Shown here: one piece after another, positions 1 through 64,000 of the stretch
Position numbering within the stretch: the stretch's first letter is position 1
How the letters are laid out: each line of letters begins with the position of its first letter
Source of the DNA: an uncultured bacterium
GTDB lineage: Bacteria; Patescibacteriota; Minisyncoccia; Phycocordibacterales; UBA9973
Reading direction: 5' to 3'
Length of the DNA stretch: 64,000 bases
NCBI GenBank assembly: GCA_937903035.1
Contig: CALCZP010000003.1
Span: 65,156-129,155, forward strand
Made by a program: the position numbers and the translations under genes
Notes under the pieces: generated by a model
Told to the model about the DNA's origin: nothing
Database searches by the model: none
What the model saw: the letters and a program-made list of their open reading frames with translations, nothing else

Positions 1-3000
1 AGTCGATTCTCCTCCTCTTTCTTTGCTGCGGCAAATGCTGCAGATGCGCTCGGATCTTTCTTGAGGCGTTCAATAATATCATTTTTGAGTTCGACCAGTT
101 TAAGGTGTGCCTTTTGTTCCACTTCTTTACTATTTGCGAGTCGAGATTCCATACCAGAACGTTGGTCTGGGGTAAGGTTTGTGTTTTGGAGTTGCTGCTC
201 CATTTGTTTTTGGTATTCTTGTTGTTGTTTGATGACTGCTTGTTGCGGAGCATTTTTAATTTCTGGTTCTTCATCGATTTTATCTTGCCATTTTTCTGAA
301 GCTGCTTTCTGAGCCTTAGTATCTCGATATGTACTCCATGTTGAGCCTGCACTACCATCAGATACCGCACTAAAGTCGAGTTTTGCATCATTTTTCTTCT
401 GACGTGCTTCAACACGTGCCTTGTCGATCTTTTGAATACCACCTGCTTTGTCTTGTCCTACACCGAGCTTCTTGGAAAACTTGTCGCTCATAGAAATACC
501 CAGATCTTTGCCGGCAGTATCCATAGTCTTGTTGAAAGTACCACCAAGTGTTGCTTCCTTGCCATTGATCTTGATACCGAGGCCTAGGTTTCGAGCATCA
601 AATGATCCTGTCTGACTTTTGTTGTAAAAGTTATTGAGCTGTCTGTTGAAGAATCCGTTGTTCGCATTTGCTGCCCAGCGATCAGCATTGGTCTTGCCAT
701 CCTTGCCTTTGATTGAGCCGATGGCAGTCATTCCTCTCCCTATAACATTTCGTCCAAGGAGTGCTGCCCCGCCTGCTGCAATACCTACGCCGCCACCAAC
801 GATACCGCCAACACCTCCAACAAAGCCATTTACGCCATTTTGAACTGCATTACCAATCTTGCCGCCATATTCCTTGGCAATACCTGCTGCCTGTTTGATG
901 AGGGTATAGATAATGAGCATTGGGATTGTGATGTAGAGTACATTTTCAAAAAATGAGTGATCGCTTCTGGTGAGGCCAAACTCATTGAGAAAGTCTGTCT
1001 GCAAGAATGAATACACAATATAGAGAAAGAAAATAAAGATTGGCGCAAGCATTGCATAGCTTGTGAGTTCCTTGACCCAGCTATCCCATGTGAGCTCCCT
1101 GATACCACTAATCAGTGGGAGTTTGCCTCGTGAGAGAAATGCAAATGGTGAGAATATCATACAAATATAGAGCCCGACGACACGCCCGAGGAACATAAAT
1201 GATACCCCCCAGAACATGAGCGCTATGGCAAACATGATCGCAGCACCAATGAGTGTGACAATAATGAAGTATCCCGCGTATTCGCTTGATGACAGACTCA
1301 TGTTGTTACCACTCTCCAAACTTCCTGTATTAATAGTGCCATTTGAAGCACTTGTTGAGGCGCCAAAACTTGTTGCAGTTCCTGCTGATTTGTCAGTGGT
1401 ACTTGCAGTTGTTTCTGTTCCAGATGATGAGAGTGTTGAAGAGCTCAGAATGGTTTGAGGATTAAACGATGACACGATCTTTTCAGACAGTGGCCAGTAT
1501 CCTCCTATTCCTCTCTTGTACTCAACTTTTCCTGTCGTTGGATCTGGTGAACAGTCCTTGGTACTACAGACACCGAGCTGGTTGTAGAACACTCGTGCTA
1601 CTACGTTTGAAAGGTCAATCACCACTCGTGTACCAAAGAGACTAAAGTTGATGATGAGTGCATTGATGACGAGTGTCGGTACGACCTTCTTCATACTGAT
1701 ACCTCCTATGCTAAATACCGTCGAAAATCCGGTCCACACAAGGATAATAATGAAGAATATGTTGGCAATATCACGTACGAGCTGCCAGCCAGTGTTGACG
1801 AATGCAAACCGATATGACTCATCACTCACTGAGTACCCGATAAAGAAGTCAAATAGATAGCCAAAAAGTGCTGCGATCCAGCTGATCGGTTTAAAAATAA
1901 GTCCGTAGATAATCTGTGCTACACAGCCAAGAACACTACCACTAACGATCCCGCATTCAGGAAGTCCACCGTTTGCATCTTGTTTGATAACTTCTGTAAC
2001 ACCCGCAGCAGTTTGTCCTGCATCATTCAATGCTGCAGCATAGTTGGGTGGTATTTTGTACGTGACAGTTTCTCCTATTTTAAAGTAACGATTATCATCT
2101 TTTTGCAACATGTACGCATCGTTTATACATCCCGTTTTGCAGCCAATTTGTTTCAAGCCATCTGGTTGACCAGTAGTTGAAGGATAAATAGTTTGATAAT
2201 AGTAGTCATTATTTGTATTTGGGTTATATACATAAAATTCACCAGAAGGAGTTTTTTCACCACCTATATTTGTTGAAGTATCAGTTATTTGTCTTGATGG
2301 CCAGTTTACGTTACTAGTTAGACCGGCAGAGTCACTTCCAAGTTTTTGATCCCAATAAAGCGTATCTCCTTTGTACCAAAGATCAACTTTTATTTCAGAA
2401 CCATATTTAATAGGGGTTGTAGGTTTAAAAGTTGTTCGTATTTGCTGTTTCCCTATAACTTCTTGTTTACTATTACCAAAAAAAATTCCTGATGCATCGT
2501 ATTTTTGAAAATAGAAAAATTTTGATTGTTCAGCTGCCGCACCAATTGTTGCAGTTTTATCCCAAAGTTTCTCTGTCTTAATAGTTTGATACTCAGTGTG
2601 TGCCTTACCATCTTTGTCAGTATATTGAATCCTTACGATGTAAGGATCAGAACTTTCATTATGTACATAACTATAAAACCACGCGCTTGGCTCAAGAGGA
2701 GTTCTATTTTTAGCAGCACTAACTCCTTTCCACCATCCATAAAGATTTTTATCTCCGTCCATGACAAGCCATGGTAGAAAATTGACCTCAATAATCCCTC
2801 CAGGATCCGTAGTTGCATTCATCTTTGCCTGAATTGCAGGTGAACCATCAGTGCCATTTATAAAACCACTTGATTGAGCAGTACTATCTAAAGTACAAAA
2901 AAGTGTTTTGAAATAGTAAAGTCGATCTTCTTTTGTAACATTTCCGCAAGGAGAAGAATCTTCTGGTTTTACTTGTGCAAATAAATTTGTTCTTACTGTA

Positions 3001-3098
3001 AAAAAGGTAAGTGAGAAAAGTAAACAAAAAACTATCGTTTTAGATAAACGTTTAAGAGAGAGTGTAATACGAAAAAATACGCGTGCGTGCACTGACAA
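1..3098 (-). CDS. Large polytopic membrane protein (>1030 aa, 3' end beyond window start): signal peptide, ~330-aa Cys-containing extracellular domain, multi-TM core, Gly-rich and coiled-coil C-terminus; VirB6/TrbL-like architecture
   Basis: One minus-strand frame is open from the window edge to 3098; no M-to-stop ORF is in the track because it is truncated. A spot translation at 1501-1562 gives TKDCSPDPTTGKVEYKRGIGG. An in-frame TGA lies at 3105-3107. The first in-frame ATG is at 2822, but upstream of it a signal-peptide-like sequence (KRLSKTIVFCLLFSLTFFTV...AQV) is only reachable from TTG(3098) or GTG(3092). Confidence 0.5.
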   Translation of the reverse strand, partial: MSVHARVFFRITLSLKRLSKTIVFCLLFSLTFFTVRTNLFAQVKPEDSSPCGNVTKEDRLYYFKTLFCTLDSTAQSSGFINGTDGSPAIQAKMNATTDPGGIIEVNFLPWLVMDGDKNLYGWWKGVSAAKNRTPLEPSAWFYSYVHNESSDPYIVRIQYTDKDGKAHTEYQTIKTEKLWDKTATIGAAAEQSKFFYFQKYDASGIFFGNSKQEVIGKQQIRTTFKPTTPIKYGSEIKVDLWYKGDTLYWDQKLGSDSAGLTSNVNWPSRQITDTSTNIGGEKTPSGEFYVYNPNTNNDYYYQTIYPSTTGQPDGLKQIGCKTGCINDAYMLQKDDNRYFKIGETVTYKIPPNYAAALNDAGQTAAGVTEVIKQDANGGLPECGIVSGSVLGCVAQIIYGLIFKPISWIAALFGYLFDFFIGYSVSDESYRFAFVNTGWQLVRDIANIFFIIILVWTGFSTVFSIGGISMKKVVPTLVINALIINFSLFGTRVVIDLSNVVARVFYNQLGVCSTKDCSPDPTTGKVEYKRGIGGYWPLSEKIVSSFNPQTILSSSTLSSSGTETTASTTDKSAGTATSFGASTSASNGTINTGSLESGNNMSLSSSEYAGYFIIVTLIGAAIMFAIALMFWGVSFMFLGRVVGLYICMIFSPFAFLSRGKLPLISGIRELTWDSWVKELTSYAMLAPIFIFFLYIVYSFLQTDFLNEFGLTRSDHSFFENVLYITIPMLIIYTLIKQAAGIAKEYGGKIGNAVQNGVNGFVGGVGGIVGGGVGIAAGGAALLGRNVIGRGMTAIGSIKGKDGKTNADRWAANANNGFFNRQLNNFYNKSQTGSFDARNLGLGIKINGKEATLGGTFNKTMDTAGKDLGISMSDKFSKKLGVGQDKAGGIQKIDKARVEARQKKNDAKLDFSAVSDGSAGSTWSTYRDTKAQKAASEKWQDKIDEEPEIKNAPQQAVIKQQQEYQKQMEQQLQNTNLTPDQRSGMESRLANSKEVEQKAHLKLVELKNDIIERLKKDPSASAAFAAAKKEEENR

Positions 3099-3124
3099 AT
3101 TGTATCATTTTTGGAGAGCGCAAA

Positions 3125-4042
3125 CTACCAGAGATTGAGACGAAGTGAATCTTCAATGATGAAATCTGCCGGTGCAGCAAAGCCATTACTATTACAGCTG
3201 TATCCGTCTCGAGAGCTACCATGAAAATGGAACCATCCATCAGAACTACGACATGCGTTAAGTCGTGTTGGAAGTGGTGTGAAGAAATAGCGAAGCATGT
3301 CCCCTGCTTCATGCCAAAATGGTGTTGCTACTTTGACCTTAAGCTCTGGCTGGGTAAAGATTGGAGCTTTGGTCTGACACCAGGCAGTGAGCTCGGTTGC
3401 TCGCTTGACTGTGTAGTTGTACTCATCAAAGTTATCGCGCTCTTGGTTTGCGTCAGCGCTGTTGTGGAGTCGTGAGGCAATGCGCTCAAACCGTGCACGG
3501 AGTCTATCGAGATCTGCACGTTCTTGGTCAGTAAAAGCAATATTTGTGTCTGCTTCGCTACAGCCTGCCCCAAGCGTTGTTGGTGTTGTTCCAGATCCTC
3601 CTGTCCCTGGGTTGCTCGCGGTCCCGGATGTTGTTGTAGTGGTTGTTCCTCCACCACTAGAGGTGCCACTACCGGGCATACCTCCGATACTAATACCTCC
3701 AGAGAGGTTACTATCCCCAAGAGGAGTAATCGTATCACTCGTAAAGTTGCTAGTGAGTACTTGTCCCCCACCTGTATTTATATTGTCACCAAATGACCCA
3801 TCACTATTCATAGGAGTACTCGTAGTTGAGCTAGTAGTATCAGTAAAGTCTGATGAGAGTTCACCATTTGCACCTGTTTGTCTAGTGCCTTTGCCGCCAA
3901 GTCCGATAAATTCTCGGAATGTTGGGGCTGTTCTACCGTTTTGCACAGCAATCTTGCGACTTCGCTGCCACAATACTCCCACAGTTGCGAGTATGAGGAG
4001 TATGAGAGCAATGATACTAATGATGACTCCGCGCTTTGTCAT
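3125..4042 (-). CDS. Hypothetical membrane-anchored protein (N-terminal TM, Gly/Thr/Ser-rich linker, C-terminal globular domain)
   Basis: 305-aa ORF; TM helix IISIIALILLILATVGVL; GTS-rich low complexity (TSSGGGTTTTTTSGT); tight operon spacing to neighbours. Confidence 0.55.
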   Translation of the reverse strand: MTKRGVIISIIALILLILATVGVLWQRSRKIAVQNGRTAPTFREFIGLGGKGTRQTGANGELSSDFTDTTSSTTSTPMNSDGSFGDNINTGGGQVLTSNFTSDTITPLGDSNLSGGISIGGMPGSGTSSGGGTTTTTTSGTASNPGTGGSGTTPTTLGAGCSEADTNIAFTDQERADLDRLRARFERIASRLHNSADANQERDNFDEYNYTVKRATELTAWCQTKAPIFTQPELKVKVATPFWHEAGDMLRYFFTPLPTRLNACRSSDGWFHFHGSSRDGYSCNSNGFAAPADFIIEDSLRLNLW

Positions 4043-4044
4043 GG

Positions 4045-6366
4045 TTATATAGTACTATAGAAATAATCTTTTGCGGCTTTTGACTTCTGTATATCTGGAT
4101 TTGGAGTGTTGTCATCAGTCTGCCTATCGCGTTTGTTGTCCGCATTAACGTCATCAGGATTGATCTTGTTGTTGTTGATGATGTATGCCTGATTGATACA
4201 TGCGAGATCTACTGGAGTACCATTTGCTGCTTGTTCTGCAATATAGCGAGCTTTTGCTGCGGCAACGATTCGGTTTACTTCTTTACGGAGATCTTCGAGT
4301 TCGCGAATTGCGCGGCGCGCGTCCTCCTCATTTGCTTCATACTGGGTAAGTGTGTCTGGCATGTTTTGGCTATACGCAGGGAGTCGTGAGATCTGATCTG
4401 CCATATCCTCCGCATTACCAATAGCGCTCAGTTTGCCACTCTCCGTTGACTCGGATGCTTCATAGATATCGGAGATACGCTTCTTGGCGAATGCGGGCTT
4501 GTACTTGGCGACGAGTCGTTCAAATGCCCTATCAAATATATCGTACTTGCTATCATCAAATGTTTCTCGACCGTCCATTGGATAGTCTTTTGTTTTGCTC
4601 GGATCAATCTGAGTCTTGTCATAGAGTAGCGCGTTGACATGATACTCTGATTCATCACCAGAAAGTCCTGTTCCTCGTTCATCAGTCTGATATATCGCGC
4701 TGACCCATGTTTGGTAGTTGTTTACGAGACCTTCTTGCCATGTTGGGTTTGGTCCTGGATAGCAGTAGTCGAGTTTGCCAAGGGCTGGGATCACTGATTG
4801 GATTTTGTTGTGTGCGTCATATGTACGATTTAAAAAGTTGTACTGGTCAATAAGGATGGCATAGAGCATCTGTGGTCGAGTAATATCAAAGTCTCCCCCA
4901 ATACCGCTTGCGCCACTCACATTACTTGTCTTGATAGGATTGCCGTTTGAATCAAGGACAACATTGAGATCCCCTACTCCTGCATAGTCATTAATACCTG
5001 CTCGCCCACCGAGTGCCGCGAGACCCTTACTAAAGAGGTTGTTCACAAGCTTATCAAAAAATGAGCTGAGTACTTCGTTCATACTGTCGGCAAGCTCGAG
5101 TTGACTCTTTGTTGATCCAGTAACACCAGCAATTTGTTCAGCAATGATGGATCCTGGAGTTACTGTTTTGTATTTCAAACATTTTGGTTTCCCACTTGAA
5201 TTTGCAGGAGTTGGGGCATTACATGCTTTGACAAGATCGTCATATTTCTTGTTTACTCCTGATTTACACGCAGCAATTGCAGTTGTGTTTTGTACTGGGC
5301 CGGTCAGCGCACTGGTGACTGTTGTATTGGATACGACACAGGTTTGGAGCTCTTGAGTACGCTCAACACTATATTTTGCTGTACAAGAGTCTGTCGATGT
5401 AGCAGTCTCAGTCTTGACTGTCTGAGGTTTTTCCCATTCAACACATTCTTTCATATCAAGAAAGCCATTGTTCCGCTGTATCTCTGCCTGGGTTGCTGCC
5501 TGTTTTTCATCTATTTTTTGTTCTAGCTTGCTTGCTGCTGTCATCACTGCACCGATGGGATTGTTACTATCTCTCTGGGTAGTGTTGAGCCACGCATTCC
5601 ATCCTCCCTGACTAAAGTCACTCATGAATGAATTGTACGCCTTTGCTTGGGGCGTGTTCATTGTTTTATTTATGAGACCATCACTTTTACCAGTGAGTTG
5701 CTGGGTGACTGTTGATCGAAGTGCGTTTCCAAATATAGGGTTGCTCCCCTGTAGTGTTGTGAGGTATTGCTCAACCTCACGATCTTTGATGCGCTTGAGA
5801 AATGAATTCTCGTCTTGCACATAGAGCGGGTTGCCGCCAAAGCCGGTGTTTGCCCAGTTGATAGTACTCGTTGAAAGTTGTTGGAGCATTTTCTTGGCAA
5901 TGGTGTAGGCTGCCCCATCAAGACATGTTTTGGCGTTTTTGAGTGTTGCGTCTCCAACTGGAACTTCCTTACTAGCCAGGCTTGAAAGTGCCTGGGTTGC
6001 AAGACCCATAAGACCCTGAATTGCAGCGTTTTTTGCGCAGCCAATGACTGCAGCACTGGTGACACTCAGGAGACTATTTCCAAAGCTATTAGCGTTGCTG
6101 TTGCCTAGACCGTTAGTAGTACCCCCAGTTGTACCGCTACTATTTGTTGTTCCTGTTGTACCTGTCCCAGTACTTCCGGTTGTCCCTCCAGTAGTGCTAC
6201 CAGTTGTACCACCAGTGTTAGTACTTCCTGTAGTGCCAGTCCCTGTACTACCTGTACTACCGCCAGTGTTTGTTGATCCTGTAAGTCCGGGATTTGTTTG
6301 TGCACTCACTTGCACTGAGCTTGAAAGAGTGAGGATAAGTAGTACTACAAAAAATGCATTCTTCAT
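4045..6366 (-). CDS. Large secreted protein with N-terminal GT(S)-rich repeat region
   Basis: 773-aa ORF; signal peptide MKNAFFVVLLILTLSSSVQVSAQ; degenerate GSTGTGTTGST repeats; 3 nt from downstream gene. Confidence 0.6.
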   Translation of the reverse strand: MKNAFFVVLLILTLSSSVQVSAQTNPGLTGSTNTGGSTGSTGTGTTGSTNTGGTTGSTTGGTTGSTGTGTTGTTNSSGTTGGTTNGLGNSNANSFGNSLLSVTSAAVIGCAKNAAIQGLMGLATQALSSLASKEVPVGDATLKNAKTCLDGAAYTIAKKMLQQLSTSTINWANTGFGGNPLYVQDENSFLKRIKDREVEQYLTTLQGSNPIFGNALRSTVTQQLTGKSDGLINKTMNTPQAKAYNSFMSDFSQGGWNAWLNTTQRDSNNPIGAVMTAASKLEQKIDEKQAATQAEIQRNNGFLDMKECVEWEKPQTVKTETATSTDSCTAKYSVERTQELQTCVVSNTTVTSALTGPVQNTTAIAACKSGVNKKYDDLVKACNAPTPANSSGKPKCLKYKTVTPGSIIAEQIAGVTGSTKSQLELADSMNEVLSSFFDKLVNNLFSKGLAALGGRAGINDYAGVGDLNVVLDSNGNPIKTSNVSGASGIGGDFDITRPQMLYAILIDQYNFLNRTYDAHNKIQSVIPALGKLDYCYPGPNPTWQEGLVNNYQTWVSAIYQTDERGTGLSGDESEYHVNALLYDKTQIDPSKTKDYPMDGRETFDDSKYDIFDRAFERLVAKYKPAFAKKRISDIYEASESTESGKLSAIGNAEDMADQISRLPAYSQNMPDTLTQYEANEEDARRAIRELEDLRKEVNRIVAAAKARYIAEQAANGTPVDLACINQAYIINNNKINPDDVNADNKRDRQTDDNTPNPDIQKSKAAKDYFYSTI

Positions 6367-6369
6367 GTA

Positions 6370-7257
6370 TTACCGAAGTATACCGTATCTAATGAAATAT
6401 TCCTGCATCCCGAGCAGTGAAGTACCAAGTCGATCCGAATAGCTATTGTAGATAGCGATACCTGCAAGTGCTTGGGTGCTGTTATTTTCAAGCTGCATAA
6501 GATAAGTAAACGATGCAGCAATACCATAGAGGCTGTTGGCGATATCAAGATGGTATTTAGATACACCGATTGGCGCAGGGATTTTCATGAGTGCAGCAGC
6601 GTATGCTTTGTAATCGACCGCTGTTTGGGCAAGCTCAGGGAGACGACTATAGTCTTCATTTTGGAGCGCATTCATCACGACATCGATATCGGCTTGTTCG
6701 AAGTCATATGAGTTGGTGAGTTTACCAAATGCTGTTGCATATGTTTGCAGCGATGCTGACGTTGTAGGAACGCTTTTGACATCGTTGAGTGAGTATTTAA
6801 GCCCCACCTTTGCAAGATCGATAGTTGAACCAAAGCTTGCAGCTATCTGTGCAAGTGCAGCATTGTCGGTCTGATCTGACTGTCCAAATGCCGCAGAGAG
6901 TGCAAAAAGATCTCGTGCGAGCTTGTCGGTATCGTTGGTTGGATCACTTTCTTGAATACCAAGGGATTTTTTTTTCTGCTCGATGATTTCTTTATTAGGA
7001 ACACCATTGGTATACAGTACACTAGGATCAAGTCCCCAGAGTTTCTCCTCCCAGTCAGCAATACCATTACCATTGGTGTCTTGGGCAAGAGTCCCTCCTA
7101 CAGTTTTTGGTACAGGCGGTAAGGGTTTTTTGTGAAGCAATGCTCTGAACCAGGTAGTCTGTACCACAAGGAGGATTGCGGTGAGACCAATAGCGATAGA
7201 GCCGCGGATTATGAATTGTTTGCTTGGACGATTAGTATTCATATTAGCGTGATACAC
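6370..7257 (-). CDS. Hypothetical membrane-anchored protein
   Basis: 295-aa ORF with a single N-terminal TM (IAIGLTAILLVV); overlaps the upstream gene by 14 nt, operon-like. Confidence 0.5.
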   Translation of the reverse strand: MYHANMNTNRPSKQFIIRGSIAIGLTAILLVVQTTWFRALLHKKPLPPVPKTVGGTLAQDTNGNGIADWEEKLWGLDPSVLYTNGVPNKEIIEQKKKSLGIQESDPTNDTDKLARDLFALSAAFGQSDQTDNAALAQIAASFGSTIDLAKVGLKYSLNDVKSVPTTSASLQTYATAFGKLTNSYDFEQADIDVVMNALQNEDYSRLPELAQTAVDYKAYAAALMKIPAPIGVSKYHLDIANSLYGIAASFTYLMQLENNSTQALAGIAIYNSYSDRLGTSLLGMQEYFIRYGILR

Positions 7258-7606
7258 CGTAGAGTTTTACTTCAAATGCAGGAACAGGGACGCCGGTTTC
7301 TGGATTAAAACACGTTTTAGCATCAGGAATAAGGCTACGGTTTCCAAGAATCCATCCTAAACGCTTTGGAGTACCACTTTTTGTAATACGGATAAAATAA
7401 GGACCTGCTGGATAGGCTGCTACTGGGCGTATAAAAAACGGTCCATACGCAGCAGTGCAAGTAATGGTAGCACTTGAATCTGTTGGGGTAGAAATTATTG
7501 ATCCGCCAAATGGACGAGTCGGAAGGCTTATAGCGTAGGATAGTGCAGGAATAAGAAACGCTATGAGAAAAAGTGCGAGCACGATAAGTTTGTGTTTTTT
7601 CATCAC
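7244..7606 (-). CDS. Small secreted protein (signal peptide, 2 Cys)
   Basis: 120-aa ORF; signal peptide MMKKHKLIVLALFLIAFLIPALSYA; first gene of the 7606->1 minus-strand operon. Confidence 0.5.
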   Translation of the reverse strand: MMKKHKLIVLALFLIAFLIPALSYAISLPTRPFGGSIISTPTDSSATITCTAAYGPFFIRPVAAYPAGPYFIRITKSGTPKRLGWILGNRSLIPDAKTCFNPETGVPVPAFEVKLYGVSR

Positions 7607-7618
7607 GTATCTATTGTA

Positions 7619-8413
7619 CTACCTTTGAACACTCTCTTCTACATGTTGAGTGACTACTCCCCACTCTCCAAGGGTGAGTTCTTCGGGGCGTGTTTTTGGG
7701 TCAAGCGGAATTTGTGCAAGGACACTGAGTGCTTGATCTTTATCATCCAAGAATTCCGCGAGGCTTCCACCGATTTGTTTTCGTTTTTTACCAAAGAGTG
7801 ACTTCATGATCTCAAAAAACAATTTTTCGCTGGTATGGGTGAAAAAAACTCGCGAAATACACTCTATATATAGTATGGCGGAGTCTACCTTTGGTGGCGG
7901 GTTGAATGCTCCAGCAGGGACTCTGGCAATGACTTTTGGTTTCCCATAGGCACGTACTGCTATAGAAAGAACGCTTTGCTTGCCATCTCGCGCAACGATA
8001 CGATCTGCTACTTCTTTTTGCATGAGGAGTACCATGCTTTGCGGCTGGTACTCAGTGCTCAGAAATTGCTCAATGATCGCACCGGTGATGTAGTACGGGA
8101 TATTAGCGACGAGTTTGTACTTTTTTGGTAGTGTTGATGGGTCAAATTTGAGAATATCTCCCTCGATAATCTCAAGCTTTCCTGCGGTAATAGCAGCTGC
8201 AAATCGTTCTTCGAGTATTGCGATCATATCCCTATCCTTTTCAATAGCGAGTACTTTCTGAGCTTTTCCAATGAGTCGCTCGGTTAAAATCCCGGTTCCT
8301 GGACCGATTTCAAGGATAAAATCCGTAGGTGCGATATCAGCTGCATCAACAATCTGACCCAATGCTTTCTCACTCTTGAGGAAATGCTGTCCGAGTGACT
8401 TCTTTGCTTTCAT
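7619..8413 (-). CDS. rsmA: 16S rRNA (adenine1518/1519-N6)-dimethyltransferase RsmA/KsgA
   Basis: SLGQHFL motif; SAM-binding EIGPGTG; NIPY motif; 264 aa. Confidence 0.9.
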   Translation of the reverse strand: MKAKKSLGQHFLKSEKALGQIVDAADIAPTDFILEIGPGTGILTERLIGKAQKVLAIEKDRDMIAILEERFAAAITAGKLEIIEGDILKFDPSTLPKKYKLVANIPYYITGAIIEQFLSTEYQPQSMVLLMQKEVADRIVARDGKQSVLSIAVRAYGKPKVIARVPAGAFNPPPKVDSAILYIECISRVFFTHTSEKLFFEIMKSLFGKKRKQIGGSLAEFLDDKDQALSVLAQIPLDPKTRPEELTLGEWGVVTQHVEESVQR

Positions 8414-8464
8414 ATAAACTACTCTCTCATATAATCACATAAAAGCGAAGCATATAAAGCGCTC

Positions 8465-10372
8465 TTAGAGATAGACCGTAAATCCTGCCTCCCCTTGTCT
8501 ACTCTCACGCGTAATGAGTTCGTCAGGAATATCCATTAGAAATTCGCTTGGCATTCGCACATCACGCATACCATAGATGGTGCGCATCGATGCATAGGTC
8601 AGATAGAGTTTGTGGCGTGCTCGCGTGATCGCGACGTACATGAGACGGCGTTCTTCTTCGGCATCTGCCCCAGTCTTTTTACTGTCACGTTCACTCGGGA
8701 AAAGCCCTTGTTCAAGTCCTGTTACAAATACGGTCGCAAACTCAAGTCCCTTTGATGCGTGAATCGTCATAAGCTTCACACCTTTTGCTGCTTCGAGATT
8801 ATCCTGATCACTCATGAGTGCTGCCTCCTCGAGGATTTTGTCGAGTCCATCTTCAGTCCCCATTTGATCGTATCTGACGCCGAGCGTTACGAGCTCACGG
8901 AGATTCTCGATACGTTCCTCCGCATCAGGCTCGCCTTTGTAAAACTCTTCCATCTTGCTCTCAGTAATGATGTATTTGAGTGTTGCTGATACGGAGTTTG
9001 TCGTTGCATAGTCCGCAATATTTTCGATGAGTTTGTAGAACTGCTCAACTGACGTCTTTGCTTTGCCGCTGAGACTATCTTTACCTTCCGCAAAGAGTTT
9101 AGTGATAGTGACTTTACCGATACCACGTGTCGGCACATTGATGATACGTTTTATGTCGATGGTACTTTCCGGTGTGAGTGCTGCTCGTAAATATGAGAGC
9201 ACGTCTTTGATTTCCTTGCGTTCAAAGAACTTTACGCCGAGCACTTGGTACGGAATATGATATGAGAGAAATGCTTCTTCGATCGCACGTGATTGAAAGT
9301 TGGTACGAAACAGTACTGCAATATCCTCTGGTAGAGTACCGTTATCGATTGCTTCAATGCATCGCTCAACAATAAAGTTCGCTTCGTCGCTCTCATCATA
9401 TGCACTATAGACGGAGAGCATTTCCCCTTCTGCGTTGTTGGTAAAGAGGTTTTTGGGTTTACGGTAGCTATTTTTGCCAATGATTTCATTCGCTGCCGCA
9501 AGTACTGCTTTGGTCGAGCGGTAGTTTTCCTCAAGGAGCACGACGGTTGCTTCGGGGTAGTCATGTTCAAATTCCAAAATATTTTTGATATTTGCACCGC
9601 GCCATGAGTAGATACTTTGATCGGAGTCACCTACGACACAAATGTTTTTGGTATGTGATGCCAGTGCTTTGGCAATACGGTACTGCACTTCGTTGGTGTC
9701 CTGGTATTCATCCACGTGAATGTGAGACCATCGAGCGTGGCACCATGCTCGTGCTTCTTCATTATCCTCAAGGAGTCTGACAACTTCGGTGAGGAGATCA
9801 TCAAAGTCGAGTGCCTTTTGTTCAATTTTGCTCGCGCGATAGCGCTTCCAGATTTGTCCCGCAAGTCGGTAGTGGGGATTTGCTTCGCTCATAAGTTGCT
9901 CCGGATCAAGAAATGCATTTGCTGAGCGACTGATCGTATTTTTAATACCACGCGGATCATGTGCTTTTGGGTCCATACCAAAGTACACCATCGCTTCCTT
10001 GATCAGTGCGGTTGTATCCCCATCATCGAGGATTGTGAAGCGCTTTGCAGTGCCATTGTATGCACCGAACTTACGCAAGAGGTAGACACAGAGACTGTGG
10101 AACGTTGCGAGAAATGGAAGCTCCTGATGCGACACAAACGGAATATCAGTTACCATGTGCGATACACGTTCGCGCATTTCTTTTGCTGCCTTGTTGGTAA
10201 ATGTCACTGCAAGGATACTTGATGGGCTGACACCGGTGATGATGAGGTGACAAATACGGTGCGCGATGGTCTTGGTCTTGCCTGCACCGGCACCTGCAAC
10301 AATGAGGAGTGGTCCGTCAGTCGTGATCACTGCCTTCTTTTGCACGTCATTGAGTCCTTGGGTGAAATCCAT
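8465..10372 (-). CDS. pcrA: ATP-dependent DNA helicase PcrA/UvrD family
   Basis: Walker A AGAGAGKT; UvrD motifs (DEYQDTN, VGDSDQSIYSWRGA, C-terminal TIHASKGLEF); 635 aa. Confidence 0.9.
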   Translation of the reverse strand: MDFTQGLNDVQKKAVITTDGPLLIVAGAGAGKTKTIAHRICHLIITGVSPSSILAVTFTNKAAKEMRERVSHMVTDIPFVSHQELPFLATFHSLCVYLLRKFGAYNGTAKRFTILDDGDTTALIKEAMVYFGMDPKAHDPRGIKNTISRSANAFLDPEQLMSEANPHYRLAGQIWKRYRASKIEQKALDFDDLLTEVVRLLEDNEEARAWCHARWSHIHVDEYQDTNEVQYRIAKALASHTKNICVVGDSDQSIYSWRGANIKNILEFEHDYPEATVVLLEENYRSTKAVLAAANEIIGKNSYRKPKNLFTNNAEGEMLSVYSAYDESDEANFIVERCIEAIDNGTLPEDIAVLFRTNFQSRAIEEAFLSYHIPYQVLGVKFFERKEIKDVLSYLRAALTPESTIDIKRIINVPTRGIGKVTITKLFAEGKDSLSGKAKTSVEQFYKLIENIADYATTNSVSATLKYIITESKMEEFYKGEPDAEERIENLRELVTLGVRYDQMGTEDGLDKILEEAALMSDQDNLEAAKGVKLMTIHASKGLEFATVFVTGLEQGLFPSERDSKKTGADAEEERRLMYVAITRARHKLYLTYASMRTIYGMRDVRMPSEFLMDIPDELITRESRQGEAGFTVYL

Positions 10373-10561
10373 AGTCCATAGATTGTACCGACAAATATCA
10401 GAAAACAGAAATAACCCTTGAATTGTCTATATAAATAGCTTGGTCGATATAAGGTAACATGCAGCTTTTTTGGTCAAGATATTGGTATATATGGATATAA
10501 TGCCTAAAGTAGATTGACCGAATATTTCTCGCATGGTGAAATCATAAAATGAGTAGTTTTC

Positions 10562-11590
10562 TTGGTATCATTTCTATTTGTAAGTATGTTATCCAAATTA
10601 CCTCACATACGCAGTCGCGTTCACCGTCTCAGTGGCGCACACAAATTACTCATCACCGTGTTTCTTCTTGCGATAAATGCAGGATTCACGAATCTTATTA
10701 TCAAGCAGGTTACGACGCATACCAATGCGGCAAATCTTCCGTTGGTTAAGGATGTAAAAGAATCTTTGGATCATGAAGGCGAACTTTCGGCGCATGGCGA
10801 GGAGCTCCCTCTTGCGGTTGATGACAAGCAAGTCATCACCACCTATACGGTTTCCTCTGGTGATACGCTCTCAGCTATTGCATCAAAATTTCATATTTCA
10901 ACGGCTACTATTCTCTGGGCAAACGGTCTCACTACAAAGTCCAAGATTTCAGTCGGTATGAAGCTCACGATCCTTCCGGTGACTGGTATTCAATACACCG
11001 TCAAAAAGGGTGACACTATTTCTGGTATTGCCGCAAAGTTTGATGCCGATGGCGAGGAAATCATGGCAGTGAATGACTTTGAAGACGCCAATGATCTCAA
11101 GATGGGCACCAAGATCATCATTCCTGATGCCGAGCCTCTCCCTGCTCCGACACCTGTAAAGACTGCTCCAAAGAAATCCGTAGGATCAAAATCAAGTGAG
11201 TCAGTCTCAGCTGCAAGTGGCTACTATGCAATGCCAATCCCTGGTGCGATCCTGACCCAGGGTAAACATGGGACAAACGGTATCGACTTTGGTGCACCGA
11301 TCGGGACAAGTGTCTACGCTGCTGCAGGTGGCACAGTACTCGTTGCAAAAGGTAACGGTGCATACAATGGTGGCTACGGTAACTATGTTGTGATCGAGCA
11401 TGGTAATGGTACACAGACACTCTATGCACACCTTTCAAAAACAACAGTGTCAGTTGGAGACAGGGTCGGACAAAACGATTTGATCGGAAAATCCGGCAAC
11501 ACCGGCAAGTCCACCGGCCCTCACCTTCACTTCGAAGTTCGCGGCGCAACCAACCCATTCGCCAAATATTCCAAAGGCACGCATTTTTAG
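10562..11590 (+). CDS. LysM-domain peptidoglycan endopeptidase, peptidase M23 family
   Basis: Two LysM repeats (YTVSSGDTLSAIASKF, YTVKKGDTISGIAAKF) plus M23 motifs (GIDFGAPIGT, HLHFEV). Confidence 0.88.
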   Translation: MVSFLFVSMLSKLPHIRSRVHRLSGAHKLLITVFLLAINAGFTNLIIKQVTTHTNAANLPLVKDVKESLDHEGELSAHGEELPLAVDDKQVITTYTVSSGDTLSAIASKFHISTATILWANGLTTKSKISVGMKLTILPVTGIQYTVKKGDTISGIAAKFDADGEEIMAVNDFEDANDLKMGTKIIIPDAEPLPAPTPVKTAPKKSVGSKSSESVSAASGYYAMPIPGAILTQGKHGTNGIDFGAPIGTSVYAAAGGTVLVAKGNGAYNGGYGNYVVIEHGNGTQTLYAHLSKTTVSVGDRVGQNDLIGKSGNTGKSTGPHLHFEVRGATNPFAKYSKGTHF

Positions 11591-11623
11591 AAAAAGAAAA
11601 AATCCTCGTACGAGGATTTTTTG

Positions 11624-12187
11624 TTAAAAGGTTTTGAATGCAATGCCATGCTCAATAAGTGGTCGAATTGTTTTTATGACAGTGTTTGTCATCCAAACAA
11701 GTTCTGACTCTTGCGACAAATCATTGATTTGATTGTAGAGTGACCAAGTACCGCCTTTTGCTGCTTGTCCAAAGTATTTTTCATACGCTTCATACACCTC
11801 GTCTCCATTTTCGACTAATGTTCGAATACCTGTCGGCATTTCGATTTCTCGATCGCTAAATACGGTGTCCATCAATCCCATGATTGATGGTTTGTAAATA
11901 GTGCTTGCAACGGTCAGTCGTGGTGGTACTTCATGCGTGTCCAAAATGGTCGTTCCTTTTTGAATCGAAATAAAAATAGCATTCTTGTCATGGTAATGAT
12001 TGAGAAGTCGCTTTACTCTATTTTCAATGCCGCTCAATGTTTCATTTCGTGAAAGGGGTCGAACATCAGGACTGTCCATTGCGATGGAAACAACTTTGAC
12101 GATAGCTTTGAAATGAGCAAATCCGTTTTCAATACTTTGTATCTTCGTCTTATTACTTGAGTCAGTAATAACGATAGGAAGTTCCAT
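11624..12187 (-). CDS. YjjX-like non-canonical purine NTP phosphatase (DUF84) candidate
   Basis: N-terminal IVITDSSNKTKIQSIENGFAHF and SRNETLSGIENRVKRL resemble E. coli YjjX VVCATTNPAKIQAILQAF / SEETRAGARNRVANA. Confidence 0.5.
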   Translation of the reverse strand: MELPIVITDSSNKTKIQSIENGFAHFKAIVKVVSIAMDSPDVRPLSRNETLSGIENRVKRLLNHYHDKNAIFISIQKGTTILDTHEVPPRLTVASTIYKPSIMGLMDTVFSDREIEMPTGIRTLVENGDEVYEAYEKYFGQAAKGGTWSLYNQINDLSQESELVWMTNTVIKTIRPLIEHGIAFKTF

Positions 12188-12239
12188 TGGTGAAAGATTT
12201 GGTTCTCTTCGATACTACTGATTATTTTAGATATGTCAA

Positions 12240-13745
12240 TTAGTCAAACTTTGGACGATATTGGAGCGCTTCGAGTATATGAGGGATCTCGATGGTTTCC
12301 GAGTTTTCGATATCAGCAATGGTCCGTGCGACTTTGATAGTGCGCATGTATGATCGTGGTGAGAGCTTAAGTTTTTGCGCATAAATCTGAAGTTGGTTTT
12401 TTGCAGTATCAGAAAGTTGTGCACGTGCATGAACATCATTTGATGAAAGTGTACTGTTGAGTTTAGTACTACGCGTATATTGTCGTTCGCGGATTACTGC
12501 AACACGATTACGTATTGTGTCGCTTTCTCGATGTGTTTCTTTTTCATGCAATGTCTCGTATTCAATATGTGATACGGGCACACATAGATCAATACGATCC
12601 ATGATTGGTCCGGACAATTTTTTACTATAGCGTGCAATCTCTGCAGCTGAGCATGTGCAGTGTTTGATACCACTTCCACGATACCCACATGGGCAGGGAT
12701 TCATCGCAGCAAGGAGTATGAAACGCGCAGGATATCTCACACTTCCTTTTGCGCGCGCAACCGTGATCGATCCTTCTTCAAGTGGTTCGCGCAGTGCCTC
12801 AATCACACGTCTATCGAACTCGGGAAATTCATCCAGATAGAGCACCCCATGATGTGAAAGTGAGATATCGCCGGGTCTGAGATTTGTACCGCCACCAATC
12901 ACTGCAACATGCGATGCACTATGATGTGGCGATCTAATGGGTGGTTGTCCGTGTAACATATCATCAATAAGTCCGATCGATGAATAGATAGTTGCAACTT
13001 CAAGAAATGCATCACTCGTGAGTGCAGGTAGTATGCCGTGAAATGCACGTGCGAGCATGGTCTTGCCAGTACCTGGTGGACCATAAAGAACAATGTTGTG
13101 CGCACCACTTGCGGCGATGACGAGTGCACGTTTTGCTTGGAGTTGTCCGCGTACATCGCCAAAGTCGACATCGCTGTACTTAGTTTGTGGTGTCGGTGCT
13201 GTGTATGTTGTCTGCTCGAGTATCACCTCTCCTTTGATGTGTGAAACAAATGCGCTGATAGTTGGTACGAGGTGAAATGTGACACCTTCGACGAGCATTG
13301 CTTCACGTGCATTTGCACTTGGTATGAATAGTTCGAGGTAGTCATTTGCTTTTGCCCACTGGGCGATCGAAAGGAGTCCTCTGATGGGTCGGAGTTCACC
13401 GTTGAGCGCGAGCTCGCCGACAAATACTTTACCTTTTGTTTCAAATGCGAGTTCTTCGGTTGCGAGTAGATAGCCAAGGGCAATGGCGAGATCAAAGTAC
13501 GCACCCTCTTTTTTGAGTTCTGCAGGTGAGAGTGAAACAATCACTTTGTGATTTTCTGCTTTCGGATTTTTGCCAAGACTATTTCTGAGCGCTGAGATGA
13601 CTCGCTCGCGACTCTCCTCTACTGCCTTGTCGGCAAGGCCGACGATCTGAAACAGGTAGAGCCCTCGACTGATATCTGTTTCCACGACGACACCATTTGC
13701 GCCAAGGCCCGAAAGTTGCGCGCTCTGTATGCGAGAGAATGACAT
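12240..13745 (-). CDS. comM: YifB/ComM family Mg-chelatase-like AAA+ ATPase
   Basis: Walker A GPPGTGKT; ChlI-like motifs; C4 zinc motif NPCPCGY...CTC. Start placed at the internal ATG (13745, MSFSRIQ...) on family alignment; the ORF extends to 13811. Confidence 0.85.
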   Translation of the reverse strand: MSFSRIQSAQLSGLGANGVVVETDISRGLYLFQIVGLADKAVEESRERVISALRNSLGKNPKAENHKVIVSLSPAELKKEGAYFDLAIALGYLLATEELAFETKGKVFVGELALNGELRPIRGLLSIAQWAKANDYLELFIPSANAREAMLVEGVTFHLVPTISAFVSHIKGEVILEQTTYTAPTPQTKYSDVDFGDVRGQLQAKRALVIAASGAHNIVLYGPPGTGKTMLARAFHGILPALTSDAFLEVATIYSSIGLIDDMLHGQPPIRSPHHSASHVAVIGGGTNLRPGDISLSHHGVLYLDEFPEFDRRVIEALREPLEEGSITVARAKGSVRYPARFILLAAMNPCPCGYRGSGIKHCTCSAAEIARYSKKLSGPIMDRIDLCVPVSHIEYETLHEKETHRESDTIRNRVAVIRERQYTRSTKLNSTLSSNDVHARAQLSDTAKNQLQIYAQKLKLSPRSYMRTIKVARTIADIENSETIEIPHILEALQYRPKFD

Positions 13746-13875
13746 ACGCTGAGTGTACTCATATGAGATAAAGAAATACTCAAGTGTGAAACATGAGATA
13801 TATTGTTTCATTTTGTTTTAAAACAATGAAACGACAAACAAAGTGTTGTGACACTTCGCGGAGAGGACTTGTTTT

Positions 13876-14217
13876 CTACTTAAATTCAAATAATGTGTCG
13901 CGGAAATCTTTGATGATACCTTTCGCATCAATCTCAATTCCTTCTGCTTTATAGAGTTTCATGCGACGTGTTGCGTACTCATCAGTGAGCCATACTTTGC
14001 CACCAGCATACACAATACGGTGAAACGGTATTCGTGTCTCTCCTGCATCATATGCCTTGCCAAGTATTGCAGTGACACTACGCGCTGCTTGCCCACCACC
14101 ACCTGCTGCTTTCGCAATGTTTCCATAGGTACTCACCTTTCCTTTCGGAATCATGAGTGCGAGCTCCACGACCCGCTGACTAAAGGTTTTACCAATTTCT
14201 TTTTTTACGATCTTCAT
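13876..14217 (-). CDS. MGMT-fold alkyltransferase-like (ATL) protein, catalytic Cys replaced by Phe
   Basis: Ogt C-terminal DNA-binding domain similarity, but PFHRIV instead of PCHRV. Confidence 0.6.
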   Translation of the reverse strand: MKIVKKEIGKTFSQRVVELALMIPKGKVSTYGNIAKAAGGGGQAARSVTAILGKAYDAGETRIPFHRIVYAGGKVWLTDEYATRRMKLYKAEGIEIDAKGIIKDFRDTLFEFK

Positions 14218-14225
14218 AGGTGAAA

Positions 14226-14792
14226 CTATAGCAGGTCGTTATGTAGTTCTATTGCTCGTGTAACAATGCGCTCCCCGATCTCTCCCCAATCAAAGTATTG
14301 TTTATAGTCTTTAGGAGCAATCAATTTGATTTCGGTAATGCCATTATCAGGATCAGAAACAAATGGTCCGAATGGTCGCACGATACACACATAGCGTAGT
14401 TGGTAAAAGAAACTACCGTCTCGTGTATCAATTACTTTTTGGTATCCAATCGGTCGATAGTTCAGTATTTCCATATTTGATTCCTCTCTGATTTCTCTTC
14501 GAATTGTTTGTTCTAAAGTTTCTGCTTTTTCGATTGTCCCACCGATCAATCCCCATGCGTTTTTGTGCCCACCAAATCCGATCACGATTTCATCACCAAA
14601 AAAACACACCGCATATGTCTGTGTACACTTCGCAATATCGAGATGATCAAATGAATCAGCGTCTTCGTATTCAAAAATATATTCAACTCCTGCGTGCCCT
14701 TTGTATGTGTTGGTGAGATTCATGTCCCTACTATACTCAAAATTGCAAAATAAAAAAGCAACCAGTGAAAGTTGCTTGAAAAGCCCTAGCAT
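14226..14792 (-). CDS. Nudix hydrolase
   Basis: Nudix box GGTIEKAETLEQTIRREIREESN; alternative start ATG at 14723 (MNLTNTYKG). Confidence 0.75.
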   Translation of the reverse strand: MLGLFKQLSLVAFLFCNFEYSRDMNLTNTYKGHAGVEYIFEYEDADSFDHLDIAKCTQTYAVCFFGDEIVIGFGGHKNAWGLIGGTIEKAETLEQTIRREIREESNMEILNYRPIGYQKVIDTRDGSFFYQLRYVCIVRPFGPFVSDPDNGITEIKLIAPKDYKQYFDWGEIGERIVTRAIELHNDLL

Positions 14793-14898
14793 TTTTTTAT
14801 AGGATGAGTTTGTATAGACTTACCCATACTACTTGACAAAATAATATAAAGTCATAGTATGATTTTATCGTTCTTTTAAATAAACTAAATATACTGAC

Positions 14899-15540
14899 AT
14901 GAACCAACCATTAAATGACTTCAATTTTGAGGATTTCGCCAAGCAAACCGCCAATAAAACCAAAGAAATGATTAGGACACTATTTATCCTTTTCAAAGAA
15001 ACATCCTTCCCGCTCGCAAAGCAGGATGCACTTGATTATCAAACCGTGTGTATGATTGAAGATGAATTTCGTAACCAGGAAGCTGCATGTGAGAATTTAC
15101 TCAATAATGCGTTTAAAGAATTCAATGATAGTAATACAAAATGGTTTGAGCGATTTAAGAACCTCACTGCGGGCTACACGCGTATCGCATTGAACATCGC
15201 CGAATCATTCGTTGTTGCTAGTCGTGGACACTTCTTTACGTATTACAGCATCCATCCATCACAGATACCGCCCCATCTTGCAGATGTCTTTATGCAAGAA
15301 GCAGAGCTTCAACATTTTTTGCTTATACAAAAACAGAATCAACGAAGTGATCGTATATCACGAGTTTCAAAAAAAGTTTCTAGTGCTTTAAAATGCTATA
15401 GGATTGATTTTGAAAATGCATTCTCTGCAGCAATACGGAATTTGATTGAAGTTGAAATACCTGCATCTCAAAAAAGAATTGAGGTGCTCATCAATCAAAA
15501 TTATCTGCAACGCATGGGTGGTCTTCATGGAATGAATTAG
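14899..15540 (+). CDS. Hypothetical protein
   Basis: 213-aa ORF followed by an intrinsic terminator; no recognisable family. Confidence 0.45.
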   Translation: MNQPLNDFNFEDFAKQTANKTKEMIRTLFILFKETSFPLAKQDALDYQTVCMIEDEFRNQEAACENLLNNAFKEFNDSNTKWFERFKNLTAGYTRIALNIAESFVVASRGHFFTYYSIHPSQIPPHLADVFMQEAELQHFLLIQKQNQRSDRISRVSKKVSSALKCYRIDFENAFSAAIRNLIEVEIPASQKRIEVLINQNYLQRMGGLHGMN

Positions 15541-15554
15541 AGTTGTTAAATTAA

Positions 15555-15585
15555 AACCTCCCAAGATTGGGAGGTTTTTTATTTC
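15555..15585. terminator. Bidirectional rho-independent terminator
   Basis: ACCTCCCAAGATTGGGAGGT hairpin followed by a T-run, between convergent genes. Confidence 0.7.
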
Positions 15586-15588
15586 ATA

Positions 15589-15945
15589 TTAGTTGTTCAT
15601 ATGCGCTTTGTTGGTGCGCGCTGCGGGATTTGCTTCGAGGCGATCTTCTTCGATTGGTTCACCAGAAACTTCACAGATACCATACGTACCGTTTTCAATC
15701 TTTGTAAGTGCCGCATTCACATCAGTGAGACGAGCCTGGAGTGTTTCAACCATACTTGATCGTTCTTCAAAATCTTCAAAACGATCAGCTGCATCGTTCT
15801 CATCAATCTCACCCATCAAGTCACGATCAGGTGTTGCCTCCCATACATTGGTATCAGGGTTAAAAAGCGCGATTTGAGAAAGCTCTTCTTCGAGGGTCTT
15901 TTTTTCCGCGATGAGTTTTTCGTTGAAATGGGTCATATTCTTCAT
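15589..15945 (-). CDS. DksA/TraR family C4-type zinc finger protein
   Basis: C-terminal GTYGICEVSGEPIEEDRLEANPAA (CxxC...C-less variant of the DksA zinc finger); start chosen at ATG 15945 (MKNMTHF) with a GGGG Shine-Dalgarno; the ORF extends to 15996. Confidence 0.65.
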   Translation of the reverse strand: MKNMTHFNEKLIAEKKTLEEELSQIALFNPDTNVWEATPDRDLMGEIDENDAADRFEDFEERSSMVETLQARLTDVNAALTKIENGTYGICEVSGEPIEEDRLEANPAARTNKAHMNN

Positions 15946-15996
15946 ACCCCGTATACTAGCATGCAGTGGTAAAAGTACAACCTTTTTTCCACACAC

Positions 15997-16899
15997 TTAT
16001 TGTTTGATGACGGTCTCGTAGACTGCCTTGAGTACTTCTGGTTTCTGAGTGATAACAATGATATTGTCGGTTGCATAGCCGTAAAGAAGTACATGTTGCT
16101 GTTCTCCTGTATCAGTATTTAGTGCGGTTAGTATTCGCACTGGAAGGTTGTACAAATATTTACTCTCAAACCCTTTGCCGATCTCAGTTTGATGTGTCGA
16201 GATATCGATACCGAGTCCATTGTAAAACATACGCAAGAGCTCTGGCTCCGCGATGAGAAATTCTTTGGATGCGATTTCCGGATCAGTAACTGATGCAATT
16301 AGAAATGGAGTTATGGTAGTACCATCATTGTAAGCACCAAGTCTCAGTACTGAGATTGCTGCAATAAAAGGCTCGGTCGCTTTTGTTTCCATGAAGTTCA
16401 AAAGATCAGTGTTAGTGATCATCGCAAGAGTCTTGTCGTCGGTCACAAAAGGGATCAGTACTGGCTTGCGTTCAGGAAGAGTCGTATCTGTTTTAATTGC
16501 TGCAATCGTTTGTCTGATGTCTGTTGAACTTACAACAACAGGCTTCGTGCTTGGAAAGACCCCTACTGACTCAGTCTTGTGCACCGTGACAGTGAGATGG
16601 GTGTAATGATAAAAGCCGTATGCTCCTGCACCAAGTGCAATCAAAAGAAGGATGAATGATCCCGCGAGAAACCAGCCATGCTTAAACTTAATCACCTTTT
16701 CTTCCCGAGCAATCATATCGCGCTCGCGTGCGTCAGTAAGGAGTTCTTGGACAACTTTCGCATCGGTTGCATTCATTGCATGTGACAAGTCACTCTCATA
16801 ATCATGAGTGAGATGATGTGGAATGATTTCTTGCTTCGATGGTTCTACAACCACAGGTGCAACTTTTTTTTCTTCAGGTTTTGGTGCTGTTTGCTCCAT
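15997..16899 (-). CDS. Hypothetical single-pass membrane protein
   Basis: 300-aa ORF; TM WFLAGSFILLLIALGAGAYGFY. Confidence 0.5.
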   Translation of the reverse strand: MEQTAPKPEEKKVAPVVVEPSKQEIIPHHLTHDYESDLSHAMNATDAKVVQELLTDARERDMIAREEKVIKFKHGWFLAGSFILLLIALGAGAYGFYHYTHLTVTVHKTESVGVFPSTKPVVVSSTDIRQTIAAIKTDTTLPERKPVLIPFVTDDKTLAMITNTDLLNFMETKATEPFIAAISVLRLGAYNDGTTITPFLIASVTDPEIASKEFLIAEPELLRMFYNGLGIDISTHQTEIGKGFESKYLYNLPVRILTALNTDTGEQQHVLLYGYATDNIIVITQKPEVLKAVYETVIKQ

Positions 16900-16914
16900 A
16901 GTACTTGCTAGTGG

Positions 16915-17424
16915 TTAGTACCCCAAGAGATATTTTTTTGGTGCATCTGAGAGGTCAAAGAAGTCATCAACACTTGCCTTGAGCGATGCCGATGCACTTT
17001 TACCAAATGTTGCTGCCTCCACTTGAATACCGTGATGGTATCGCAAGTATTCAACCACTGGAACAAAGTCCCCATCCCCGGAGACGATGATTACCGCATC
17101 AAGCTTTGGTGCCATTGCGACAATATCAATTGCAAGACCGACATCCCAGTCAGCTTTTTTGGATCCATCATAAAATATCTGGAGGTCCTTCACTTTCGGT
17201 TCAATACCCGCCTTGGTGAGTGCACCAAGAAATCCTTTCTCGTCCTCGCTCTCCGTGGTGATCGCATATGCAATAGCTCGTACAAGTTTGCGTCCGGCGA
17301 GTACGTCTTTGACAACGTTTCCAAAGTTCACTTTTCGTTTATATAAATTTTTTGCGGTGTGGTAGAGGTTTTGTGTATCAATAAAAATACCCACGCGCTG
17401 ATCTTTGTGTTTTACGGTTGCCAT
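16915..17424 (-). CDS. NYN-domain (LabA-like) protein
   Basis: VGIFIDTQNL ... IVSGDGDF pattern of NYN/LabA nucleases. Confidence 0.7.
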   Translation of the reverse strand: MATVKHKDQRVGIFIDTQNLYHTAKNLYKRKVNFGNVVKDVLAGRKLVRAIAYAITTESEDEKGFLGALTKAGIEPKVKDLQIFYDGSKKADWDVGLAIDIVAMAPKLDAVIIVSGDGDFVPVVEYLRYHHGIQVEAATFGKSASASLKASVDDFFDLSDAPKKYLLGY

Positions 17425-17482
17425 GATCTAAGTATAGCGTGTTTATACCAAAACACCGCCCCGATGGAGCGATGTGTTTGTT

Positions 17483-17743
17483 TTATTGTTTTACAATCTT
17501 GAGTGCTGCTTGGTGCTTTTCAGGATTGTTCTTTTCGAGTGTCTTGAGGTGCCCTCGGCGATCCGCTACCATCTTGATGAGGCCGCGACGTGAGTGATTG
17601 TCTTTCTTGTGCTTCTTCAAGTGATCAGCAAGCTCCTCAATCTTCCCGGTCAAGAGTCCAATACGCACCACTTCAGAACCAGTGTCACTTGCGTGCACTT
17701 GGTGCTTCTTGATGATTGTCTGTTTCTTCTTGGTCGTTAACAT
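17483..17743 (-). CDS. rpsO: 30S ribosomal protein S15
   Basis: HxxDTGS ... [11 protein letters not shown] ... motif; 86 aa from ATG 17743. Confidence 0.9.
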
Positions 17744-17889
17744 GTTGTTATCATAACACATCCCCTTATAAAATGCAAGTACATTGCCGTATTTATACGA
17801 TTCACTAAAAAGTCCCTTTTTTACTTATTCTTGGTTGCTAGTTCTCAATTCTTGTGTCGTACAATATATATCGCGCTATACTATAATAC

Positions 17890-18804
17890 ATGGATATTTC
17901 TACTGCGAAACGGCAGTTTCTCGAATATATTGAAATTGAGAAAGGGCGCAGCCAGCTCACTGTGCGCAACTATGAGCACTATCTTGATCGAGCATTTGCT
18001 GATATGGCTATCAAGCATGCAAAAGATATCACGGAGGACAAGGTACGTGAATTTCGTCTCAAACTCAATCGTGCTCCGGGCAAGCGCGGCAAAGGCCAAG
18101 CTGCTGCAACTATGAAGAAGGCGACGCAGAACTACTATATGATCGCCCTTCGCTCATTTCTCAAATATCTGCGTAAGCGAGGTATCGATACACTCACCCC
18201 TGATGCGATTGAGCTTGCAAAGGTGGGATCACGCGATCTTGATCTTATCTCAACAGACGAGCTTCATCGTCTGCTCAAGGCTCCTGATACAACGACACCC
18301 AAAGGACTTCGAGACAAAGCGTTGCTTGAGCTTTTCTTCTCGACAGGACTTCGTCTCGCGGAGCTTTGCTCGCTCAATTCAGATCTCGATCTCTCGAGGG
18401 ATGAATTTTCCATACGCGGTAAGGGTGAAAAGGTGCGCGTGGTATTTCTCTCAGAAGATGCCAAAGCTGCTATTCGTGCATATCTCAAAGGGCGCAAGGA
18501 TATGGAGGAAGCGCTATTTGTTGATCAGGCAAAAAATGGTGCACATCGTGACGATCGTCGCCTCACTCCCCGCTCCATCGAGCGTATCGTGCGCGAATAT
18601 GCCATCAAAGCTGGTATTTCCAAGAAAGTCACGCCGCATGTGCTGCGTCACTCATTTGCAACAGATCTCCTTTCAAATGGCGCTGATATTCGTTCAGTCC
18701 AGATGATGCTCGGTCATGCCAATATTGCTACAACACAGGTCTATACACATATTACCGACAAACAACTCAGGGATGTGCATAAAAAGTTCCATAGTAAAAG
18801 GTAA
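17890..18804 (+). CDS. Tyrosine site-specific recombinase XerC/XerD family
   Basis: C-terminal HVLRHSFATDLL ... LGHANIATTQVYTH with catalytic Tyr; N-terminal SAM-like domain. Confidence 0.88.
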   Translation: MDISTAKRQFLEYIEIEKGRSQLTVRNYEHYLDRAFADMAIKHAKDITEDKVREFRLKLNRAPGKRGKGQAAATMKKATQNYYMIALRSFLKYLRKRGIDTLTPDAIELAKVGSRDLDLISTDELHRLLKAPDTTTPKGLRDKALLELFFSTGLRLAELCSLNSDLDLSRDEFSIRGKGEKVRVVFLSEDAKAAIRAYLKGRKDMEEALFVDQAKNGAHRDDRRLTPRSIERIVREYAIKAGISKKVTPHVLRHSFATDLLSNGADIRSVQMMLGHANIATTQVYTHITDKQLRDVHKKFHSKR

Positions 18805-18861
18805 TTTTGAATTTTTAGAATTCTCGTGGTACAGTAAAAACAAATAAAAATTGTTCTAAAA

Positions 18862-19182
18862 ATGAAGAAACAAAAGAATGGAAATGCGTTTACAGCATTA
18901 GTACTCATGAGTCTCATGATCGCCATGAATCAAGGCTGTTTAAGCAGTCAGGCAAACAAAAATGCACATCCTTTCAATCAGGAAGGAAAAGTAATTGGTA
19001 AAACCGATACTAGTATTTTGGTGAAAACCAATGATACGACGTTCCGTATTCACCCTGTTGATACCAAATCGATATCAAAAGGTGACTCCGCAAAGTTCTA
19101 TAAGGGAAATAATCTCCCCGATGGAACAAATGCAGTAGTAGACACCTTGTCTATTGTAAAAAAACAAAAACTGAAAAAATAA
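18862..19182 (+). CDS. Small putative lipoprotein
   Basis: Signal peptide with MNQGC lipobox-like Cys; followed by a terminator. Confidence 0.45.
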   Translation: MKKQKNGNAFTALVLMSLMIAMNQGCLSSQANKNAHPFNQEGKVIGKTDTSILVKTNDTTFRIHPVDTKSISKGDSAKFYKGNNLPDGTNAVVDTLSIVKKQKLKK

Positions 19183-19213
19183 ATTATTATTGTATTTTTT
19201 CACCGAACTCAAA

Positions 19214-19246
19214 AGGCATCCTCTCAGCAGGATGCCTTCTTTTTTA
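19214..19246 (+). terminator. Rho-independent terminator
   Basis: GGCATCCTCTCAGCAGGATGCC hairpin plus a T-run. Confidence 0.7.
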
Positions 19247-19267
19247 TAATTTGCCTCCCTTTTTAGT

Positions 19268-20059
19268 GTGGATGATACACTCTATGACATGCGTATTATT
19301 TCCTGGAACACCAATGGCTTGCGTGCTACTGCCAAGCAGGGACACTTTGACCCGCTCTTTACTGAGTACAATCCCGACATGCTCTGCCTCCAAGAGACCA
19401 AGTCTACCCCTGACCAGCTCCCGATCGAGGTTAAGGAAGTTTTTGGATATGACAGTTACTTTGCCTGGCCAACTGTTAAAAAGGGGTATAGTGGTGTAGC
19501 TATCTACACCAAGGAGACTCCCCTCGTAGTCACCTACGGCATAGGACTTCCTGAACTTGATGATGAGGGTCGTACAATCACTGCTGAGTACAAGGATTTC
19601 TACCTCATCACCTGCTACTTCCCCAATGGTGGTGGCGGTCCAGAGCGACTCGACTATAAACTTAGGTTTTATGATCAGTTTCTTCTCTATATCGACGGAC
19701 TCAAGAAGAAAAAACCGGTGGTGTTCTGCGGAGATGTGAATACTGCGCACACTGAGATCGACCTTGCTCGCCCCAAAGAAAATGTTATGAATACAGGCTT
19801 TCTCCCTATCGAACGTGCGTGGATGGATACACTCGTCTCGCATGGATGGGTGGACGCATTTCGTCATCTTAATCCTGAAGTTGAGGATGTATATACCTAC
19901 TGGGATCAAAAGACAGGTGCGCGTACACGCAATGTCGGCTGGCGTATTGATTACTTCTTTGTTTCCGCTGACCATATCAATACAATCAAAGGATTTGAAA
20001 CACTTACTGAGTATTATGGGAGCGATCACTGCCCTATCGTGCTTGATATAAAGTTCTAA
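19268..20059 (+). CDS. xth: Exodeoxyribonuclease III (AP endonuclease)
   Basis: MRIISWNTNGLRA ... LCLQETK ... SDHCPI motifs; alternative start at 19289. Confidence 0.9.
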   Translation: MDDTLYDMRIISWNTNGLRATAKQGHFDPLFTEYNPDMLCLQETKSTPDQLPIEVKEVFGYDSYFAWPTVKKGYSGVAIYTKETPLVVTYGIGLPELDDEGRTITAEYKDFYLITCYFPNGGGGPERLDYKLRFYDQFLLYIDGLKKKKPVVFCGDVNTAHTEIDLARPKENVMNTGFLPIERAWMDTLVSHGWVDAFRHLNPEVEDVYTYWDQKTGARTRNVGWRIDYFFVSADHINTIKGFETLTEYYGSDHCPIVLDIKF

Positions 20060-20062
20060 AAC

Positions 20063-20095
20063 AAAAAACCGCCCATCCAGGCGGCTTTGTTTTTA
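20063..20095 (+). terminator. Rho-independent terminator
   Basis: AAAAAACCGCCCATCCAGGCGGCTTTGTTTTT. Confidence 0.7.
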
Positions 20096-20270
20096 ACGTT
20101 GTCTGATTTGTTTTCTAAAGCGTTTGCTGTTGATCGCTCTAATGGTGAGCAATCTGGTTTTAAGGCAGAATTTACCCATAGATAAAAGGGTTTTGATTAT
20201 TTTCTCTAATCCTATTCCTCTCCCTTTAAAAATGCAATAGGAGGTATATACTGATGAAAAAACAAGTACT

Positions 20271-20771
20271 ATGAAAACTCGTAAACAACCCTTGCCCCCA
20301 AAAGCTCTGATACCGCCAGTATTAGTACATATTTGGAATAATTTATCTTATCTTCCTTGTCCCACATCGATTGAAAGATATATTGTTTTCACGGATGCAA
20401 TTTGTCGTGTATATAGAAATTATGCAAATATGATTTTTATGACATTGTATAAACCTATCCACCATACACAACAGATTGTTGGAGGAATTGAATACGAAAT
20501 GTCTTGGATCTTATCAACAACAAATGATATTACTACTGAGTGTAAAAAACACGTCCTTAGTAGAAGGTCTAAACGTATATTATTTCGTATGAGAAATAAA
20601 AATGAGCTCATTTGGGAAAAGTTTTACAAAAAATTTTTGGAACTTAAAACCGCAAATGAAGAACTGCTCTTTATCGAACATACGGATGTTCTGGCTCAAG
20701 AAATGCCGTACACAAAGAACTTCTCGGTTATTTTGCACCACTTCCAGCGGTACTCATTTCAGCGTAACTAA
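20271..20771 (+). CDS. Hypothetical protein (AT-rich island), preceded by a 6-codon leader mini-ORF
   Basis: 166-aa ORF. Strong AGGAGG at 20239-20244 serves the mini-ORF ATG 20254 (MKKQVL), whose TGA overlaps the main ATG (ATGA). Confidence 0.45.
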   Translation: MKTRKQPLPPKALIPPVLVHIWNNLSYLPCPTSIERYIVFTDAICRVYRNYANMIFMTLYKPIHHTQQIVGGIEYEMSWILSTTNDITTECKKHVLSRRSKRILFRMRNKNELIWEKFYKKFLELKTANEELLFIEHTDVLAQEMPYTKNFSVILHHFQRYSFQRN

Positions 20772-20857
20772 CTTCCTTAACACCACCCTTCTTTATAAGG
20801 GTGGTTGTCTTTTTTTAGTTTTATGGTATTTTACCTGCAAAACTAAAACCCATTACA

Positions 20858-21088
20858 ATGAAAATGAAACAAAGCATATTGGTGAATATTCTCACCATAG
20901 TTGTAGTAGCTGGAGGCCTAATCCTCAGTGACTGGCATCCTAAAACAGGTATTTCTCTGGCCGTAGCTGGAGTGATACTCTTATTCTCATATAGAGGATA
21001 TCTTTTGCTCAAAAAGACCAAAAACACACCTTTTGTTCTGCACGACGAAGAGTGGCCCGAACATCATTCTGATCATGCTATTATGTAA
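20858..21088 (+). CDS. Small two-TM membrane protein
   Basis: 76-aa ORF with two hydrophobic helices. Confidence 0.4.
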   Translation: MKMKQSILVNILTIVVVAGGLILSDWHPKTGISLAVAGVILLFSYRGYLLLKKTKNTPFVLHDEEWPEHHSDHAIM

Positions 21089-21095
21089 ATCCCTT

Positions 21096-21128
21096 AAAGC
21101 TCCTCTGATGAGGAGCTTTTCTTATTTC
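21096..21128. terminator. Bidirectional terminator
   Basis: AAAGCTCCTCTGATGAGGAGCTTT hairpin plus a T-run, between convergent genes. Confidence 0.65.
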
Positions 21129-22627
21129 TTGACGCCATGTTTCACGTGAAGCTTTTTGACCTCGCCTTCATTGGCATCATCCTTCTTATCTCTCCCCTTC
21201 TCCCCCAGGATTTTGAGATCTTTGTCTTCGAGTTCATCCAGGTCTTTGACTCGCTCTGATAGAGTTTCGACGCTATTGATTGTCGGATCTTCGAGGACTT
21301 CTTCTAGAAGTGCATGAAGTATCCACCCCATCCGAGGGCCAGGTTTCATGTGTAACACCTTCATCAGATACCCCCCGTCTATTTTCAGTTGTGAAACTGA
21401 GATCGGATCACGGAGTGCTTCGTCGATCATGGCATGGTATTTGCGCAATCTGTAGGGAGCTTCTACTTTTTTCATACCTACACGATCACATTCACGGACT
21501 TGCATGAGTTCCCAAATATGCTCGGGTTTCACCTTTTGGATAATGCGACGTACTGCAGAGAGGGTGATTTGCTCAGTATCAGAGAAAAACATATGGTTTC
21601 GTACGAGTGTCACCACAAGCTCTTCTGTTTCACGTGGAACCCGGAGACGATCGAGGATCTTGCGGGTCATGCGTGCCCCTACGACTTCATGGCCAAAAAA
21701 CGTATATTTATCCTTGGATCGGTCATATCGACGCGTCGCAGGCTTGCCGATATCATGAAACAGTGCCGTGAGACGGATTTCACGTGAAAAGCTCTTGTCT
21801 GCAGCATGCTGGAGAGCGTGTAGCAAGTGCTGGTATACATCATAGATGTGAGCACCCTTTTGCTCACATCCAATACCCTCTTGGAGTTCAGGGATGAAAT
21901 GCTTGAGCAGTCCTGTCTTCTGGAGCAGGTCTATTCCCATTGCTGGGGCGTCAGAGTCAATGATTTTCATAAACTCATCCCGAATACGCTCAGCCGAGAT
22001 GCTTTTGATCAAGTCGGCGTTCTTTCCTATTGCATCAAGTGTTTCATGTGAAATACCAAACCCAAGGGTTGTGGAAAACCTCACCGCCCGAAGCATCCGC
22101 AATGCGTCCTCATTGAACCGTACATCAGCATAAAGGACACACCTGATAGATTTGTCCTTTATGTCCTTTATACCCTCATATGGGTCAATATAGGCGTTAG
22201 TAGAGGGATTCCAGGCGATTGCATTCATCGTAAAGTCGCGCCGCTCGAGGTCTTTACTGAGTTCTGTTTCATATGAAACACTGTCTGGACGGCGATTGTC
22301 ACTATACCCTCCTTCTGAACGGTATGTAGTGATTTGGACTTCCTCAGCTTTTATTTCACGTGAAACTTCCCTTTCAGTTGCTTCTGGTGCCATATCAATG
22401 ACAGTCACAGTTCCAAAAGTGTTTTCATAGACCGTTTTGCGATCAGCAAACACTTCTTGGATCTGATCCGGTGTGGCATTGGTCGTGATATCCCAATCCT
22501 TCGGAGTACGACCCGTAATAAGGTCTCGAACGCAGCCACCTACGAGGTATGCTTCAAATCCCCTGTCTTGGAGGGTTTGTGTTACATGTGAAACGAATGC
22601 GGGTACCTTGGAAGGTGAAATATGCAT
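21122..22627 (-). CDS. cca: CCA-adding tRNA nucleotidyltransferase with HD domain
   Basis: GGCVRDLITGRTPKDWDITT polymerase-beta head; HD motif FHDIGKP; 501 aa. Confidence 0.88.
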   Translation of the reverse strand: MHISPSKVPAFVSHVTQTLQDRGFEAYLVGGCVRDLITGRTPKDWDITTNATPDQIQEVFADRKTVYENTFGTVTVIDMAPEATEREVSREIKAEEVQITTYRSEGGYSDNRRPDSVSYETELSKDLERRDFTMNAIAWNPSTNAYIDPYEGIKDIKDKSIRCVLYADVRFNEDALRMLRAVRFSTTLGFGISHETLDAIGKNADLIKSISAERIRDEFMKIIDSDAPAMGIDLLQKTGLLKHFIPELQEGIGCEQKGAHIYDVYQHLLHALQHAADKSFSREIRLTALFHDIGKPATRRYDRSKDKYTFFGHEVVGARMTRKILDRLRVPRETEELVVTLVRNHMFFSDTEQITLSAVRRIIQKVKPEHIWELMQVRECDRVGMKKVEAPYRLRKYHAMIDEALRDPISVSQLKIDGGYLMKVLHMKPGPRMGWILHALLEEVLEDPTINSVETLSERVKDLDELEDKDLKILGEKGRDKKDDANEGEVKKLHVKHGVKK

Positions 22628-22645
22628 TTATATCGGTATTTATTG

Positions 22646-22717
22646 TGCACCTACCAGGACTCGAACCCAGAATAACGGTTCCGAAGACCGCTGTGATATC
22701 CATTTCACCATAGGTGC
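22646..22717 (-). tRNA. tRNA-Arg (anticodon TCG)
   Basis: Manual fold: acceptor GCACCTA/TAGGTGC, D-stem GTGA/TCAC, anticodon stem GCGGT/ACCGT with loop CTTCGGA, T-loop TTCGAGT. Confidence 0.75.
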
Positions 22718-22824
22718 GCTTGTAATACCATCGACTATACCACTGAATTGACAGAATATAAAGGGATAGTGATTGCAAAATACCGATTGATGGGTATAAT
22801 TATCAGCGCACCTTTTCACAACTT

Positions 22825-22895
22825 GCGGGTATGGTTTAGTGGTAGAATGCGTCCTTGCCAAGGACGAGACCAGGGTTCGATTCCCTGTACCCGCA
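22825..22895 (+). tRNA. tRNA-Gly (anticodon GCC)
   Basis: Acceptor GCGGGTA/TACCCGC, anticodon stem CGTCC/GGACG with loop TTGCCAA, T-arm CAGGG-TTCGATT-CCCTG. Confidence 0.85.
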
Positions 22896-22901
22896 CAACG
22901 T

Positions 22902-22927
22902 AAAAATCCCGAGCAATCGGGATTTTT
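22902..22927 (+). terminator. Terminator after tRNA-Gly
   Basis: AAAAATCCCGAGCAATCGGGATTTTT. Confidence 0.6.
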
Positions 22928-23038
22928 ACGTTGGTAGTGTTCGGACATACTTTTGTTCTTGATACAAGGACAATTTGGACAAAACTGTCTATTAGTGCGA
23001 AAGACATGTTCAAAAAGCTCATTTTTTGACAAAAGTGT

Positions 23039-23069
23039 GGATAAAGGTGTGGGATAAAGGGATAAAGGA
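23039..23069 (+). repeat. Three tandem GGATAAAGG direct repeats upstream of yraN
   Basis: GTGGATAAAGGTGTGGGATAAAGGGATAAAGGAC read directly. Confidence 0.5.
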
Positions 23070-23148
23070 CGACTGATAGATGGCTTTTAACATGTCTATT
23101 TGCTAAAATATCCTTAGTACTCAACAAATTCTGTCAACTAGTGTTATA

Positions 23149-23523
23149 TTGTTTCACGTGAAACACTTTACTTCAAAAACGCAACAAATAGGTCAAGAAG
23201 GAGAAGACCAGGCTCAGATGTTTCTCATGAAACAAGGATTTAGCATTGTTGAACGCAATGTAGCCAACAAGTACGGTGAAATCGATATTATTGCCAAAAA
23301 GAATGAAATTCACTACTTTTTTGAAGTAAAAGCTGGTATGCAGGGAAGCTGGTTTAATCCAGCTGAAAATCTCAGTAAAGCAAAGCTTCGAAAATTTATC
23401 ATCTCTGTTGAGCACTATTGTCTCACGTGTAACATTAGGGAATATCGAGTACAGGGGATTATTGTGCTTTTGCCGCGAGGAGAAAGTGGGGAAGTGAATG
23501 TAGAGATGATTGATCTGATCTGA
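23149..23523 (+). CDS. yraN: YraN family (UPF0102) endonuclease
   Basis: GE..A...L...G..I...N..Y...GEIDIIA...FVEVK pattern. Confidence 0.7.
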   Translation: MFHVKHFTSKTQQIGQEGEDQAQMFLMKQGFSIVERNVANKYGEIDIIAKKNEIHYFFEVKAGMQGSWFNPAENLSKAKLRKFIISVEHYCLTCNIREYRVQGIIVLLPRGESGEVNVEMIDLI

Positions 23524-23584
23524 GTCTTTATTTCTGTATCGCTTTCTGGTACTATGCTTTTGCTCTGTACAGTATGAGAAACAC

Positions 23585-23680
23585 CATATCGAGGTGTAGT
23601 ATATACGGCAGTCCACGGGATTGTGATTTGTACGATTCTATCGAATCATCAAATCGGGAATATCCTTGTTTTGGGAAACG
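23585..23680 (+). pseudogene. Degenerate duplicate of the tRNA-Pro 5' half (D-arm and anticodon arm) split by a ~48-nt insertion; no T-arm or acceptor 3' strand
   Basis: GAGGTGTAGTATATACGGCAGT vs GGGGTGTAGTATATCGGTAGT and CCTTGTTTTGGGAAACG vs ACTTGTTTTGGGAACAAG of the intact gene 120 nt downstream. Confidence 0.45.
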
Positions 23681-23712
23681 CTTGTCGTATATGGCTTAAA
23701 AAGGAAATATCA

Positions 23713-23786
23713 CGGGGTGTAGTATATCGGTAGTATACTTGTTTTGGGAACAAGAGGGCAGGGTTCGATTCCCTGCACCCCGACCA
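23713..23786 (+). tRNA. tRNA-Pro (anticodon TGG), CCA encoded
   Basis: Acceptor CGGGGTG/CACCCCG, anticodon stem CTTGT/ACAAG with loop TTTGGGA, T-arm GGTTCGATTCC, 3' ACCA. Confidence 0.8.
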
Positions 23787-23820
23787 TGATCGCGAAAGCG
23801 GTCACAATAGGAAAACCACG

Positions 23821-23891
23821 CGGGATTAGTTTATCGGTAAAACATCAGTTTTCCAAACTGAGGTGAAGGGTTCGACTCCCTTATCCCGCAC
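23821..23891 (+). tRNA. tRNA-Gly (anticodon TCC)
   Basis: Acceptor GCGGGAT/ATCCCGC, anticodon stem TCAGT/ACTGA with loop TTTCCAA, T-loop GGTTCGACTCC. Confidence 0.85.
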
Positions 23892-23897
23892 AGATAG

Positions 23898-23929
23898 CAA
23901 AAATCCACTCGTTTGAGTGGATTTTTGCC
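23898..23929. terminator. Bidirectional terminator
   Basis: GCAAAAATCCACTCGTTTGAGTGGATTTTTGC. Confidence 0.7.
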
Positions 23930-23937
23930 TAATATCC

Positions 23938-24303
23938 TTATTTGGTAAGACCTTTGATCTTGTCGACGACTTCGTCGAGAGTGAAGCTAGACTTCACCAT
24001 GTAGTCAGCTGCGCCAGCACCAGTAGCTTTTTGCATATCAGCATCGTTTGAGAGATTGGAAAAAACAATCACCGGAATTGGCTTGGTCTTTGCATCTGCC
24101 TTCAGGGCTTCGAGTACTTTGAAGCTATCAAGATCAGGGAGCATAAGATCAAGGAGAATAATGTCAGGAAGCCCTGCTGCCATTGCTGTATCGATCTCTG
24201 CTTGGGTCATAGCAGTCGCTACTTCAAAGCCTTCTTTGGTAAATTTGGAGCTTTCAAGGCTCTTGAGAAATGCATCATCCTCGATAATCAGTACTTTTTT
24301 CAT
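23938..24303 (-). CDS. Single-domain response regulator (CheY-like receiver)
   Basis: DD...D(LLDLMLPDLDS)...K receiver motifs; 121 aa, no output domain. Confidence 0.88.
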   Translation of the reverse strand: MKKVLIIEDDAFLKSLESSKFTKEGFEVATAMTQAEIDTAMAAGLPDIILLDLMLPDLDSFKVLEALKADAKTKPIPVIVFSNLSNDADMQKATGAGAADYMVKSSFTLDEVVDKIKGLTK

Positions 24304-24335
24304 ATAGGCAAGTATAGCGCGTTTATATGATAAAG

Positions 24336-25067
24336 CTAGACGAGGTGGGGAACTGTTGGAAGTGTGATCGTGAATATAGCTCCAACACCTTCGGTCCCAG
24401 TGAATGAGATAGTACCTTTGTGACGCTCAACAATCTGTTTGGTGGCATAGAGTCCAAGTCCTGTACCGATATGCTGGCTTGTGTTTGATGCCCTGAAGAA
24501 CTTTTGGAAAATGCGGTCTTGATCAGTTTGTGGAATCCCAATACCACTGTTTTGCACTGAAAAGGTTGCACTAGTCTGGTCTGAGGTAAGTGAAAGGGTA
24601 ACACCTGTTTCATTGCTGCCATATTTGATCGCATTTTCAATGAGATTGTCTATCACTACGCGTAGGCGTGCCTGGTCTGCCGATACCAATATTGGTTGGA
24701 CTGGTTCGGAAAATGAGAGATGTATATGCTTGTGACTCGCTGCACTTGCAAAGTCTTTGACTGCAGCAGTGATCATGTGGCCGAGGTTGCATGGCGCAAA
24801 GATGTACTGGACGTCAGCCGTGTCGTTCTTGATCACCGTCATCACATCATTTACAAGTGCAATGAGTCGTTCATTTGTGTCACAGGCGCGTTTGATGACA
24901 TCATGCTGTTCGGTGGTAAGAGTGCCGAAATCACCTTTCTCAAGCATATCAAAGAGCCATTTCATGGCAGAGAGGGAAGTGCGCATCTCGTGCGCGGTAA
25001 TAAGGAAGAAATCGTTCGTATCACCACTGCGTGGTTCAGGAGCATCCATGTGTGTAAAGTATATCAT
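24336..25067 (-). CDS. Sensor histidine kinase (HisKA + HATPase_c, no TM or sensor domain)
   Basis: H-box HEMRTSLSAM; N, G1 (DNLIENAIKY), G2 (GTGLGL) boxes. Confidence 0.85.
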   Translation of the reverse strand: MIYFTHMDAPEPRSGDTNDFFLITAHEMRTSLSAMKWLFDMLEKGDFGTLTTEQHDVIKRACDTNERLIALVNDVMTVIKNDTADVQYIFAPCNLGHMITAAVKDFASAASHKHIHLSFSEPVQPILVSADQARLRVVIDNLIENAIKYGSNETGVTLSLTSDQTSATFSVQNSGIGIPQTDQDRIFQKFFRASNTSQHIGTGLGLYATKQIVERHKGTISFTGTEGVGAIFTITLPTVPHLV

Positions 25068-25121
25068 TCAGACAAATAAAAAAGCCTCCGATGGATATCG
25101 GAGAGCTTTGAAGTTAATTTT

Positions 25122-25511
25122 TTATGCAGCAAATACCTGCTTGAATTTTGCATGATCTTTCATGCAGAGGATACCTTCTGGTGTGATGTCTGGGTTGCCA
25201 CCGATGTGTACCATTGATAGTTCTAATACACGTTTTTTAACAGCACTTTGAATCAATGGAATCACTTCAACGTTTGTGTTTTCATTAAATACCAGAAATG
25301 CTGGCTTTTTTGCTTTCACTTTTTCAGCAATTTCGTGTGGTTTTGCACCAGCATGAATGAAGGTTAATACTACACCATTATTTTTTTTCTCAGTGCCAAG
25401 ATACAAATCTTTAAGAAACTTTTCAAGGCTTGGAGCTGTCTTTGTACAGCATCCTGAAACAAACAGAATCGTCTTTTTTGTTGACATAGTAGAAAGAGTT
25501 TTGATTTCCAA
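25122..25511 (-). CDS. Hypothetical protein (CC motif) co-transcribed with the histidine kinase and response regulator
   Basis: 129-aa ORF; possible start at MSTKK (25487); no family recognised. Confidence 0.4.
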   Translation of the reverse strand: MEIKTLSTMSTKKTILFVSGCCTKTAPSLEKFLKDLYLGTEKKNNGVVLTFIHAGAKPHEIAEKVKAKKPAFLVFNENTNVEVIPLIQSAVKKRVLELSMVHIGGNPDITPEGILCMKDHAKFKQVFAA

Positions 25512-25534
25512 AAATAGTACTCCATTTGCTCAAA

Positions 25535-25562
25535 AAGTCAAATCCCCGCCAGAAGCGGGGAA
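25535..25562 (-). terminator. Terminator hairpin, copy 1 of the repeated 21-mer AATCCCCGCCAGAAGCGGGGA
   Basis: CCCCGCCAGAAGCGGGG stem-loop immediately after the ATPase stop; identical 21-mer at 31337-31358. Confidence 0.6.
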
Positions 25563-25566
25563 ATGA

Positions 25567-28338
25567 TTATGCAGTAGTCTGTGTATAGCGAGCCATGATT
25601 TCGGACTCGACTTCTTCGCGGGGTCTGCCGAACTTGAGATAGGAGAGCTCCTTGAGTTTATCAGCAAGATCAATGTTGCCCTTGGGAGGAAATGGAGTCT
25701 TTGAGTTGAATGGCTTTGCAGGTACGCCATTTACGAGCATTTTGACATAGCAGTTGAGGTTCTCGAGCTTGAGTACATCAGATGGGGTAAAGGTCGGTGC
25801 AAATGTCTTGGCAAAGATTTCTGCATTCTCTGGTGATACACGGTGTACGACCATCGTACCAACGTTACCAAATACAGCATTCTTGATATTGTCATCAAGC
25901 TGCTCAACATACTGGTGGGCAACGGTGAGGCCTAGACGGTACTTGCGGGCTTCAGAGAGAATGACTTCAATTGAATCAGTCGTAATGTTCTGGAACTCAT
26001 CGATGTAAAGGTAAAAATCATTGACTTTTTCTTTGCCAACAATATCAACACGAGAGAGTGCTGCCATGGTAATCTTGCCGACCAAGAGGAGGCCGATAAG
26101 GTGTGAGTTAATATCGCCGAGTCGACCCTTTGAGAGATTCACAAGGAGAATCTTTTTCTTGTCCATGATGTCACGGAAGTTGAGGACGCTTTTCTCCTGT
26201 GCAATCACCGGACGCATGATGTCGTTTGAAATAAAGACATCAAACTTGTTAGTGATGTAGGGGACGAAGTTTGCAAGTGCGCTCTCGCCGGTTGTTTTCT
26301 CTGCGCCTTCCCAGAATTGCTTGATGATCGGATTCTTGCACTTGGAGAGCTTGAGGGTACGGAATGCTTTGTCAGAAAGGACGCGGCCAATCTCAAGGAG
26401 CGTCATCCCACTCTCAGGGTCTTCCATGACGAGTCCTGCGGCGTTGCGGAAGTATTGCTCAAACATCGGACCACCAGCAACTTTCATATCAAAGAGCTTG
26501 TTGAAGATAGCGAGGAGTTCGTTGATGACGAAAATCTTTTGCTCAGGAAAACGCACATCGTACTCGAGCATATTGAGTCCCATGGGGCGTGCAGTGTATG
26601 CAGGATCAAAATAAATCACATCATCGATACGCTCGGGAGGGATGTTGGCGAGGATATGTTCAATGTCAGTACCATGTGGATCAATGAAGCAGACACCGTC
26701 ACCGTTTTTGATGTCCTGGATGATCATGTTCTTGAGAAAGACCGTCTTACCGGTACCGGTCTGTCCGATCACATAGGTGTGACGCACCCGATCTTCACGC
26801 CCAAAAAATACCTCACGCTCAGTACCACGATAGTTGTTGGTGCCAAGGCTAATACCGCTTGCTTCCATAGTGGCTGGAGCAGGGGCTTGTGCACCGGATG
26901 CTTCTTTCAGTTCACTTGCAACGACGAGACCTACCGGGAAGTGAAAGAGTGTTGCAAGTTCGTCGATGTTGAGTGAGAGTTGTTGGTTCTCATTCATACT
27001 ACGGAAGCTAAAGTCTCTCGCAAGTTGATTGATGTGTGATGCTGCTACATCGTGCCAGACGATACTATTTGAGCCGACAAGGGTGAACTGTTGAAATGAT
27101 GATTTGATGGTGTTGAGTACCATTTGTGCACGAGCAAGTGTTGCCCCAGTAGCGATAAGTCTAATACCTGCAGAAATGCTCTGACTACTGGTTTTCTTTT
27201 GTGCAAGCTCAATACCTCGACTATCAATTGGTTTATTTTCTTTATCTTCTTTGGGTTTTTCAAAAAAAGATAAGAGTCCTTTGCCGAGGCCTGAGACGAT
27301 ACCACGAGTCGCTTCTTCGTAGAGATCTTTTACGGTTTCTCCTCCCTTCTGTGCACCATCAATTACTGACTGATAGAGCTTGTTGTTGGTTGTTGTGTCG
27401 CTAGTGATGATTACTTGTATCGCTGCACCTTCACCATCTGCTTCAAGTTTGGATAGAGAGCTTACGAGTGCAGCAAGAGGGTCATGTTCAAAGTTAGTAT
27501 CAGTATTGAGGGGAAATATTGCTGGCTCTGCAAGTTGCGCATAGCTTCCTGCAATACCAACGCTTGTCGCAGAGAAAATATTGTAGTCATCCGTAACTTC
27601 CTCAATCGCGGCACTGCCGTAGTATGCATGCACGAGTTTCTCAAAAGTCTCGATATGGATGCGGGGTACTGATGCATAGAGTGCAATGTCTCGTCCATGG
27701 TGTGACACGGCAAGTTCAAGTACGTAGTAGTCACCTTTTAATGCATCAGACGCAGAGAGCATACCAGTATAAAACTGCTTCATTGCCTGTATGAAACTCT
27801 TGAAATTTCCTTTGTCTGTATCACTTGGAGCGGGAAGTGTCACCATAAAGAGTGAGTGTTCAAGTTCTCGCGCAAGGGTACTTGCTTCTTTGAGCCCCGG
27901 GATTGCACCAATCGTGTGTAAGTATTGGACTAAGAAACGGTGAAAGTCATCAGCAAGATGTGGGTCTTTCATCGCACTTACGATATCAAGTGCATTTTTA
28001 ATACCTTTGTCGATCATGAGGGCAAAGAGCTCCTCTATTTTTTGATCATGACTTTCAGGTTTGAGCTTGAGTACAATACGTTCTGCTTCATGTGCGGGTA
28101 GTGCATGTGTTTCGTGGATGAAGTCTTTGGCCTCGGCGCGCGCGTACTCCTCGATGGTTGCATGTGCTGCAGACTCAAGGTTTGCATGTGGTCGTGTCTG
28201 GAGAATATATTCTTTGTGTGCTTCGCTTCCAATATGAGCAATTTCTTGGGAAGGGGAAGTGAACTTTTCAGTGGTACTGAGCATGTATATAGTATACGTG
28301 CTTTCGTAGATCATCACCATATGAATAACAAAAAACAC
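25567..28338 (-). CDS. Large soluble P-loop ATPase of the FtsK/HerA/VirD4 (TraG/TraD-like) superfamily with a ~470-aa unassigned N-terminal domain
   Basis: Walker A GQTGTGKT; Walker B LYIDEFQN; RKYRLGLTVAHQ motif typical of coupling-protein/HerA ATPases; no TM segments. Confidence 0.55.
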   Translation of the reverse strand: MFFVIHMVMIYESTYTIYMLSTTEKFTSPSQEIAHIGSEAHKEYILQTRPHANLESAAHATIEEYARAEAKDFIHETHALPAHEAERIVLKLKPESHDQKIEELFALMIDKGIKNALDIVSAMKDPHLADDFHRFLVQYLHTIGAIPGLKEASTLARELEHSLFMVTLPAPSDTDKGNFKSFIQAMKQFYTGMLSASDALKGDYYVLELAVSHHGRDIALYASVPRIHIETFEKLVHAYYGSAAIEEVTDDYNIFSATSVGIAGSYAQLAEPAIFPLNTDTNFEHDPLAALVSSLSKLEADGEGAAIQVIITSDTTTNNKLYQSVIDGAQKGGETVKDLYEEATRGIVSGLGKGLLSFFEKPKEDKENKPIDSRGIELAQKKTSSQSISAGIRLIATGATLARAQMVLNTIKSSFQQFTLVGSNSIVWHDVAASHINQLARDFSFRSMNENQQLSLNIDELATLFHFPVGLVVASELKEASGAQAPAPATMEASGISLGTNNYRGTEREVFFGREDRVRHTYVIGQTGTGKTVFLKNMIIQDIKNGDGVCFIDPHGTDIEHILANIPPERIDDVIYFDPAYTARPMGLNMLEYDVRFPEQKIFVINELLAIFNKLFDMKVAGGPMFEQYFRNAAGLVMEDPESGMTLLEIGRVLSDKAFRTLKLSKCKNPIIKQFWEGAEKTTGESALANFVPYITNKFDVFISNDIMRPVIAQEKSVLNFRDIMDKKKILLVNLSKGRLGDINSHLIGLLLVGKITMAALSRVDIVGKEKVNDFYLYIDEFQNITTDSIEVILSEARKYRLGLTVAHQYVEQLDDNIKNAVFGNVGTMVVHRVSPENAEIFAKTFAPTFTPSDVLKLENLNCYVKMLVNGVPAKPFNSKTPFPPKGNIDLADKLKELSYLKFGRPREEVESEIMARYTQTTA

Positions 28339-28388
28339 TCAGGATTATTACTGAGTGTTTTTATCTATAAAACGTTTGAGTAAACGGA

Positions 28389-28661
28389 TTATTTAACTGC
28401 GTCTTTCAAAGCTTTCGCAGGGCGGAACTTTGCAACACGAGTAGCGGCAACTTTGACTTGCTCACCAGTTTTTGGATTGCGAGCCATACGTGCAGCGCGA
28501 GGCTTCACTGAAAAGATACCGAGACCGGCAATTGAGACCTCACCACCTTTCTTTAAGGTCTTGGTAATTTCTTCAATAATACTTTCTACCACTTCTTCGG
28601 CCTGTACTTTAGTACCACCGATTTTGCCATGGACGAGTTCGGCGAGTGCTTGTTTGTTCAT
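28389..28661 (-). CDS. hup: DNA-binding protein HU
   Basis: MNKQALAELV ... GLGIFSVKPRAARMARNPKTGEQVKV ... ; start at the internal ATG 28661. Confidence 0.85.
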   Translation of the reverse strand: MNKQALAELVHGKIGGTKVQAEEVVESIIEEITKTLKKGGEVSIAGLGIFSVKPRAARMARNPKTGEQVKVAATRVAKFRPAKALKDAVK

Positions 28662-28847
28662 ATCGTAAACGTTAGGAATTCCCCAAGGGAATTGTCTAGT
28701 AATGTTTGTCAGTGCGCTCAAGCTTTGATGCTTTAAGCTAGGTTCATTATAATACAAGGGTTTTTTGGCGCTACCTTGACGAAATCAGGATATATTTTAT
28801 TTTGTTTCGCACTTTTATGACAAAAAATACGTTTTTGAGCACTCTTT

Positions 28848-30335
28848 TTATCGCGCGTAGTCGGTGATACGTGTCTCGCGAATGATGGTGACCTTGATCT
28901 GACCAGGGTAGCGGAGCTCTGTCTCGATAGAGAGTGCAATGCTGCGAGCGAGTGATCTTGCCTCGATGTCAGACACATTCTCAGGATGCACAAAGATGCG
29001 AATTTCGCGTCCGGCTTGGAGTGCAAACGCTTTTTCGACACCTTTGAACCGTGAAGCGAGACTTTCAAGCTCACCGAGGCGCTTGAGATAGAGCTCAGCG
29101 CTATCACGCCGTGCGCCAGGACGAGCACCCGAGATCATGTCGGCTGTCTGTACAATCACCGCTTCGAGACTTTCATGGGGTACATCATCGTGATGACTCT
29201 TCATAGCGCTGATGATGCGTTCGTCGGTACCAAATCGACGAAGAACCTTAATGCCGATATCTACATGAGTACCTTCAAATTCGTGATCAAGTGCCTTGCC
29301 GATGTCGTGAACAAGTGCGGCAGTCTTTGCAATATAGGGGTCTGCGCCAACTTCGGATGCGAGCATCTCCGCGATATGTGCCATTTCGATTGAGTGTGCA
29401 AGGACATTTTGGCCATAGCTGGTGCGGAAGTGAAGTCTGCCGAGGGTAGCAACAACGCGTGGGTCGAGATTGTAAATACCGCACTCATACACTGCAGCAG
29501 CGCCTCGATCTTTGATGATCTCATGAATTGCACTCTTGGACTTTTCAATTTCTTCTTCAATCTTTGCAGGTTGAATGCGGCCGTCTTTGAGGAGGGATTG
29601 GAGTGCATGGACTGCAATCGCCCGTCTGACTGGGTCAAAACATGACACAACAATAGCCCCCGGTGTTTCATCAACAAGAAGCTCTACGCCCGAGAGTCGC
29701 TCAAAGACACGAATGTTGCGACCTTCCTTGCCGATGATTTTGCCTTTTTGGTCATCACTCTCGAGGCTTACACTTGCAGTTGAGAGTTCGATCACTGTAG
29801 GCACTGCCAGGCGCTGTATCGTAGCCATTAGAATATTCTTTGCGCGATCGTTTATATTCTCATTCAGTGAGTGATCAAGTTTGTGTACTCGGGCTTGAAG
29901 ATCTTGGGCAAAGGTTATTTCTGCCTGTTTCAAGAGATCGGTATATGCGTCCTCAATACTGCATCCGGTAATACGCTCAAGAAGTGTTGTCTGTTGTGCG
30001 ACTTGTGCTGCAAGATCTTGTTCTGACTCAAGGAGTTGGGCCGCCTTGTATTCGAGGATAGTGGATTTGTCATCAAGCTCCTGCTGTCGCTCATCAAGGA
30101 GTGATTCTTTTCGGATGAGTCGATCTTCATGTATCTTGAGCTCATGCCTGACGAGCTCTGCCTTGTCATGCGCCTCATCAACAATCTCCTGTGCCTGTTC
30201 GCGTGCATGTATGAGACGCTCGGAGACTGAGAGCTCAAGTGAGTTTTTTTTGAGAATGAACAATACTGCTCTAACGCTGTAACCAAAGAGTCCTCCAGCG
30301 AGAAGCATGGCAAAAGCGACGAATGTATCGCTCAT
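28848..30335 (-). CDS. rny: Ribonuclease Y
   Basis: N-terminal TM, coiled coil, KH domain (GKIIGKEGRNIR), HD domain (HSIEMAH...HDIGK). Confidence 0.9.
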   Translation of the reverse strand: MSDTFVAFAMLLAGGLFGYSVRAVLFILKKNSLELSVSERLIHAREQAQEIVDEAHDKAELVRHELKIHEDRLIRKESLLDERQQELDDKSTILEYKAAQLLESEQDLAAQVAQQTTLLERITGCSIEDAYTDLLKQAEITFAQDLQARVHKLDHSLNENINDRAKNILMATIQRLAVPTVIELSTASVSLESDDQKGKIIGKEGRNIRVFERLSGVELLVDETPGAIVVSCFDPVRRAIAVHALQSLLKDGRIQPAKIEEEIEKSKSAIHEIIKDRGAAAVYECGIYNLDPRVVATLGRLHFRTSYGQNVLAHSIEMAHIAEMLASEVGADPYIAKTAALVHDIGKALDHEFEGTHVDIGIKVLRRFGTDERIISAMKSHHDDVPHESLEAVIVQTADMISGARPGARRDSAELYLKRLGELESLASRFKGVEKAFALQAGREIRIFVHPENVSDIEARSLARSIALSIETELRYPGQIKVTIIRETRITDYAR

Positions 30336-30336
30336 G

Positions 30337-30927
30337 TTATTTTACGATTTCAGGTTTGGTAATGACTGCGTCGATAATACCGTATACTTCCGCTTCGTTT
30401 GGATCCATATAGAAGTCGCGATCAGTTTCCTTTTCAACTTTTGCAAGCTTTTGGCCAGTATGTTTGACGATCAGTTCGTTGAGCATCTTTTTTGATTTCA
30501 AGATTTCTCGTGCTTGTATCTCGATGTCACTTGCCTGACCTTGGACACCTCCCCATGGCTGGTGAATCATAATACGTGAGTGAGGGAGTGAGAAACGCTT
30601 TTTCTTTGCACCACCGAGGAGGAGGATGGCACCCATGGATGCTGCGAGTCCGACACAGATCGTTGATACATCAGGTTTAATGAATTGCATCGTGTCATAG
30701 ATTGCCATACCAGCAACCACTGATCCGCCTGGGGAGTTGATATAGAGCTGGATGTCCTTTTTGGGATCTTCGTTAGCAAGGAAGAGAAGTTGTGCGATCA
30801 CGAGGTTTGCGGTGTGATCGTTGATCTCATCATTGAGGAAAATAATACGGTCCTTGAGGAGACGTGAGTAAATATCATAGGCACGCTCGCCCATATTGGT
30901 CTTTTCGATAACAGTTGGGATTAACAT
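30337..30927 (-). CDS. clpP: ATP-dependent Clp protease proteolytic subunit
   Basis: [19 protein letters not shown] ... catalytic GLAASMGA ... HQP motifs. Confidence 0.92.
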
Positions 30928-31047
30928 AGAAATACAAAAACAAATGGATAAAAGTCGGTCGGTCGTGGCAGAAATGCTGACAAATTCACTATAGCGTCGT
31001 TTGACTTTTTATGCAAAAACAGTAGAGTTATATAAAATCAAACTGTT

Positions 31048-31332
31048 ATGACAACCATATATGTTCGACTCCAAAGCGGTGCTCTGTCAAATTTCTTTTC
31101 AGGTAATTACGCTATTTTACATAGCCAAGATAAACCTATTGCCATTCTTGCAACTTACGTAGAAAGGCTTAATGCTTATGCTATTAAGAAAAGAGAATTT
31201 CTCAAAAGACTTTTAGAAACAAAAAAATGTCCTCAGGAAGAACATGAAAATCTACTCTTTTTAAAAACTTCTTGTAAAAATGACGAAGAAATCATAATTC
31301 CTTTTGAGGATTGTGATGAAAAATTTGCTTAG
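31048..31332 (+). CDS. Hypothetical small protein
   Basis: 94-aa ORF terminated by a hairpin; no family. Confidence 0.35.
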   Translation: MTTIYVRLQSGALSNFFSGNYAILHSQDKPIAILATYVERLNAYAIKKREFLKRLLETKKCPQEEHENLLFLKTSCKNDEEIIIPFEDCDEKFA

Positions 31333-31334
31333 TA

Positions 31335-31372
31335 AAAATCCCCGCCAGAAGCGGGGATCTTTTTTATTTTTG
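31335..31372. terminator. Bidirectional terminator, copy 2 of the repeated 21-mer AATCCCCGCCAGAAGCGGGGA
   Basis: AAAAATCCCCGCCAGAAGCGGGGATCTTTTTT. Confidence 0.7.
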
Positions 31373-32419
31373 ATCTTCAAGCATTGAGAGGACTTTCTCA
31401 TTGGTGAGGAGCATATCCACGTACGCTTTCGTTCGATATGCATCAGCACCAGGATACATTGCCATGAACTTTTCAGTTTCAGCATCGATCTCTTCGTCGG
31501 TTGGAGCCGTACCTTCGGCACGTGCAATGGCATTGATGATGAGCTGGAAGCGCGCACGCTTTTCTGCTTCATCTTTGAATTCTTCCATGATACCTTCACG
31601 AGTTTTCTCAGTGTGCTTGAGGTATTCCTCGATGGTGCCACCTGCACGAGCGATGTCTGCCTCGATCTGCGCAAGCATCTTTTCTTGCTCTGATTTGATC
31701 ACAATCTCTGGTACTTCAAATGAAGTCTCAGCAACGATACTATCGATGATTGCAATGCGACGCTTGTCTTTTGCATCCTGTGCTTTTTCCTTGCCAATGT
31801 TCTCGGCAATCTTTGCACGGAATGCTGCGAGATCTGCAAAGTCCCCGAATGACTTGATGAATGCATCATCTACTTCAGGGAGCGGCTCCGCATGGCCGTG
31901 CTCTTCACCATGGTGATGGACGTGTCCGTAGGCACGCATCTGGCGAAGCTCCTCAATCACTTTGTCGATATCTGCTTCGGTGTGTGTTTCTGCTTCAGCA
32001 GAGGGGGCATTCTTTGCAATTTTTTTGTAGTCAGGGAGTTTGATTTCAGGTACAACAGCAGCCTTGATACTAAAGCAAAGTTCGTTGCCGCGAGCGATTT
32101 TGGTTATGGTGACTTCTGGTCGACCAATCACATCGAGCTCTTGTTCCTTGAGGATCGCAGGGTAATACTCCTGGATTGCGAGCTCTGCCATGTCGCCAAG
32201 CATAATTTCGTCCCCGATCTGCGCTTTTGCAATATGCTCAGGTACGTGCCCCTTGCGGAAGCCGTCTACTGAGACATGTGCTGAGAGGCGTTCAAAGGCT
32301 TTCTTTTCAAAAGCGGAAAGTGCATCCCAGGTGATTGAGCCTGAAATTTCGATCATGCTGCCAGGAAGTGCAGCAACGGTTGCGCTATATTTGGTATTCA
32401 TAGGTCGAGAGTCTACCAC
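31364..32419 (-). CDS. tig: Trigger factor (short form)
   Basis: N-terminal ribosome-binding signature VDGFRKGHVP; PPIase-like middle; 351 aa; alternative start 32401. Confidence 0.82.
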   Translation of the reverse strand: MVDSRPMNTKYSATVAALPGSMIEISGSITWDALSAFEKKAFERLSAHVSVDGFRKGHVPEHIAKAQIGDEIMLGDMAELAIQEYYPAILKEQELDVIGRPEVTITKIARGNELCFSIKAAVVPEIKLPDYKKIAKNAPSAEAETHTEADIDKVIEELRQMRAYGHVHHHGEEHGHAEPLPEVDDAFIKSFGDFADLAAFRAKIAENIGKEKAQDAKDKRRIAIIDSIVAETSFEVPEIVIKSEQEKMLAQIEADIARAGGTIEEYLKHTEKTREGIMEEFKDEAEKRARFQLIINAIARAEGTAPTDEEIDAETEKFMAMYPGADAYRTKAYVDMLLTNEKVLSMLEDQK

Positions 32420-32430
32420 GAGGGGCAGTA

Positions 32431-32874
32431 TTATGCACCAACGGTGTCAGTGAGGGCACCTTTGAGCGAGAGAAGACTTTGAATAAGAGCAAGTCGGAGG
32501 GTTTCGAAGCTTGTTTCTACTACCTGAACATCTTTTGCGGTGACAGCTTTGCTATCAGTGGTGAGCTTTGCATAGGCGTCGATTGCTGCTTTGGTGTTTG
32601 CGATTGCAAGAGTAGTCTTGTCGATTGCTGCCTGAGAAGTCTTGATATCGATACCTTTTTCGGCTAAACGACTGGTTGCTGCTTGGATACGAGCCTGAAA
32701 TGAGATCATGCGACCAAGGAGAGCACGAAAGTCTGCTTCAGTCTTGATTTCGACAGCTTTTTCCTCCACAGGAGCTTTTTCGCCTTGTTTTGCAACACTT
32801 TGTGCGGAAACAGGTGAGAGACCACCAAAGGTAGCCATGAGTGCCAATACAATATATATGTACGCTTTCTTCAT
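32431..32874 (-). CDS. Hypothetical secreted protein
   Basis: Signal peptide MKKAYIYIVLALMATFGGLSPVSAQS from internal ATG 32874; the ORF extends to 32934. Confidence 0.5.
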   Translation of the reverse strand: MKKAYIYIVLALMATFGGLSPVSAQSVAKQGEKAPVEEKAVEIKTEADFRALLGRMISFQARIQAATSRLAEKGIDIKTSQAAIDKTTLAIANTKAAIDAYAKLTTDSKAVTAKDVQVVETSFETLRLALIQSLLSLKGALTDTVGA

Positions 32875-32933
32875 ACCTCCTATTATACATACTTCTGGTA
32901 AAAAATCCAGGCTTTTGTAAAGGGTGAATAACA

Positions 32934-32961
32934 AAAAGCCTCCTATAACGGAGGCTTTTTG
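32934..32961. terminator. Bidirectional terminator
   Basis: AAAAAGCCTCCTATAACGGAGGCTTTTT. Confidence 0.7.
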
Positions 32962-33492
32962 TTATTGTTGGTATTTCTCAGTATAGAGTTTCTGGGAGTG
33001 GGCGATGGCTTTGTGGGCATCAGCTTTGTCGCCCCAGTCTTCTACTTTCACTTCCTTGTTCTGAATCTGCTTGTAGGTCATGAAGAAATGCTGGATCTCT
33101 TTGACGGTATGCTTGTTGATCTCAGAGAGGTCAGTGACTTCGTCCCATCGTGGATCCTTTTCAGGTACGGCGATGATTTTGGCATCAGAGTCCCCGTCGT
33201 CGATCATGTTCATGATTGCTACAGGGCGAACTTTCACCAAAATACCAGGAGATAGTGGGTATGTGGTGAGTACAACTACGTCCAACGGATCACCGTCTTC
33301 CCAGTGTGACTGCGGCATGAATCCGTAATCAAATGGATAGTCCTGACTTGAGTGCATAGCGCGATCAAGCATGATCATACCGGTCTCTTTGTCTATCTCG
33401 TACTTATTCTTTGAACCCTTCGGAATTTCAATAATGACATTGATGATCTCAGGCGTGTTCTTGCCGGCAGTAATATCGTGAAGGAGGTTCAT
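32962..33492 (-). CDS. ppa: Inorganic pyrophosphatase
   Basis: DGDPLDVVVL and family-I PPase motifs. Confidence 0.9.
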   Translation of the reverse strand: MNLLHDITAGKNTPEIINVIIEIPKGSKNKYEIDKETGMIMLDRAMHSSQDYPFDYGFMPQSHWEDGDPLDVVVLTTYPLSPGILVKVRPVAIMNMIDDGDSDAKIIAVPEKDPRWDEVTDLSEINKHTVKEIQHFFMTYKQIQNKEVKVEDWGDKADAHKAIAHSQKLYTEKYQQ

Positions 33493-33493
33493 A

Positions 33494-34720
33494 TTATGCA
33501 GTTTCTTCGCTATTTAATACTTCTTCGACTGGTTCGACGAGAGCTGTTTCTCCCATTGCTTCAGCTGCAAGATCTTTGAGAGAAACGAAATCGTCACCTT
33601 CTGGTTTGAGCATATCTTCGGATGCTTCTGCTTCGGTGCCCTTGATATCGATTTTCCATCCAGTGAGCTTTGCAGCAAGACGAACGTTCTGTCCACCTTT
33701 ACCAATGGCGAGAGAGAGCTGATCTGGAGTTACTTCAATCGTCGCCTTGTGTTCTGCTTCATCAAGAGTGATATCAAGTACTCGTGCTGGGGAGAGGGCT
33801 TTGCGAACAAATTCTTCGGGATCAGGAGACCATTCAATAATATCGATTTTCTCACCACCGAGTTCATTCATCACGGTTGAGACGCGAACACCTTTCTGAC
33901 CAACACATGATCCGACTGGATCAATATTCTGATCATCGGTCCATACGGCAATCTTTGAACGACGGCCGCCTGGTTCACGCGCAATAGCCTTTATTTGGAC
34001 AAGTCCGTTTGCAACTTCAGGGCTCTCGTATGCAAAGAGCTTTTCGAGAAATTTCGGATGGGTACGAGAAAGTCTGAGGTTTACGCCGCGAGGAGACTCC
34101 TCAACATTGTAAAGATATGCTCGGATGCGTGCGCCACGAGCATAATGTTCACCAGGAATCTGTTCATTTGGAGGGATAACACCGACTGCACGGTTAAAAT
34201 CTACAAATACGTTACCTCGATCAATTTTTTGGATGTGACCAGAGACAATATCACCTTCTTTGCTGCCAAATTCGTCTAAGATAGAAGTGCGCTCTGCTTC
34301 GCGGATGCGCTGCATGATAACTTGTTTTGCAGTTTGAGCTGCGATACGACCAAAGTCATCCTTTGGTTCGAGGGGGAATACAATTTCATCTCCGATTGCT
34401 GCATCAGTCTTCATGATACGAGCATCTTCAAGGAGAATGTGTTTCTCTTCATTATAATGTTCGCGTTCCTCGTCTTCGTGCTCGGGTTCTTCGGTGAAGT
34501 ACACCATTGAGTCGTCAACGACAGTCTTTACCTGCTCAAATGCAAAGGTACCACCATCAAGATCAATAGCTGCACGGACAACTTGGCCTTTTTTGCCATA
34601 TTCTTTTTTGTACGCGGCAGCAAGTGACTGTTCGATAGCGTCGATAAGTTTGTCGCGCGCGATACGACGCTCTCCTTCGAGCTGTTCGATCGCTAATTTA
34701 AGTGCTTTGATATCTAACAT
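33494..34720 (-). CDS. nusA: Transcription termination/antitermination protein NusA
   Basis: N-terminal domain, S1 domain, two KH domains (GxxG); 408 aa. Confidence 0.9.
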   Translation of the reverse strand: MLDIKALKLAIEQLEGERRIARDKLIDAIEQSLAAAYKKEYGKKGQVVRAAIDLDGGTFAFEQVKTVVDDSMVYFTEEPEHEDEEREHYNEEKHILLEDARIMKTDAAIGDEIVFPLEPKDDFGRIAAQTAKQVIMQRIREAERTSILDEFGSKEGDIVSGHIQKIDRGNVFVDFNRAVGVIPPNEQIPGEHYARGARIRAYLYNVEESPRGVNLRLSRTHPKFLEKLFAYESPEVANGLVQIKAIAREPGGRRSKIAVWTDDQNIDPVGSCVGQKGVRVSTVMNELGGEKIDIIEWSPDPEEFVRKALSPARVLDITLDEAEHKATIEVTPDQLSLAIGKGGQNVRLAAKLTGWKIDIKGTEAEASEDMLKPEGDDFVSLKDLAAEAMGETALVEPVEEVLNSEETA

Positions 34721-34815
34721 ATGTAATTGTTATTCTATTTTTTATAAAAAAATATCCCCGGACGAGTGGAGACATTTGCGATTGCACTATACCATGAAGT
34801 ATACTTGTATGACAA

Positions 34816-36273
34816 ATGAAACAGATATCCGGTCGCGCTATCTTTCTCTCGCTTCTTTTCGTCATTCTTATTGGTGGCGCAATCAAAATTTTTGCATCCG
34901 CAAGTGAAAATGTAACTGGCTACGCATGGTCATCAAACATTGGATGGCTCAGCATGAATAACTGCCAGAATGGTACCTGTGGACCTCAGGGGTATGGTGT
35001 TTCAATGATGTCGACAGCTCCTGGTACGATCAGTGGCTACGCATGGTCATCAAACATTGGATGGGTTACGTTTAATGATACTGGATGTCCTTCAACGGTG
35101 AGTGGTTGTACTGGAGGTGCATCGATTGATTGGGCTCATCCAAATAGTGATAGTACAGTCAATCTAAAAGGGTGGGCACGCGCCTGTTCAGTATTTGCAA
35201 GCGGCTGCAGTGGCGCACTTGCTGCTGATACACGTCGAGGTGGCTGGGATGGTTTTATATCTCTTAATGGCAGTAATTGGGGAGGAAAGCTTAATCCTAC
35301 GACTGGTGTGGTGACTGGCTACGCATGGGGATCAGAGATTATTGGATGGATGTCACTGACAGGAATGCAGATAGGGATACCACCGCAGCAACCTGTTACA
35401 GTAACCCTTGCTTCTGCAGATGCGTGTATACCAGCTGGTCAAAAAGGACGTTTCACCTGGGATGTTACTCCGCATAGTGCAACAAGTAGATATAATACGG
35501 GAGGTGGTGCTGGTCCTAATATTGGTGGTTGCGATATCATTAAGGGTACTAAAGCAGATCCTATTTGTGAAAAGACTACTCGAGGTGATGGTACAGGAGG
35601 AAGTCCAAATACCTATCAATATATAGAGCACACACCAGCAGATCCTTCTACAGATGATCTATGTCCTGATGAATTTGATGTTCCAAGTACTGCATTGCTC
35701 GCAGGTGGTAGTCATAACTTTCAGTCAAATGTATTTACCACTATTGGTGGAACTACGTATTATCAAACATCGCTCACACCAGCAATGAGTGATTCAGAAC
35801 CGTATATATTGCGTTGTTATGATGTGGTCAATCAGACGCAGTATGATTCACCGCAGGTATTTGTTAGTCAGTGTCCCGCACCAACTGAGGATTTCACTAT
35901 CACTGCAACACCTTCAAGTCAAAAGCTCGTTGATGGCACAGGGATTAATCTTGGTAAAAAAGTAGCGACGTTCACTATAGCGGTAAATCCTATCAGTGGT
36001 TTTGGTGCTGCGGGAGATAGTGTGGTACTTGCAATTCAGTCATACCCAACAATGCCCCCAAGTACAACATTCAACTTTAGCTCTCCGACACTCAACTGGA
36101 ACGGATCATCGTTCGGTACTGCAACACTTACGGTGGTTATTAATGCAAATGAAGTTACCACTGCAAGTTATACACCGATTGTGATCTCTGGTACTTCAAC
36201 ACCAGGGGTGCGTACCACAAGTGTTACCGTTGGAGGTAAGGGGAAGAAGCAGACGATTTTTGAAGAAATCTAG
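34816..36273 (+). CDS. Secreted protein with three tandem GYAWSSNIGW(L/V)(S/T) repeats and Cys-rich segments
   Basis: Signal peptide ending ASA; repeats at 34918-34950 and 35035-35067 (30 nt identical) and 35316-35351. Confidence 0.6.
   Translation: MKQISGRAIFLSLLFVILIGGAIKIFASASENVTGYAWSSNIGWLSMNNCQNGTCGPQGYGVSMMSTAPGTISGYAWSSNIGWVTFNDTGCPSTVSGCTGGASIDWAHPNSDSTVNLKGWARACSVFASGCSGALAADTRRGGWDGFISLNGSNWGGKLNPTTGVVTGYAWGSEIIGWMSLTGMQIGIPPQQPVTVTLASADACIPAGQKGRFTWDVTPHSATSRYNTGGGAGPNIGGCDIIKGTKADPICEKTTRGDGTGGSPNTYQYIEHTPADPSTDDLCPDEFDVPSTALLAGGSHNFQSNVFTTIGGTTYYQTSLTPAMSDSEPYILRCYDVVNQTQYDSPQVFVSQCPAPTEDFTITATPSSQKLVDGTGINLGKKVATFTIAVNPISGFGAAGDSVVLAIQSYPTMPPSTTFNFSSPTLNWNGSSFGTATLTVVINANEVTTASYTPIVISGTSTPGVRTTSVTVGGKGKKQTIFEEI
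34918..35351 (+). repeat. Intragenic tandem repeats encoding GYAWSSNIGW motifs
   Basis: GGCTACGCATGGTCATCAAACATTGGATGG occurs twice exactly, plus a diverged third copy. Confidence 0.7.
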
Positions 36274-36293
36274 TATACTTATACATACATAGT

Positions 36294-36620
36294 ATGAATG
36301 ACATTGTGCCAGCAACAGAGCAATCACTACCTATTGTAGAAAAGAAATCTCCTTTTTCTTTTCTACAAAAAGTTCCATGGCGTATCGTACTTCCTACTAT
36401 TTTTTTAGTTGTAGTGATTGCTATTTTTTTCTATATTCGTTCGACGAGAACCCAAAATACTCCTATCGAAACACTGCAAGATCTACGTACGAGCTCAATG
36501 CCGCCAATTGAATCAGAGGTACTCCGTACCTATGTAACACAAAAGACCGCTGCAACTTCTAAGCCGTATCGTCCTTCAAGAGAAACACAGCTTCAGATGC
36601 TTGAGAAGCTCGAACAATAA
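36294..36620 (+). CDS. Small single-pass membrane protein
   Basis: 108-aa ORF; TM IVLPTIFLVVVIAIFFYI. Confidence 0.4.
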   Translation: MNDIVPATEQSLPIVEKKSPFSFLQKVPWRIVLPTIFLVVVIAIFFYIRSTRTQNTPIETLQDLRTSSMPPIESEVLRTYVTQKTAATSKPYRPSRETQLQMLEKLEQ

Positions 36621-36626
36621 TATTGT

Positions 36627-37799
36627 ATGAATACTCTTTTTAAACAACTCTCACTCTTACTACCTGCACTATGTATTGCTGGTATTGCAGGAGCATATAC
36701 TCCACCTACGACTACCGCTCCAGGGGATAATACCGATGGGCCTATTACGATAGGTGCTACTAATGATGCTAAAAATGGTAGTTTGAATGTTGGTACATTT
36801 CAAGCACGTGGTAATGCATTACTTGCTCAGGATGTGTATGTGTCAGGACTCATCAATGGTGGTCATCCGTCTGATACCACTTCAACAGTGACAATCGGAA
36901 GTGCAGCTACACCAATGAAAACCATTGTTTCTGGAACCATTAGTGCTGCAAATGGGCAGTCGGGAACATTAAGTCATAGTGGAACTGGCACAAAAAATGT
37001 CTGCGCAGCTCCAGACGGTACATACATATTGTGTGGCGCTACTCCTACTGATGTTTGTCCAAATATTGCCGGCGCCCAAGCATCAATTCCTGCAGGAATG
37101 GTTATTAATGGTGCCGGGAATTGTATTGTTGAAGATCAACCAATCGATCCTGGTGTAGGTGGTGCTGGTACAGGAGGAACATTTGCAACTTGTTTTGTTG
37201 CAGATACACGAGTCACTCTTTCAGATGGGTCAAAGAAAAATATTCAGGACGTACAAATTGGTGATGTACTTCGAGGTGAGACTAGTAATAATACAGTGCT
37301 TGCATTTCACCGACCAAAACTCAATGGCATGATTTACTCATTCAATGGCGGACGATATTTTGTGACCGAAGAGCACCCATTCATGACAACTGAGGGGTGG
37401 AAGTCGATTAATCCTGAAAAAACTGCTCTTGAAAATATTGGTATTGAAGTTACCTCGCTTGAAGTAGGTGATACACTCATTACTGATCATGGTCTTGTAC
37501 TATTGACGACGATTCATGGAAAAGCGGAGTCATCTGATACTGATCTGTATAACTTCATGCTCAGCGGTGACCGGACTTACTTTGCTGATGGCTATCTCGT
37601 GCATAATAAAGCACAGTGTAGTGGGTCTACTAGTTGTGGTCCGAACCAGTACTGTATTAATAATGCAGGAGCTGTAATTACATCAGGTGGGGGATCTTGT
37701 TCTCTTGTTTGTACTCCTGGGGGGAATGTACCGACTACTGGATGTCAATCACCAAAAACACCGTATTGTGCAAGTGATAATACTGTTCGCTGTCATTAA
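36627..37799 (+). CDS. Secreted protein with a Hint (Hedgehog/intein-like, BIL-type) autoprocessing domain (37191-37607) followed by a 61-aa tail with 8 Cys
   Basis: Signal peptide; Hint block A CFVADTRVTLSDGSKKNIQDVQIGDVL, block B TEEHPFMTTEGWK, C-terminal block FADGYLVHN; tail KAQCSGSTSCGPNQYCINN...CASDNTVRCH. Confidence 0.7.
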   Translation: MNTLFKQLSLLLPALCIAGIAGAYTPPTTTAPGDNTDGPITIGATNDAKNGSLNVGTFQARGNALLAQDVYVSGLINGGHPSDTTSTVTIGSAATPMKTIVSGTISAANGQSGTLSHSGTGTKNVCAAPDGTYILCGATPTDVCPNIAGAQASIPAGMVINGAGNCIVEDQPIDPGVGGAGTGGTFATCFVADTRVTLSDGSKKNIQDVQIGDVLRGETSNNTVLAFHRPKLNGMIYSFNGGRYFVTEEHPFMTTEGWKSINPEKTALENIGIEVTSLEVGDTLITDHGLVLLTTIHGKAESSDTDLYNFMLSGDRTYFADGYLVHNKAQCSGSTSCGPNQYCINNAGAVITSGGGSCSLVCTPGGNVPTTGCQSPKTPYCASDNTVRCH

Positions 37800-37811
37800 T
37801 ATATAGATAGT

Positions 37812-38933
37812 ATGAAAAAAAACCTTCTCACCAATCTCAAATTCATCGCATTCGGTATTGTTGTTGCACTCGGAATGAGTTATGCGTCAGCTGCATGGAA
37901 TGATCCGTCAACGGGGGCGCCTGGTACCAATATTGCGCTCCCTATTCATATGGGGCAAAGTCAGCTCAAAGATGGGGGGCTTTCGGTTAATACGTTTACT
38001 GCATGGCAAAATGCGCACTTTGTACAACAAGTTTTTATTAATGAGATGCTTTCTGCCGTGACTGGATCAACCCTTGTACGGTTTGGAGGGGCTGATGCAT
38101 TAGGGACAACACGAACTGTTGCTGTTGATGTAAGTGGAGGGTTTACAACGACAGGTACTATTAAGGCAGTGAATGTTGCCGGGACCAGCGAAGGAAAACT
38201 TTGTGCAACAGCTGATGGCACTATTGTTCGCTGTGTAGCTCAGGCGGTACCTGCTACATGTGTTATTAATTCTTTTACTTCAAATAAATATAGTGTGAAG
38301 CCAAATGCGCCACAGCTCACTTTTAGCTGGTCAACTACAGGGTGCACGAGTGCTTCTATTAATGGAGTACCACTTTCATCAGTCAATGGAAGCGGGCTCT
38401 ATAATGCACCAACTCAAACAACGGTTTATACACTTACTGCCACAAATGGCACTACTAGTCCTACAAAATCATTTACTATTACGTTCGGCACTCCCCCTGT
38501 CGCAAGTTCAAATATTGCATTGTATTTAAGTGATGTACCATATGTATATAGTACAGGTACTAGTGATGGTAGTAATTATGGATACTCTTTTAAGAGAAGT
38601 TATTACGGAAAAGTGACGCTTGCACCTCAGTATGCTGTTACGCCAGGAACACCATCACCCGAGCTTGAGGTTTGTGGTGACCCTTCTCCAACATCAGCAG
38701 CTGTCTGTGCTTCTCAAAATCCTAATCCAAATAATAATCCACCACCTGATATTGAGCAGATACAACATGGTGATTATACCGTCATATTTAACGGTCTTTG
38801 TCAGAACAGTCCGGGTATGGCTAACGGTTCACCGTCTCTTCACTATAGGAATGGTGATGGAAGTGTAGGCAGTCTCGTTCCGAGTTCAATAAATATTAGT
38901 GGAATGGTCGAATTTATCGCCTCATGTCTATAA
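37812..38933 (+). CDS. Secreted paralog of the 36627 and 38938 proteins (shared N-terminal domain, Ig-like Cys-pair domain)
   Basis: First 57 nt identical to 38938; conserved GGLSV..F.A.QNA.F ... TRTV ... C.ADG.IV.C block. Confidence 0.6.
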   Translation: MKKNLLTNLKFIAFGIVVALGMSYASAAWNDPSTGAPGTNIALPIHMGQSQLKDGGLSVNTFTAWQNAHFVQQVFINEMLSAVTGSTLVRFGGADALGTTRTVAVDVSGGFTTTGTIKAVNVAGTSEGKLCATADGTIVRCVAQAVPATCVINSFTSNKYSVKPNAPQLTFSWSTTGCTSASINGVPLSSVNGSGLYNAPTQTTVYTLTATNGTTSPTKSFTITFGTPPVASSNIALYLSDVPYVYSTGTSDGSNYGYSFKRSYYGKVTLAPQYAVTPGTPSPELEVCGDPSPTSAAVCASQNPNPNNNPPPDIEQIQHGDYTVIFNGLCQNSPGMANGSPSLHYRNGDGSVGSLVPSSINISGMVEFIASCL

Positions 38934-38937
38934 ACAT

Positions 38938-40176
38938 ATGAAAAAAAACCTTCTCACCAATCTCAAATTCATCGCATTCGGTATTGTTGTTGCGTATGCC
39001 ATGAACTATGTATCAGCAAGTGCATGGATTAATCCACCTGCAAATCCTCCGATAAATAACACTGATCAGCCAGTCAATGTATCTGCTACTGATCAAGTAA
39101 AAGGTGACCCTGCTTCAGGAACAGGAGGAGGTCTTTCAGTGCTTGGTTTTGTTGCAGGACAAAATGCACAATTTGAAAAAGGGGTATTTGTTGGAGGTAT
39201 TATTCGAGGGGATTCACCGTTTGCGCCAACTACAAGCTCTACTGTCCGTTTTGGGGGAGCTACAGGACTTGGGACAACACGCACGGTCAATCTTGCCATG
39301 AACGGAAGCCTTGATACAAAAGTTTCAGTTTCTGCATCAAATCTTGCAAATGTAAGTTCTAAAGAAGTATGTGCAGATGCAAATGGAAATCTCGTATTTT
39401 GTACTACAACTCCTCCTCCTGCAGCCTGCTCAATCACTTCATTTACTGCAACTCCAAGTACTATTACTACAACTCCGGCATCAACCAATCTTCAATGGGC
39501 AACCACGAACTGTACATCTGTTACTATCGATGGTGCATTGCAGGCATCTCCAAATGGCAATGACAACTTTAGTGTGAATGCATCACATACCTATACGTTG
39601 GTTGCGACAAATACAACCTCAACTGATACAGCAACCGCACAGGTAACCTACAATCCTCCTGCTTCAAACTGTCCTGTAGGGCAGGTAGAGCTTGCTGATT
39701 TGACTGCATATGGTGCCGGGTATATCTGTGGAACACCTGGAATAAAAATCGGTGTTGCAGGTAATAATGGTTGCGGGCCATGGGGTAACTGCTATAACCC
39801 AACATATGTAAATGTCAGAACAGGTGTCAGTGTAATATTAAATGCACCTGTTGTCTCTGATACGGTATTTACCATAAAATGGACGAGCAGGGTTGGTACT
39901 TCAAATATTCCAATGCAAGAGAATTTCACCATTCTTGCAGGACAGATTCATTATGGTGGGATCATGGCTAGTCAGTTGTGGCCAGCAAGCGGTTTTGAAA
40001 CAAGTACACCTTACACCAGTGGAGTTGTTGATAGATCTGGCGTATATCGTGCCGGTACCATTTTTGGAGGAGCAGATGATTTTGGATTTCCTCTTGCGAA
40101 TATAGACAATGCAGCATGTCTTGTTGCTTCTCCAGGTGTGAACCTTGCCGCAAGTAATATTCCTGTCTGTCAATAA
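38938..40176 (+). CDS. Secreted paralog (shared N-terminus, divergent C-terminal region)
   Basis: ATG 38938, MKKNLLTNLKFIAFGIVVA identical to the 37812 protein; the ORF-track ORF begins at 38899. Confidence 0.6.
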   Translation: MKKNLLTNLKFIAFGIVVAYAMNYVSASAWINPPANPPINNTDQPVNVSATDQVKGDPASGTGGGLSVLGFVAGQNAQFEKGVFVGGIIRGDSPFAPTTSSTVRFGGATGLGTTRTVNLAMNGSLDTKVSVSASNLANVSSKEVCADANGNLVFCTTTPPPAACSITSFTATPSTITTTPASTNLQWATTNCTSVTIDGALQASPNGNDNFSVNASHTYTLVATNTTSTDTATAQVTYNPPASNCPVGQVELADLTAYGAGYICGTPGIKIGVAGNNGCGPWGNCYNPTYVNVRTGVSVILNAPVVSDTVFTIKWTSRVGTSNIPMQENFTILAGQIHYGGIMASQLWPASGFETSTPYTSGVVDRSGVYRAGTIFGGADDFGFPLANIDNAACLVASPGVNLAASNIPVCQ

Positions 40177-40180
40177 AAAA

Positions 40181-40210
40181 CAAAAAGCACCTATAGGTGC
40201 TTTTTGTTTT
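40181..40210 (+). terminator. Rho-independent terminator
   Basis: AAAAAGCACCTATAGGTGCTTTTTGTTTT; overlaps the annotated ORF start of the next gene, forcing the PilB start at 40236. Confidence 0.65.
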
Positions 40211-40235
40211 GCGCATTTCACCGTACAATGAATGT

Positions 40236-41981
40236 ATGATTGTTGATGAAGCGAAGCTTGCACGAATGATACTTGATACAGGTATTGCATCTGCTGATGA
40301 TATTGCGCGTTTTCAGTCAACACGAACAACTGATCAAACACTTTCTTCGTATCTACTCTCAAGTGGTAAGGTTAAAGAGATCGAGCTTAAGAAGCTTGAA
40401 GCATATGTGCTCGGTATCCCATTTGTAACACTCGACAAGGAGCGTCTCGAACGTGATGTGCTGTTTTTGATCCCTGAAGCGATTGCGCGCAGGTACAACG
40501 TCGTCGCATATAAGCGAAATGGCAGCAACCTTGAGATTGCAGTACTTGATATCGATAATCTTCCTGCTATTGATTTCGTTCGCAAGAAAACAGGGCTTCG
40601 TATTTTACCGCGACTTACTGATAGTGACTCGATCAAGGCAGTACTGCTGCAGTATAAAAAGAGTCTACAGGCAGAATTTGACTCTATTATCCAAAAGGAG
40701 AGTGCAAGTCTGCAAAAAATAGAAGAGAAAGATAGTGAAGTATCTCCAGAAGATCTCAAGGAGCTCGCAGAAGATCTACCAATTATCAAGATTGTTGACA
40801 CGCTTATCTCTCATGCGATTTTACAGCGTGCATCAGATATCCATATTGAGCCTGGGGAAAACGACCTCATCGTTCGCTATCGTATTGACGGTATTCTCCA
40901 TGATGCAATGACACTTCCCAAGGATGCTGCAGCAGCAGTAAGTGCTCGTATCAAAGTATTGGCAAATCTCAAGCTTGATGAAAAGCGTCTCCCACAAGAT
41001 GGACGATTCAAAATGGTAGTTGAAGAGCAGCCGGTATCGTTTCGTGTTTCAACACTTCCAACGTATTTTGGAGAAAAGACTGTCATTCGAATTTTGCGCG
41101 AGTCATCTCATGGCTACACAATGGAAGGGCTCGGCTTTCATGGGGATTCGCTTGAGCTTGTGCATGATGGTATGCATCAGCACTCTGGTATTATTCTTTG
41201 CTCTGGTCCGACCGGTTCGGGTAAAACCACTACCCTCTATACCATGCTTGATATCTTGAACACGCCTGAGGTGAATATTTCGACTATTGAAGATCCGATT
41301 GAATATCAAATGGCCCGTGTTAATCAGACGCAAGTGAAAAGTGAGATTGGGATGACCTTTGCAAACGGTCTGCGTGCACTGCTTCGTCAGGATCCTAACA
41401 TTATCATGGTAGGGGAGATCCGAGACGGAGAGACTGCTGATCTCGCCGTGAATGCGGCGCTTACTGGTCACTTGGTGCTCTCTACTATCCACACCAACTC
41501 GGCTGCGGGCGCTATCCCGCGACTCATTGATATGGGGGTTGAGCCATTTTTGATCACCTCAACTGCAAAGAGCATTATTGCGCAGCGACTCGTACGACGA
41601 CTTACCTCAGTCAAAGAAGAGTATTTCTTATCACCGGGTGAGTTGCAGCAGCTTGCACATGCGGTTGATTTGGATCGCCTGCGTCACATGCTTGAGCTTG
41701 AAAACATTATCAAGGCAGGAACACCATGGGAAAAGATTCCATTTTATCGTCCAAAGAAAAGTGAGGAAAGTGACGATGGCTACAAGGGGCGCATTGGTAT
41801 TCATGAGGTGCTTAAAGTTTCTCCTACAATCAAAGAAATTATTTTGCGAGGTGGTTCAAGTGATGAAGTTGAATCCCAGGCTAAAAAAGAAGGGATGACA
41901 ACAATGCTCGAAGACGGTATGTTCCAGGCAGTACAGGGCAAAACCACTATTGATGAAGTACTTCGTGTTGTTTCCGAGTAG
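40236..41981 (+). CDS. pilB: Type IV pilus assembly / T2SS ATPase PilB/GspE
   Basis: Walker A GPTGSGKTTTLY; Asp box; His box; GspE N- and C-domains. Confidence 0.9.
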   Translation: MIVDEAKLARMILDTGIASADDIARFQSTRTTDQTLSSYLLSSGKVKEIELKKLEAYVLGIPFVTLDKERLERDVLFLIPEAIARRYNVVAYKRNGSNLEIAVLDIDNLPAIDFVRKKTGLRILPRLTDSDSIKAVLLQYKKSLQAEFDSIIQKESASLQKIEEKDSEVSPEDLKELAEDLPIIKIVDTLISHAILQRASDIHIEPGENDLIVRYRIDGILHDAMTLPKDAAAAVSARIKVLANLKLDEKRLPQDGRFKMVVEEQPVSFRVSTLPTYFGEKTVIRILRESSHGYTMEGLGFHGDSLELVHDGMHQHSGIILCSGPTGSGKTTTLYTMLDILNTPEVNISTIEDPIEYQMARVNQTQVKSEIGMTFANGLRALLRQDPNIIMVGEIRDGETADLAVNAALTGHLVLSTIHTNSAAGAIPRLIDMGVEPFLITSTAKSIIAQRLVRRLTSVKEEYFLSPGELQQLAHAVDLDRLRHMLELENIIKAGTPWEKIPFYRPKKSEESDDGYKGRIGIHEVLKVSPTIKEIILRGGSSDEVESQAKKEGMTTMLEDGMFQAVQGKTTIDEVLRVVSE

Positions 41982-42001
41982 TGTTCTGCTACACTTGATG
42001 G

Positions 42002-43213
42002 ATGAAGTTCTCATATAAAGCACGAAATACATCTGGTGCAATTGTCACTGGAGTCATCGATGCAGATGAGCGAGGAGATGCTATTTCAGCGCTTCGAGAA
42101 ACAGGTCTTTCGCCTATTGTGATTTCTAAGCAAACAGCACTCAGTTTTTCTATTACTATAAGTAGTGTGCTCAAGCGAGTAAAACTTTCAGAGAAGATTA
42201 TTCTCATGAAAAATCTCTCAGGTATGCTCCGTGCAGGACTCTCTATTTCGCGAGCTCTTGTTGTGCTTCAAAAGCAAACACCGAATGCCTATTTTAAAAC
42301 AGTGATTGGTGGACTCCTTGCTGCGATTGATAATGGGGGTACCCTTTCTGAAGGTCTTGCGCAGTACCCAAAAGTTTTTTCAACACTGGTGGTTGCAATG
42401 ATACGTTCTGGTGAAGAGTCAGGAAGTCTACCACAAGCATTGGCTGAGATTGAGGTGCAGCTAGCAAAAAGCTATGAGCTTAGGCGCAAAATTAAAAGCG
42501 CAATGATGTACCCATCTATTATTCTCGGTGCGATCTTTATTATTGGTATCCTTATGTTTATCTTTGTGGTGCCAACACTTACAAGTACGTTCAAGGAGCT
42601 TGGAGTCGAACTTCCAGCGTCAACAAAGCTTGTGGTAGGACTTAGCGATTTAATTTCAAATCATATTGCACTACTGGTTGGGGGGATTGTTGGTATTATT
42701 GTTATTGTCATAGTGCTTGCAAGATTTAGAGTAGTTCGTCGAGGGTGGGATTTTATTTCAGTACGTATTCCGGTGGTTGGCACATTACTCCAGGAGGTGA
42801 ATGCTGCACGTCTGACACGAACGCTTTCATCACTTTTGAGTTCTGGTGTCACGATCGACAAAGCAATCACCATATCCAAAGATGTACTACAAAATTCGTA
42901 TTACCGTGATAGTCTCGATGAGTTAATGGTTGTCGTACAGCGTGGCGAAACCCTTTCGAGTGTATTTCAGAAATATCCAAAACTCTATCCGATCATGGTT
43001 GCTGAAATGATAGAGGTAGGAGAAGAGACGGGTAAACTTTCACAAATGTTGTTGGACGTAGCCGTGTTTTATGAGGGGGAGGTTGATGCAAAGACAAAGG
43101 ATCTTTCTACGATCATTGAACCCGTGTTAATGCTATTTATTGGGGTTTGTGTAGGGTTCTTCGCGGTCTCTATGCTCTCGCCGATGTATAGTATTATGGA
43201 CTCTATCAAATAA
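42002..43213 (+). CDS. pilC: Type IV pilus / T2SS platform protein PilC/GspF
   Basis: Two T2SS-F domains; 3 TM; 403 aa. Confidence 0.88.
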   Translation: MKFSYKARNTSGAIVTGVIDADERGDAISALRETGLSPIVISKQTALSFSITISSVLKRVKLSEKIILMKNLSGMLRAGLSISRALVVLQKQTPNAYFKTVIGGLLAAIDNGGTLSEGLAQYPKVFSTLVVAMIRSGEESGSLPQALAEIEVQLAKSYELRRKIKSAMMYPSIILGAIFIIGILMFIFVVPTLTSTFKELGVELPASTKLVVGLSDLISNHIALLVGGIVGIIVIVIVLARFRVVRRGWDFISVRIPVVGTLLQEVNAARLTRTLSSLLSSGVTIDKAITISKDVLQNSYYRDSLDELMVVVQRGETLSSVFQKYPKLYPIMVAEMIEVGEETGKLSQMLLDVAVFYEGEVDAKTKDLSTIIEPVLMLFIGVCVGFFAVSMLSPMYSIMDSIK

Positions 43214-43218
43214 CTAGT

Positions 43219-43677
43219 ATGAAATCATTTCAGACAGGCTACTCAGCAATTCAACTTATTGTGACTATTGCGATCATTGGCATACTCCTTGGGGTGGTGA
43301 GTGTGCCATTTTTGAAATTTCGCCAACAACAAGCACTTGAGAACACAACTGATGGGCTTGTATCAGTACTTGGCGAAGCTCGTGCCAAGACACTTGCCGG
43401 CTATGACAACACTTCATACGGTGTTCATATCGAAGCAGCACAGTTTGTACTTTTTACAGGGACGACATATAACGCAAATGCATCGACCAATAAAACATTT
43501 TTTTATGAAACAGGTGTGTCGCTCGGGACACTTACACTTAACGGTAGTGGATCAAACATAAGTTTTGATCGACTCAAAGGAACGACGTCACAGTATGGTA
43601 CGATTGTATTGCAATCACAAAACGGTCAGACTCGTACTATTACTATCACTAGTACTGGTACGGTAAAACGAAATTAA
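43219..43677 (+). CDS. Prepilin-type pseudopilin, GspH/FimT-like (Gln at +5)
   Basis: MKSFQTG/YSAIQLIVTIAIIGIL N-terminus. Confidence 0.65.
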   Translation: MKSFQTGYSAIQLIVTIAIIGILLGVVSVPFLKFRQQQALENTTDGLVSVLGEARAKTLAGYDNTSYGVHIEAAQFVLFTGTTYNANASTNKTFFYETGVSLGTLTLNGSGSNISFDRLKGTTSQYGTIVLQSQNGQTRTITITSTGTVKRN

Positions 43678-43682
43678 ACAGT

Positions 43683-44153
43683 ATGCAGCACAAACAGACA
43701 CAACAAGGATTCTTTCTCGTAGAAGTTATTGTTGCGTCATCAGTCATTGCAGTTGTACTTGTACTATTACTTGGGTCCATTCAACATACTGTAGAGGCTT
43801 CACAGCGAAGTCTTGAGCGTACGCAAACTGCCTATCTGCTTGAGGAAGGGGCAGAGGTGGTGAAACTTATACGCAGTGAGGCGTGGTCATCGATCAGTGG
43901 GCTTACCGCTGGTACGACGTACTATTTTCTATGGACTGGATCGGTGTGGACACTTACGACAACACCTCAAACGATAAATGGGTTTACTCGCACGGTGGTA
44001 ATGACCTCGGTCAATCGCGATGGAAATAATGATATTGTCACTTCAGGCGGTACTATCGATAATGGTACCAAAAAAGTCACCATTACTGTTTCATGGATAG
44101 CTCCATCGGGAGTGCAGACAGAGAATATGTCGTTGTATATAACCAATATATGA
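43683..44153 (+). CDS. Prepilin-type minor pilin
   Basis: QQG/FFLVEVIVA with Glu +5. Confidence 0.7.
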   Translation: MQHKQTQQGFFLVEVIVASSVIAVVLVLLLGSIQHTVEASQRSLERTQTAYLLEEGAEVVKLIRSEAWSSISGLTAGTTYYFLWTGSVWTLTTTPQTINGFTRTVVMTSVNRDGNNDIVTSGGTIDNGTKKVTITVSWIAPSGVQTENMSLYITNI

Positions 44154-44650
44154 GAAACCATAAACAACAAGGTTATTCGTTAATTGAGCTGGTGATCTAT
44201 ATTGCACTTTTTGCACTGATCTCCGTAGTTATTGTAAATGCGCTGATTATGGTAATGCGTACCTATGCGTCCGCTCAAGGTTATAGAAGACTTCAAACTA
44301 ATGGAGAACTCATTATGGAGCGCGTTGTTCGAGAAATACGCGATGCATCAGTCGTATCAGGAAATAGTGTCTATGGAGTAAACTCTGGCACACTCTCACT
44401 TTCTGGTACTGACAGTAGTGGTACGGCACATACGGCAGTGTTCTCAGTATCAAACGGTGCGTTGGTGCTCAATGAAAATGGTACCAGTGCAAATCTTTCG
44501 ACTTCTGAAGTCGTGGTTAGTACGTTTATCGTTCGCCATATTACGACAACGAACGGGGAGGGTATCAAGGTTGAGCTTACACTTGCGACGACGAATGGCC
44601 ATATTGTGAGTGTACCATTTTATGCAACTGCAATGCTTCGAGGAAAATAA
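44150..44650 (+). CDS. Prepilin-type minor pilin
   Basis: MRNHKQQG/YSLIELVIYIALF from ATG 44150 (ATGA overlap with the upstream stop); the ORF extends to 44093. Confidence 0.7.
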   Translation: MRNHKQQGYSLIELVIYIALFALISVVIVNALIMVMRTYASAQGYRRLQTNGELIMERVVREIRDASVVSGNSVYGVNSGTLSLSGTDSSGTAHTAVFSVSNGALVLNENGTSANLSTSEVVVSTFIVRHITTTNGEGIKVELTLATTNGHIVSVPFYATAMLRGK

Positions 44651-44651
44651 T

Positions 44652-46439
44652 ATGTACAAGGATTTCACTACAAATGGAAACAAGGGAAATGTGTTGATCA
44701 TTGTGATGGTGCTCTTTGTGGCAATTTCACTTTCTGTTGCACTAGGGTTGGTGACACCAGTGATACGCGCGAGTCATAGCGCGCAAAATGCACTTGAATC
44801 AAAGCGTAGTTATTTTATCGCAGAGTCAGGTGTCGAAGATGTGCTATATCGTCTCCGCTCATCCATGAGTGTCTCATCGAGCGAGACGTTGGTGCTTGGT
44901 ACACAAGAAACAACAACAACGCTAACAGATATCCAGAATGGACAGAAACAAATTGAATCACTCGGTGATAGTCAAAACCGTAACAGGTCTGTCACGGTAA
45001 CGGTACAACAAGGAGCTGGTGTGTCATTCAACTACGGACTCCAGGTTGGTCGCGGTGGTATAGATCTTGCTGGAAGTTCTGGTATTAATGGAAACGTGTA
45101 TGCCAACGGCAACATTCACGGTACGTCGAGCTCATTTATTACGGGAAGTGCAATTGCTGCTAGTAGTGATGCGCTCACTACTGATCAGTCAAATGGAACT
45201 GGTACGCCGACATCAGGTATTACGTTCGGGAATGCAACAGCGACACAGAGTGTTGCACAAAGCTTTGTGGTTTCAGAGGAAATTCCACTCAACAAATTGC
45301 AGTTATATCTACTAAAAACAGGAAGTCCTTCCAATATTACTGTTTCGATTGCAGCTGATGCTGGAGGTGTACCAAGTACAACAACACTTGCAACAGGAAG
45401 TATTTCGGCATCTTTGGTAACTACTGCATATGGATGGGTTGATGCGACATTTACTTCGAGTCCAACATTACAAACAGGTACCACCTACTGGATCGTCCTT
45501 ACTGCAGGAACTTCAGCAACAGCAAACTATACAATCGGTACAAATACAAATGGTTACATAGATGGAACGAGTAAGATTGGCAGACATAGTACGAGTGTAT
45601 GGTCTGCACCCACGCCTGCAACGCTTGATACATATTTCAAGCTCTATCTTGGTGGTCTTACATCATCAATTTACGGGGATAGTCAGTACAATCAGCTACA
45701 TATTGGTACAAGCGGTGCTGGTATTGCCAAGGCACATACGGTGAACTATACCAATGCCACTGGTAGTATCTATTGCCAAACAGGGACACTCAACAATAAG
45801 GCCTGCAATACTACCCAGGCTGATCCAACTCCTGAGCCATGGCCTGTTTCTGATGGAAATATCGATACTTGGAAAGCAGAAGCAGTTGCGGGAGGGACGC
45901 TTAGTGGTAATCAAACATACGGAGGCACAACAAACACCACTCTTGGCCCGAAGAAAATTGCAGGTAACCTAAGTATTGGCGGTAGTGCAGTTGTGAGTGT
46001 GACAGGGACACTGTGGGTAACAGGTAATCTGACTGTAGATGGTTCTGGTGCATTAAAACTTGCGAGTGCGTATGGATCAGGGAGTGGGACGATTATTGTA
46101 GATGGTAGAGTAATCATTGCGGGTAGCTCTCCTGTGACAGGGAGTGGTACAACAGGGAGTTATATTATGATTCTTTCTCTTTCTGACTGCCCTACGAGCT
46201 CCTCATGCAGTGGTTCGAATGCTATTGATATTAGTGGTGCTGCTGGAGCAGTCATTTTAGTTGCCCAAAATGGCACAATTAACTTTAGTGGGTCAGCAAG
46301 TGCAAAACAGGCAACGGGGTATACTATCAAACTCTCCGGTGCTACGACTGTGACATATGAAAGTGGTATTGCAAATCTTAACTTTACCAGTGGAGCATCG
46401 GGCTCATGGGTTGTTCAATCTTGGAAAGAAACGGAGTGA
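44652..46439 (+). CDS. Large pilus-associated protein, PilX-like N-terminus
   Basis: N-terminal NKGNVLIIVMVLFVAISLSVALG hydrophobic segment; 595 aa, Thr/Gly/Ser-rich. Confidence 0.5.
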   Translation: MYKDFTTNGNKGNVLIIVMVLFVAISLSVALGLVTPVIRASHSAQNALESKRSYFIAESGVEDVLYRLRSSMSVSSSETLVLGTQETTTTLTDIQNGQKQIESLGDSQNRNRSVTVTVQQGAGVSFNYGLQVGRGGIDLAGSSGINGNVYANGNIHGTSSSFITGSAIAASSDALTTDQSNGTGTPTSGITFGNATATQSVAQSFVVSEEIPLNKLQLYLLKTGSPSNITVSIAADAGGVPSTTTLATGSISASLVTTAYGWVDATFTSSPTLQTGTTYWIVLTAGTSATANYTIGTNTNGYIDGTSKIGRHSTSVWSAPTPATLDTYFKLYLGGLTSSIYGDSQYNQLHIGTSGAGIAKAHTVNYTNATGSIYCQTGTLNNKACNTTQADPTPEPWPVSDGNIDTWKAEAVAGGTLSGNQTYGGTTNTTLGPKKIAGNLSIGGSAVVSVTGTLWVTGNLTVDGSGALKLASAYGSGSGTIIVDGRVIIAGSSPVTGSGTTGSYIMILSLSDCPTSSSCSGSNAIDISGAAGAVILVAQNGTINFSGSASAKQATGYTIKLSGATTVTYESGIANLNFTSGASGSWVVQSWKETE

Positions 46440-46472
46440 TAAGGGTACTATACGTCATGATATACTGACGCT

Positions 46473-47228
46473 ATGATATTTCTTGTTGGTAACTGGAAGA
46501 TGGCACCAGAAAAAAGTGCGCAAGCCGTCACATTGTTCAAAAAGACTAACTTGTTGGCAAGGGCCTATAAAAAGTCATTGACGATAGTCGCATGCGCCCC
46601 ATCAGTCTATCTTGCAACCCTTACCAAGCAGCGAGTTTCACCGCTCAAGCTTGGAGCGCAGACCGTTGCTTCAACCAGTACTGTCGCAAATACAGGGCTT
46701 ATCCATGCAGCAATGCTCAAAGATGCAGGGGTAACATATGGTATTGTGGGGCATTCAGAGAGTCGTGCGCGTGGGGAGGGCAATGATCTTATTCGTGAGC
46801 AGGCACTTCGTCTCATTGAGAAGAAAATCATTCCAATCCTTTGTGTTGGTGAACGAGAGCGTGATCCCCAAGGGTGGTATTTGAGTGAAGTGAAAGAACA
46901 ACTGGAGAGTTTACTCGTAGTACTTCCAAAGACAGCCTACAAATCATTCATGATTGCATATGAGCCAATCTGGGCTATTGGCAAAGATGCAGTACGCGAA
47001 GCAACAGCAGTTGAGTGCCAAGAAATGATTATTTTTATTCGCAAGATTATTGCTGATGCGATTGGAGAGAAAGCTGCATCACTTGTACCCATTCTCTATG
47101 GTGGTTCGGTAAATGAAATCAATGCCCGCTCATTTATCGTTGAGGGCAAGGCACAAGGCTTGCTGGTAGGGCGGGTAAGTCTTGATCCAGTTGCATATAG
47201 TAAGCTTGCAAAATCAATCAGTAAATAA
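46473..47228 (+). CDS. tpiA: Triosephosphate isomerase
   Basis: NWKM ... GHSERR-like GHSESR ... ; catalytic E; 251 aa. Confidence 0.9.
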   Translation: MIFLVGNWKMAPEKSAQAVTLFKKTNLLARAYKKSLTIVACAPSVYLATLTKQRVSPLKLGAQTVASTSTVANTGLIHAAMLKDAGVTYGIVGHSESRARGEGNDLIREQALRLIEKKIIPILCVGERERDPQGWYLSEVKEQLESLLVVLPKTAYKSFMIAYEPIWAIGKDAVREATAVECQEMIIFIRKIIADAIGEKAASLVPILYGGSVNEINARSFIVEGKAQGLLVGRVSLDPVAYSKLAKSISK

Positions 47229-47234
47229 TTTTTT

Positions 47235-48380
47235 ATGAATCCACTTTCTTCACTTCCAAAACTTTCAGGTGCCCGTGTACTCGTTCGTGTTGACTTCAAT
47301 GTACCACTCAAAGGCAACAAAATCCTCGATACTCGACGTATCGATGCAAGCTTTAAAACCATTGATGTAGTACTTAAAAAAGGTGGCACTCCAGTGCTTC
47401 TCGCACACCTGGGCAAAGATGGTACAGAGAGTCTTCGTCCTGTTGCGACCTACCTTTCAAAGATCTACAAGATCGTGTTTGTCACTGAGGATCTGATGAG
47501 TGCTCATTTTGCCGAGATTCTCGCACAAGTACCAGCAAAGACTGTGGTCTTGATTGAGAACATTCGTCGGTATCCGGGAGAGGAGAGTAATGACAAAGCA
47601 TTTGCAAAGCGTCTCGCCTTATTCGGCACATACTATATCAATGACGCATTTTCTGTATCACACCGTGCACACGCGACAGTCGTCGGTATCCCAGCACTTC
47701 TTCCGTCATTTGTGGGTGCCACTTTGCAGTGTGAGATTGATGCAGAGTCTCCAGTCATCGAAGATCCAAAGCATCCATTTGTTTTTATCCTTGGTGGAGC
47801 AAAATTTGAAACTAAGATTCCGCTTATTGCGCGATTCATCAAGAGTGCAGACTCGATTGTTGTTGCAGGTGCAATATTGAACAACTTCTACAAAGTTGCA
47901 GGATTTGAAGTAGGGGACTCAGTCGTCGAGGATGGGTATGATATCCAGATCAAAAAGCTTCTCAAAGATCCAAAGCTTTTGCTCCCAATTGATCTCATGG
48001 TACTCCGTAATGATAAGAAGAAAACAGTAGCGGTAGACGAAGTGCAGAAAGGTGACATCATTGCAGACATCGGTCCTCGCAGTGTTGAACTCATCAGTGC
48101 AAAGATCGCCAAAGCAAAGCTTGTCGTTTGGAACGGCCCGACCGGTTGGTATGAAAAAGGCTTTACCAAGGCGACGACCGACCTCGCAAAGGCGATTAAT
48201 GCATCAAAGGTAAGTGCAGTCATTGGTGGAGGTGACACCGGTGCAGTCATTGAGAAGACCTTGGGAGACAGGGCCAACAAGAAACTCTTTATCTCGACAG
48301 GTGGTGGGGCAACACTCGACTACCTCTCAAAGGGTACCCTTCCGGGTATCAAGGCACTTGCCAAATCAAAAAAGATTTAG
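47235..48380 (+). CDS. pgk: Phosphoglycerate kinase
   Basis: RVDFNVP N-terminal signature and GGGA hinge/ATP-binding motifs; 381 aa. Confidence 0.92.
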   Translation: MNPLSSLPKLSGARVLVRVDFNVPLKGNKILDTRRIDASFKTIDVVLKKGGTPVLLAHLGKDGTESLRPVATYLSKIYKIVFVTEDLMSAHFAEILAQVPAKTVVLIENIRRYPGEESNDKAFAKRLALFGTYYINDAFSVSHRAHATVVGIPALLPSFVGATLQCEIDAESPVIEDPKHPFVFILGGAKFETKIPLIARFIKSADSIVVAGAILNNFYKVAGFEVGDSVVEDGYDIQIKKLLKDPKLLLPIDLMVLRNDKKKTVAVDEVQKGDIIADIGPRSVELISAKIAKAKLVVWNGPTGWYEKGFTKATTDLAKAINASKVSAVIGGGDTGAVIEKTLGDRANKKLFISTGGGATLDYLSKGTLPGIKALAKSKKI

Positions 48381-48422
48381 TATTGTAAACCAGGTTTATT
48401 CATAGAATATTGGATTATAACT

Positions 48423-48452
48423 GCCCCTGTTTCTACAGGGGCTTTTCTTTTT
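48423..48452 (+). terminator. Rho-independent terminator
   Basis: GCCCCTGTTTCTACAGGGGC plus TTTTCTTTTT. Confidence 0.7.
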
Positions 48453-48540
48453 CCCGGACAATTTGGAGAGCTTTTTATGTTATACTAGGTTCAAGATTCA
48501 CTACCGCTGAGTACTATAAAATCCGATTTCCGAAACAACA

Positions 48541-48572
48541 AAAGCCCGCTTTTTCTAGAGAGGGCTTTTTTA
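48541..48572. terminator. Terminator hairpin
   Basis: AAAAGCCCGCTTTTTCTAGAGAGGGCTTTTTT. Confidence 0.6.
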
Positions 48573-48974
48573 TTTGAGCGCAGTAGCAATTTTGCTAGCG
48601 TAAATAGTCAACTCCTCGGGGTTTTCATAGGGAACATAAGGTCGAGTTGTTATACCAACAGGATCAGTGAGTTTGCGGGGAATAAGGTGAATATGAAAGT
48701 GTGGGACTTCATTTCCGACAACGCCGACTTGGACATAGTCGCATCCGAGTCCTTTGCGCATAGCCTCAATAATCTCTTTTGCCTTAATGAATATCTCGCC
48801 GACAAGCGGGCTTGGTACGTCATGAATCCAGGTATAGTGCTCTTTGGGAATAAGGAGGGTGTGTCCTTTGTTTACCGGATTGATATCCATGAATGCCAAG
48901 AATTGTTCATCTTCATAGACTCTGGTTGCAGGGATTTCTCCTCGAATGATTTTGCCGAAAATAGTGTCGTTCAT
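48570..48974 (-). CDS. HIT family protein
   Basis: Histidine triad HFHIHLIP. Confidence 0.85.
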   Translation of the reverse strand: MNDTIFGKIIRGEIPATRVYEDEQFLAFMDINPVNKGHTLLIPKEHYTWIHDVPSPLVGEIFIKAKEIIEAMRKGLGCDYVQVGVVGNEVPHFHIHLIPRKLTDPVGITTRPYVPYENPEELTIYASKIATALK

Positions 48975-50658
48975 ATGGAAAAGTATACCATTTGGTTATG
49001 GTACAATCCGTCTCATGCAGGTTACTATTCCGAATCCAGAGCAATTGAAATCCCTCCTTCTCGAGTATTACAACATTGCTCCACATGAGACTGCTGACTT
49101 TCTTTCACCTAAATATGAACTCGGTGATCCATTTTTATTTCATGACATGGGTAGGGCGGTAGAGCGTATTTATCAAGCAGTCACAAGTAACGAACACATT
49201 GGTATTTATGCGGACTATGACTGTGATGGTATTCCTGCAGCGGTGATACTCCTTGATCTTTTTAAAAAGCTCGATATCGCTGATCGAGTGCATGTCTATA
49301 TTCCTGACCGACATGATGAAGGATATGGGGTGAGTACGCTTGGTATCAGTGGGCTTGAGAAATATGGAGTGACTGTCATCATTACGGTTGATGTCGGTAT
49401 TACTGCAGTTGCAGAAATAGCTGACGCACAAGCACGAGGTATCGACGTGATACTTACTGATCACCATCAAGAGCTCGCAAGTGGTCTCCCTCAAGCATAT
49501 GCGGTGGTGCATCCATGCAAGAGTGACTATCCGAGTACAGATCCATGCGGGGCGGCGATGGCATTTCATCTCGTCCGTGCGTATGTTGCGCGATATGGCA
49601 AGGACGCAGGGATTATTGACGGGTGGGAGAAGTGGCTTTTGGATCTCGCAGGTTTTGCTACGCTTTCGGATATGGTACCGCTTCGTGGAGAAAATCGCGC
49701 ACTCGCAGGCTTTGGACTATCGGTGATGAAGAAAACTCGTCGTGTCGGCCTTCAAGCACTTTTTGCTAAAAACAAGCTCATGATGCCAATGCTCACTGAG
49801 ACTGATCTTACCTTTACGGTTGCACCACGACTCAACGCCGCGTCTCGTATGGATACACCCCAGCTTGCATTTGAACTCCTCTCGACTGACTCACTATCTC
49901 GCGCGACAGCGATCGTCGATCGACTTGATGAGATCAATGCCGAGCGCAAACTTCTCGTTGCACGTATTGTGAAGACTGCACATGCCCATCTCGCAGGTCG
50001 TGAACTCCCAGCTATCGTCGTCGTAGGGGATCTCGAGTGGCGTCCAGCAGTACTTGGACTGGTAGCCAACAAACTCCAAGAACACTACAAGCGAAGCTTT
50101 TTTGTCTGGGGTGAGGCAGGGGATGGCGTCATCAAAGGCTCATGCCGTATGCAGCCTGAGCACCATGCGGCATTGCTATTCCAAGCGCTTCCTGAGAGTG
50201 CATTACTTCATGCAGGAGGACACCAAGCAGCGGGAGGATTTGCTGTGTCCAAAGAGCAAGTGCATTTTCTCGAAGCTGCACTGAACGATGCAGCATCTCG
50301 TACTGAATATGTCGAGGATACATCTGATACATCTCCTGCAATCCCGCTACCACTTGCTGCAGTGACGACACGACATCTTCAAGCGATACGACAATTCGCA
50401 CCCTTTGGTGTTGGTAACCCCGAGCCACTCTTTCTCTTTGAAAACGTCACGGTTGATAGTGTCAAAATGTTTGGAAAATCTAAAGAGCATATCGAATGCA
50501 CGGTGCGCGATATCACGGGCATGGCGACTACATTTTCTTTCTTTGCATCTGATGAACTCATCGAGAAACTGGTCGCAGATACCATCATTTCATTTACAGG
50601 TACACTCGAAGCCGGCTGGCGCGGGGGAGTACGGATACATTTGAAAGAAATAACATAA
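48946..50658 (+). CDS. recJ: Single-stranded-DNA-specific exonuclease RecJ
   Basis: DHH motifs (YADYDCDGI, DHH); DHHA1; the biologically likely start is the internal ATG 49015, which avoids a 29-nt divergent overlap with hit. Confidence 0.85.
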   Translation: MILPKIVSFIWKSIPFGYGTIRLMQVTIPNPEQLKSLLLEYYNIAPHETADFLSPKYELGDPFLFHDMGRAVERIYQAVTSNEHIGIYADYDCDGIPAAVILLDLFKKLDIADRVHVYIPDRHDEGYGVSTLGISGLEKYGVTVIITVDVGITAVAEIADAQARGIDVILTDHHQELASGLPQAYAVVHPCKSDYPSTDPCGAAMAFHLVRAYVARYGKDAGIIDGWEKWLLDLAGFATLSDMVPLRGENRALAGFGLSVMKKTRRVGLQALFAKNKLMMPMLTETDLTFTVAPRLNAASRMDTPQLAFELLSTDSLSRATAIVDRLDEINAERKLLVARIVKTAHAHLAGRELPAIVVVGDLEWRPAVLGLVANKLQEHYKRSFFVWGEAGDGVIKGSCRMQPEHHAALLFQALPESALLHAGGHQAAGGFAVSKEQVHFLEAALNDAASRTEYVEDTSDTSPAIPLPLAAVTTRHLQAIRQFAPFGVGNPEPLFLFENVTVDSVKMFGKSKEHIECTVRDITGMATTFSFFASDELIEKLVADTIISFTGTLEAGWRGGVRIHLKEIT

Positions 50659-50687
50659 AAAGACCGAATATCTGTTCGGTCTTTTTA
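50658..50687. terminator. Bidirectional terminator
   Basis: AAAAAGACCGAATATCTGTTCGGTCTTTTT. Confidence 0.7.
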
Positions 50688-50689
50688 TG

Positions 50690-51097
50690 TTATTTCTTTT
50701 CTTCAAGGAGTTTGATGATCTTGTCGAGCTTATTTTCTTCGATGGCGTCGAGACGTTTCATAAGTCCTTCAATTTCTTCTTTTGCCTGAAGGTTGGTTTC
50801 GTAGTCAGCGGTTGCCTGTGCATGATCGCGTTCGCTCTGACGTTTTTCACTAATAAGAATAAATGTTGAGAGGAAGATTGCTTCAAGCGAGACGATCATG
50901 GTGAGGAGTCCATAGGGGAATCCTTCGACGCGAAAAGCGATCCATACAAAGAACCAGATTGCGTGAATGATCAAGAATGTCCATGATCCTGCAGCGTTTG
51001 AGATCATATCGGCAACCTTTTGACCAAGGGTGCGGTTCGCCATATGTTCTTCGTGCCATGCTTTGGTGTGTCGGGGTAATGGAGTCATATGCATCAT
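50690..51097 (-). CDS. DUF1003 family membrane protein
   Basis: Two TM helices plus coiled-coil tail; pattern typical of DUF1003. Confidence 0.6.
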   Translation of the reverse strand: MMHMTPLPRHTKAWHEEHMANRTLGQKVADMISNAAGSWTFLIIHAIWFFVWIAFRVEGFPYGLLTMIVSLEAIFLSTFILISEKRQSERDHAQATADYETNLQAKEEIEGLMKRLDAIEENKLDKIIKLLEEKK

Positions 51098-51117
51098 GAT
51101 ACTGCTATACTGTCGAT

Positions 51118-51849
51118 ATGAAAAGCGACATCATTATTTATACCGACGGGGCATCCCGAGGCAATCCTGGTCCGGGCGGCTGGGCTGCTATTATTCTGAC
51201 TGATAAAAATGCCATTGAGCTTGCGGGTGCGCAGAAGCCAGCGACCAACAACCAGATGGAGCTCATGGCAGTTGCCGAGGCGCTCCAATATGTAATGGAC
51301 GAATCTGCGGGTACGGTACCCGAAGTCGCACTCCACACTGACTCGACCTACGTACTCAAAGGACTCGAGTCATGGCTTGATGGCTGGCAGCGTAACGGCT
51401 GGATGACCAAAGCCAAGACGCCGGTTGAGAACCGTGCGATCTGGGAACGACTCTATGACTTGCGCCAAGCATTTGGTCGCAAGCTTACGCTCGTCAAAGT
51501 CGCAGGACACAGTGGCCATGCGTACAATGACCGGTGTGATGAGATGGCGGTGGCTGCAGCGCTCGGCAACGATACAAATCTTTTTGAAGGTGCTCGCTCT
51601 GAATACGAAACACGCCTCCTCGAAACACCACCCAAATCTCCACCTAAAAAAGCCACATCCAAATCAAACAAAGGCGAAGCGTATTCATATGTCTCACTCG
51701 TCGGTGGTAAAGTCCATGTCGATAGTACGTGGGCAGCATGTGAAAAGCGCGTCAAAGGCACCAAGGGCGCAAAGTATAAAAAAGCCCTTTCCAAAGCTGA
51801 TGAGACTTCACTCATTCAGGATTACACACTTTCTTCATTGCTTGGGTAA
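51118..51849 (+). CDS. rnhA: Ribonuclease HI with a C-terminal hybrid-binding (Cauli_VI-like) domain
   Basis: Catalytic YTDGASRGNPGPGG ... MELMA ... ; C-terminal YSYVSLVGGKVHVDSTWAACEKRVKGTKGAKYKKALSKADE. Confidence 0.85.
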   Translation: MKSDIIIYTDGASRGNPGPGGWAAIILTDKNAIELAGAQKPATNNQMELMAVAEALQYVMDESAGTVPEVALHTDSTYVLKGLESWLDGWQRNGWMTKAKTPVENRAIWERLYDLRQAFGRKLTLVKVAGHSGHAYNDRCDEMAVAAALGNDTNLFEGARSEYETRLLETPPKSPPKKATSKSNKGEAYSYVSLVGGKVHVDSTWAACEKRVKGTKGAKYKKALSKADETSLIQDYTLSSLLG

Positions 51850-51890
51850 TCTTTAACTATTTTTGATACTGCCGATCATATACTCACGAT

Positions 51891-53348
51891 ATGATCGAAT
51901 TCATTGCACTCTCGCTCACCTGTGGGGCACTCATGTATCAGTCGTTTCATGTGTCGATCGTAGATAGTGCAATACTTTCGTGTTTCATAGCGTCTGGAAT
52001 GTTTCTCATGATTCGGACGATGCGAGGAATGTTATTTGGATTGTTACTTGGTGTCTCGTTTGTCTGTGGCACACTGCTCATGTGGCAGCATGATGAACTT
52101 GTACCAAAAAGTATCTTTAGCGATCGAGCATTTGATGCACGAGTTGTGTCAGTTGATCGCAAGCTCGACAAGACTGTACTTGTCGTGAATGACAGACTCT
52201 ATGATACAAAACTCAGTGTCACTTTATACTCGCATCAGAAGCTCTTGCCAGGTGATAACATTGCGATCACTGGAAGTGTTATGGAGCCTGAAGATTTTGC
52301 AACCGATACGGGGCGTATTTTTCCCTATCAGGAGTATCTCGCTAGTAAGGGGGTAGTCGGGGTAGTGCATCGTGCGAATGTCCATCTGGTATCACAAGGA
52401 GGTTTCACCCTATCGCGCATCGCCACAATACTTCGGTTTCATATTGCGGACGTATTTACACAATACGTTTCATTTCCGATTGATGGAGTACTTGCGGGAA
52501 TGCTTGTCGGCTATCAAGGCGGTTTACCGGATACGATACAAGATGTGTTCAAAGAAACGGGTGTGCTCCATGTGCTAGTACTCAGTGGGTACAACATTAC
52601 ACTGCTTGCAGGATTTCTCGGACTTCTCATGCGCAGGCTTCCGTTTCGATTACGAACAATCTTGATCATTATATGTATCACACTCCTCGTTCTCATTAGT
52701 GGTGCAGGAGTCGCAAGTGTACGTGCAGGCGTGATGGGATCTATTGCACTCTTTGCGGGACTGTCGATTCATACCTATCGTCCACTTCGCGCACTCACGA
52801 TTGCATATTTATTCTTTTTCATATTGTCACCCTCAACCGTATTTATTGATCCTGGCTTTCATCTGTCATTTCTTGCAACACTGTTTATGATTCTCGTACT
52901 TCCAAAAATTGAAAGATGGTTTCACTTCATTCCGTCTACTCCCTATGTTGATATTAGGGAACTACTTCTCCTTGCAATACTCGTGCCGATATTCATGCTG
53001 CCCTACACGATGTACTTCAATGGAAACGTCCCGCTCGCATCTCCGTTTGCGAATATTTTACTCGCACTCGTGACACCACTAATTATGCTTGTCGGAATTG
53101 TGCTGTTGAGTGTTTCATGGATTCCATTTATTGTGTCACTTGTTGGAATGTTGATTAGCTTAATTGGACAATTCATCATATCGTTACTCCAAGTATTGAA
53201 TCACCTCCCTATATGGAACACTCCACCGCTTGCGTGGTGGAGTGTGGATCTCATCTATATTGCATTTCTCGTGTGGTTGTTTCGAGTAGAGCTTATGACG
53301 TACGTGTTGCAGCTTGGAAGTTTGCTTCGGCGACGGACCAGTTCATAG
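51891..53348 (+). CDS. comEC: ComEC/Rec2 family DNA internalisation channel (membrane part only)
   Basis: DUF4131 plus the Competence domain (HVLVLSGYNITLLAG); many TM helices; no MBL domain in this ORF. Confidence 0.8.
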   Translation: MIEFIALSLTCGALMYQSFHVSIVDSAILSCFIASGMFLMIRTMRGMLFGLLLGVSFVCGTLLMWQHDELVPKSIFSDRAFDARVVSVDRKLDKTVLVVNDRLYDTKLSVTLYSHQKLLPGDNIAITGSVMEPEDFATDTGRIFPYQEYLASKGVVGVVHRANVHLVSQGGFTLSRIATILRFHIADVFTQYVSFPIDGVLAGMLVGYQGGLPDTIQDVFKETGVLHVLVLSGYNITLLAGFLGLLMRRLPFRLRTILIIICITLLVLISGAGVASVRAGVMGSIALFAGLSIHTYRPLRALTIAYLFFFILSPSTVFIDPGFHLSFLATLFMILVLPKIERWFHFIPSTPYVDIRELLLLAILVPIFMLPYTMYFNGNVPLASPFANILLALVTPLIMLVGIVLLSVSWIPFIVSLVGMLISLIGQFIISLLQVLNHLPIWNTPPLAWWSVDLIYIAFLVWLFRVELMTYVLQLGSLLRRRTSS

Positions 53349-53886
53349 TTGCAAAGAAGTCCTCAACGTACTGTTTCTTGCCGCTTGGCTGGTAGTCAGC
53401 GACATATGCGTGCTCCCACATATCAAGCGCGATGATAATGTCGCATCCGGCAAGTTGTCCGAGGTGCTGCTCGTCTACCCATCCAGGGAGGATCATATCA
53501 GTAGCACAGTCGTAGTAGAGCATCGCCCAGCCGATACCACGTGTCATCGCAATCATCTTCATACGCGTGATGAAGGTTTCGATTGAGCTCCATTGTGCAA
53601 TAATTTTCTTGTAGAGGGCTGATTCTGGATTTGGTGCCTGTGCACCAGAGAGGAGCTCAAAGTACACCTCATGGTTCTTGATACCACCCCATTCAAATGA
53701 AAATCTGCGCTGAAGCTCACCGAGCTCATACGCGTATTTCTCAGCATCTTTGGAGAGCTCGACGCCATGCTCCATGATGAGGTTGGCATGCTTTACATAG
53801 CCCGCATAGAGCTTCTTGTGCTCGTCGTGGGTCGTAGTACTAATCTTGCCAAACGGCTGTGGGGAAAATGATTTTTCGATAAACAT
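53293..53886 (-). CDS. Fe/Mn superoxide dismutase
   Basis: C-terminal DMWEHAYY-like DMWEHAYVADYQ; N-terminal His ligands; start placed at internal ATG 53886; the ORF extends to 53952. Confidence 0.8.
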   Translation of the reverse strand: MFIEKSFSPQPFGKISTTTHDEHKKLYAGYVKHANLIMEHGVELSKDAEKYAYELGELQRRFSFEWGGIKNHEVYFELLSGAQAPNPESALYKKIIAQWSSIETFITRMKMIAMTRGIGWAMLYYDCATDMILPGWVDEQHLGQLAGCDIIIALDMWEHAYVADYQPSGKKQYVEDFFATMNWSVAEANFQAATRTS

Positions 53887-54046
53887 AAGGAAAGTATATA
53901 TGAAAAACCAAAAGAAGTACCGCTCAAAACACGCGCATATTTTTGTGCTCAAAAATTGTTATTCTCGCGCCAGTCGCGCTTGCGAAATGTGTTTATCACG
54001 GTACTTCTTTTGGTTTTTCTTGAAGTACTCGTAGTAGAATCTAGTA

Positions 54047-54922
54047 ATGCAACGTAAATCTCGCAATCTCTTGCTTCTCCTTATTGCAATATTTACTCTT
54101 GGTATCTATTGCTTTACACATCAACCAAAAGGAGTGACTGATGTTTCACTTGGCCATGTCTATATGCTCGATGTGGGGCAGGGTGATAGCTTTTTGATAC
54201 AGGCTCCAAATGGCCGGCAGCTACTCATTGATGGTGGCAAGGATTCAAAAGTACTGCGTGAGCTTGTTAACGTCATGCCCGTAGGTGATCGATCGATTGA
54301 TGTGGTGATTGCGACACATCCGGACGCGGATCATGTCGGTGGACTTGCGTCAGTACTGAGTCGATATCAAGTTGATTTATTCATGACGACACAGGCAGCG
54401 TCGGACACTGATGTGTATATGGAACTTATGAAGCTAGTCGCTGACCAGCAGATCCCTGCATACTACGCGCGCCACGGCATAACGCTCATGCTCGACCGAC
54501 AGCACCAGACGAGATTTTCAATACTATTTCCTGATCGTGATACGAGTGGCTGGGAGACTAATACTGCATCAATAGTTGGGAGACTTGATATTGGTAAAAC
54601 CAGCGCACTTTTTACAGGTGATAGTCCACTATCAATCGAGCAGTACCTCGCAAAAAAAGCTGATCCAAAAAGTATTGATGTTGACATCTTGAAGCTCGGT
54701 CATCATGGCTCTAAAACGTCATCAAGTCTTGAATACCTGAGGGCAACATCGCCTATACTTGCACTGATCTCTGCTGGCTATCACAACAGCTATGGACATC
54801 CTGCACCAGAAGTCGTTTCGCGTCTCCTGTCACTCAAGATCCCATCCATAAGTACGATCGACAAAGGCACCGTCACGCTTTCAAGTGATGGCGTGAAATG
54901 GATGACACAAACTGAGAAATAA
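54047..54922 (+). CDS. MBL-fold metallo-hydrolase, ComEC C-terminal-domain-like (stand-alone)
   Basis: Signal/TM anchor; HPDADHVGG and LKLGHHGSKTSSS motifs. Confidence 0.75.
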   Translation: MQRKSRNLLLLLIAIFTLGIYCFTHQPKGVTDVSLGHVYMLDVGQGDSFLIQAPNGRQLLIDGGKDSKVLRELVNVMPVGDRSIDVVIATHPDADHVGGLASVLSRYQVDLFMTTQAASDTDVYMELMKLVADQQIPAYYARHGITLMLDRQHQTRFSILFPDRDTSGWETNTASIVGRLDIGKTSALFTGDSPLSIEQYLAKKADPKSIDVDILKLGHHGSKTSSSLEYLRATSPILALISAGYHNSYGHPAPEVVSRLLSLKIPSISTIDKGTVTLSSDGVKWMTQTEK

Positions 54923-54944
54923 CAGACCCTGATATACTAGGAGT

Positions 54945-55376
54945 ATGAAAAAATTCTTCACCAAATTTCACATCTATCTCAGTCACCATTCATTTCTCTA
55001 TGCACTGATTGTGGGATTTGGCATCGTCTTGTTTTGGCGCGGAGTATGGCACAGCGTGGATTTGCTGCATCTGTACATCAGTCACTACCATGCAACAGCG
55101 TCAATCGATCTTGTAGAACATCCATGGTGGGACGGACCATTATCACTTATTGTGGGTACCGTTATTCTCTATATTACTCGAGCATTTGTCTCAAGCTTCA
55201 TTGGTAATGAGCTTATCCTGTCAGGGCTTCGAACAGAAACAAAACTGACTGAACAGACTGATAGTGATGTTAGAGGAGAAGTACATGCCATCACTGACAT
55301 CAAAGAGGAAATCTCACTCATCATGCACAAGCTCGAAGAACTCGAAGTGAAAGTTCGAGATCATCACGAGAAATAG
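54945..55376 (+). CDS. Hypothetical membrane protein
   Basis: 143-aa ORF; two TM helices; coiled-coil tail. Confidence 0.45.
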   Translation: MKKFFTKFHIYLSHHSFLYALIVGFGIVLFWRGVWHSVDLLHLYISHYHATASIDLVEHPWWDGPLSLIVGTVILYITRAFVSSFIGNELILSGLRTETKLTEQTDSDVRGEVHAITDIKEEISLIMHKLEELEVKVRDHHEK

Positions 55377-55378
55377 AA

Positions 55379-55606
55379 TTATTTTGTATCAATCTGAATC
55401 GAGTGCTTGCCCCAGTGGATTCTGTTCCATGCGCGCTCGTGGACGAAGTACAAAAGGAGGCTAATCATATTTGAGATAAGGACAAGCATGATGGTCTGCT
55501 GTGCATTGTGCGTGATAGCCCAGGCAAGTAAGCTATCCATAATGATAGAGAGGAGGCGATAGGTGAGGGCTTTGATGATCGAACGGCTACGTTTTTCTTT
55601 GTGCAT
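55379..55606 (-). CDS. Small membrane protein (DUF2061-like)
   Basis: 75-aa ORF with two TM helices. Confidence 0.45.
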   Translation of the reverse strand: MHKEKRSRSIIKALTYRLLSIIMDSLLAWAITHNAQQTIMLVLISNMISLLLYFVHERAWNRIHWGKHSIQIDTK

Positions 55607-55660
55607 CCAAGAAGTATACCAAAGAAAAAAGTGCTCATCCTGAGCACTTTTTTCGAGAAA

Positions 55661-55906
55661 TTATTTTACGAGACCAGCTTTCTTGAGGGTGCTGTATGCA
55701 CCGTTTTTCTGGATGGTCTTGAGACCACGAGTTGAAACGGTGATAACGATAGTCTTGTTGAGTTCAGGGACAAATACCCGTTTCTTTTGGAGGTTTGCGT
55801 ACTTGCGGGTCGCCGGGATCGGGTTGTACTTGGTCGCACGAACAGAGTTGGAGTAACCTCCGACAACCTGTGAGCTTTTATTGGTGATAGCGCATACTTT
55901 TGCCAT
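55661..55906 (-). CDS. rpmB: 50S ribosomal protein L28
   Basis: MAKVCAITNK ... from internal ATG 55906; the ORF extends to 55984. Confidence 0.85.
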   Translation of the reverse strand: MAKVCAITNKSSQVVGGYSNSVRATKYNPIPATRKYANLQKKRVFVPELNKTIVITVSTRGLKTIQKNGAYSTLKKAGLVK

Positions 55907-56064
55907 ATGTCCGAGAATCCTATCATACGGCTGCCTCTTTCGCAACAAGTACCACGCCATAGATACATATTCCTCTAAAACCACAACATTTTTTAGCAGA
56001 AAAATGTCTCCGTACGATCCCAGTCAGGGCTCCGGAGGTTTTTCTCGCAACATGTATCTATGGC

Positions 56065-56709
56065 ATGGTATCCTTGTATATCTTTATGACCGGACCGCTT
56101 TCCATCTTTTATTTCATCGTCCTCATCTTCTCAATCATTGTGCATGAGGTTGCGCATGGACTTGCTGCTGAGCAAGAAGGGGATCCGACTGCAAGACTCC
56201 TTGGACGTATTACGCTCAATCCACTCAAACACATTGATATTTTTGGCTCAATCCTCCTTCCCTTGGTCCTTATACTGACGAATGCAGGTTTCATTCTTGG
56301 CTGGGCAAAGCCGGTCCCGTACAACCTTCAAAACCTCAATAATGGGAATAAAAGCGTCGCTAAAGTTTCTAGTGCGGGCATTGTTGCCAATCTCTCAATT
56401 GCGGTCATTTTTGGACTCCTCATCCGTGCAGGGTTGGCGTTTGGCTTTGCAAATGCTGCATTAATTCAGATTTCAAGCATTATTGTTCTCGTTAATATTA
56501 TCCTTGCACTCTTTAATGCGGTCCCACTTGCACCACTTGATGGCTTCAGATTTCTGGGAGCAATACTTCCTCGTCGTGCAGAGCCTACGATGCGCTTTAT
56601 TGAGCAGTACAGTTTGCCGCTTCTCATTGCTTTTATTCTCTTTGGGTGGAAAGTGGTGGCACCATTTGGCTTTGTACTGTTTTCACTGATTACTGGGATT
56701 GCCGTCTAG
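56065..56709 (+). CDS. Site-2 protease family zinc metallopeptidase (M50)
   Basis: HEVAHG HExxH within TM helices; alternative start 56089. Confidence 0.75.
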   Translation: MVSLYIFMTGPLSIFYFIVLIFSIIVHEVAHGLAAEQEGDPTARLLGRITLNPLKHIDIFGSILLPLVLILTNAGFILGWAKPVPYNLQNLNNGNKSVAKVSSAGIVANLSIAVIFGLLIRAGLAFGFANAALIQISSIIVLVNIILALFNAVPLAPLDGFRFLGAILPRRAEPTMRFIEQYSLPLLIAFILFGWKVVAPFGFVLFSLITGIAV

Positions 56710-56757
56710 TCACCAAATGCTTGCGTTCTCTCGCGTGTTGTAGTAGCATAGCGGGAC

Positions 56758-57180
56758 ATGGCTCGAATTAGTCAACTTATCAAACGTCCTCGCGTGAATG
56801 TGCGCCGCAAAACAAAAGCGGTTGCTTTGTCACTCGGTACCAACGCGATTCACAATCGTCCAGTCTTTTATCCGTCTCCATTTAAACGTGGAGTGTGCAC
56901 TAAGGTGTCTACTACCACTCCAAAGAAGCCAAACTCAGCTATCCGAAAGATCGCTCGTATTCGTCTCACGAATGGCAAGGAGGTTACCGCTTATATTCCA
57001 GGTGAAGGTCACAACCTCCAGGAACACTCAGTGGTTATGATCCGTGGTGGCCGTGTAAAAGACTTAATTGGTGTGCGTTATCACGTTGTTCGCGGTGTTC
57101 TTGATACCCAGGGTATCGACAAGCGACGCAAGTCACGTTCTATGTACGGAACCAAGCGCCCAAAGGCAGCTAAGAAATAA
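56758..57180 (+). CDS. rpsL: 30S ribosomal protein S12
   Basis: PKKPNSA(I)RK and C-terminal S12 signature. Confidence 0.92.
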
Positions 57181-57188
57181 TATCTATC

Positions 57189-57659
57189 ATGCGAAGACCA
57201 GTAAAAAATCGAAATATCGTAAAGCCTGACATCAAGTTCTCATCTGAGACGCTTGAGAAATTCATCAACTCTATTATGCAGAGTGGCAAAAAGAACACTG
57301 CTCGTTCTATCGTCTATGGTGCACTTGATATCATCAAGGAGAAGGAAGGTGTAGAAAACCCACTTGAAGTCTTTGAAAATGCTCTCAAGAACGCAGGTCC
57401 ACTCGTAGAAGTCCGCTCACGTCGTATTGGTGGTGCAAACTATCAGGTTCCTCGCGAAGTTCGCACTGAGCGCCGTACCGCTCTTGCAATCCGTTGGATT
57501 ATTGAGGCAACTCGCAACCGCAAGGGTGCAAAGACTGCAGTAGCACTCGCCGAAGAGCTCTCACTCGCTGCAAAAGGCGAAGGAAATGCTGTAAAGAAAA
57601 AGAAGGACACCCACAAGATGGCAGAGTCCAACAAAGCATTTGCCCATTTCGCTTGGTAA
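57189..57659 (+). CDS. rpsG: 30S ribosomal protein S7
   Basis: S7 family; 156 aa, directly after rpsL. Confidence 0.92.
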   Translation: MRRPVKNRNIVKPDIKFSSETLEKFINSIMQSGKKNTARSIVYGALDIIKEKEGVENPLEVFENALKNAGPLVEVRSRRIGGANYQVPREVRTERRTALAIRWIIEATRNRKGAKTAVALAEELSLAAKGEGNAVKKKKDTHKMAESNKAFAHFAW

Positions 57660-57725
57660 TACGAAACATAGCCCCCGAAAGGGGGTTCTTTCTATTCTCT
57701 TGACTTTCTCTAAAATAAATGTAGA

Positions 57726-58694
57726 TTGAAGAAAACAATTCATTTCAAATTCAAAACCAATTACATTATGGACAACAGCATTTTAGTAATCCTATTAGTT
57801 CTAGCTGTGCTTGTTTTGGGGGTATTTTTAGTAAAAATCTCTAAACAAGCAGAAAAGAAAAAAGACGCAGCAGTTGCTGAAGCTATTGCTAAAAACACTT
57901 CAGAGCTTAATAAAAGCTTTGAAGAAAAAGAGCAAAAAGCTAAAGATATAAAAATCGGCGAAGTTAATCGTCTAACAAAAGAGCGAGACGAAGCAAGGCA
58001 ACAAATTGCTACTATCAAAGAAGACACAAAAGCTGAGGTTGAAAATGAATTCAAGCAAAAACTTGAAGATGCCGAAGCAAAGCAAAAAATTGCTGAAACC
58101 AAGTACGAAACACTTTCTGCTGGTGTAAACAAAGAGCGTCTTATCCATTTGGATGCTACGCTCAAGTATGATCCAGCAATGAATTCGCTTAAAGCAATGC
58201 TTAGCAAACTTGATGATTACCGTGAAAAAGGTGGTACTACAAAAGAGTATCAAAATTCGGTACTTGCTGGTATGGAGCGAAATATCAAAGATATTAGCAA
58301 CTCTCGCCATGACAGGTACAAGCAATTGCAAGAGCAAATTTCAAATGACTATGCACTTGTTGAGCTCCATGAAGAGAAAGAAGATGGCGGCATGATTGGC
58401 CTTATCTACAAAAAGACAATGAAAGCTACTAAGGCAGAAATCATTGGAATTTTGGAAGAAAAGGGTCTAGAGCTTACCCAAGATGGTGACGCAAAACCTC
58501 CGTTTAAGGAATTTACTGATTTCTTTACACTAGTAGAAGAAACAGGGGTTCCTGTCCTTTCCATTTTGGATTTGATTCAAAGGGTATCTGCCCAGCAAAA
58601 ACTTTTGTACCCTTCAGGTAAGTTGGAAGCCGGTACAGGAGTAAAAGACCAACAACAAGGTGGTGGTAATGACAAAATAGCTCAAGCTTCCTAA
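57726..58694 (+). CDS. Membrane-anchored coiled-coil protein (AT-rich insertion in the ribosomal locus)
   Basis: N-terminal TM ILVILLVLAVLVLGVFLV; Lys/Glu-rich coiled coil; local AT enrichment; alternative start 57768. Confidence 0.5.
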   Translation: MKKTIHFKFKTNYIMDNSILVILLVLAVLVLGVFLVKISKQAEKKKDAAVAEAIAKNTSELNKSFEEKEQKAKDIKIGEVNRLTKERDEARQQIATIKEDTKAEVENEFKQKLEDAEAKQKIAETKYETLSAGVNKERLIHLDATLKYDPAMNSLKAMLSKLDDYREKGGTTKEYQNSVLAGMERNIKDISNSRHDRYKQLQEQISNDYALVELHEEKEDGGMIGLIYKKTMKATKAEIIGILEEKGLELTQDGDAKPPFKEFTDFFTLVEETGVPVLSILDLIQRVSAQQKLLYPSGKLEAGTGVKDQQQGGGNDKIAQAS

Positions 58695-58706
58695 CTTACA
58701 TGGTAA

Positions 58707-58735
58707 GCCCCGACAGTAGTCCGGGGCTTTTTTAT
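58707..58735 (+). terminator. Rho-independent terminator
   Basis: GCCCCGACAGTAGTCCGGGGC plus a T-run. Confidence 0.7.
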
Positions 58736-58764
58736 TTGACATATTTGAACCCTTTTGATAAGCT
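58736..58764 (+). promoter_or_regulatory. Sigma70-like promoter candidate for the S14-S8-L6 operon
   Basis: TTGACA, 17 nt spacer, TAAGCT, about 95 nt upstream of rpsN. Confidence 0.35.
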
Positions 58765-58860
58765 ACCCGAGCTCTTTGGTAATCCGCAGAACTCTCTTTG
58801 TTCGGTCACTGATCAGATAAAGAAAGCCCTGTGTGATATTCCACCGAGCATTTCATTCTC

Positions 58861-59046
58861 ATGGCAAAAACGTCAGTCATCGCGCGTTCACAAAAAACGC
58901 CTAAATACAGTACCCGCGCCGTAAACCGTTGTTTCCGTTGTGGTCGCCGTCATGGATTTATGCGCGACTTTGGTCTGTGTCGTATTTGCTTCCGAGAGCT
59001 TGCCAACGAAGGCATGATCCCAGGTATCCGTAAGTCATCGTGGTAA
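58861..59046 (+). CDS. rpsN: 30S ribosomal protein S14 (Zn-binding type Z)
   Basis: 61 aa with a CxxC...CxxC zinc ribbon. Confidence 0.9.
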
Positions 59047-59062
59047 TTTTAAGTATAGTTTT

Positions 59063-59458
59063 ATGGTAACCGACCCAATCGCAAACATGATCATCAGCCT
59101 CAAAAATGGCGCAATGGTTTCAAAAGAAACCGTTATTGTTCCGTTTTCTAGTATCAAATACTCTATCGCACAGTGTCTCAAGGATCACGGTTTTATTGAG
59201 CAGGTATCAAAAAAGACCGAAAAAGAAAACAAGCCAGTGCTTGAGATCACGCTTGCATACAATGCTGGTGTTTCAAAGATCCATGATGTAACTCGTGTAT
59301 CAAAGCCTTCACGTCGTGTATATCTCGGTATGCGTGAACTTCACAGCTACAAGAATGGTCACGGTATTACCGTCCTTTCAACTCCAAAAGGTATTATGAG
59401 CGACAAGCAAGCCAAGAAAGAACAGGTCGGTGGCGAAGCGTTATTTATGATTTGGTAA
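59063..59458 (+). CDS. rpsH: 30S ribosomal protein S8
   Basis: S8 family; 131 aa. Confidence 0.92.
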   Translation: MVTDPIANMIISLKNGAMVSKETVIVPFSSIKYSIAQCLKDHGFIEQVSKKTEKENKPVLEITLAYNAGVSKIHDVTRVSKPSRRVYLGMRELHSYKNGHGITVLSTPKGIMSDKQAKKEQVGGEALFMIW

Positions 59459-59462
59459 TTAT

Positions 59463-59996
59463 ATGAGTAGAGTAGGTAAACAACAATTGACCATTCCAGC
59501 AGGAACAACAGCAACATTCGCTGATGGTATCTTTACCGTGAAAGGTCCTCTCGGTACACTCACTCGTGCATTTGACGATGTGGTAACCTTCAACATTGAA
59601 GGTGATATGGTAACATTCGCGCAGAAAGGAGATGACTCATTCCGCCGTGCAATTTGGGGAACCTACGCATCTCATGTAAAAAATATGCTCCAGGGTGTTG
59701 TCACTCCATACCAAAAGAAGCTCATTCTCGAAGGAGTTGGATTTAAGAGTGAAGTCAAAGGCACTGATCTTCATCTCGCGCTTGGATTCTCACATCCTGT
59801 TATTGTTCCGATCCCAGCAGGTCTCACGATAACTGCTGAAAAAAACAACATCACGATTACTGGTATCGACAAAGAACTTGTTGGTATGTTTGCCGCAAAG
59901 GTTCGTTCCCTCAAGAAGCCAGAGCCATACAAGGGTAAGGGGTTCCGATACGACAACGAAGTTATTCGTCGCAAGCAAGGCAAGAAGTCTGCATAA
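59463..59996 (+). CDS. rplF: 50S ribosomal protein L6
   Basis: L6 family; 177 aa. Confidence 0.92.
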   Translation: MSRVGKQQLTIPAGTTATFADGIFTVKGPLGTLTRAFDDVVTFNIEGDMVTFAQKGDDSFRRAIWGTYASHVKNMLQGVVTPYQKKLILEGVGFKSEVKGTDLHLALGFSHPVIVPIPAGLTITAEKNNITITGIDKELVGMFAAKVRSLKKPEPYKGKGFRYDNEVIRRKQGKKSA

Positions 59997-60012
59997 TTTT
60001 TAACCATCATAT

Positions 60013-60360
60013 ATGTCACGTTCAACCACACAAGAAAAGAAGCTCCGTATCAAACGAAAAATCCGTTCGCAGATTTCTGGTACCGAGACTCGTCCACGTC
60101 TCTCAGTGTATCGTTCAAACGCATTTATGTATGCGCAGCTTATCGATGATGTGAATGCAGTAACTCTCGCTGCTGCGACCGATAAGACTGCAAAGAAGGG
60201 TACCAAGATGGATGGTGCAATTCTTGCAGGGAAGGCACTCGCTGCTGCAGCAAAAGCAAAAGGTATTACAACTGTCGTCTTTGATCGTAACGGCTTTAAG
60301 TACGCTGGGCGCATCAAGGCATTCGCTGATGCAGCTCGCGAAGCAGGACTTGCATTTTAA
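60013..60360 (+). CDS. rplR: 50S ribosomal protein L18
   Basis: L18 family; 115 aa. Confidence 0.9.
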
Positions 60361-60365
60361 ACACT

Positions 60366-60986
60366 ATGACTACTCCAACCACCCCAACAACAGCAAATAC
60401 TCGAACAGCAACAGGAGCACGAAAACCTTTTGGAGCTTCTTCTGGCGGTCGTCCTCCTCGTCGTGATGGCAAGACTATGGCAGATCGCGTCAAAGACGTT
60501 GATCAAAAGATTCTCGACATCCGTCGCGTGACCCGTGTGGTTGCTGGTGGACGTCGTATGAGTTTCGCTGTTTCAATGCTCATCGGAGACAAGAACCTTG
60601 GTGTTGTCGGTGTTGGTACTGGAAAGGGAAATGACACTGCAGTTGCGATCGGCAAGGCGCTCAAGGATGCAAAGAAAAATGCAATCAAGATCAAACTCAC
60701 CAAGACTCGCTCTATCCCACACAACGTTGCTGCAAAGTACTGTGCATCACGCGTCATGCTGTTCCCAAACCAAGGTAAAGGTATTGTGACTGGTGCAGCA
60801 CTCCGCGATATCGTAGTGATTGCAGGTATCAAGGACGTATCAGGAAAAGTCGTATCAGGTAGCAAGAACAAGCTCAACAATGCTCGCGCAGTTATCAAAG
60901 CACTCAGTGCGATCTCAACTCCGTACTACTTCAATACACCAAAAGCTCCAGAAGCAGTAGTGTCAGCAGAAGAAGCTAAAGCATAA
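60366..60986 (+). CDS. rpsE: 30S ribosomal protein S5 with a Thr/Pro-rich N-terminal extension
   Basis: S5 dsRBD plus C-terminal domain; N-terminal MTTPTTPTTANTRTATGARKP. Confidence 0.9.
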   Translation: MTTPTTPTTANTRTATGARKPFGASSGGRPPRRDGKTMADRVKDVDQKILDIRRVTRVVAGGRRMSFAVSMLIGDKNLGVVGVGTGKGNDTAVAIGKALKDAKKNAIKIKLTKTRSIPHNVAAKYCASRVMLFPNQGKGIVTGAALRDIVVIAGIKDVSGKVVSGSKNKLNNARAVIKALSAISTPYYFNTPKAPEAVVSAEEAKA

Positions 60987-60990
60987 TCCT

Positions 60991-61425
60991 ATGAATATTC
61001 TCAAGCGAACAACTAAAAACAAAAAAGCAAAGACTGTTGGTCGTGGCTCAAAACGCGGCAAGACTTCAGGTCGTGGTACCAAGGGACAGAAGGCTCGTGC
61101 AGGTCACAAAATCCGTCCTGAAATTCGCGATACAATCAAGAAACTCCCAAAGCTTCGTGGTCGTGGCAAGAATACGAACAAGCCGGTACGTGGTACAGCT
61201 ACAGTAGTAAACCTCGCAATGATCGCAAAAGCGTTTGTGGCTGGTGCATCAGTTACCCCTTCAGCATTGTTTGAAAAAGGCCTCATCCGACGTGTTGGGG
61301 GAAAGCTCCCAAGCGTAAAAGTGCTTGCTGCTGGTGAGATTGCGGTTGCAATTGATGTCTATGATTGTGAAGTGTCTGCTGCGGCAAAAGCCAAAATTGA
61401 GGCTGCTCGTGGTACAGTACACTAA
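60991..61425 (+). CDS. rplO: 50S ribosomal protein L15
   Basis: L15 family; follows rpsE directly with no L30 gene between. Confidence 0.9.
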   Translation: MNILKRTTKNKKAKTVGRGSKRGKTSGRGTKGQKARAGHKIRPEIRDTIKKLPKLRGRGKNTNKPVRGTATVVNLAMIAKAFVAGASVTPSALFEKGLIRRVGGKLPSVKVLAAGEIAVAIDVYDCEVSAAAKAKIEAARGTVH

Positions 61426-61426
61426 T

Positions 61427-62698
61427 ATGGAATCATTTTTCAGAAAATTTAAAACAGTATTCACTGAACGTTCAATCCGCAACAAAATTCTTTTTGTCGT
61501 TGCGGCTTTGTTCGTTTTTCGCTTCCTCGCGGTCATCCCGGTTCCAGGTGTTGATACTGCACGTCTAAATGACTTCTTGGCGAACAGTCAGTTTCTCGGT
61601 CTCTTCAACCTTCTCTCTGGTGGGGGACTCTCATCATTCTCTATTGTAATGCTCGGTGTTGGTCCATACATCACTGCGTCAATCATCATGCAGCTCCTGT
61701 CAATGATGGTGCCGTCACTCAAGGAAATGACCCAGGAAAATGGTGAAGCTGGTCGCTTTAAGTTTAACCAATACGTCCGACTCCTGTCAGTGCCGATTGC
61801 AGCGCTTCAGGCATTTTCATTCATTCACTACTTGCAGAGTCAGGGCGCAATCGCTGCACTCTCGACATTCTCAATGCTTTCAAACATTACGATTATCGTT
61901 GCAGGCTCAATGCTCCTCCTTTGGATTGCTGACTTGATCAATGAGTTCGGTGTTGGAAATGGTACTTCTATCATCATCATGGCAGGTATCCTTTCACAGA
62001 TTCCTGCAAAGGTATCGCAGTTCTTCTTTACCTTCACGATGGATCAGCTACCAGTAACATTACTCTATATTGTAGTCGCACTCTTGGTCATTGCTGGCGT
62101 GGTCTATATTTATGAGGCAGAGCGTCCGATCAAGGTAACCTATGCGCGTGAAGTACGCGGTGTACGTACCATTGGTGGTAATGAAAGCTACATTCCGCTT
62201 CGCCTTACTCAGGCTGGTGTGATGCCAATTATCTTTGCATCATCACTCCTCTTGTTCCCGCAGTTTGCCGCAAATCTCTTTGCAGCGTCATCATCTCCTG
62301 TGCTTCATAGTGTTGCAAATGCATTCACGAGCTTCCTCCAGAGCACTTGGCTCTACTCAACCGTCTACTTCTTCCTTGTTGTATTCTTTACGTATCTCTA
62401 CACAACCGTAACCTTTGATCCGCAGCAGATCGCAACAAACCTTCAGAAGAATGGCGCTTTCGTTCCAGGTATTCGTCCAGGCGAATCAACTGCAAGCTAC
62501 ATGGGCGTGATTGTGAATCGCATCACCCTTGTTGGGTCACTCTTCCTCGGTGTTGTCGCAGTACTCCCACTCATCATTCGTACAGCGACTGGTATCACTG
62601 CATTTGCAGTGGGTGGTACCTCACTCCTTATTACGGTTTCGGTAGTGATTGATCTCATCCGCCGCCTCGACGCACAGGTAGCAATGACTGAGTACTAA
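61427..62698 (+). CDS. secY: Preprotein translocase subunit SecY
   Basis: 10 TM; SecY signatures; start at ATG 61427 (MESFFRKF), 1 nt after the rplO stop; the ORF-track start at 61325 overlaps rplO. Confidence 0.9.
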   Translation: MESFFRKFKTVFTERSIRNKILFVVAALFVFRFLAVIPVPGVDTARLNDFLANSQFLGLFNLLSGGGLSSFSIVMLGVGPYITASIIMQLLSMMVPSLKEMTQENGEAGRFKFNQYVRLLSVPIAALQAFSFIHYLQSQGAIAALSTFSMLSNITIIVAGSMLLLWIADLINEFGVGNGTSIIIMAGILSQIPAKVSQFFFTFTMDQLPVTLLYIVVALLVIAGVVYIYEAERPIKVTYAREVRGVRTIGGNESYIPLRLTQAGVMPIIFASSLLLFPQFAANLFAASSSPVLHSVANAFTSFLQSTWLYSTVYFFLVVFFTYLYTTVTFDPQQIATNLQKNGAFVPGIRPGESTASYMGVIVNRITLVGSLFLGVVAVLPLIIRTATGITAFAVGGTSLLITVSVVIDLIRRLDAQVAMTEY

Positions 62699-62727
62699 TC
62701 TCTTGTAGTGCTTGGTATACTCTAGCT

Positions 62728-63321
62728 ATGCAAAAACAAGCCTATATTTTTATCGGACAATCAGGTGCCGGTAAGGGAACTCAAGCTGCACTCTTTGAGG
62801 AAAAAGTTCGCTCACTTAACCCTCAGGCAAGCGTGCTTCACCTTGAGACAGGGAACATTTTTCGCTCATTTATCCAAAGTGACTCATACACTGCGCGTGA
62901 GACCAAGGCGATGATTGAACGAGGCGAGCTCCCACCTTCATTTATCGGTGTCCATGTCTGGAGTCATGAGCTTATTGCTCGGTACACCGGACAAGAATTT
63001 GTTTTCTTGGACGGTACACCACGGGTGATTGATGAAGCACCTGTACTCCTCTCAGCAGCACATTTCTATGACTGGAAGGTGAATGTGGTGTACATTGAGG
63101 TATCTGATGCCTGGGCAAATGACCGACTCATCGGTCGTGGTAGACATGATGATACAGATGACAAAGAGCGTGCGGGGCGGCTCGCATGGTTCCATGAGAA
63201 TGTGATGCCTGCAGTCGAGTATCTCAAGTCAGCACCAGGCGTGAATTTCCTCACGATCAATGGTGAGCGTGAGATTGAAGTTATTCAACAAGATATTTGT
63301 AAACAACTTGGTGTAGAGTAG
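62728..63321 (+). CDS. adk: Adenylate kinase
   Basis: P-loop GQSGAGKGTQA; LID region. Confidence 0.9.
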   Translation: MQKQAYIFIGQSGAGKGTQAALFEEKVRSLNPQASVLHLETGNIFRSFIQSDSYTARETKAMIERGELPPSFIGVHVWSHELIARYTGQEFVFLDGTPRVIDEAPVLLSAAHFYDWKVNVVYIEVSDAWANDRLIGRGRHDDTDDKERAGRLAWFHENVMPAVEYLKSAPGVNFLTINGEREIEVIQQDICKQLGVE

Positions 63322-63340
63322 TACTCTTTTCGCGATACTA

Positions 63341-63397
63341 GTTTCTTTTCAAAAAGCCAGTCCCACCGAACCCCTTTTTCAAAGAAACTAGTATCGC
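63341..63397. promoter_or_regulatory. Long inverted repeat (17-bp stem, ~22-nt loop) between adk and map
   Basis: GCGATACTAGTTTCTTT ... AAAGAAACTAGTATCGC read directly. Confidence 0.5.
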
Positions 63398-63421
63398 TCA
63401 ATCGCACCCTTTACCTCTTTT

Positions 63422-64000
63422 ATGATAATTATTAAAACTCCAGACGAAATAGCGAAACTCAAAAAAGGCGGTCCGATACTTGCTCGTATTTTGCGTGAGG
63501 TAGCGAGCGCAGTGGTTGCGGGTGTTACCACCAAGTCACTTGATGAGCTCGCTGCTCGTTTGATTAAAGAAGCGGGCTGTACGCCAGCATTTCTCAACTA
63601 CAAACCCGAAGGTGCACACACGCCCTTTCCTGCAACGCTCTGTGTCTCAGTGAATGCTGAGGTCGTCCATGGCATTCCAGGAGGGTATGTGATCAAAGCA
63701 GGGGATATCGTGTCAGTTGATCTCGGGCTCAACTATGAAGGGGTCTTTCTCGATCATGCGACGACAGTTGCTGTAGGAGAGGTATCAGTGAGAGAAAAGA
63801 AGCTCCTTGGCGCAACCGAGGCTGCACTTATGGCGGGTATCGAAGCGATCGTACCAGGAGCGCGTATTGGGGATATCGGATATGCAATTCAGTCAGTGGC
63901 AAAGCAGCATAGGCTTAGTATCGTCTATGGCTTTTCAGGACATGGTGTTGGGCGACATATTCATGAGGATCCCTATGTCACCAATACGGGCAAGCCAGGG
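63422..64000 (+). CDS. map: Methionine aminopeptidase type I (3' end beyond window)
   Basis: MIIIKTPDEIAKLKKGG ... metal-ligand motifs (VHGIP, D..D, H, E); truncated by the window edge so absent from the ORF track. Confidence 0.85.
   Translation, partial: MIIIKTPDEIAKLKKGGPILARILREVASAVVAGVTTKSLDELAARLIKEAGCTPAFLNYKPEGAHTPFPATLCVSVNAEVVHGIPGGYVIKAGDIVSVDLGLNYEGVFLDHATTVAVGEVSVREKKLLGATEAALMAGIEAIVPGARIGDIGYAIQSVAKQHRLSIVYGFSGHGVGRHIHEDPYVTNTGKPG

Follow-up and report, generated by a model that had tools for sequence, protein, structure and literature searches.

An Extended VirB6/TrbL-like Gene and Four Exported-Protein Genes Adjoining Type IV Secretion Genes on a Paceibacteria Chromosome

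Gene Organization at the Locus

The window analyzed here is a 64,000-nt stretch of contig CALCZP010000003.1 (405 kb). Positions 1–7606 hold five minus-strand genes spaced by 1–32 nt and encoding proteins of 119, 290, 773, 305, and 1260 aa, denoted p120, p295, p773, p305, and the giant protein (Table 1). The last gene is cut by the window edge at residue 1030. The tight packing described in the first-pass annotation was confirmed, and the lengths given there for p120 and p295 were refined. ORF 7244–7606 yields 120 aa from a GTG start and 119 aa from the conserved ATG at 7603. ORF 6370–7257 yields 295 aa from a GTG start and 290 aa from ATG 7242; the latter start was assigned because the conserved N-terminus “M.....LPSK.F” of the alignment and the called gene agree. 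ORFs 4045–6366 and 3125–4042 encode p773 and p305, respectively. The frame of the giant gene is open from TTG 3098 or GTG 3092 (the called start) and leaves the window at position 1. As had been proposed, these two codons are the sole in-frame starts before the hydrophobic N-terminus; the ATG at 3108 lies in another frame. The gene also continues past the window edge: the complete protein (P0001) contains 1260 aa, and the window holds an identical copy of residues 1–1030 (the 5′ 82%).

The genes for p120 and p295 are separated by 1 nt (or overlap by 14 nt with the GTG start), those for p295 and p773 by 3 nt, those for p773 and p305 by 2 nt, and those for p305 and the giant protein by 26–32 nt. 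The gaps of 1–3 nt suggest translational coupling of the upstream genes. The five genes are not chance ORFs, because each has homologues in dozens of genomes with the order kept. An N-terminal hydrophobic segment appears in the hydropathy profile of all five proteins, in agreement with the signal peptide or anchor originally assigned to each; an LPXTG sortase signal is absent from all five.

The operon as first delimited holds for the five genes and not for its 5′ boundary at 7606. The unit is not bounded there, because ksgA ends just 15 nt upstream of the p120 gene; uvrD lies a further 51 nt upstream. The operon very probably begins at uvrD–ksgA, and both genes are probably cotranscribed with those downstream. 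UvrD and KsgA are housekeeping context and not parts of a type IV secretion system (T4SS).

Table 1. Coordinates of the features identified at the locus
Feature	Position (nt)	Strand	Basis
UvrD/PcrA-type helicase	8465–10372	-	Pfam UvrD-helicase
KsgA/RsmA	7619–8413	-	Pfam RrnaAD
p120 (119 aa), small secreted protein with signal peptide and two conserved Cys	7244–7603	-	ORF, hydropathy, conservation
p295 (290 aa), bitopic membrane protein	6370–7242	-	alignment invariants P6, S7, D55, E66, G70
p773, secreted; signal peptide, Gly/Thr-rich linker (nt 6073–6300), helical body	4045–6366	-	ORF, homologues, AlphaFold2
Degenerate 75-nt ×2 direct repeat, part of p773 Gly/Thr linker	6115–6264		TRF and repeat search, 73–75% identity
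p305, N-terminally anchored; Gly/Ser/Thr-rich linker (nt 3551–3727)	3125–4042	-	ORF, TM, tract, conservation
Extended VirB6/TrbL-like polytopic membrane protein (giant protein)	1–3092	-	open frame, start codons, P0001, position upstream of p173-PrgI-TrsD-VirB4, TrbL/VirB6 evidence
Giant protein, signal peptide (residues 1–40)	2973–3092	-	hydropathy; basic n-region, hydrophobic core, conserved “AQ” at 39–40
Giant protein, variable beta-rich extracytoplasmic N-terminal domain (residues 41–385), 5 Cys	1938–2972	-	AlphaFold2 strands
Giant protein, conserved polytopic core (residues 386–800)	693–1937	-	invariant alignment columns, pLDDT 80–90
Giant protein, charged C-terminal tail, first half (residues 801–1030)	3–692	-	composition

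The Giant Membrane Protein and Its Relation to TrbL/VirB6

Residue A39 of the giant protein is nearly invariant in the family alignment, and the signal peptide would be cleaved. AlphaFold2 strands were obtained at residues 87–346 of the N-terminal domain with mixed pLDDT, and Foldseek gave a weak similarity to the beta-sandwich of FlaF (E 0.03). The length of this domain ranges from 59 to 397 aa across the relatives. Hydrophobic segments appear in the hydropathy profile at residues 380–400, 438–492, 603–653, 675–699, 714–736, and 761–779, and long AlphaFold2 helices with pLDDT values of 80–90 lie over them. The core contains at least seven TM helices, a Ser/Thr-rich loop (nt 1293–1445) that includes the Gly/Ser/Thr tract at residues 550–581, and a Gly-rich stretch (residues ~744–800), which bears out the earlier description of six or more TM helices with a Gly-rich segment. 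A simple 7-TM N-out model fits neither the positive-inside rule nor the Cys/Ser-Thr-rich loop at residues 505–602, which leaves the topology ambiguous. The tail of ~460 aa, the last 230 residues of which lie beyond the window, consists of 38–39% K/E/Q/D/R and contains no Cys. Only coiled-coil-type low-complexity matches to the tail were obtained in the PDB, and it is presumably cytoplasmic.

Similarity to TrbL/VirB6 profiles, as predicted in the first-pass annotation, was found at the level of the family and not for the window protein itself, for which there is no Pfam or NCBIfam match and no PDB sequence match. With 11,286 representatives at E ≤ 1e-3, the core defines a very large family. PF04610 (TrbL/VirB6) is matched by 3 of 68 family members. 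Member L073 exceeds the gathering score (28.1 vs 25.9 bits, E 2.1e-6), and the two others score 19–20 bits over the same profile region, 74–214 (of 215). The L073 match falls on the region equivalent to the TrbL/VirB6-like part of the core (residues ~600–750). Comparison of the family core with the R388 TrwI/VirB6 alignment using hhalign provided an E of 1.4e-4 and a probability of 53% over 130 columns. Window-core residues 231–378, in the C-terminal half of the core only, are aligned with TrwI 138–272, pairing TM4–TM7 and an “IA..l.G.iG” motif. When the PDB was searched with the family profile using hmmsearch, TrwI (132–298) ranked second at a nonsignificant E of 0.33. The Foldseek comparison with solved VirB6 was not significant (E 1.5, TM-score 0.35); the top 10 matches, none significant, include DotA and TrwI. 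The family shows no detectable similarity to pCF10 PrgH and a probability of only 10% with Tn916 Orf15. The gene occupies the canonical VirB6 position, adjoining virB3/virB4. These lines of evidence converge on TrbL/VirB6 homology of the giant-protein family.

The giant protein could instead be a functional analogue of VirB6, a non-homologous polytopic recruit whose TrbL signal is an artefact of hydrophobic composition. The empty direct searches, the few members that touch Pfam TrbL, and the insignificant Foldseek result with TrwI are in keeping with this explanation, as are comparable stray matches of members to other TM families (E1-E2_ATPase, and TM7S3_TM198 at E 1.5e-4). It is nevertheless improbable, since Pfam, hmmsearch, and hhalign independently choose one collinear region, TM4–TM7 with the Gly-rich “IA..L.G.IG” end, in addition to the one score above the curated cutoff and the position of the gene. 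Patescibacteria VirB6 was likewise recovered with the MPF-T VirB6 profile (PMC12102498). Homology is preferred, and “extended VirB6” is the most fitting description of the giant protein, which comprises a signal peptide, a variable beta-rich ectodomain, at least seven TM helices, a Gly-rich segment, and a charged tail.

The Four Exported Proteins

The gene order recurs at 80 loci from species representatives labelled Paceibacterota, Nomurabacteria, or Minisyncoccia, and per-gene counts refer to 81 loci. p120 was detected in only 27 of these, p295 in 65, and p773 in 67; p305 follows p773 and precedes the VirB6-like gene in 45 and is missing from L085. A short conserved cytoplasmic N-terminus, one TM, and a TSP3-like Ca-binding motif at D55–P73 (nt 7024–7080) were identified in p295, and one member of its family matches PF18884 TSP3_bac (E 5.4e-6). 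The p295 ectodomain is presumably helical, judging from its sequence; no relatives were found in the PDB. The homologues of p773 (n = 62) are all without annotation. Its body is conserved, Cys-containing, and almost all-helical (AlphaFold2 mean pLDDT of 71.7, with the C-terminal 285 aa above 90) and carries the conserved motifs TINWANTGFxGNP, TPGS..QLE, and LDYCxPGPNPxW; no significant fold or sequence match was obtained in the PDB. The Gly/Ser/Thr tract of p773 spans residues 15–98 and is variable, with low occupancy across the homologues. That of p305 spans residues 106–164, and this protein has a small conserved C-terminal domain with a Cys pair.

Slippage-prone nucleotide repeats had been proposed at 6100–6300 and 3580–3700. 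The first tract contains the 75-nt ×2 repeat at 73% identity, and the second is weak, with only a 17-nt pair (82% identity) within 3540–3740. Proneness to slippage is not supported, the repeats being too degenerate.

No Pfam or NCBIfam match was found for p120 or p305. No match of p120, p295, p773, or p305 to a known family or solved fold was found, nor any detectable relation to VirB5, VirB8, PrgC, or other T4SS parts. The earlier placement of these proteins in a T4SS-like or surface-appendage system stands as to conserved adjacency, from which a T4SS role may be inferred, and finds no counterpart in a T4SS family or fold match.

Genomic Context

Extension of the contig beyond position 1 revealed the T4SS components that had been expected outside the window. 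The giant gene is followed by a gene of 173 aa (p173), PrgI/VirB3 (PF12666, 43.2 bits), a TraC/TrsD-like gene, and a VirB4-type ATPase (P-loop_TraG 87.1 bits, AAA_10 41 bits). After VirB4 come the secreted p316, two T4SS_pilin-module proteins, one of which also carries NlpC/P60 and Amidase_5, a 414-aa protein (p414), and then yidC/yidD. The pilin modules sit inside multidomain proteins of 520 and 566 aa. The order UvrD-KsgA-(p120)-p295-p773-(p305)-VirB6-like-PrgI-TrsD-VirB4 occurs in ~80 species-level Paceibacteria genomes and is also kept around the most distant p773 relatives. UvrD/KsgA is directly upstream in 55–61 loci and around the most distant relatives; KsgA near virB4 in Patescibacteria was reported in PMC12102498.

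The invariant adjacency and tight spacing are shared equally by UvrD and KsgA, which are clearly non-T4SS. It is conceivable, though rather unlikely, that only the giant gene belongs to the T4SS and that the four upstream proteins form a separate envelope or surface module (wall/S-layer organization, adhesion), placed here only by a gene order that is frozen around the replication origin in this lineage. The lack of T4SS family or fold matches and the dispensability of p120 and p305 in many genomes are consistent with such a module. However, every complete locus, even at identities as low as 27%, has p295 and p773 positioned after KsgA and before the VirB6-like gene, and all four proteins are extracytoplasmic. 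In addition, surface and wall-spanning factors (PrgA/B/C, PrgD) usually come immediately before the channel genes in monoderm T4SS operons, and the short gaps point to coupled translation.

Conjugation, also raised in the first-pass annotation, is unlikely because no relaxase was found in the window ORFs by phmmer with two reference relaxases, TrwC and PcfG. The specific proposal that the cluster belongs to an integrated mobile element (ICE) as its conjugative T4SS and transfers DNA is highly improbable. VirB4, VirB3, VirB6, and a hydrolase do constitute the monoderm conjugation set, and a VirD4/T4CP-like gene (TrwB_AAD_bind, 27.6 bits) is present at 25570–28338, 22 kb away. Against this, housekeeping genes (uvrD, ksgA, yidC/yidD) flank the cluster, the chromosomal position recurs across the ~80 species, the GC content of 0.41–0.45 across the region reveals no compositional island, and no integrase appears among the Pfam tags of the called genes of the contig. 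Relaxases were reported in only ~100 Patescibacteria genomes in published surveys (PMC12102498).

Discussion

The analysis directly supports the structure of the genes, their export signals, their synteny with the T4SS core, and homology to TrbL/VirB6 at the family level. With a probability of roughly 0.78, positions 1–7606 are the promoter-proximal part of a chromosomal, origin-proximal Paceibacteria T4SS cluster (MPF-FATA-related, monoderm), in which the giant gene encodes an extended VirB6 and the four preceding proteins are likely surface parts. By analogy with R388 VirB6, the conserved polytopic core may serve as a membrane channel or as a platform for the assembly of PrgI/VirB3 and VirB4. 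The lineage-variable beta-rich ectodomain would point outward through the wall, and the long charged tail would remain in the cytoplasm. Exported by Sec or anchored N-terminally, p120, p295, p773, and p305 are most likely the components that lie outside the cell, span the wall, or make contact, and the Gly/Ser/Thr tracts would be flexible spacers. The role as a channel, the topology, the involvement of these four proteins, and the substrate of the system are inferred.

The T4SS of Patescibacteria has been described as MPF-FATA-like, located near ksgA/dnaA, and usually without a relaxase (Quinonero-Coronel et al. 2025, PMC12102498), and it is essential in Southlakia epibionticum, SEML1_0006-0019 (Wang et al. 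2023, PMC10633639). The present cluster shares the host lineage, the modules (VirB4, TrsD/TraC-like, PrgI/VirB3, VirB6-like, VirB2-like pilin modules, wall hydrolase), and the chromosomal site next to ksgA, near yidC/rnpA and close to the origin; likewise, the window yielded no relaxase, and the T4CP-like gene lies some distance away. In contrast to the published systems, this Paceibacteria version has a 1260-aa VirB6-like protein with a large ectodomain and tail, and the protein escapes direct HMM detection. In the published survey, 2,474 virB4 genes stand against just 480 detections of VirB6 (PMC12102498). Neither PMC12102498 nor PMC10633639 names a counterpart of the four conserved exported proteins encoded upstream, and the pilin modules reside in multidomain proteins rather than in a small-pilin array.

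As in TrbL/VirB6 (PF04610; R388 TrwI, PDB 7O3V), a polytopic helical core is followed by a Gly-rich C-terminal segment, and the C-terminal half of the core is collinear with TrwI, although the sequence similarity of the window protein is at the detection limit and its fold does not match solved TrwI significantly. Canonical VirB6 proteins contain 300–350 aa, whereas the giant protein adds a cleavable-type signal peptide, an ectodomain of ~345 aa, and the charged tail. Extra large hydrophilic domains are likewise present in the “extended VirB6” proteins of Alvarez-Martinez and Christie, as these are cited in PMC12857230. The operon logic is that of enterococcal pCF10 prg/pcf, the MPF-FATA prototype, with surface and wall proteins first; the order VirB6, VirB3, VirB4, hydrolase equals prgH-prgI-prgJ-prgK, and the PrgI family match is common to both. 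Unlike pCF10, the cluster shows no detectable similarity to PrgH, PrgC, PrgD, or PrgL, has no LPXTG sortase signal in any of the five proteins, has no adjacent relaxase or coupling protein, and is chromosomal and vertically conserved rather than plasmid-borne.

The T4SS type itself is already known from Patescibacteria, as published in 2023 and 2025; the accessory proteins are uncharacterized. Analogy with Southlakia suggests a system required for epibiotic growth rather than one that carries out conjugation.

Gene Organization and Transcription Unit

Five successive open reading frames are present on the minus strand between window positions 1 and 7606, as the first-pass annotation had described. 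Four of these (p120, p295, p773, and p305) precede the gene for a giant membrane protein, here called the big protein. The lengths of 120 and 295 aa originally given for the first two products are reduced to 119 and 290 aa, as both starts are placed at internal ATG codons by the conserved N-termini in the family alignments and by gene calling on the contig of origin. The proposed TTG or GTG start of the big gene is correct, because the ATG at 3108 lies in another frame and was ruled out. The spacings between the five genes are, in order, 1, 3, 2, and 26–32 nt. The coordinates of all features are collected in the table.

Coordinates of features in the window, on the source contig (locus L001), and in the encoded proteins
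Feature	Sequence	Position	Strand	Details
Big gene	window	TTG 3098 or GTG 3092, exits at position 1	-	open frame
p305 ORF	window	3125-4042	-	ORF scan
p773 ORF	window	4045-6366	-	ORF scan
Repeat in p773 tract DNA	window	6115-6264		75-nt unit, two copies, 73% identity
p295 ORF	window	6370-7257	-	conserved start ATG 7242, 290 aa
Predicted Ca-binding motif (D55-P73) of p295	window	7024-7080	-
p120 ORF	window	7244-7606	-	conserved start ATG 7603, 119 aa
UvrD and KsgA	window	7619-10372	-
Four tRNA genes	window	22645-23891		Arg-TCG, Gly-GCC, Pro-TGG, Gly-TCC
VirD4/T4CP-like coupling-protein homologue	window	25570-28338	-	923 aa; TrwB_AAD_bind 27.6 bits (>20.5), TraG-D_C 20.7 bits (just <22)
ORF near pilus genes	window	36627-37796		weak Hint/AXH-like matches
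Type IV pilus gene cluster	window	~38900-46440	+
PilB/T2SSE ATPase	window	40197-41978	+	412 bits
PilC/T2SSF	window	42002-43210	+	185 bits
Prepilin with N-methylation motif	window	44093-44647	+
PrgI/VirB3	L001	14364-14756		PF12666, 43.2 bits (cut-off 27)
VirB4-type ATPase	L001	15456-17270		P-loop_TraG 87.1, AAA_10 41.4, DUF87 29.6 bits, each above cut-off
520-aa paralogue	L001	18239-19801		downstream of virB4, outside the window
566-aa paralogue	L001	19822-21522		downstream of virB4, outside the window
Gly/Ser/Thr-rich tract	p773	residues 15-98
Gly/Ser/Thr-rich tract	p305	residues 106-164
Gly/Ser/Thr-rich tract (loop)	big protein	residues 550-581
AlphaFold2 core helices	big protein	residues 387-422, 430-459, 467-504, 603-646, 669-698, 714-741		pLDDT 80-90

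The genes for UvrD and KsgA are always found immediately 5' of the T4SS block and on the same strand, including in the most distant relatives. KsgA ends 15 nt before p120 and UvrD ends 51 nt before KsgA. With such gaps, the probable start of the transcription unit is near the divergent intergenic region at ~10.4–10.56 kb rather than at 7606, and a single transcript may be common to the housekeeping and T4SS genes. Beyond UvrD/KsgA is a LysM-peptidase M23 gene with divergent transcription. No usable operon boundary was obtained from a consensus promoter scan, which returned fewer promoter-like sites than shuffled sequences, or from a terminator scan, which detected no intergenic minus-strand terminator.

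All five proteins are exported or anchored. A hydrophobic N-terminal segment appears in the hydropathy profile of each (five of five), in agreement with the signal peptides or anchors initially assigned to them. The LPXTG motif is absent from all four upstream proteins, and sortase anchoring of the Gly/Thr-rich proteins was rejected on this basis. The DNA for the p773 tract contains a duplicated unit, and that for the p305 tract contains only a 17-nt pair of 82% identity. The repeats reported in the first-pass annotation thus exist, but they are too degenerate for frequent slippage to be argued; the length of the p773 linker varies strongly between species.

T4SS Genes beyond the Window

The 1030 residues of the big protein encoded in the window are identical to those of P0001 (1260 aa), a protein from the 405-kb metagenomic contig that carries L001, the locus extending beyond window position 1. 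Downstream of the big gene, L001 carries, in order, genes for a 173-aa protein, PrgI/VirB3, a 213-aa TraC/TrsD-like protein, a VirB4-type ATPase, a secreted 314-aa protein (p316), two paralogous proteins (520 and 566 aa), and a 414-aa anchored protein, and then, on the opposite strand, yidC/yidD. Thus, T4SS components are located immediately outside the window, as had been expected, and the big gene is adjacent to VirB3, VirB4, hydrolase, and pilin-module genes. A precomputed PF26593 TraC-like tag on the 213-aa gene was not reproduced by hmmscan; proteins of the TrsD/TraC-like type share homology with the N-terminus of VirB4.

The 520- and 566-aa paralogues have in common an identical central segment of ~130 aa that spans a T4SS_pilin-like two-helix module (PF18895, 5–71 of 71), with scores of 18.5 and 18.8 bits that are under the cut-off of 26.6. 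The N-terminal beta-rich parts flanking this segment differ between the two. The 566-aa protein also matches Amidase_5 (26.0 bits, >21) and NlpC/P60 (25.8 bits, >23) and, judged from its sequence, would represent a fusion between a VirB2-like hairpin and a cell-wall hydrolase in the VirB1 role.

The cluster is chromosomal, with KsgA/UvrD upstream and yidC/yidD downstream. Of the T4SS homologues proposed for checking, VirB4 is present on L001; no relaxase is matched in the window using phmmer with TrwC and PcfG. A T4CP-like gene is located ~22 kb away. This combination of no relaxase match in the window and a distant T4CP-like gene agrees with the published picture of Patescibacteria T4SS repurposed from conjugation (PMC12102498, PMC10633639). 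It is very improbable that the cluster is an ICE-borne conjugation system.

Identity of the Big Protein

No match to TrbL (PF04610) was obtained with hmmscan for either the 1032-aa window product or the 431-aa core at E ≤ 1 or E ≤ 10. The big protein has no match in Pfam, NCBIfam, or the PDB sequences, and hmmsearch of its full-length profile against the PDB returned low-complexity coiled-coil noise only. The conserved core (residues 370–800) was aligned in 68 relatives, of which only three match PF04610, all on the same region. The core from one related locus, L073, scores 28.1 bits (gathering score 25.9, E 2.1e-6, residues 179–322 versus profile 74–214 of 215), and those from L065 and L069 score 20.3 and 19.2 bits, below the threshold. 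The L073 protein is related to the big protein of the window with E 2e-56 to 2e-57.

When the core profile was used to search the PDB with hmmsearch, TrwI, the VirB6 protein of R388 (PDB 7O3V), ranked second (E 0.33, collinear). An hhalign comparison of the core alignment with an alignment of 44 TrwI-family sequences gave E 1.4e-4 and a probability of 52.8% over 130 columns, spanning TM4–TM7 and the 'IA..L.G.IG' end of the core. With the single TrwI sequence the values were E 9e-4 and 23%, and with Tn916 Orf15 the probability was only 10%. The AlphaFold2 model has a mean pLDDT of 70 and a core of 80–90 that is folded as a helical bundle. At least five TM segments are indicated by both hydropathy and the AlphaFold2 helices. 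Foldseek detected no PDB structure at E ≤ 1e-3, with DotA and TrwI within the ten best. The gene occupies the canonical VirB6 position 5' of virB3-virB4, like prgH in pCF10; hhalign detected nothing between the core and PrgH.

Because of the TrbL matches, the rank of TrwI, the hhalign comparisons, the AlphaFold2 and Foldseek results, and the gene position, the big-protein family is considered a very divergent branch of the TrbL/VirB6 homologues, with a probability of roughly 80%. The VirB6/TrbL-like identity first proposed is supported through a family member (L073), but not as a direct Pfam match of the window protein.

The big protein consists of a signal peptide, a beta-rich ectodomain, at least seven predicted TM segments with a Ser/Thr-rich loop, a Gly-rich segment, and a Cys-free tail of ~460 aa that is 38% charged. 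This architecture fits the 'extended VirB6' class of PMC12857230. The ectodomain varies from 59 to 397 aa across relatives and shows a weak FlaF-like beta-sandwich match (Foldseek E 0.03).

Four Upstream Proteins

Direct scans with p120, p295, p773, and p305 provided no meaningful Pfam or NCBIfam match, and p295 and p773 have no relatives among the PDB sequences. Protein p295 is bitopic, with an invariant cytoplasmic N-terminal motif (P6, S7) and, just outside the membrane, a predicted thrombospondin-type-3-like Ca-binding motif, 'DTNGNGIADWEEKLWGLDP'. The near-invariant pattern of the latter is D-x-N-x-N-G-I-x-D-W-E-E-x-L-W-G-L-D-P, and one p295 orthologue matches TSP3_bac (E 5.4e-6). Protein p773 combines a signal peptide and a variable Gly/Thr linker with a conserved body, in which invariant Cys and the motifs TINWANTGFxGNP and LDYCxPGPNPxW occur. 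Its AlphaFold2 model is formed almost entirely of long helices, with pLDDT >90 for the C-terminal 285 residues. Foldseek with this model detected no PDB structure at E ≤ 1e-3; the nearest, nonsignificant structures are Tc-toxin A subunits, flagellins, and alpha-pore-forming toxins. Protein p305 is anchored and carries a linker and a small Cys-paired domain. The small secreted protein p120 contains two Cys; it was rejected as a VirB2 pilin, as it has a signal peptide and a soluble Cys-containing domain and no hairpin.

Nine accessory-family alignments were compared by hhalign with single proteins of pCF10, R388, and Tn916. No similarity to VirB5 (TrwJ) or to VirB8-like NTF2 proteins (PrgD/PrgL/TrwG) was detected (probability ≤6%), in a test of low power because PrgI versus PrgI also failed. 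The invariant position, near-zero gaps, and extracytoplasmic location of p120, p295, p773, and p305 suggest that they belong to the T4SS. Because the same synteny and tight spacing are seen for two genes outside the T4SS, UvrD and KsgA, an unrelated envelope module formed by the four proteins is retained as a fairly unlikely alternative to this assignment.

Conservation across Paceibacteria

In a scan of one genome per species for relatives of the big protein, tblastn confirmed 111 candidate stretches, of which the best 80 were kept as loci. The labels of these best 80 are nearly all Paceibacterota, Nomurabacteria, or Minisyncoccia, with one short contig labeled Crenarchaeota. The L001 proteins were then compared with six-frame ORFs of the loci using phmmer. 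The gene order is near-invariant: UvrD-KsgA-(p120)-p295-p773-(p305)-big-(p173)-PrgI-TrsD-VirB4-p316-p520/p566-p414. Among 81 loci, many of which are incomplete, the big protein is detected in 81, PrgI in 68, p773 in 67, p295 in 65, VirB4 in 60, p305 in 45, and p120 in 27. The order from the big gene to PrgI/VirB4 is the same in 60–68 loci. The same arrangement is found even around the p773 relatives at the limit of detection (27% identity), one of which lacks p305.

At E ≤ 1e-3, 1e-10, and 1e-30, a search with only the core of the big protein gathers 11,286, 4,001, and 1,047 representatives, respectively, of clusters defined at 50% identity; this is a major protein family rather than an oddity. 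The cluster is vertically conserved at an origin-proximal chromosomal site, and the ksgA and origin-proximal setting is the same as that reported in PMC12102498. Many of the related MAG contigs (titles of L027–L081) were deposited as 'uncultured Candidatus Saccharibacteria' and L069 as 'Crenarchaeota archaeon'; these records are probably mislabeled or misbinned, because all carry the Paceibacteria-type cluster.

Other Features of the Window

A type IV pilus gene cluster is located on the plus strand, and several ORFs near the pilus genes are unannotated. Four tRNA genes are found within 1.3 kb. The cumulative GC skew is flat to ~22 kb, and from there it increases steadily up to 64 kb.

Proposed Function and Significance

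The cluster is a Patescibacteria T4SS (MPF-FATA-related) of the type already described in 2023 and 2025. Southlakia is reported to need its T4SS for epibiotic growth (PMC12102498, PMC10633639). Few other machines have been shown to be essential to a cultivated patescibacterium living as an epibiont. In a published survey, VirB6 was found in only 480 cases versus 2,474 virB4 genes, with almost no VirB8 or adhesin components (PMC12102498). Neither the giant divergent VirB6-like protein of Paceibacteria nor the conserved families encoded upstream of it, p295 and p773 together with p305 and p120, appear in the portions of PMC12102498 and PMC10633639 consulted. In Paceibacteria the VirB6 slot is filled by a very large, highly divergent probable homologue with a core family of >11,000 representatives (50% identity).

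If R388 and monoderm systems are taken as a model (PMC12857230), the VirB6-like core would form oligomers in the membrane, situated over the ATPase complex of VirB4/VirB3. The ectodomain of the same protein, together with p295, p773, p305, p120, and the pilin-module proteins, may form a wall-spanning or contact structure in which the Gly/Ser/Thr tracts would serve as flexible spacers, and the charged tail may recruit cytoplasmic partners.

The locus falls short of establishing a new kind of system, and its accessory components are uncharacterized; it will be of use to specialists and is not surprising. The positional conservation of p295 and p773 equals that of VirB3 and VirB4, and both proteins are concrete, testable candidates for the missing extracellular T4SS parts. 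A more speculative and quite doubtful proposal is that p295, p773, p305, p120, and the variable VirB6 ectodomain form an undescribed Paceibacteria-specific extracellular stalk or contact apparatus, with p773 as the distal tip or a host-membrane-engaging (translocon-like) element. If this were true, the apparatus would stand in for the absent outer-membrane core complex and for VirB5/VirB8, and material would pass between these ultrasmall cells and their hosts through the Cys-stabilized, long-helix p773.

Follow-up and report, generated by a model that had tools for sequence, protein, structure and literature searches.

ParB dimers recognise parS by a helix-turn-helix, bind CTP, close into sliding clamps and spread on the flanking DNA, and the partition complex is moved by ParA and/or used for SMC loading. 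In Bacillus subtilis one parS lies inside spo0J itself; sites can lie within genes. The parS clusters of Myxococcus, Streptomyces and Caulobacter span tens of kb around the par operon, while sopC of the F plasmid is a plasmid centromere composed of tandem SopB-binding repeats. The B. subtilis Spo0J(ParB)-parS system has 10 sites with the sequence TGTTNCACGTGAAACA, eight of which are in the ori domain; the consensus published for Hyphomonas is TGTTTCACGTGAAACA, and the parS counts are 22 in Myxococcus xanthus, 21 in Streptomyces coelicolor and five in Caulobacter crescentus (PMC7022226). Pseudomonas aeruginosa ParB also binds half-parS, GTTCCAC / GTTTCAC (PMC7022226). ChIP-seq in E. coli has been performed for 17 heterologous ParBs (PMC7022226). 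The site of the ParB paralogue Noc, NBS, is told from parS by two discriminating positions per half-site (PMC7383237). Residues of ParB linked to parS-type specificity are R173 and G201 in Caulobacter numbering.

We report that a 64-kb stretch of DNA (the window, i.e. the whole stretch that was analysed) from a member of the Patescibacteria carries 11 parS-like copies in 2.3 kb, eight in cca and three in yraN. The comparison set comprised 80 related Paceibacterota/Nomurabacteria genomes, and the counts out of 74 given below refer to the cca orthologue alignment (n=74). Mismatches are relative to the 16-mer TGTTTCACGTGAAACA, and S1 to S7 denote slots in cca.

21122..22627, minus strand: cca, class II CCA-adding enzyme with an HD domain, 501 aa, hosts eight sites
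21138..21153: slot S7, 2 mismatches, cca codons 492-497 (KLHVKH), 14 nt before the stop, 11/74 orthologues
21342..21357: slot S6, 3 mismatches, cca codons 424-429 (VLHMKP), 11/74 orthologues
21626..21641: slot S5, 2 mismatches, cca codons 329-334 (RVPRET), 33/74 orthologues
21776..21791: weak copy with a perfect 12-mer core, 4/16 mismatches, cca codons 279-284 (SFSREI), 1/74, not conserved
22040..22055: slot S4, 2 mismatches, cca codons 191-196 (GISHET), 25/74 orthologues
22265..22280: slot S3, 2 mismatches, cca codons 116-121 (SVSYET), 29/74 orthologues
22352..22367: slot S2, 2 mismatches, cca codons 87-92 (EVSREI), in a variable loop
22580..22595: slot S1, 3 mismatches, cca codons 11-16 (FVSHVT), present in 59/74 orthologues
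22645-22717, minus strand: tRNA-Arg(tcg), between cca and yraN, without parS
22825-22896, plus strand: tRNA-Gly(gcc), between cca and yraN, without parS
23036-23044, minus strand: perfect DnaA box TTATCCACA, candidate oriC/DnaA-binding region
23036..23068, minus strand: three GGATAAAGG repeats within this interval, starting at 23039, 23052 and 23060
23121..23150, plus strand: promoter-like site, TCAACA, 18-nt spacer, TATATT, extended TG; a consensus match only
23149..23523, plus strand: yraN (UPF0102), hosts three sites
23150..23165: perfect parS TGTTTCACGTGAAACA, spans the yraN start codon (TTG 23149 or GTG 23158) and abuts the promoter-like -10 element
23219..23234: parS-like, 2 mismatches, TGTTTCTCATGAAACA, at yraN position +70
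23419..23434: parS-like, 2 mismatches, TGTCTCACGTGTAACA, in yraN; the consensus TGA of that phase is replaced by TGT

The cca product matches the Pfam families PolyA_pol, PolyA_pol_RNAbd, HD and tRNA_NucTran2_2 and has PDB homologues 6ibp and 1miv, and yraN matches Pfam UPF0102 with E = 1.8e-16. The two genes are divergently transcribed in the window and in 61 of the 80 relatives, and the chromosomal synteny yraN-cca-xth-xerC-rpsO is kept among the relatives. An MmeI-family restriction-modification (RM) gene lies approximately 2 kb past the right end of the window.

With B. subtilis the locus shares the identical 16-bp palindrome, imperfect copies beside strong ones and, presumably, ParB-CTP clamp loading and SMC recruitment. 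The layout differs. In B. subtilis the sites are dispersed across a wide origin-proximal domain, with soj-spo0J adjacent or close by, whereas here 11 sites fall in 2.3 kb, eight of them in one ORF, and no parAB was found within 10 kb in any of the 80 relatives. In Myxococcus, Streptomyces and Caulobacter many parS are grouped near oriC for one partition complex, as the present sites, beside a candidate oriC, would also be, and variants of the consensus at positions 5 and 12 are tolerated, also among the sites of this clade; unlike those clusters, the one in the window covers 2.3 kb, is almost wholly coding and shows codon-level positional conservation across the class. The dense array of putative ParB-family sites that would nucleate one complex recalls F sopC, as do the 27-nt tandem parS modules of some relatives, but plasmid arrays of this kind are non-coding iterons of another sequence that adjoin parAB, whereas the window sites are irregularly spaced and translated. 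Slot S1 retains one perfect half-site GTTTCAC, like the half-parS of P. aeruginosa; the latter, however, number hundreds and are dispersed genome-wide, unlike the clustered sites of the window. Finally, Noc-NBS is likewise a 16-bp palindrome recognised by a ParB-family helix-turn-helix and present in many copies per genome, but NBS sites are not clustered and are distributed along the chromosome at a distance from the terminus, Noc occurs in Firmicutes only, and the discriminating bases in the window are of the parS type (PMC7383237).

The repeat unit was taken as the consensus of the window copies, i.e. the 16-bp palindrome TGTTTCACGTGAAACA. Allowing ≤3 mismatches we found 10 sites, all in 21138-23434 and 0 in the rest of the 64-kb window, where approximately 0.24 per 64 kb would be expected by chance (16249/4^16 per position). 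One copy is perfect, seven have two mismatches, two have three and one has four. The 12-mer TTTCACGTGAAA with ≤2 mismatches gives 12 matches against 4.26 expected, 11 of the 12 being in 21140-23432. The spacing of the sites is irregular (69-570 bp). Hence the cluster that was first noticed in a sequence-only reading of the window is real and far above chance, but its description is revised: we count 11 copies instead of seven and the unit is 16 bp, not 12-14 nt. The reading had also noted only two other CACGTG sites in the window. There are in fact 10 outside the cluster, all without the parS arms, and the hexamer as such is not enriched (16 observed vs 14.8 expected). Moreover, the heptamers GTTTCAC/GTGAAAC occur in 11 copies outside the cluster in the window, none with a second half.

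These numbers bear on one of the roles proposed in that reading, a restriction-modification or methylation hot-spot centred on CACGTG. The hexamer is a typical type II recognition palindrome and the MmeI-family gene is situated near the window; MmeI-type enzymes, though, have asymmetric recognition sites. Since CACGTG occurs at the expected frequency, with 10 copies outside the cluster, and since the centre of the motif is its variable part while the outer arms are 97-99% conserved, we regard an RM target as highly improbable.

The window copies fit the 16-bp inverted repeat tGTTNCACGTGAAACa of chromosomal parS, and the 16-mer equals the published parS consensus (PMC7022226). A logo of 411 clade sites reproduces this consensus: the outer GTT/AAC arms are conserved to 97-99%, the central bases vary the most, and centre variants such as CACATG, CATATG and CACAAG appear inside conserved slots. 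The positions that confer specificity are of the parS type (G2 92%, A7 91%, T10 85% and C15 97% of the 411 sites). An assignment to NBS, whose half-sites (TATTTCCC-GGGAAATA) have A2 and C7, was considered and rejected, as >90% of the sites have G2 and A7. We therefore interpret the palindromes as a chromosomal parS array, that is, a predicted centromere for ParB loading, and assign this reading a probability of roughly 0.78. The suggestion in the sequence-only reading that the clustered copies are bound by a dimeric protein is thereby supported and can be made specific, i.e. canonical parS, the site of ParB dimers.

According to the model that we favour, the cca-tRNA-yraN locus would serve this Patescibacteria lineage (class Paceibacteria, Nomurabacteria-like) as the chromosome partition site. 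The ParB (Spo0J) CTPase would load as dimers on the 16-bp sites, slide as clamps and spread, and the spreading ParB would assemble a single partition complex for transport by ParA and/or loading of SMC; with 11 sites per 2.3 kb the rate of loading onto one small complex would be high. The sites would be written into coding sequence because these genomes have almost no intergenic space, and the phases used would be those that are free of stop codons: GTT TCA CGT GAA ACA, read as V-S-R-E-T, and TTT CAC GTG AAA, read as F-H-V-K. ParB binding, clamp formation and spreading, a role in segregation, and repression of yraN by the start-codon site are all inferred.

The array is not peculiar to the window. 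The cca-yraN locus of the 80 relatives bears the cluster, with a density in cca of 2.3 sites/kb and a median span of 1.5 kb compared to 2.3 kb in the window. Outside the cluster, 5 sites were found in 842 kb of flanks from 58 relatives (0.006/kb vs 0.0038/kb expected by chance). The motif is specific to this locus in 84 kb of the genome and in 842 kb of the relatives' flanks. The copies occupy orthologous cca alignment columns and codon positions; S2 is present in 37/74 at the window's alignment column, with further occurrences in the columns beside it, the loop being gappy. Between species the sites change in number and place while the cluster itself persists, and the copies have no common flanking sequence beyond the 16 bp. 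The motif is conserved in orthologous cca and yraN, including at synonymous positions. Neither of the outcomes that the sequence-only reading had named as refuting it, a similar density elsewhere or a lack of conservation in the orthologues, was seen in the DNA covered.

The last proposal of the sequence-only reading, a small palindromic mobile repeat (REP/MITE-like) that has spread locally, would account for the high number of short palindromes within so little DNA. It would have to explain, however, why in 74 species the copies stay in frame at orthologous codons of an essential and conserved gene, why they lack common flanks beyond 16 bp, and why there are none elsewhere in the 84 kb and a chance level only in the 842 kb of the relatives' flanks. 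In addition, the plasmid and phage matches of the region arise through its tRNA genes only. A mobile repeat is thus extremely improbable. The partition centromere of a plasmid or phage was rejected as well, given that no parAB was found within 10 kb of cca, that the similarity is restricted to tRNAs and that the chromosomal synteny is conserved.

To separate constraint on the DNA from constraint on the protein we compared the observed number of parS mismatches with that expected, given the encoded amino acids, under synonymous recoding. Observed minus expected mismatches were -3.05 for S1, -1.64 for S4, -1.46 for S5, -1.23 for S3 and -1.13 for S6, while the control positions (n=668) gave 0.01 +/- 0.28 with a minimum of -0.97; for S7 the value (-0.46) was not significant. 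At S1, which is the most strongly conserved DNA of cca, the codons are GTT in 74/74, CAT in 56/56 and GTA in 70/71, and these have the three lowest synonymous entropies among 330 columns. At S5 the codons TCA (29/40) and CGT (37/41) are used against background frequencies of 0.24 and 0.23, respectively. The orthologous codon positions together with the synonymous bias towards parS imply that selection acts on the DNA, in keeping with the claim made from the sequence alone that conservation is at the DNA level and does not reflect a protein motif. That claim had been based on copies in three reading frames. Three frames are indeed used across cca and yraN, but inside cca there are only two, V-S-x-E-T six times and L-H-x-K twice, as TGA would arise in the third; this third phase is found only at the yraN site at 23419, with TGT instead of TGA.

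Conversely, the peptides V-S-R-E-T and L-H-V-K might be needed by the CCA enzyme, with the palindrome as a by-product. The recurrence of these peptides, six times and twice in one protein, agrees with this, as does the presence of E120, T121, E195, T196 and T334 among the positions that are invariant in close relatives. Nevertheless, selection on synonymous codons goes further towards parS than the encoded residues demand. The 16-mer is also present in yraN, there in two further phases, and in non-coding DNA upstream of the relatives' yraN, and solved CCA enzymes and distant orthologues lack the peptides (VEFVL/EVKFS for VSYET) and the loop insertion. A protein feature is therefore very unlikely to be the cause.

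Slightly less probable still, in our judgement, are RNA hairpins in the cca and yraN mRNAs serving stability, processing or translation control. A perfect copy could form a hairpin of approximately 6 bp, and S1 comes early in the cca ORF, a part of the message in which structure is often important. Yet S1, the best conserved copy, is not a perfect palindrome, its halves differing at 2 positions (one is a perfect half-site, GTGAAAC on the plus strand or GTTTCAC on the cca strand, and the second is degenerate), and the sites are on transcripts of both strands and, in relatives, in untranscribed promoter DNA.

Returning to the parS array, the protein sequence varies with the sites. The S3 peptide is SV(S/T)YET in orthologues with parS and EVKFS(D/E/N) in those without, and for S5 the corresponding peptides are (K/R)(F/V)(S/P)RET and KFPKK(E/T). 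S2 is inside a 14-aa insertion relative to solved CCA enzymes, and in the relatives this loop contains 0-4 'D-V-S-R-E-T' modules encoding parS, which in some genomes (e.g. L064, L067 and L069) are in tandem at 27-nt spacing. Loop length and site number are correlated (Spearman 0.43-0.51, p <= 4e-4). As judged from these alignments, the protein appears to yield to the DNA: amino-acid changes and loop insertions accompany the sites. While parS itself is textbook biology, the coding-embedded architecture is the unusual part. The locus would be a natural example of overlapping codes, in which a cis DNA site constrains synonymous codons, alters amino acids and introduces repeated peptides into an essential enzyme, and the array is kept across a whole class of ultra-small Patescibacteria, mostly inside the CCA-adding enzyme gene.

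Genes for ParB, ParA and DnaA were searched for in several ways. Pfam tables listed none in the window plus approximately 10 kb on each side (84 kb), and tblastn together with motif scans revealed none within 10 kb of cca in the 80 relatives; the tblastn queries were E. coli DnaA and the B. subtilis proteins Spo0J and Soj, run against the window and 88 loci (1.4 Mb). Relaxed Pfam scans of unannotated neighbours gave nothing relevant. A profile search (consensus plus Spo0J) of a 5.8-billion-protein set returned Bacillus ParBs only, because its ranking favours closeness to the query. A 300-aa ORF at 15997-16899 contains a hydrophobic segment that probably spans the membrane and has no ParB signature. 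The density of the array (11/2.3 kb) and its apparent separation from parAB are at the extreme of known chromosomal systems, which is relevant to the number of loading sites required by a ParB-CTP clamp system in a very small cell. Our literature search retrieved no paper on parS or ParB-mediated chromosome segregation in Patescibacteria/CPR (including Parcubacteria and Saccharibacteria), or on parS associated with cca.

The region between the genes provides data on the position of the array relative to the replication origin. The DnaA-box region is 114 bp from the perfect parS in the window. In 48 of 60 relatives the strongest parS likewise has a perfect DnaA box at a distance of 100-165 bp, and boxes are 28-fold enriched at this place. 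The GC skew changes from negative to positive at the locus in 28/32 relatives, whatever the gene orientation; the window's own GC skew (80 kb) is ambiguous, as it is positive again left of 13 kb, and the relatives' average alone is informative. The DnaA boxes and the skew switch suggest that the array is beside a replication origin. The full combination, a compact, dual-coding origin-centromere of Paceibacteria with a selected parS array in cca and yraN that has driven amino-acid replacements, a translated 'DVSRET' tandem expansion in a permissive CCA loop and a DnaA-box cluster as origin, unlinked from dnaA/parAB, is put forward tentatively, as a possibility that we hold to be clearly less probable than its parS component. 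The locus would mark, at the level of sequence, the centromere and probably also the region of the origin in a large uncultured group, and could help to orient and circularise MAGs of the clade.

With respect to gene expression, the sequence-only reading had placed one copy exactly across the yraN start codon, which is correct for the perfect parS, and another in the cca stop region; the latter (S7) occupies the last 11 codons, 14 nt before the stop. Operators of a dimeric transcription factor other than ParB, regulating cca, the tRNAs and yraN, would also be palindromic 16-mers, the perfect copy overlaps both the start codon of yraN and its promoter-like -10 element, and the searches for a nearby ParB gene were negative. 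Against operators are the exact match to the parS consensus, ParB specificity positions included, and the distribution of eight conserved sites along 1.5 kb of coding DNA as far as the final 11 codons, a layout that operators do not have; the turnover of sites with a persisting cluster also fits a loading array better than a promoter switch. Operators are thus unlikely. On the parS reading, the -10 element of the putative yraN promoter abuts the perfect parS, and ParB bound there could occlude this promoter; on the more tentative origin-centromere reading, ParB loaded at the array might in addition control whether yraN and cca are expressed. In most relatives a site with 0-1 mismatches covers the yraN start or immediately precedes it, and the register is identical in about 17 loci. 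Further into the gene, the +70 slot recurs in many relatives, and sites at +185 to +270 in the relatives' yraN are comparable to the window site at 23419..23434.

We report that the palindromes clustered at cca (CCA-adding enzyme gene) and yraN (UPF0102 gene) qualify as putative parS sites, i.e., 16-bp docking sites for ParB dimers, by sequence, specificity positions, locus restriction and conservation, and that the best-supported reading of the cluster is a predicted ParB-loading centromere array. With ≤2 mismatches to the 12-mer TTTCACGTGAAA, the window holds 12 copies (4.26 expected), eleven of which lie within 21140-23432, and inspection of the flanks of these copies gave as repeat unit the 16-bp perfect palindrome TGTTTCACGTGAAACA. 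The sites, scored against this 16-mer, and the genes and elements at the locus are (window coordinates):

23150: parS, perfect copy
21138, 21626, 22040, 22265, 22352, 23219, 23419: parS-like, seven copies with 2 mismatches
21342, 22580: parS-like, two copies with 3 mismatches
21776: parS-like, 4 mismatches, 12-mer core perfect
21122-22627, minus strand: cca, with PolyA_pol, RNA-binding and HD domains
between cca and yraN: tRNA-Arg and tRNA-Gly
23030-23075, intergenic, tRNA-Gly to yraN: DnaA box and GGATAAAGG repeats
23149-23523, plus strand: yraN/UPF0102, gene identity confirmed

No further 16-mer site with ≤3 mismatches is present in the whole 64 kb, where ~0.24 would be expected by chance. 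The sequence-only reading had described seven copies at this locus only; the clustering stands, while the number rises to 11. It had also listed only two other CACGTG sites and considered a restriction-modification hot-spot, but the window contains 16 CACGTG sites (14.8 expected), including 10 beyond the cluster, and this normal frequency together with the variable centre of the motif contradicts a CACGTG restriction target. Its statement that the copies fall in three frames holds for the locus overall but not within cca, where the sites keep to two reading phases, as in the third TGT TTC ACG TGA would contain a stop codon; the third phase is represented by the yraN site at 23419 only, with TGT replacing the consensus TGA. 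Among 74 mechanically chosen ORFs of the window, TGA is a rare stop codon (TAA 53, TAG 17, TGA 4).

The 16-mer is the published chromosomal parS consensus bound by ParB/Spo0J dimers, parS being listed as TGTTNCACGTGAAACA for B. subtilis and as TGTTTCACGTGAAACA for Hyphomonas (PMC7022226), and this match favours the dimeric DNA-binding protein suggested earlier. The target of the ParB paralogue Noc differs from parS by two bases per half-site (PMC7383237), and at these discriminating positions 85-97% of 411 clade sites are of the parS type. Binding by a regulator other than ParB is possible but unlikely, given that the sites match the parS consensus exactly and are spread along the ORF.

The window matches, in reverse complement, the 405-kb metagenomic contig ENA ERZ650244 NODE_1. 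For comparison, 80 orthologous loci (one genome per species, ≤10 kb on each side of cca) were taken from Paceibacterota, Nomurabacteria and Minisyncoccia MAGs. Their cca genes carry 280 parS-like sites with ≤3 mismatches (2.3/kb), nearly all remaining sites are located 0.25-1.5 kb upstream of cca in the yraN region, and beyond the cluster we found 5 sites in 842 kb, i.e., 0.006/kb vs 0.0038/kb by chance; the motif is thus specific to the locus here as in the window. The median cluster spans 1.5 kb and has 6 sites at ≤3 mismatches and 3 at ≤2, which places that of the window (10 and 8, respectively) at the upper end. The strongest site (0-1 mismatch) covers the yraN start codon in the register of the window in ~17 loci and lies 10-130 bp upstream of this start in most others, with additional recurrent yraN slots at +70 and between +185 and +270. 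The window's perfect parS adjoins a promoter-like TCAACA-18-TATATT that extends up to 23150, and ParB docked on this site could impede transcription of yraN.

Codon alignment of 74 cca orthologues defined conserved parS-like slots (S1 to S7), of which S1 (gene nt 33) is occupied in 59/74, S3 in 29/74, S4 in 25/74, S5 in 33/74, and S6 and S7 in 11/74 each; S2 falls in a gappy loop of the alignment. With these fixed slots and the recurrent yraN positions, the motif is kept in both orthologous genes. At S1 the codons are GTT in 74/74, TCA in 44/44, CAT in 56/56 and GTA in 70/71, the background frequency of GTT and TCA being ~0.24-0.30, and the GTT, CAT and GTA columns have the lowest synonymous entropies among the 330 conserved columns evaluated. 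Mismatches to parS expected under recoding, with amino acids fixed and the gene's own codon usage, were compared with those observed: the difference (observed minus expected) was -3.05 at S1, -1.64 at S4, -1.46 at S5, -1.23 at S3 and -1.13 at S6, vs 0.01 ± 0.28 (minimum -0.97) at 668 control positions, while that at S7 (-0.46) was not significant. The slots are nearer parS than synonymous recoding predicts and therefore selection acts on the DNA sequence, in keeping with the conservation at the DNA level proposed from the window. These synonymous-site results contradict a protein-level motif, as do the non-coding copies, those in other phases and the existence of other CCA enzymes without these peptides. 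That the palindromes act as RNA hairpins does not explain S1, the two halves of which differ. A small mobile palindromic repeat, also raised earlier, is contradicted by the copies being in frame at orthologous positions and by the plasmid/phage similarity of the region being restricted to the tRNAs.

The CCA protein gives way to the DNA. Specifically, the S3 peptide is SV(S/T)YET where parS is present and EVKFS(D/E/N) where it is absent, the latter resembling VEFVL of a solved CCA enzyme, and at S5 (K/R)(F/V)(S/P)RET with parS corresponds to KFPKK(E/T) without. Compared with the Planococcus CCA structure 6ibp, S2 lies among 14 inserted residues, in the variable loop of the head domain (window 22352-22400, cca codons ~77-90). 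In relatives this loop varies between 12 and 79 residues with 0-4 modules D-V-S/T/P-x-E-T ('DVSRET'), each encoding one parS-like 16-mer, so that repeats of the predicted centromere are read out as repeated peptides. Tandem runs of three modules with 27-nt spacing occur in the cca loci L064, L067 and L069, the spacing elsewhere being ~15 nt or irregular, and loop length correlates with site number (Spearman 0.43-0.51, p ≤ 4e-4). Modules are also seen in L052, L065 and others. Conservation of the CCA enzyme in the clade is unusually high, with >120 protein clusters at 70-88% identity to that of the window and source labels Pacebacteria, Nomurabacteria or Patescibacteria, and yraN identity in the same genomes is only 31-66% (median 42%).

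As outlined in PMC7022226, parS is recognised by ParB dimers, which bind CTP, close as clamps and slide onto neighbouring DNA; ParA segregates the complex, which also recruits SMC. A dense parS array would raise the rate of ParB loading onto a single compact complex, and sites within codons of the essential, slowly evolving cca would suit genomes poor in intergenic DNA. The usual location of multi-site parS clusters is around the par operon. Here the cluster is separated from parAB: ParB, ParA and DnaA genes were found neither in the window or ~10 kb past either end nor ≤10 kb from cca in any of the 80 relatives. Known chromosomal systems have 2 to about 22 parS sites (PMC7022226, Table 1), from which the window differs in density (11 sites in 2.3 kb) and in that almost every site is part of translated sequence and occupies conserved codons. 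Our literature search found no paper tying parS to cca or reporting parS in Patescibacteria; the element is already known, while its architecture at cca-yraN is unusual.

A perfect DnaA box, TTATCCACA, is present at 23036-23044 on the minus strand, 114 bp from the perfect parS, accompanied by three GGATAAAGG repeats; the 8-mer core GATAAAGG occurs at no other window position. At the equivalent position 48/60 relatives have a perfect box, and the 1.7 kb upstream of cca show a 28-fold enrichment of perfect boxes. We consider 23030-23075 a candidate oriC, though dnaA is not nearby. In relatives, this box is often preceded by another at 21 bp or followed by an inverted one at 36 bp, and often has a GTCTAAnAGAC palindrome ~60-75 bp beyond. 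In relatives, all 1-kb bins between -9 and -2 kb have negative mean GC skew and those between +4 and +10 kb have positive mean skew, independent of gene orientation; the skew turns from negative to positive at cca-yraN in 28/32 loci (sign test ~1e-5, species being non-independent), and the cumulative-skew minimum is at the locus in 16/32 (~6 expected). These data fit a replication origin located at the locus or close to it. The skew of the window's genome (-7 kb to 73 kb) is ambiguous, with negative values at 13-22 kb flanked by positive ones, and origin proximity of the parS cluster is suggestive.

As to the neighbourhood, yraN is divergent from cca in 61/80 relatives, a XerC/D-type tyrosine recombinase gene (17890-18804; 73% median identity) lies ~5.5 kb downstream of cca in 61/80, and the HU gene (28389-28757) is a conserved neighbour ~3.7 kb upstream in 28/80. 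A TrwB/TraG-like protein of 923 aa is encoded at 25567-28338, and a 1260-aa ORF without Pfam match (1-3092, minus strand) runs past the left end, beyond which (L086, 10951-20918) are type IV secretion-like genes (PrgI, TraC-like, VirB4/TraG P-loop, an amidase). A type IV pilus/type II secretion-like block (34816-46439) comprises a T2SSE ATPase, T2SSF, N_methyl pilin-like proteins and several large ORFs without Pfam match, and ~2 kb past the right end (L087, 12496-15204) an MmeI-family restriction-modification fusion protein of 902 aa is encoded.

Follow-up and report, generated by a model that had tools for sequence, protein, structure and literature searches.

The nearest described relatives of the ATPase discussed here are the type IV coupling proteins (T4CPs; TrwB of R388, VirD4, TraD, TraG and DotL), with which it shares a homologous P-loop motor carrying a Walker A motif of the form GxTGTGK[ST], a Walker B of the form h-h-h-D-E and an RK…Q element, and it has a helical insertion, modelled with low confidence, between the two Walker motifs, where T4CPs have their all-alpha domain. 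T4CPs usually have two transmembrane (TM) helices, whereas the protein encoded in the window (the whole stretch of 64,000 nucleotides that was analysed) has none and its split sister form has one. Classical T4CPs also lack the ~450-aa N-terminal region of this protein, made up of a head and the domain DUF8128, and the gene differs from theirs in having no relaxase, in lying outside the T4SS locus and mobile elements, and in its housekeeping-level conservation. VirB4 proteins (TrwK, TraC) share with it the order of an N-terminal alpha/beta domain followed by a motor, the fold predicted for its N-terminal domain resembles theirs, and VirB3-VirB4 fusions are resembled by the TM-anchored form of the family. 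In contrast to VirB4, however, the motor sequence is nearer to that of T4CPs, neither the N-terminal VirB4 families nor the local TrsD/TraC-like protein are matched by sequence, and the gene lies apart from VirB3, VirB6 and VirB8, in a genome that has its own canonical VirB4. HerA ATPases acting with nucleases or NADases in defence belong, like FtsK/SpoIIIE, to the same FtsK-HerA ring-translocase superfamily and give weak structural and profile matches, scoring lower than T4CPs and VirB4. The former carry a HAS-barrel and work with an effector partner, neither of which is found here, and the model of the N-terminal domain misses HerA; the latter have a four-TM N-terminal domain and a KOPS-reading gamma domain, both absent.

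Patescibacteria (CPR) form a huge, mostly uncultured share of bacterial diversity and live attached to other cells; the Paceibacteria among them are ultrasmall. A recent survey found the T4SSs of Patescibacteria similar to conjugation machines of monoderms, counted T4CP homologues in 2,918 of 3,035 genomes (96%), placed only 148 of 5,713 such homologues in the vicinity of virB4, and recorded very few relaxases, 109 in 3,035 genomes (Quiñonero-Coronel et al. 2025, PMC12102498). The Patescibacteria T4SS is also the first T4SS reported to be essential for its own bearer (PMC12857230, PMC12102498), and in Ca. Southlakia epibionticum the T4SS was reported essential and the T4CP homologue, not necessarily of the DUF8128 family, dispensable; exaptation of the T4CP homologues was raised by the authors in the same text (PMC12102498). 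The main text of Wang et al. 2023 mentions neither VirD4 nor T4CP.

Gene structure and transcription

The gene, its flanking hairpins and the parts of its product are as follows.

25567 to 28284, minus strand: ATPase gene, 905 aa, likeliest start ATG 28284, stop TAA 25567-25569
28331 to 28362, minus strand: terminator-like hairpin of the upstream HU gene, overlapping GTG 28338
25533 to 25561, minus strand: terminator-like hairpin with T-rich tail, directly past the ATPase stop codon
27880 to 28284, minus strand: helical 'head', aa 1-135, with motif KG..NAL…(N/D)P.L.D.FH..LV (HMM and alignments)
26929 to 27879, minus strand: DUF8128 (PF26449) alpha/beta domain, aa ~136-452 (PF26449 on homologues and predicted fold)
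26857 to 26928, minus strand: Ala/Pro-rich linker, aa 453-476, of low pLDDT
25675 to 26856, minus strand: T4CP-type (TrwB/VirD4/TraD-like) P-loop motor, aa 477-870 (hhalign, Pfam, NCBIfam and PDB sequence matches)
26743 to 26766, minus strand: Walker A GQTGTGKT, aa 507-514 (read as a motif and conserved in the diverse alignment A2)
25987 to 26007, minus strand: Walker B YIDEFQN, aa 760-766 (likewise read and conserved in A2)
25912 to 25947, minus strand: RKYRLGLTVAHQ, aa 780-791, aligning with RKAGLRVVAGLQ of TrwB

The original prediction, made from the letters of the sequence, had described a product of 923 aa. The open reading frame and its motifs are real, a maximal frame of 923 codons that opens at GTG 28338 on the minus strand, closes with the stop codon 25567-25569 and has all three motifs at the sites given, but the true start is almost certainly ATG 28284 and the product probably 905 aa long. 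The internal start is preferred because GTG 28338 falls within the HU gene's own terminator hairpin, because homologues measure 900-905 aa, and because a 905-aa homologue (P0001), 93% identical, covers 100% of the product that begins at 28284. The HU-gene hairpin sets the ATPase gene apart transcriptionally, and at the other end a hairpin proper (25561-25543) followed by a T-rich tail agrees with the terminator proposed at 25535-25562. Terminator-like hairpins thus stand on both flanks, in keeping with the separate transcription that had been suggested, and the gene looks monocistronic; it has 46.1% GC, the window 44.4%. An operon of small protein, histidine kinase and response regulator, proposed to lie downstream, did not hold up, as a further terminator-like hairpin (25104-25085) splits the small ORF from the kinase and the three genes are found in one, six and three of ~80 related loci, respectively. 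In the window the ATPase gene has HU upstream and, downstream, a 121-aa orphan ORF (25122-25487, with no Pfam or PADLOC match and present in one of 80 loci), the histidine kinase and the response regulator; none of these is a conserved neighbour, and window synteny was dropped as functional evidence.

The motor domain

Assignment of the C-terminal half to P-loop ATPases of the FtsK/HerA/VirD4 type was confirmed, with T4CPs as its nearest sequence relatives. Two alignments were used, A1 comprising 33 close homologues and A2 being a diverse family alignment from which the hhalign profile was built, with TrwB and TrwK references taken from the IncW plasmid pIE321. The Walker A, Walker B and RKYRLGLTVAHQ motifs that had been pointed out were all located and are conserved: in A2, G507, T509, G510, G512 and K513 of Walker A are invariant and Q508 and T511 nearly so, D762, E763, F764 and N766 of Walker B are nearly invariant, and so are R780, K781, H790 and Q791 of the segment which, together with RKAGLRVVAGLQ of TrwB, represents the arginine/glutamine sensor region common to VirB4 and VirD4 ATPases. 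The catalytic motifs of the motor are intact. Between Walker A and Walker B lies a helical insertion of ~170 aa (aa ~582-750, window 26035-26541), at the site of the T4CP all-alpha domain, which aligns with TrwB in hhalign and is modelled with a pLDDT of only 30-50.

The A2 family profile matched TrwB with 94.3% probability (E 1e-7) over 258 columns from Walker A to past Walker B, as opposed to 6.8% for TrwK/VirB4, in the P-loop region only, and 24.7% for the VirB4 of the same genome, over 323 columns that begin at an ELAxxFHFP motif closing DUF8128 and run on across the motor. NCBIfam families of TraD, VirD4-like and TrbC type rank above those of VirB4, the leading TraD model (TIGR03743) reaching E 1.4e-14, yet 53.5 bits against a curated cut-off of 366, and the VirB4 model TIGR00929 reaching E 8.7e-5. 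The Pfam family TrwB_AAD_bind (PF10412) reached 27.7 bits, above its cut-off of 20.5, though over 44 residues only, and FtsK (PF01580) was matched across just 22 residues at the P-loop (16.3 bits, cut-off 24); PDB sequence matches were TrwB and DotL. Comparison at the level of sequence clearly favours a motor closer to T4CPs than to VirB4. The description of the protein as soluble and devoid of a TM segment also stands, since the maximal Kyte-Doolittle 19-residue mean over the 905 aa is 1.54, at aa 725-743 inside the ATPase core. The linker preceding the motor is enlarged by 100-140 aa of low-complexity sequence in some members of the family.

The N-terminal region

An N-terminus of ~470 aa had been called novel, which is right insofar as it has no characterised homologue, but aa ~136-452 already constitute the Pfam family PF26449/DUF8128, an assignment taken from precomputed annotation on homologues (most of the 120 full-length ones listed, which are 62-93% identical) and on relatives of the TM form. 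A literature search found no paper mentioning PF26449 or DUF8128. Novelty is further reduced at the level of fold, since the DUF8128 model resembles the N-terminal domain of VirB4/TrwK, and at that of the gene, since aa 1-135 occur elsewhere as a stand-alone gene. Taken separately, then, the two halves point to different relatives, the motor to TrwB (hhalign 94.3%) and the model of the N-terminal half to VirB4/TrwK (Foldseek). The N-terminal model (pLDDT 80.6, pTM 0.75), searched alone against the PDB with Foldseek, returned TrwK/VirB4 entries in all of its top 14 places (E 6e-6 to 1.4e-3), all others having E > 0.01 and TrwB, HerA and VirB4-CTD entries being absent. Among PDB chains the predicted DUF8128 fold thus finds its only match in the N-terminal domain of VirB4/TrwK, a likeness of predicted structure only, with a TM-score of 0.33-0.35, an rmsd of ~9 Å and no sequence signal: the VirB4 N-terminal family PF03135 did not match the protein, a PDB sequence search with the N-terminal domain returned nothing, and DUF8128 showed no similarity to the TrsD/TraC-like protein of its own genome. 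The full-length model likewise placed TrwK/VirB4 first (E 6e-13 over ~900 columns), with TrwB at ~1e-6.

The helical head has a history of its own. An HMM of this segment matched 18 small stand-alone proteins (E from 4e-20 to below 1e-3), ~116-151 aa in length and encoded in sister lineages directly upstream of a TM-anchored ATPase; the small gene adjoins upstream in 24 of 79 loci, with a median gap of -8 nt. The ATPase of these sister lineages is a DUF8128-motor protein bearing a single N-terminal TM helix and no head. Since the head is a separate gene upstream of the TM form there, the window protein is a gene fusion, and since one TM helix stands in place of the head, it is a fusion in which the partner protein replaced the membrane anchor. 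In the split form, the gene for the small helical protein in front of the ATPase gene is reminiscent of trwA before trwB, by order and size only; the head has no similarity to the R388 accessory protein TrwA, or to PDB sequences. Matches of the head to AcrIIC4 (E 0.012) were set aside as probable noise from helical bias.

Conservation and genomic neighbourhood

With > 650 homologues in the protein database and a mean column identity of 72% in A1, the feature lies far beyond chance. At least 393 species-representative genomes carry the family, and no second paralogue was found in the window. The gene is real, chromosomal, vertically inherited and Paceibacteria-wide, and its product falls in the VirB4/VirD4 branch of the FtsK-HerA ATPases. 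The original prediction was to be abandoned if the whole protein strongly matched a well-characterised housekeeping ATPase family; a strong full-length match does exist, to a family that is very large and housekeeping-looking but itself uncharacterised.

Members of the family usually occur in the order secY-adk-map-[ATPase]-ndk/dnaX, so that the typical site is the end of the spc operon. Among 79 head-fused loci, map (37), adk (32) and secY (27) are found directly upstream of the ATPase gene and ndk directly downstream of it in 36, and dnaX follows in 17-19 of the loci fetched with a TM-form query. VirB4, TrsD, PrgI or VirB6-like genes are located within 10 kb in none of 80 head-fused loci and in one of 83 TM-form-query loci. 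Relaxase, Sir2, DUF4297 and NurA genes are absent within ~7 kb in the window and from the recurrent neighbours of ~160 related loci, so that the nuclease partners proposed for the ATPase (Sir2, DUF4297) were not encountered. One Wolfebacteria locus adjoins comFC and a pilM-pilO-pilB-pilT-pilC cluster, and the window itself holds a T4P cluster 6.5 kb from the ATPase gene, together with ComEC and a ComM-like gene. Within 10 kb there are also a gene for a tyrosine recombinase (17890-18804) and a cluster of tRNAs (22645-23891).

The T4SS of the same genome

A search for relaxase or T4SS components, which the original prediction had proposed, gave a divided result, with no relaxase in the window and a Patescibacteria-type T4SS locus whose near end is ~18 kb distant.

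1 to 7606, minus strand: 5' part of the T4SS locus, of Patescibacteria type and beside ksgA, a candidate partner machine, not adjacent

The part within the window comprises a multi-TM ORF of > 1034 aa, which continues past the window start, and genes for four proteins that are secreted or of low complexity; outside the window follow PrgI/VirB3, a TraC-like/TrsD protein, a 604-aa VirB4 and a cell-wall hydrolase, the whole lying 18-35 kb from the ATPase gene. Pfam returned nothing for the T4SS-flanking proteins, and no T4CP is annotated in the retrieved stretch of the locus.

Functional interpretation

In appearance this is a housekeeping gene related to those of type IV secretion motors, and not one for plasmid transfer or phage defence. 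As to its function we lean, at somewhat less than even chances, towards a trans-encoded coupling ATPase, equivalent to VirD4, of the chromosomal Patescibacteria T4SS. The ATPase would assemble into a hexameric ring at the cytoplasmic face of the membrane, as do TrwB, VirD4 and VirB4, dock onto the T4SS through its VirB4-like DUF8128 domain and head instead of a TM anchor, and use ATP hydrolysis to feed a polymer, either DNA/nucleoprotein or unfolded protein, into the channel. Consistent with such a role are the presence in the same genome of a T4SS lacking an annotated T4CP in its retrieved stretch, the combination of a T4CP-like motor with an N-terminal domain resembling that of VirB4 (its fold taken from a predicted model), the exchange of head and TM helix across lineages, the wide spread of full-length homologues in Paceibacteria, and the surveyed commonness of T4CP homologues, few of them near virB4, in a phylum almost without relaxases (PMC12102498). 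Against it stand the lack of linkage to T4SS genes within 10 kb (0 of 80 and 1 of 83 loci), the housekeeping nature of the conserved neighbourhood (secY-adk-map upstream, ndk/dnaX downstream), a level of conservation unusual for coupling proteins, the missing membrane anchor of the window protein, the restriction of the VirB4-NTD similarity to predicted structure, and the report that Ca. Southlakia epibionticum can dispense with its T4CP homologue, not necessarily of the DUF8128 family, though not with its T4SS, a paper whose authors bring up exaptation themselves (PMC12102498).

Nearly as likely is a housekeeping translocase independent of the T4SS, a T4CP-derived ring ATPase exapted for a core cellular task, candidates being the FtsK-like tasks of segregating chromosomes or resolving dimers, work at the replication fork, or service as cytoplasmic motor of DNA uptake via ComEC and the type IV pilus. 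We regard it as a real possibility, argued for by the site at the end of the spc operon (map 37, adk 32 and secY 27 upstream, ndk 36 downstream, in 79 loci), by dnaX downstream in 17-19 TM-form-query loci, and by the extreme conservation and near-universality of the family; the Wolfebacteria locus next to comFC and pilM-pilO-pilB-pilT-pilC, and the T4P cluster, ComEC and ComM-like gene of the window, also speak for it, and exaptation is an idea already in print (PMC12102498). However, PilB, PilC, PilT and ComFC are rare as neighbours (~1 of 80 and 2-3 of 83 loci), neither Pfam nor NCBIfam detects an FtsK gamma domain or other DNA-recognition module, position in a secY-adk-map operon tells of expression level and not of function, and the VirB4-like N-terminal domain is hard to account for outside a T4SS-like assembly. 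That domain invites a third reading, a second and highly divergent VirB4-type ATPase that would power assembly of a secretion or pilus machine and not act as a VirD4-type substrate receptor, its TM-anchored form mimicking known VirB3-VirB4 fusions. The layout of N-terminal domain plus motor, the ranking of TrwK/VirB4 at the top for the full-length model (E 6e-13, ~900 columns), the match of the N-terminal model to VirB4 alone and the 323-column alignment with the VirB4 of the same genome, from ELAxxFHFP through the motor, all fit this idea, which is nevertheless improbable, as profiles favour TrwB (94%) over VirB4 (7-25%), NCBIfam and Pfam T4CP models outrank those of VirB4, a canonical split VirB4 (TraC-like/TrsD and the 604-aa ATPase) is already present in the T4SS locus, and DUF8128 has no sequence similarity to TrsD. 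A broader proposal, less likely than not, would make the DUF8128 ATPases a third ancient branch of T4SS ATPases, with a VirB4-type N-terminal domain and a VirD4-type motor, exapted in Paceibacteria, together with the head, as an essential housekeeping translocase independent of conjugation; if true, the family would be a surviving intermediate form linking VirB4 with coupling proteins, possibly replacing FtsK or serving DNA or nucleotide acquisition in biosynthetically poor epibionts.

The two roles that had originally been suggested, in conjugation and in anti-phage defence, are by comparison both very unlikely. A role as coupling protein for an integrated element, conjugative or mobilisable, is suggested by sequence likeness to TraD, TrwB and VirD4 and by the tyrosine recombinase (17890-18804) and tRNA cluster (22645-23891) within 10 kb, but the recombinase has the domain architecture of XerC/D, no relaxase, Dtr or other transfer gene is identifiable among the ORFs of the window, no relaxase appears among the recurrent neighbours of ~160 loci, GC content is normal (46.1% against 44.4%), conservation is vertical in at least 393 species and in housekeeping contexts, and relaxases are scarce throughout the phylum (109 in 3,035 genomes, PMC12102498); the reading is close to refuted. 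A HerA/DUF87-like ATPase of an anti-phage system draws on PADLOC matches to mad8 (48.6 bits), HerA (32.8 bits) and DndH, and on Foldseek matches to HerA-Sir2 and HerA-DUF4297 complexes (E ~1e-6). The PADLOC matches are weak, generic and confined to the ATPase core, and this reading, too, is close to refuted. HerA scores fall below those of T4CPs and VirB4, neither Sir2, DUF4297, NurA nor other effectors are adjacent, none recurs in ~160 loci, the gene is monocistronic, and its core-gene-like conservation and synteny in a housekeeping context are unlike the patchy spread of defence genes.

Relation to published coupling-protein homologues

Quiñonero-Coronel et al. (2025, PMC12102498) described orphan T4CP homologues in Patescibacteria which share with the present ATPase their phylum, a VirD4-like character and a rare placement beside virB4, and the DUF8128 ATPase family is very probably among them. 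That orphan homologues exist has thus been published, whereas the present domain architecture appears not to have been: in the main-text passages of PMC12102498 that were searched, no mention was found of DUF8128 or a VirB4-like N-terminal domain, of fusion and fission of the head, of TM and soluble forms, or of the spc-operon position. One orphan VirD4-like family hereby gains an anatomy, comprising a separate or fused head, an optional single TM anchor, a VirB4-like N-terminal domain and a T4CP-type motor, and behaves as a core gene in the secY-adk-map neighbourhood. This architecture bears on the evolution of VirD4 from VirB4, and frames the question of whether the motor docks on a T4SS via its VirB4-like domain or is a domesticated conjugation motor for chromosome or DNA handling.

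The closest relatives are full-length and 62-93% identical, and those with names all come from Patescibacteria/Paceibacterota (Parcubacteria/Paceibacteria). Named genome matches include Nomura-, Taylor-, Yonath-, Campbell-, Zambryski-, Kaiser- and Adlerbacteria, and members of the TM form are found in the Parcubacteria group and Wolfebacteria. The label 'Candidatus Saccharibacteria' on some TPA MAG loci is regarded as unreliable, since the proteins of these loci share 45-72% identity with members from Paceibacteria.

The ATPase gene and its motor

The open reading frame of 923 codons originally predicted at 25567–28338 is present on the minus strand, but the gene more likely spans 25567–28284 and encodes 905 residues. 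This assignment was made because the first 18 codons of the longer frame overlap a terminator-like hairpin (28362–28331) that belongs to the HU gene upstream, homologues in the protein database are 900–905 residues long, and a 905-residue homologue of 93% identity aligns over its whole length (100%) with the protein that starts at ATG 28284. The interval preceding this ATG (28285–28300) shows no obvious Shine-Dalgarno sequence, and the mRNA may be leaderless or carry a very short leader. The same interval contains a −10-like TATACT, some 9 nt before the proposed start. Directly after the stop codon lie a terminator-like hairpin and T-tract (25561–25543), matching the terminator originally noted for the gene. 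At 46.1%, the gene's GC content does not stand out from the window's 44.4%.

Walker A, Walker B and the third motif named in the original prediction were all found in the ATPase at checked coordinates, are intact, and show no or almost no variation in alignments of the family. The absence of a transmembrane (TM) segment also held, the highest 19-residue hydropathy mean being only 1.54 and located within the ATPase core, and this predicts a soluble protein. Judged by sequence comparison, the closest characterised proteins to the motor (residues 477–870) are type IV coupling proteins. The Pfam model TrwB_AAD_bind scored above its cut-off and TraG-D_C slightly under, while among NCBIfam models those for TraD, VirD4-like and TrbC proteins ranked over VirB4, all far under curated cut-offs; PDB sequence matches were to TrwB and DotL. 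A profile of the diverse family alignment matched TrwB with 94.3% probability (E 1e-7, hhalign), spanning the helical insertion and extending from before Walker A to past the RK…Q motif, compared with probabilities of 6.8% for TrwK/VirB4 and 24.7% for the VirB4 of the same genome.

Family and distribution

The ATPase belongs to a family with more than 650 relatives in the protein database. The best 120 of these are full-length and 62–93% identical; named members among them are all Patescibacteria (Paceibacterota, Nomurabacteria, Minisyncoccia), annotated as 'TraM recognition domain-containing protein' or as 'type IV secretory system conjugative DNA transfer family protein', and most of the 120 carry PF26449 (DUF8128) in the N-terminal half. 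When one genome per GTDB species was scanned, at least 393 genomes had a relative, the named ones belonging to Parcubacteria/Paceibacteria lineages, and the N-terminal 470 residues alone matched 761 cluster representatives at 50% identity. Many metagenome-assembled records titled 'uncultured Candidatus Saccharibacteria bacterium' (L003, L004, L021 and other TPA_asm loci) encode family proteins of 45–72% identity, labels that are probably generic or wrong. Some members contain low-complexity inserts of 100–140 residues, rich in Ser/Thr/Asn/Glu/Lys, between DUF8128 and motor, and one has a Gln/Pro/Tyr-rich C-terminal tail of about 200 residues (P0163, P0177, P0203, P0152 and P0168 are among the members with inserts or tail).

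Fold of the N-terminal region

The N-terminal region of some 470 residues, originally considered novel, contains a domain already catalogued as DUF8128 in relatives and in models folds like the VirB4 N-terminal domain, although no sequence signal to that domain emerged from a PDB sequence search or from profile comparison including the TrsD/TraC-like protein. Although the AlphaFold model of the whole protein was of middling quality (pLDDT 65), its best Foldseek match was full-length TrwK/VirB4 (E 6e-13, some 900 columns aligned), with HerA at about 3e-7 and TrwB at about 1e-6. A model of residues 1–478, built from a more diverse alignment, was good (pLDDT 80.6, pTM 0.75); every one of its top 14 PDB matches was a TrwK/VirB4 chain (E 6e-6 to 1.4e-3, probability 0.99–1.00), followed by unrelated ferredoxin-like folds at E > 0.01. 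Since this list contains neither TrwB nor HerA nor the VirB4 C-terminal domain on its own (4ag6), the match must be to the N-terminal domain of VirB4, with modest TM-scores of 0.33–0.35 over the whole 478-residue query. That the DUF8128 region has the VirB4 N-terminal-domain fold is, on these models, probable rather than proven.

A fused head replaces the membrane anchor

Relatives of about 800 residues lack the first ~130 residues; in their place stands a single hydrophobic helix, with basic residues after it. Among 79 loci retrieved by a query based on these TM-form relatives, 24 have a same-strand gene for about 135 residues directly upstream, the median gap being −8 nt. An HMM of residues 1–135 of head-fused forms matched 18 stand-alone small proteins (E 4e-20 to <1e-3), which are not hydrophobic and have the motif KG…A…NP.L.D.FHD.LV in common with the head. 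This domain occurs fused in one form and separate in the other, and the window protein is therefore a fusion of this partner to the DUF8128-motor protein in which the TM anchor has been lost. The head matched neither TrwA nor the PDB sequences of solved structures.

Genomic context

The window covers housekeeping genes of a bacterium with a small genome. Gene order around the ATPase runs NusA, inorganic pyrophosphatase, trigger factor, ClpP, RNase Y, HU, ATPase, a 121-residue orphan, sensor-less histidine kinase, receiver-only response regulator, four tRNAs and CCA-adding enzyme. The genes of the predicted downstream operon of small protein, kinase and regulator are there, but a second hairpin (25104–25085) parts the small frame from the kinase. 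Further features are as follows.

Features of the window and of the adjoining type IV secretion system (T4SS) locus
1–7606, minus strand: 5′ part of the T4SS locus, beside ksgA; four secreted/low-complexity proteins and a multi-TM frame
7619–8413: ksgA, adjoining the T4SS locus
12240–13811: ComM/YifB-like Mg-chelatase ATPase, competence-related like the ComEC and metallo-beta-lactamase genes below
17890–18804: tyrosine recombinase, XerC/D-type
20271–21088: unannotatable frame between recombinase and tRNAs
22645–23891: four tRNA genes (Arg-TCG, Gly-GCC, Pro-TGG, Gly-TCC)
23173–23616: unannotatable frame within the tRNA cluster
34816–46439, plus strand: type IV pilus cluster by gene matches (PilB, PilC, pilins)
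36627–37799, plus strand: 390-residue protein with Hint/intein-like domain matches, in the pilus cluster
40197–41981, plus strand: PilB
42002–43213, plus strand: PilC
44093–44650, plus strand: N-methyl pilin
51891–53348: ComEC 'Competence' domain protein
between ComEC and metallo-beta-lactamase genes, opposite strand: superoxide dismutase
54047–54922: metallo-beta-lactamase protein, encoded separately from ComEC
61.3–63.3 kb: secY-adk
L084 (stretch continuing the locus past the window start) 10951–20918: PrgI/VirB3, TraC-like (TrsD-type) protein, 604-residue VirB4-type ATPase, NlpC/amidase cell-wall hydrolase

Several large proteins of the pilus cluster had no family match. Judged by gene content, there was no evidence of an integrated element around the recombinase and tRNA genes.

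HU, the 121-residue frame, kinase and regulator are not conserved as neighbours in related loci. De novo clustering of 79 head-fused loci placed methionine aminopeptidase (map) directly upstream in 37, adenylate kinase (adk) upstream in 32, and an Ndk-like gene directly downstream in 36, with SecY in 27 and uL15 in 17; the upstream genes and Ndk share the ATPase's strand in all or nearly all cases. The map/adk/secY/ndk pattern recurs in the loci from the TM-form query, with dnaX in addition downstream in 17–19 of them. T4SS genes within 10 kb were found in none of 80 head-fused and one of 83 TM-form-query loci, and pilus or ComFC genes in few; one Wolfebacteria locus adjoins comFC and a complete pilus cluster. 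The distribution of the family is vertical and core-gene-like.

Possible functions

By homology with TrwB and VirB4, the ATPase would assemble as a ring and drive substrate translocation by ATP. The conjugative and anti-phage roles originally proposed are both highly improbable: context for either role is absent, with no relaxase, nuclease/NADase partner or other mobile-element gene near the ATPase in the window, and PADLOC returning only generic ATPase-core matches. The T4SS lies elsewhere in the same genome, on the same contig (405 kb). Its four proteins in the window (119/120, 290/295, 773 and 305 residues) gave no Pfam matches; they contain low-complexity tracts rich in Gly/Thr/Ser as well as signal or TM segments. 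The multi-TM protein (>1034 residues in the window, 1260 in full) crosses the window start. The locus corresponds to the T4SS that Quiñonero-Coronel et al. (PMC12102498) described for Patescibacteria, and no coupling protein is recognisable among the T4SS-locus genes retrieved. The tentatively preferred reading is that the ATPase acts as the trans-encoded coupling ATPase of this chromosomal T4SS, docking via its VirB4-like domain and head. Its main rival, somewhat more doubtful, is a housekeeping translocase independent of the T4SS, which the gene-neighbourhood data favour. A divergent VirB4 paralogue is unlikely; the modelled N-terminal fold points towards VirB4 and the motor profile towards TrwB.

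The same study reports VirD4-like homologues in 2,918 of 3,035 Patescibacteria genomes, only 148 of 5,713 such homologues near virB4, and only 109 relaxases in the 3,035 genomes; because the homologue in Ca. S. epibionticum is not essential, exaptation was raised there as a possibility. Orphan VirD4-like genes of Patescibacteria are already in print; databases list the N-domain as a DUF, and homologues bear T4SS-related names at NCBI. What appears to be new is the modelled VirB4-like fold of DUF8128 joined to a coupling-protein-type motor, a head partner that is fused where other forms have the TM anchor, the gene's position at the spc operon, and the extreme conservation of the family, none of which was found in the searchable part of the literature.

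Table S3 of that study gives several t4cp1 and t4cp2 matches per genome, t4cp2 also in near-tandem pairs, and this multiplicity agrees with extra paralogues in two fetched loci. L025 (22–9034) encodes ATPase-domain-only paralogues of 496 and (partial) 399 residues, interspersed with three zinc-ribbon proteins of about 560–580 residues (CQNCKKDF…CPEC motif) and a DnaJ-like gene, with map and the main DUF8128 gene directly downstream. In L158 (9971–15021) a TM-anchored DUF8128 ATPase (827 residues) is followed in tandem, with a 4-nt overlap, by a TM-less one (856 residues), suggesting a possible hetero-oligomeric pair in some lineages.
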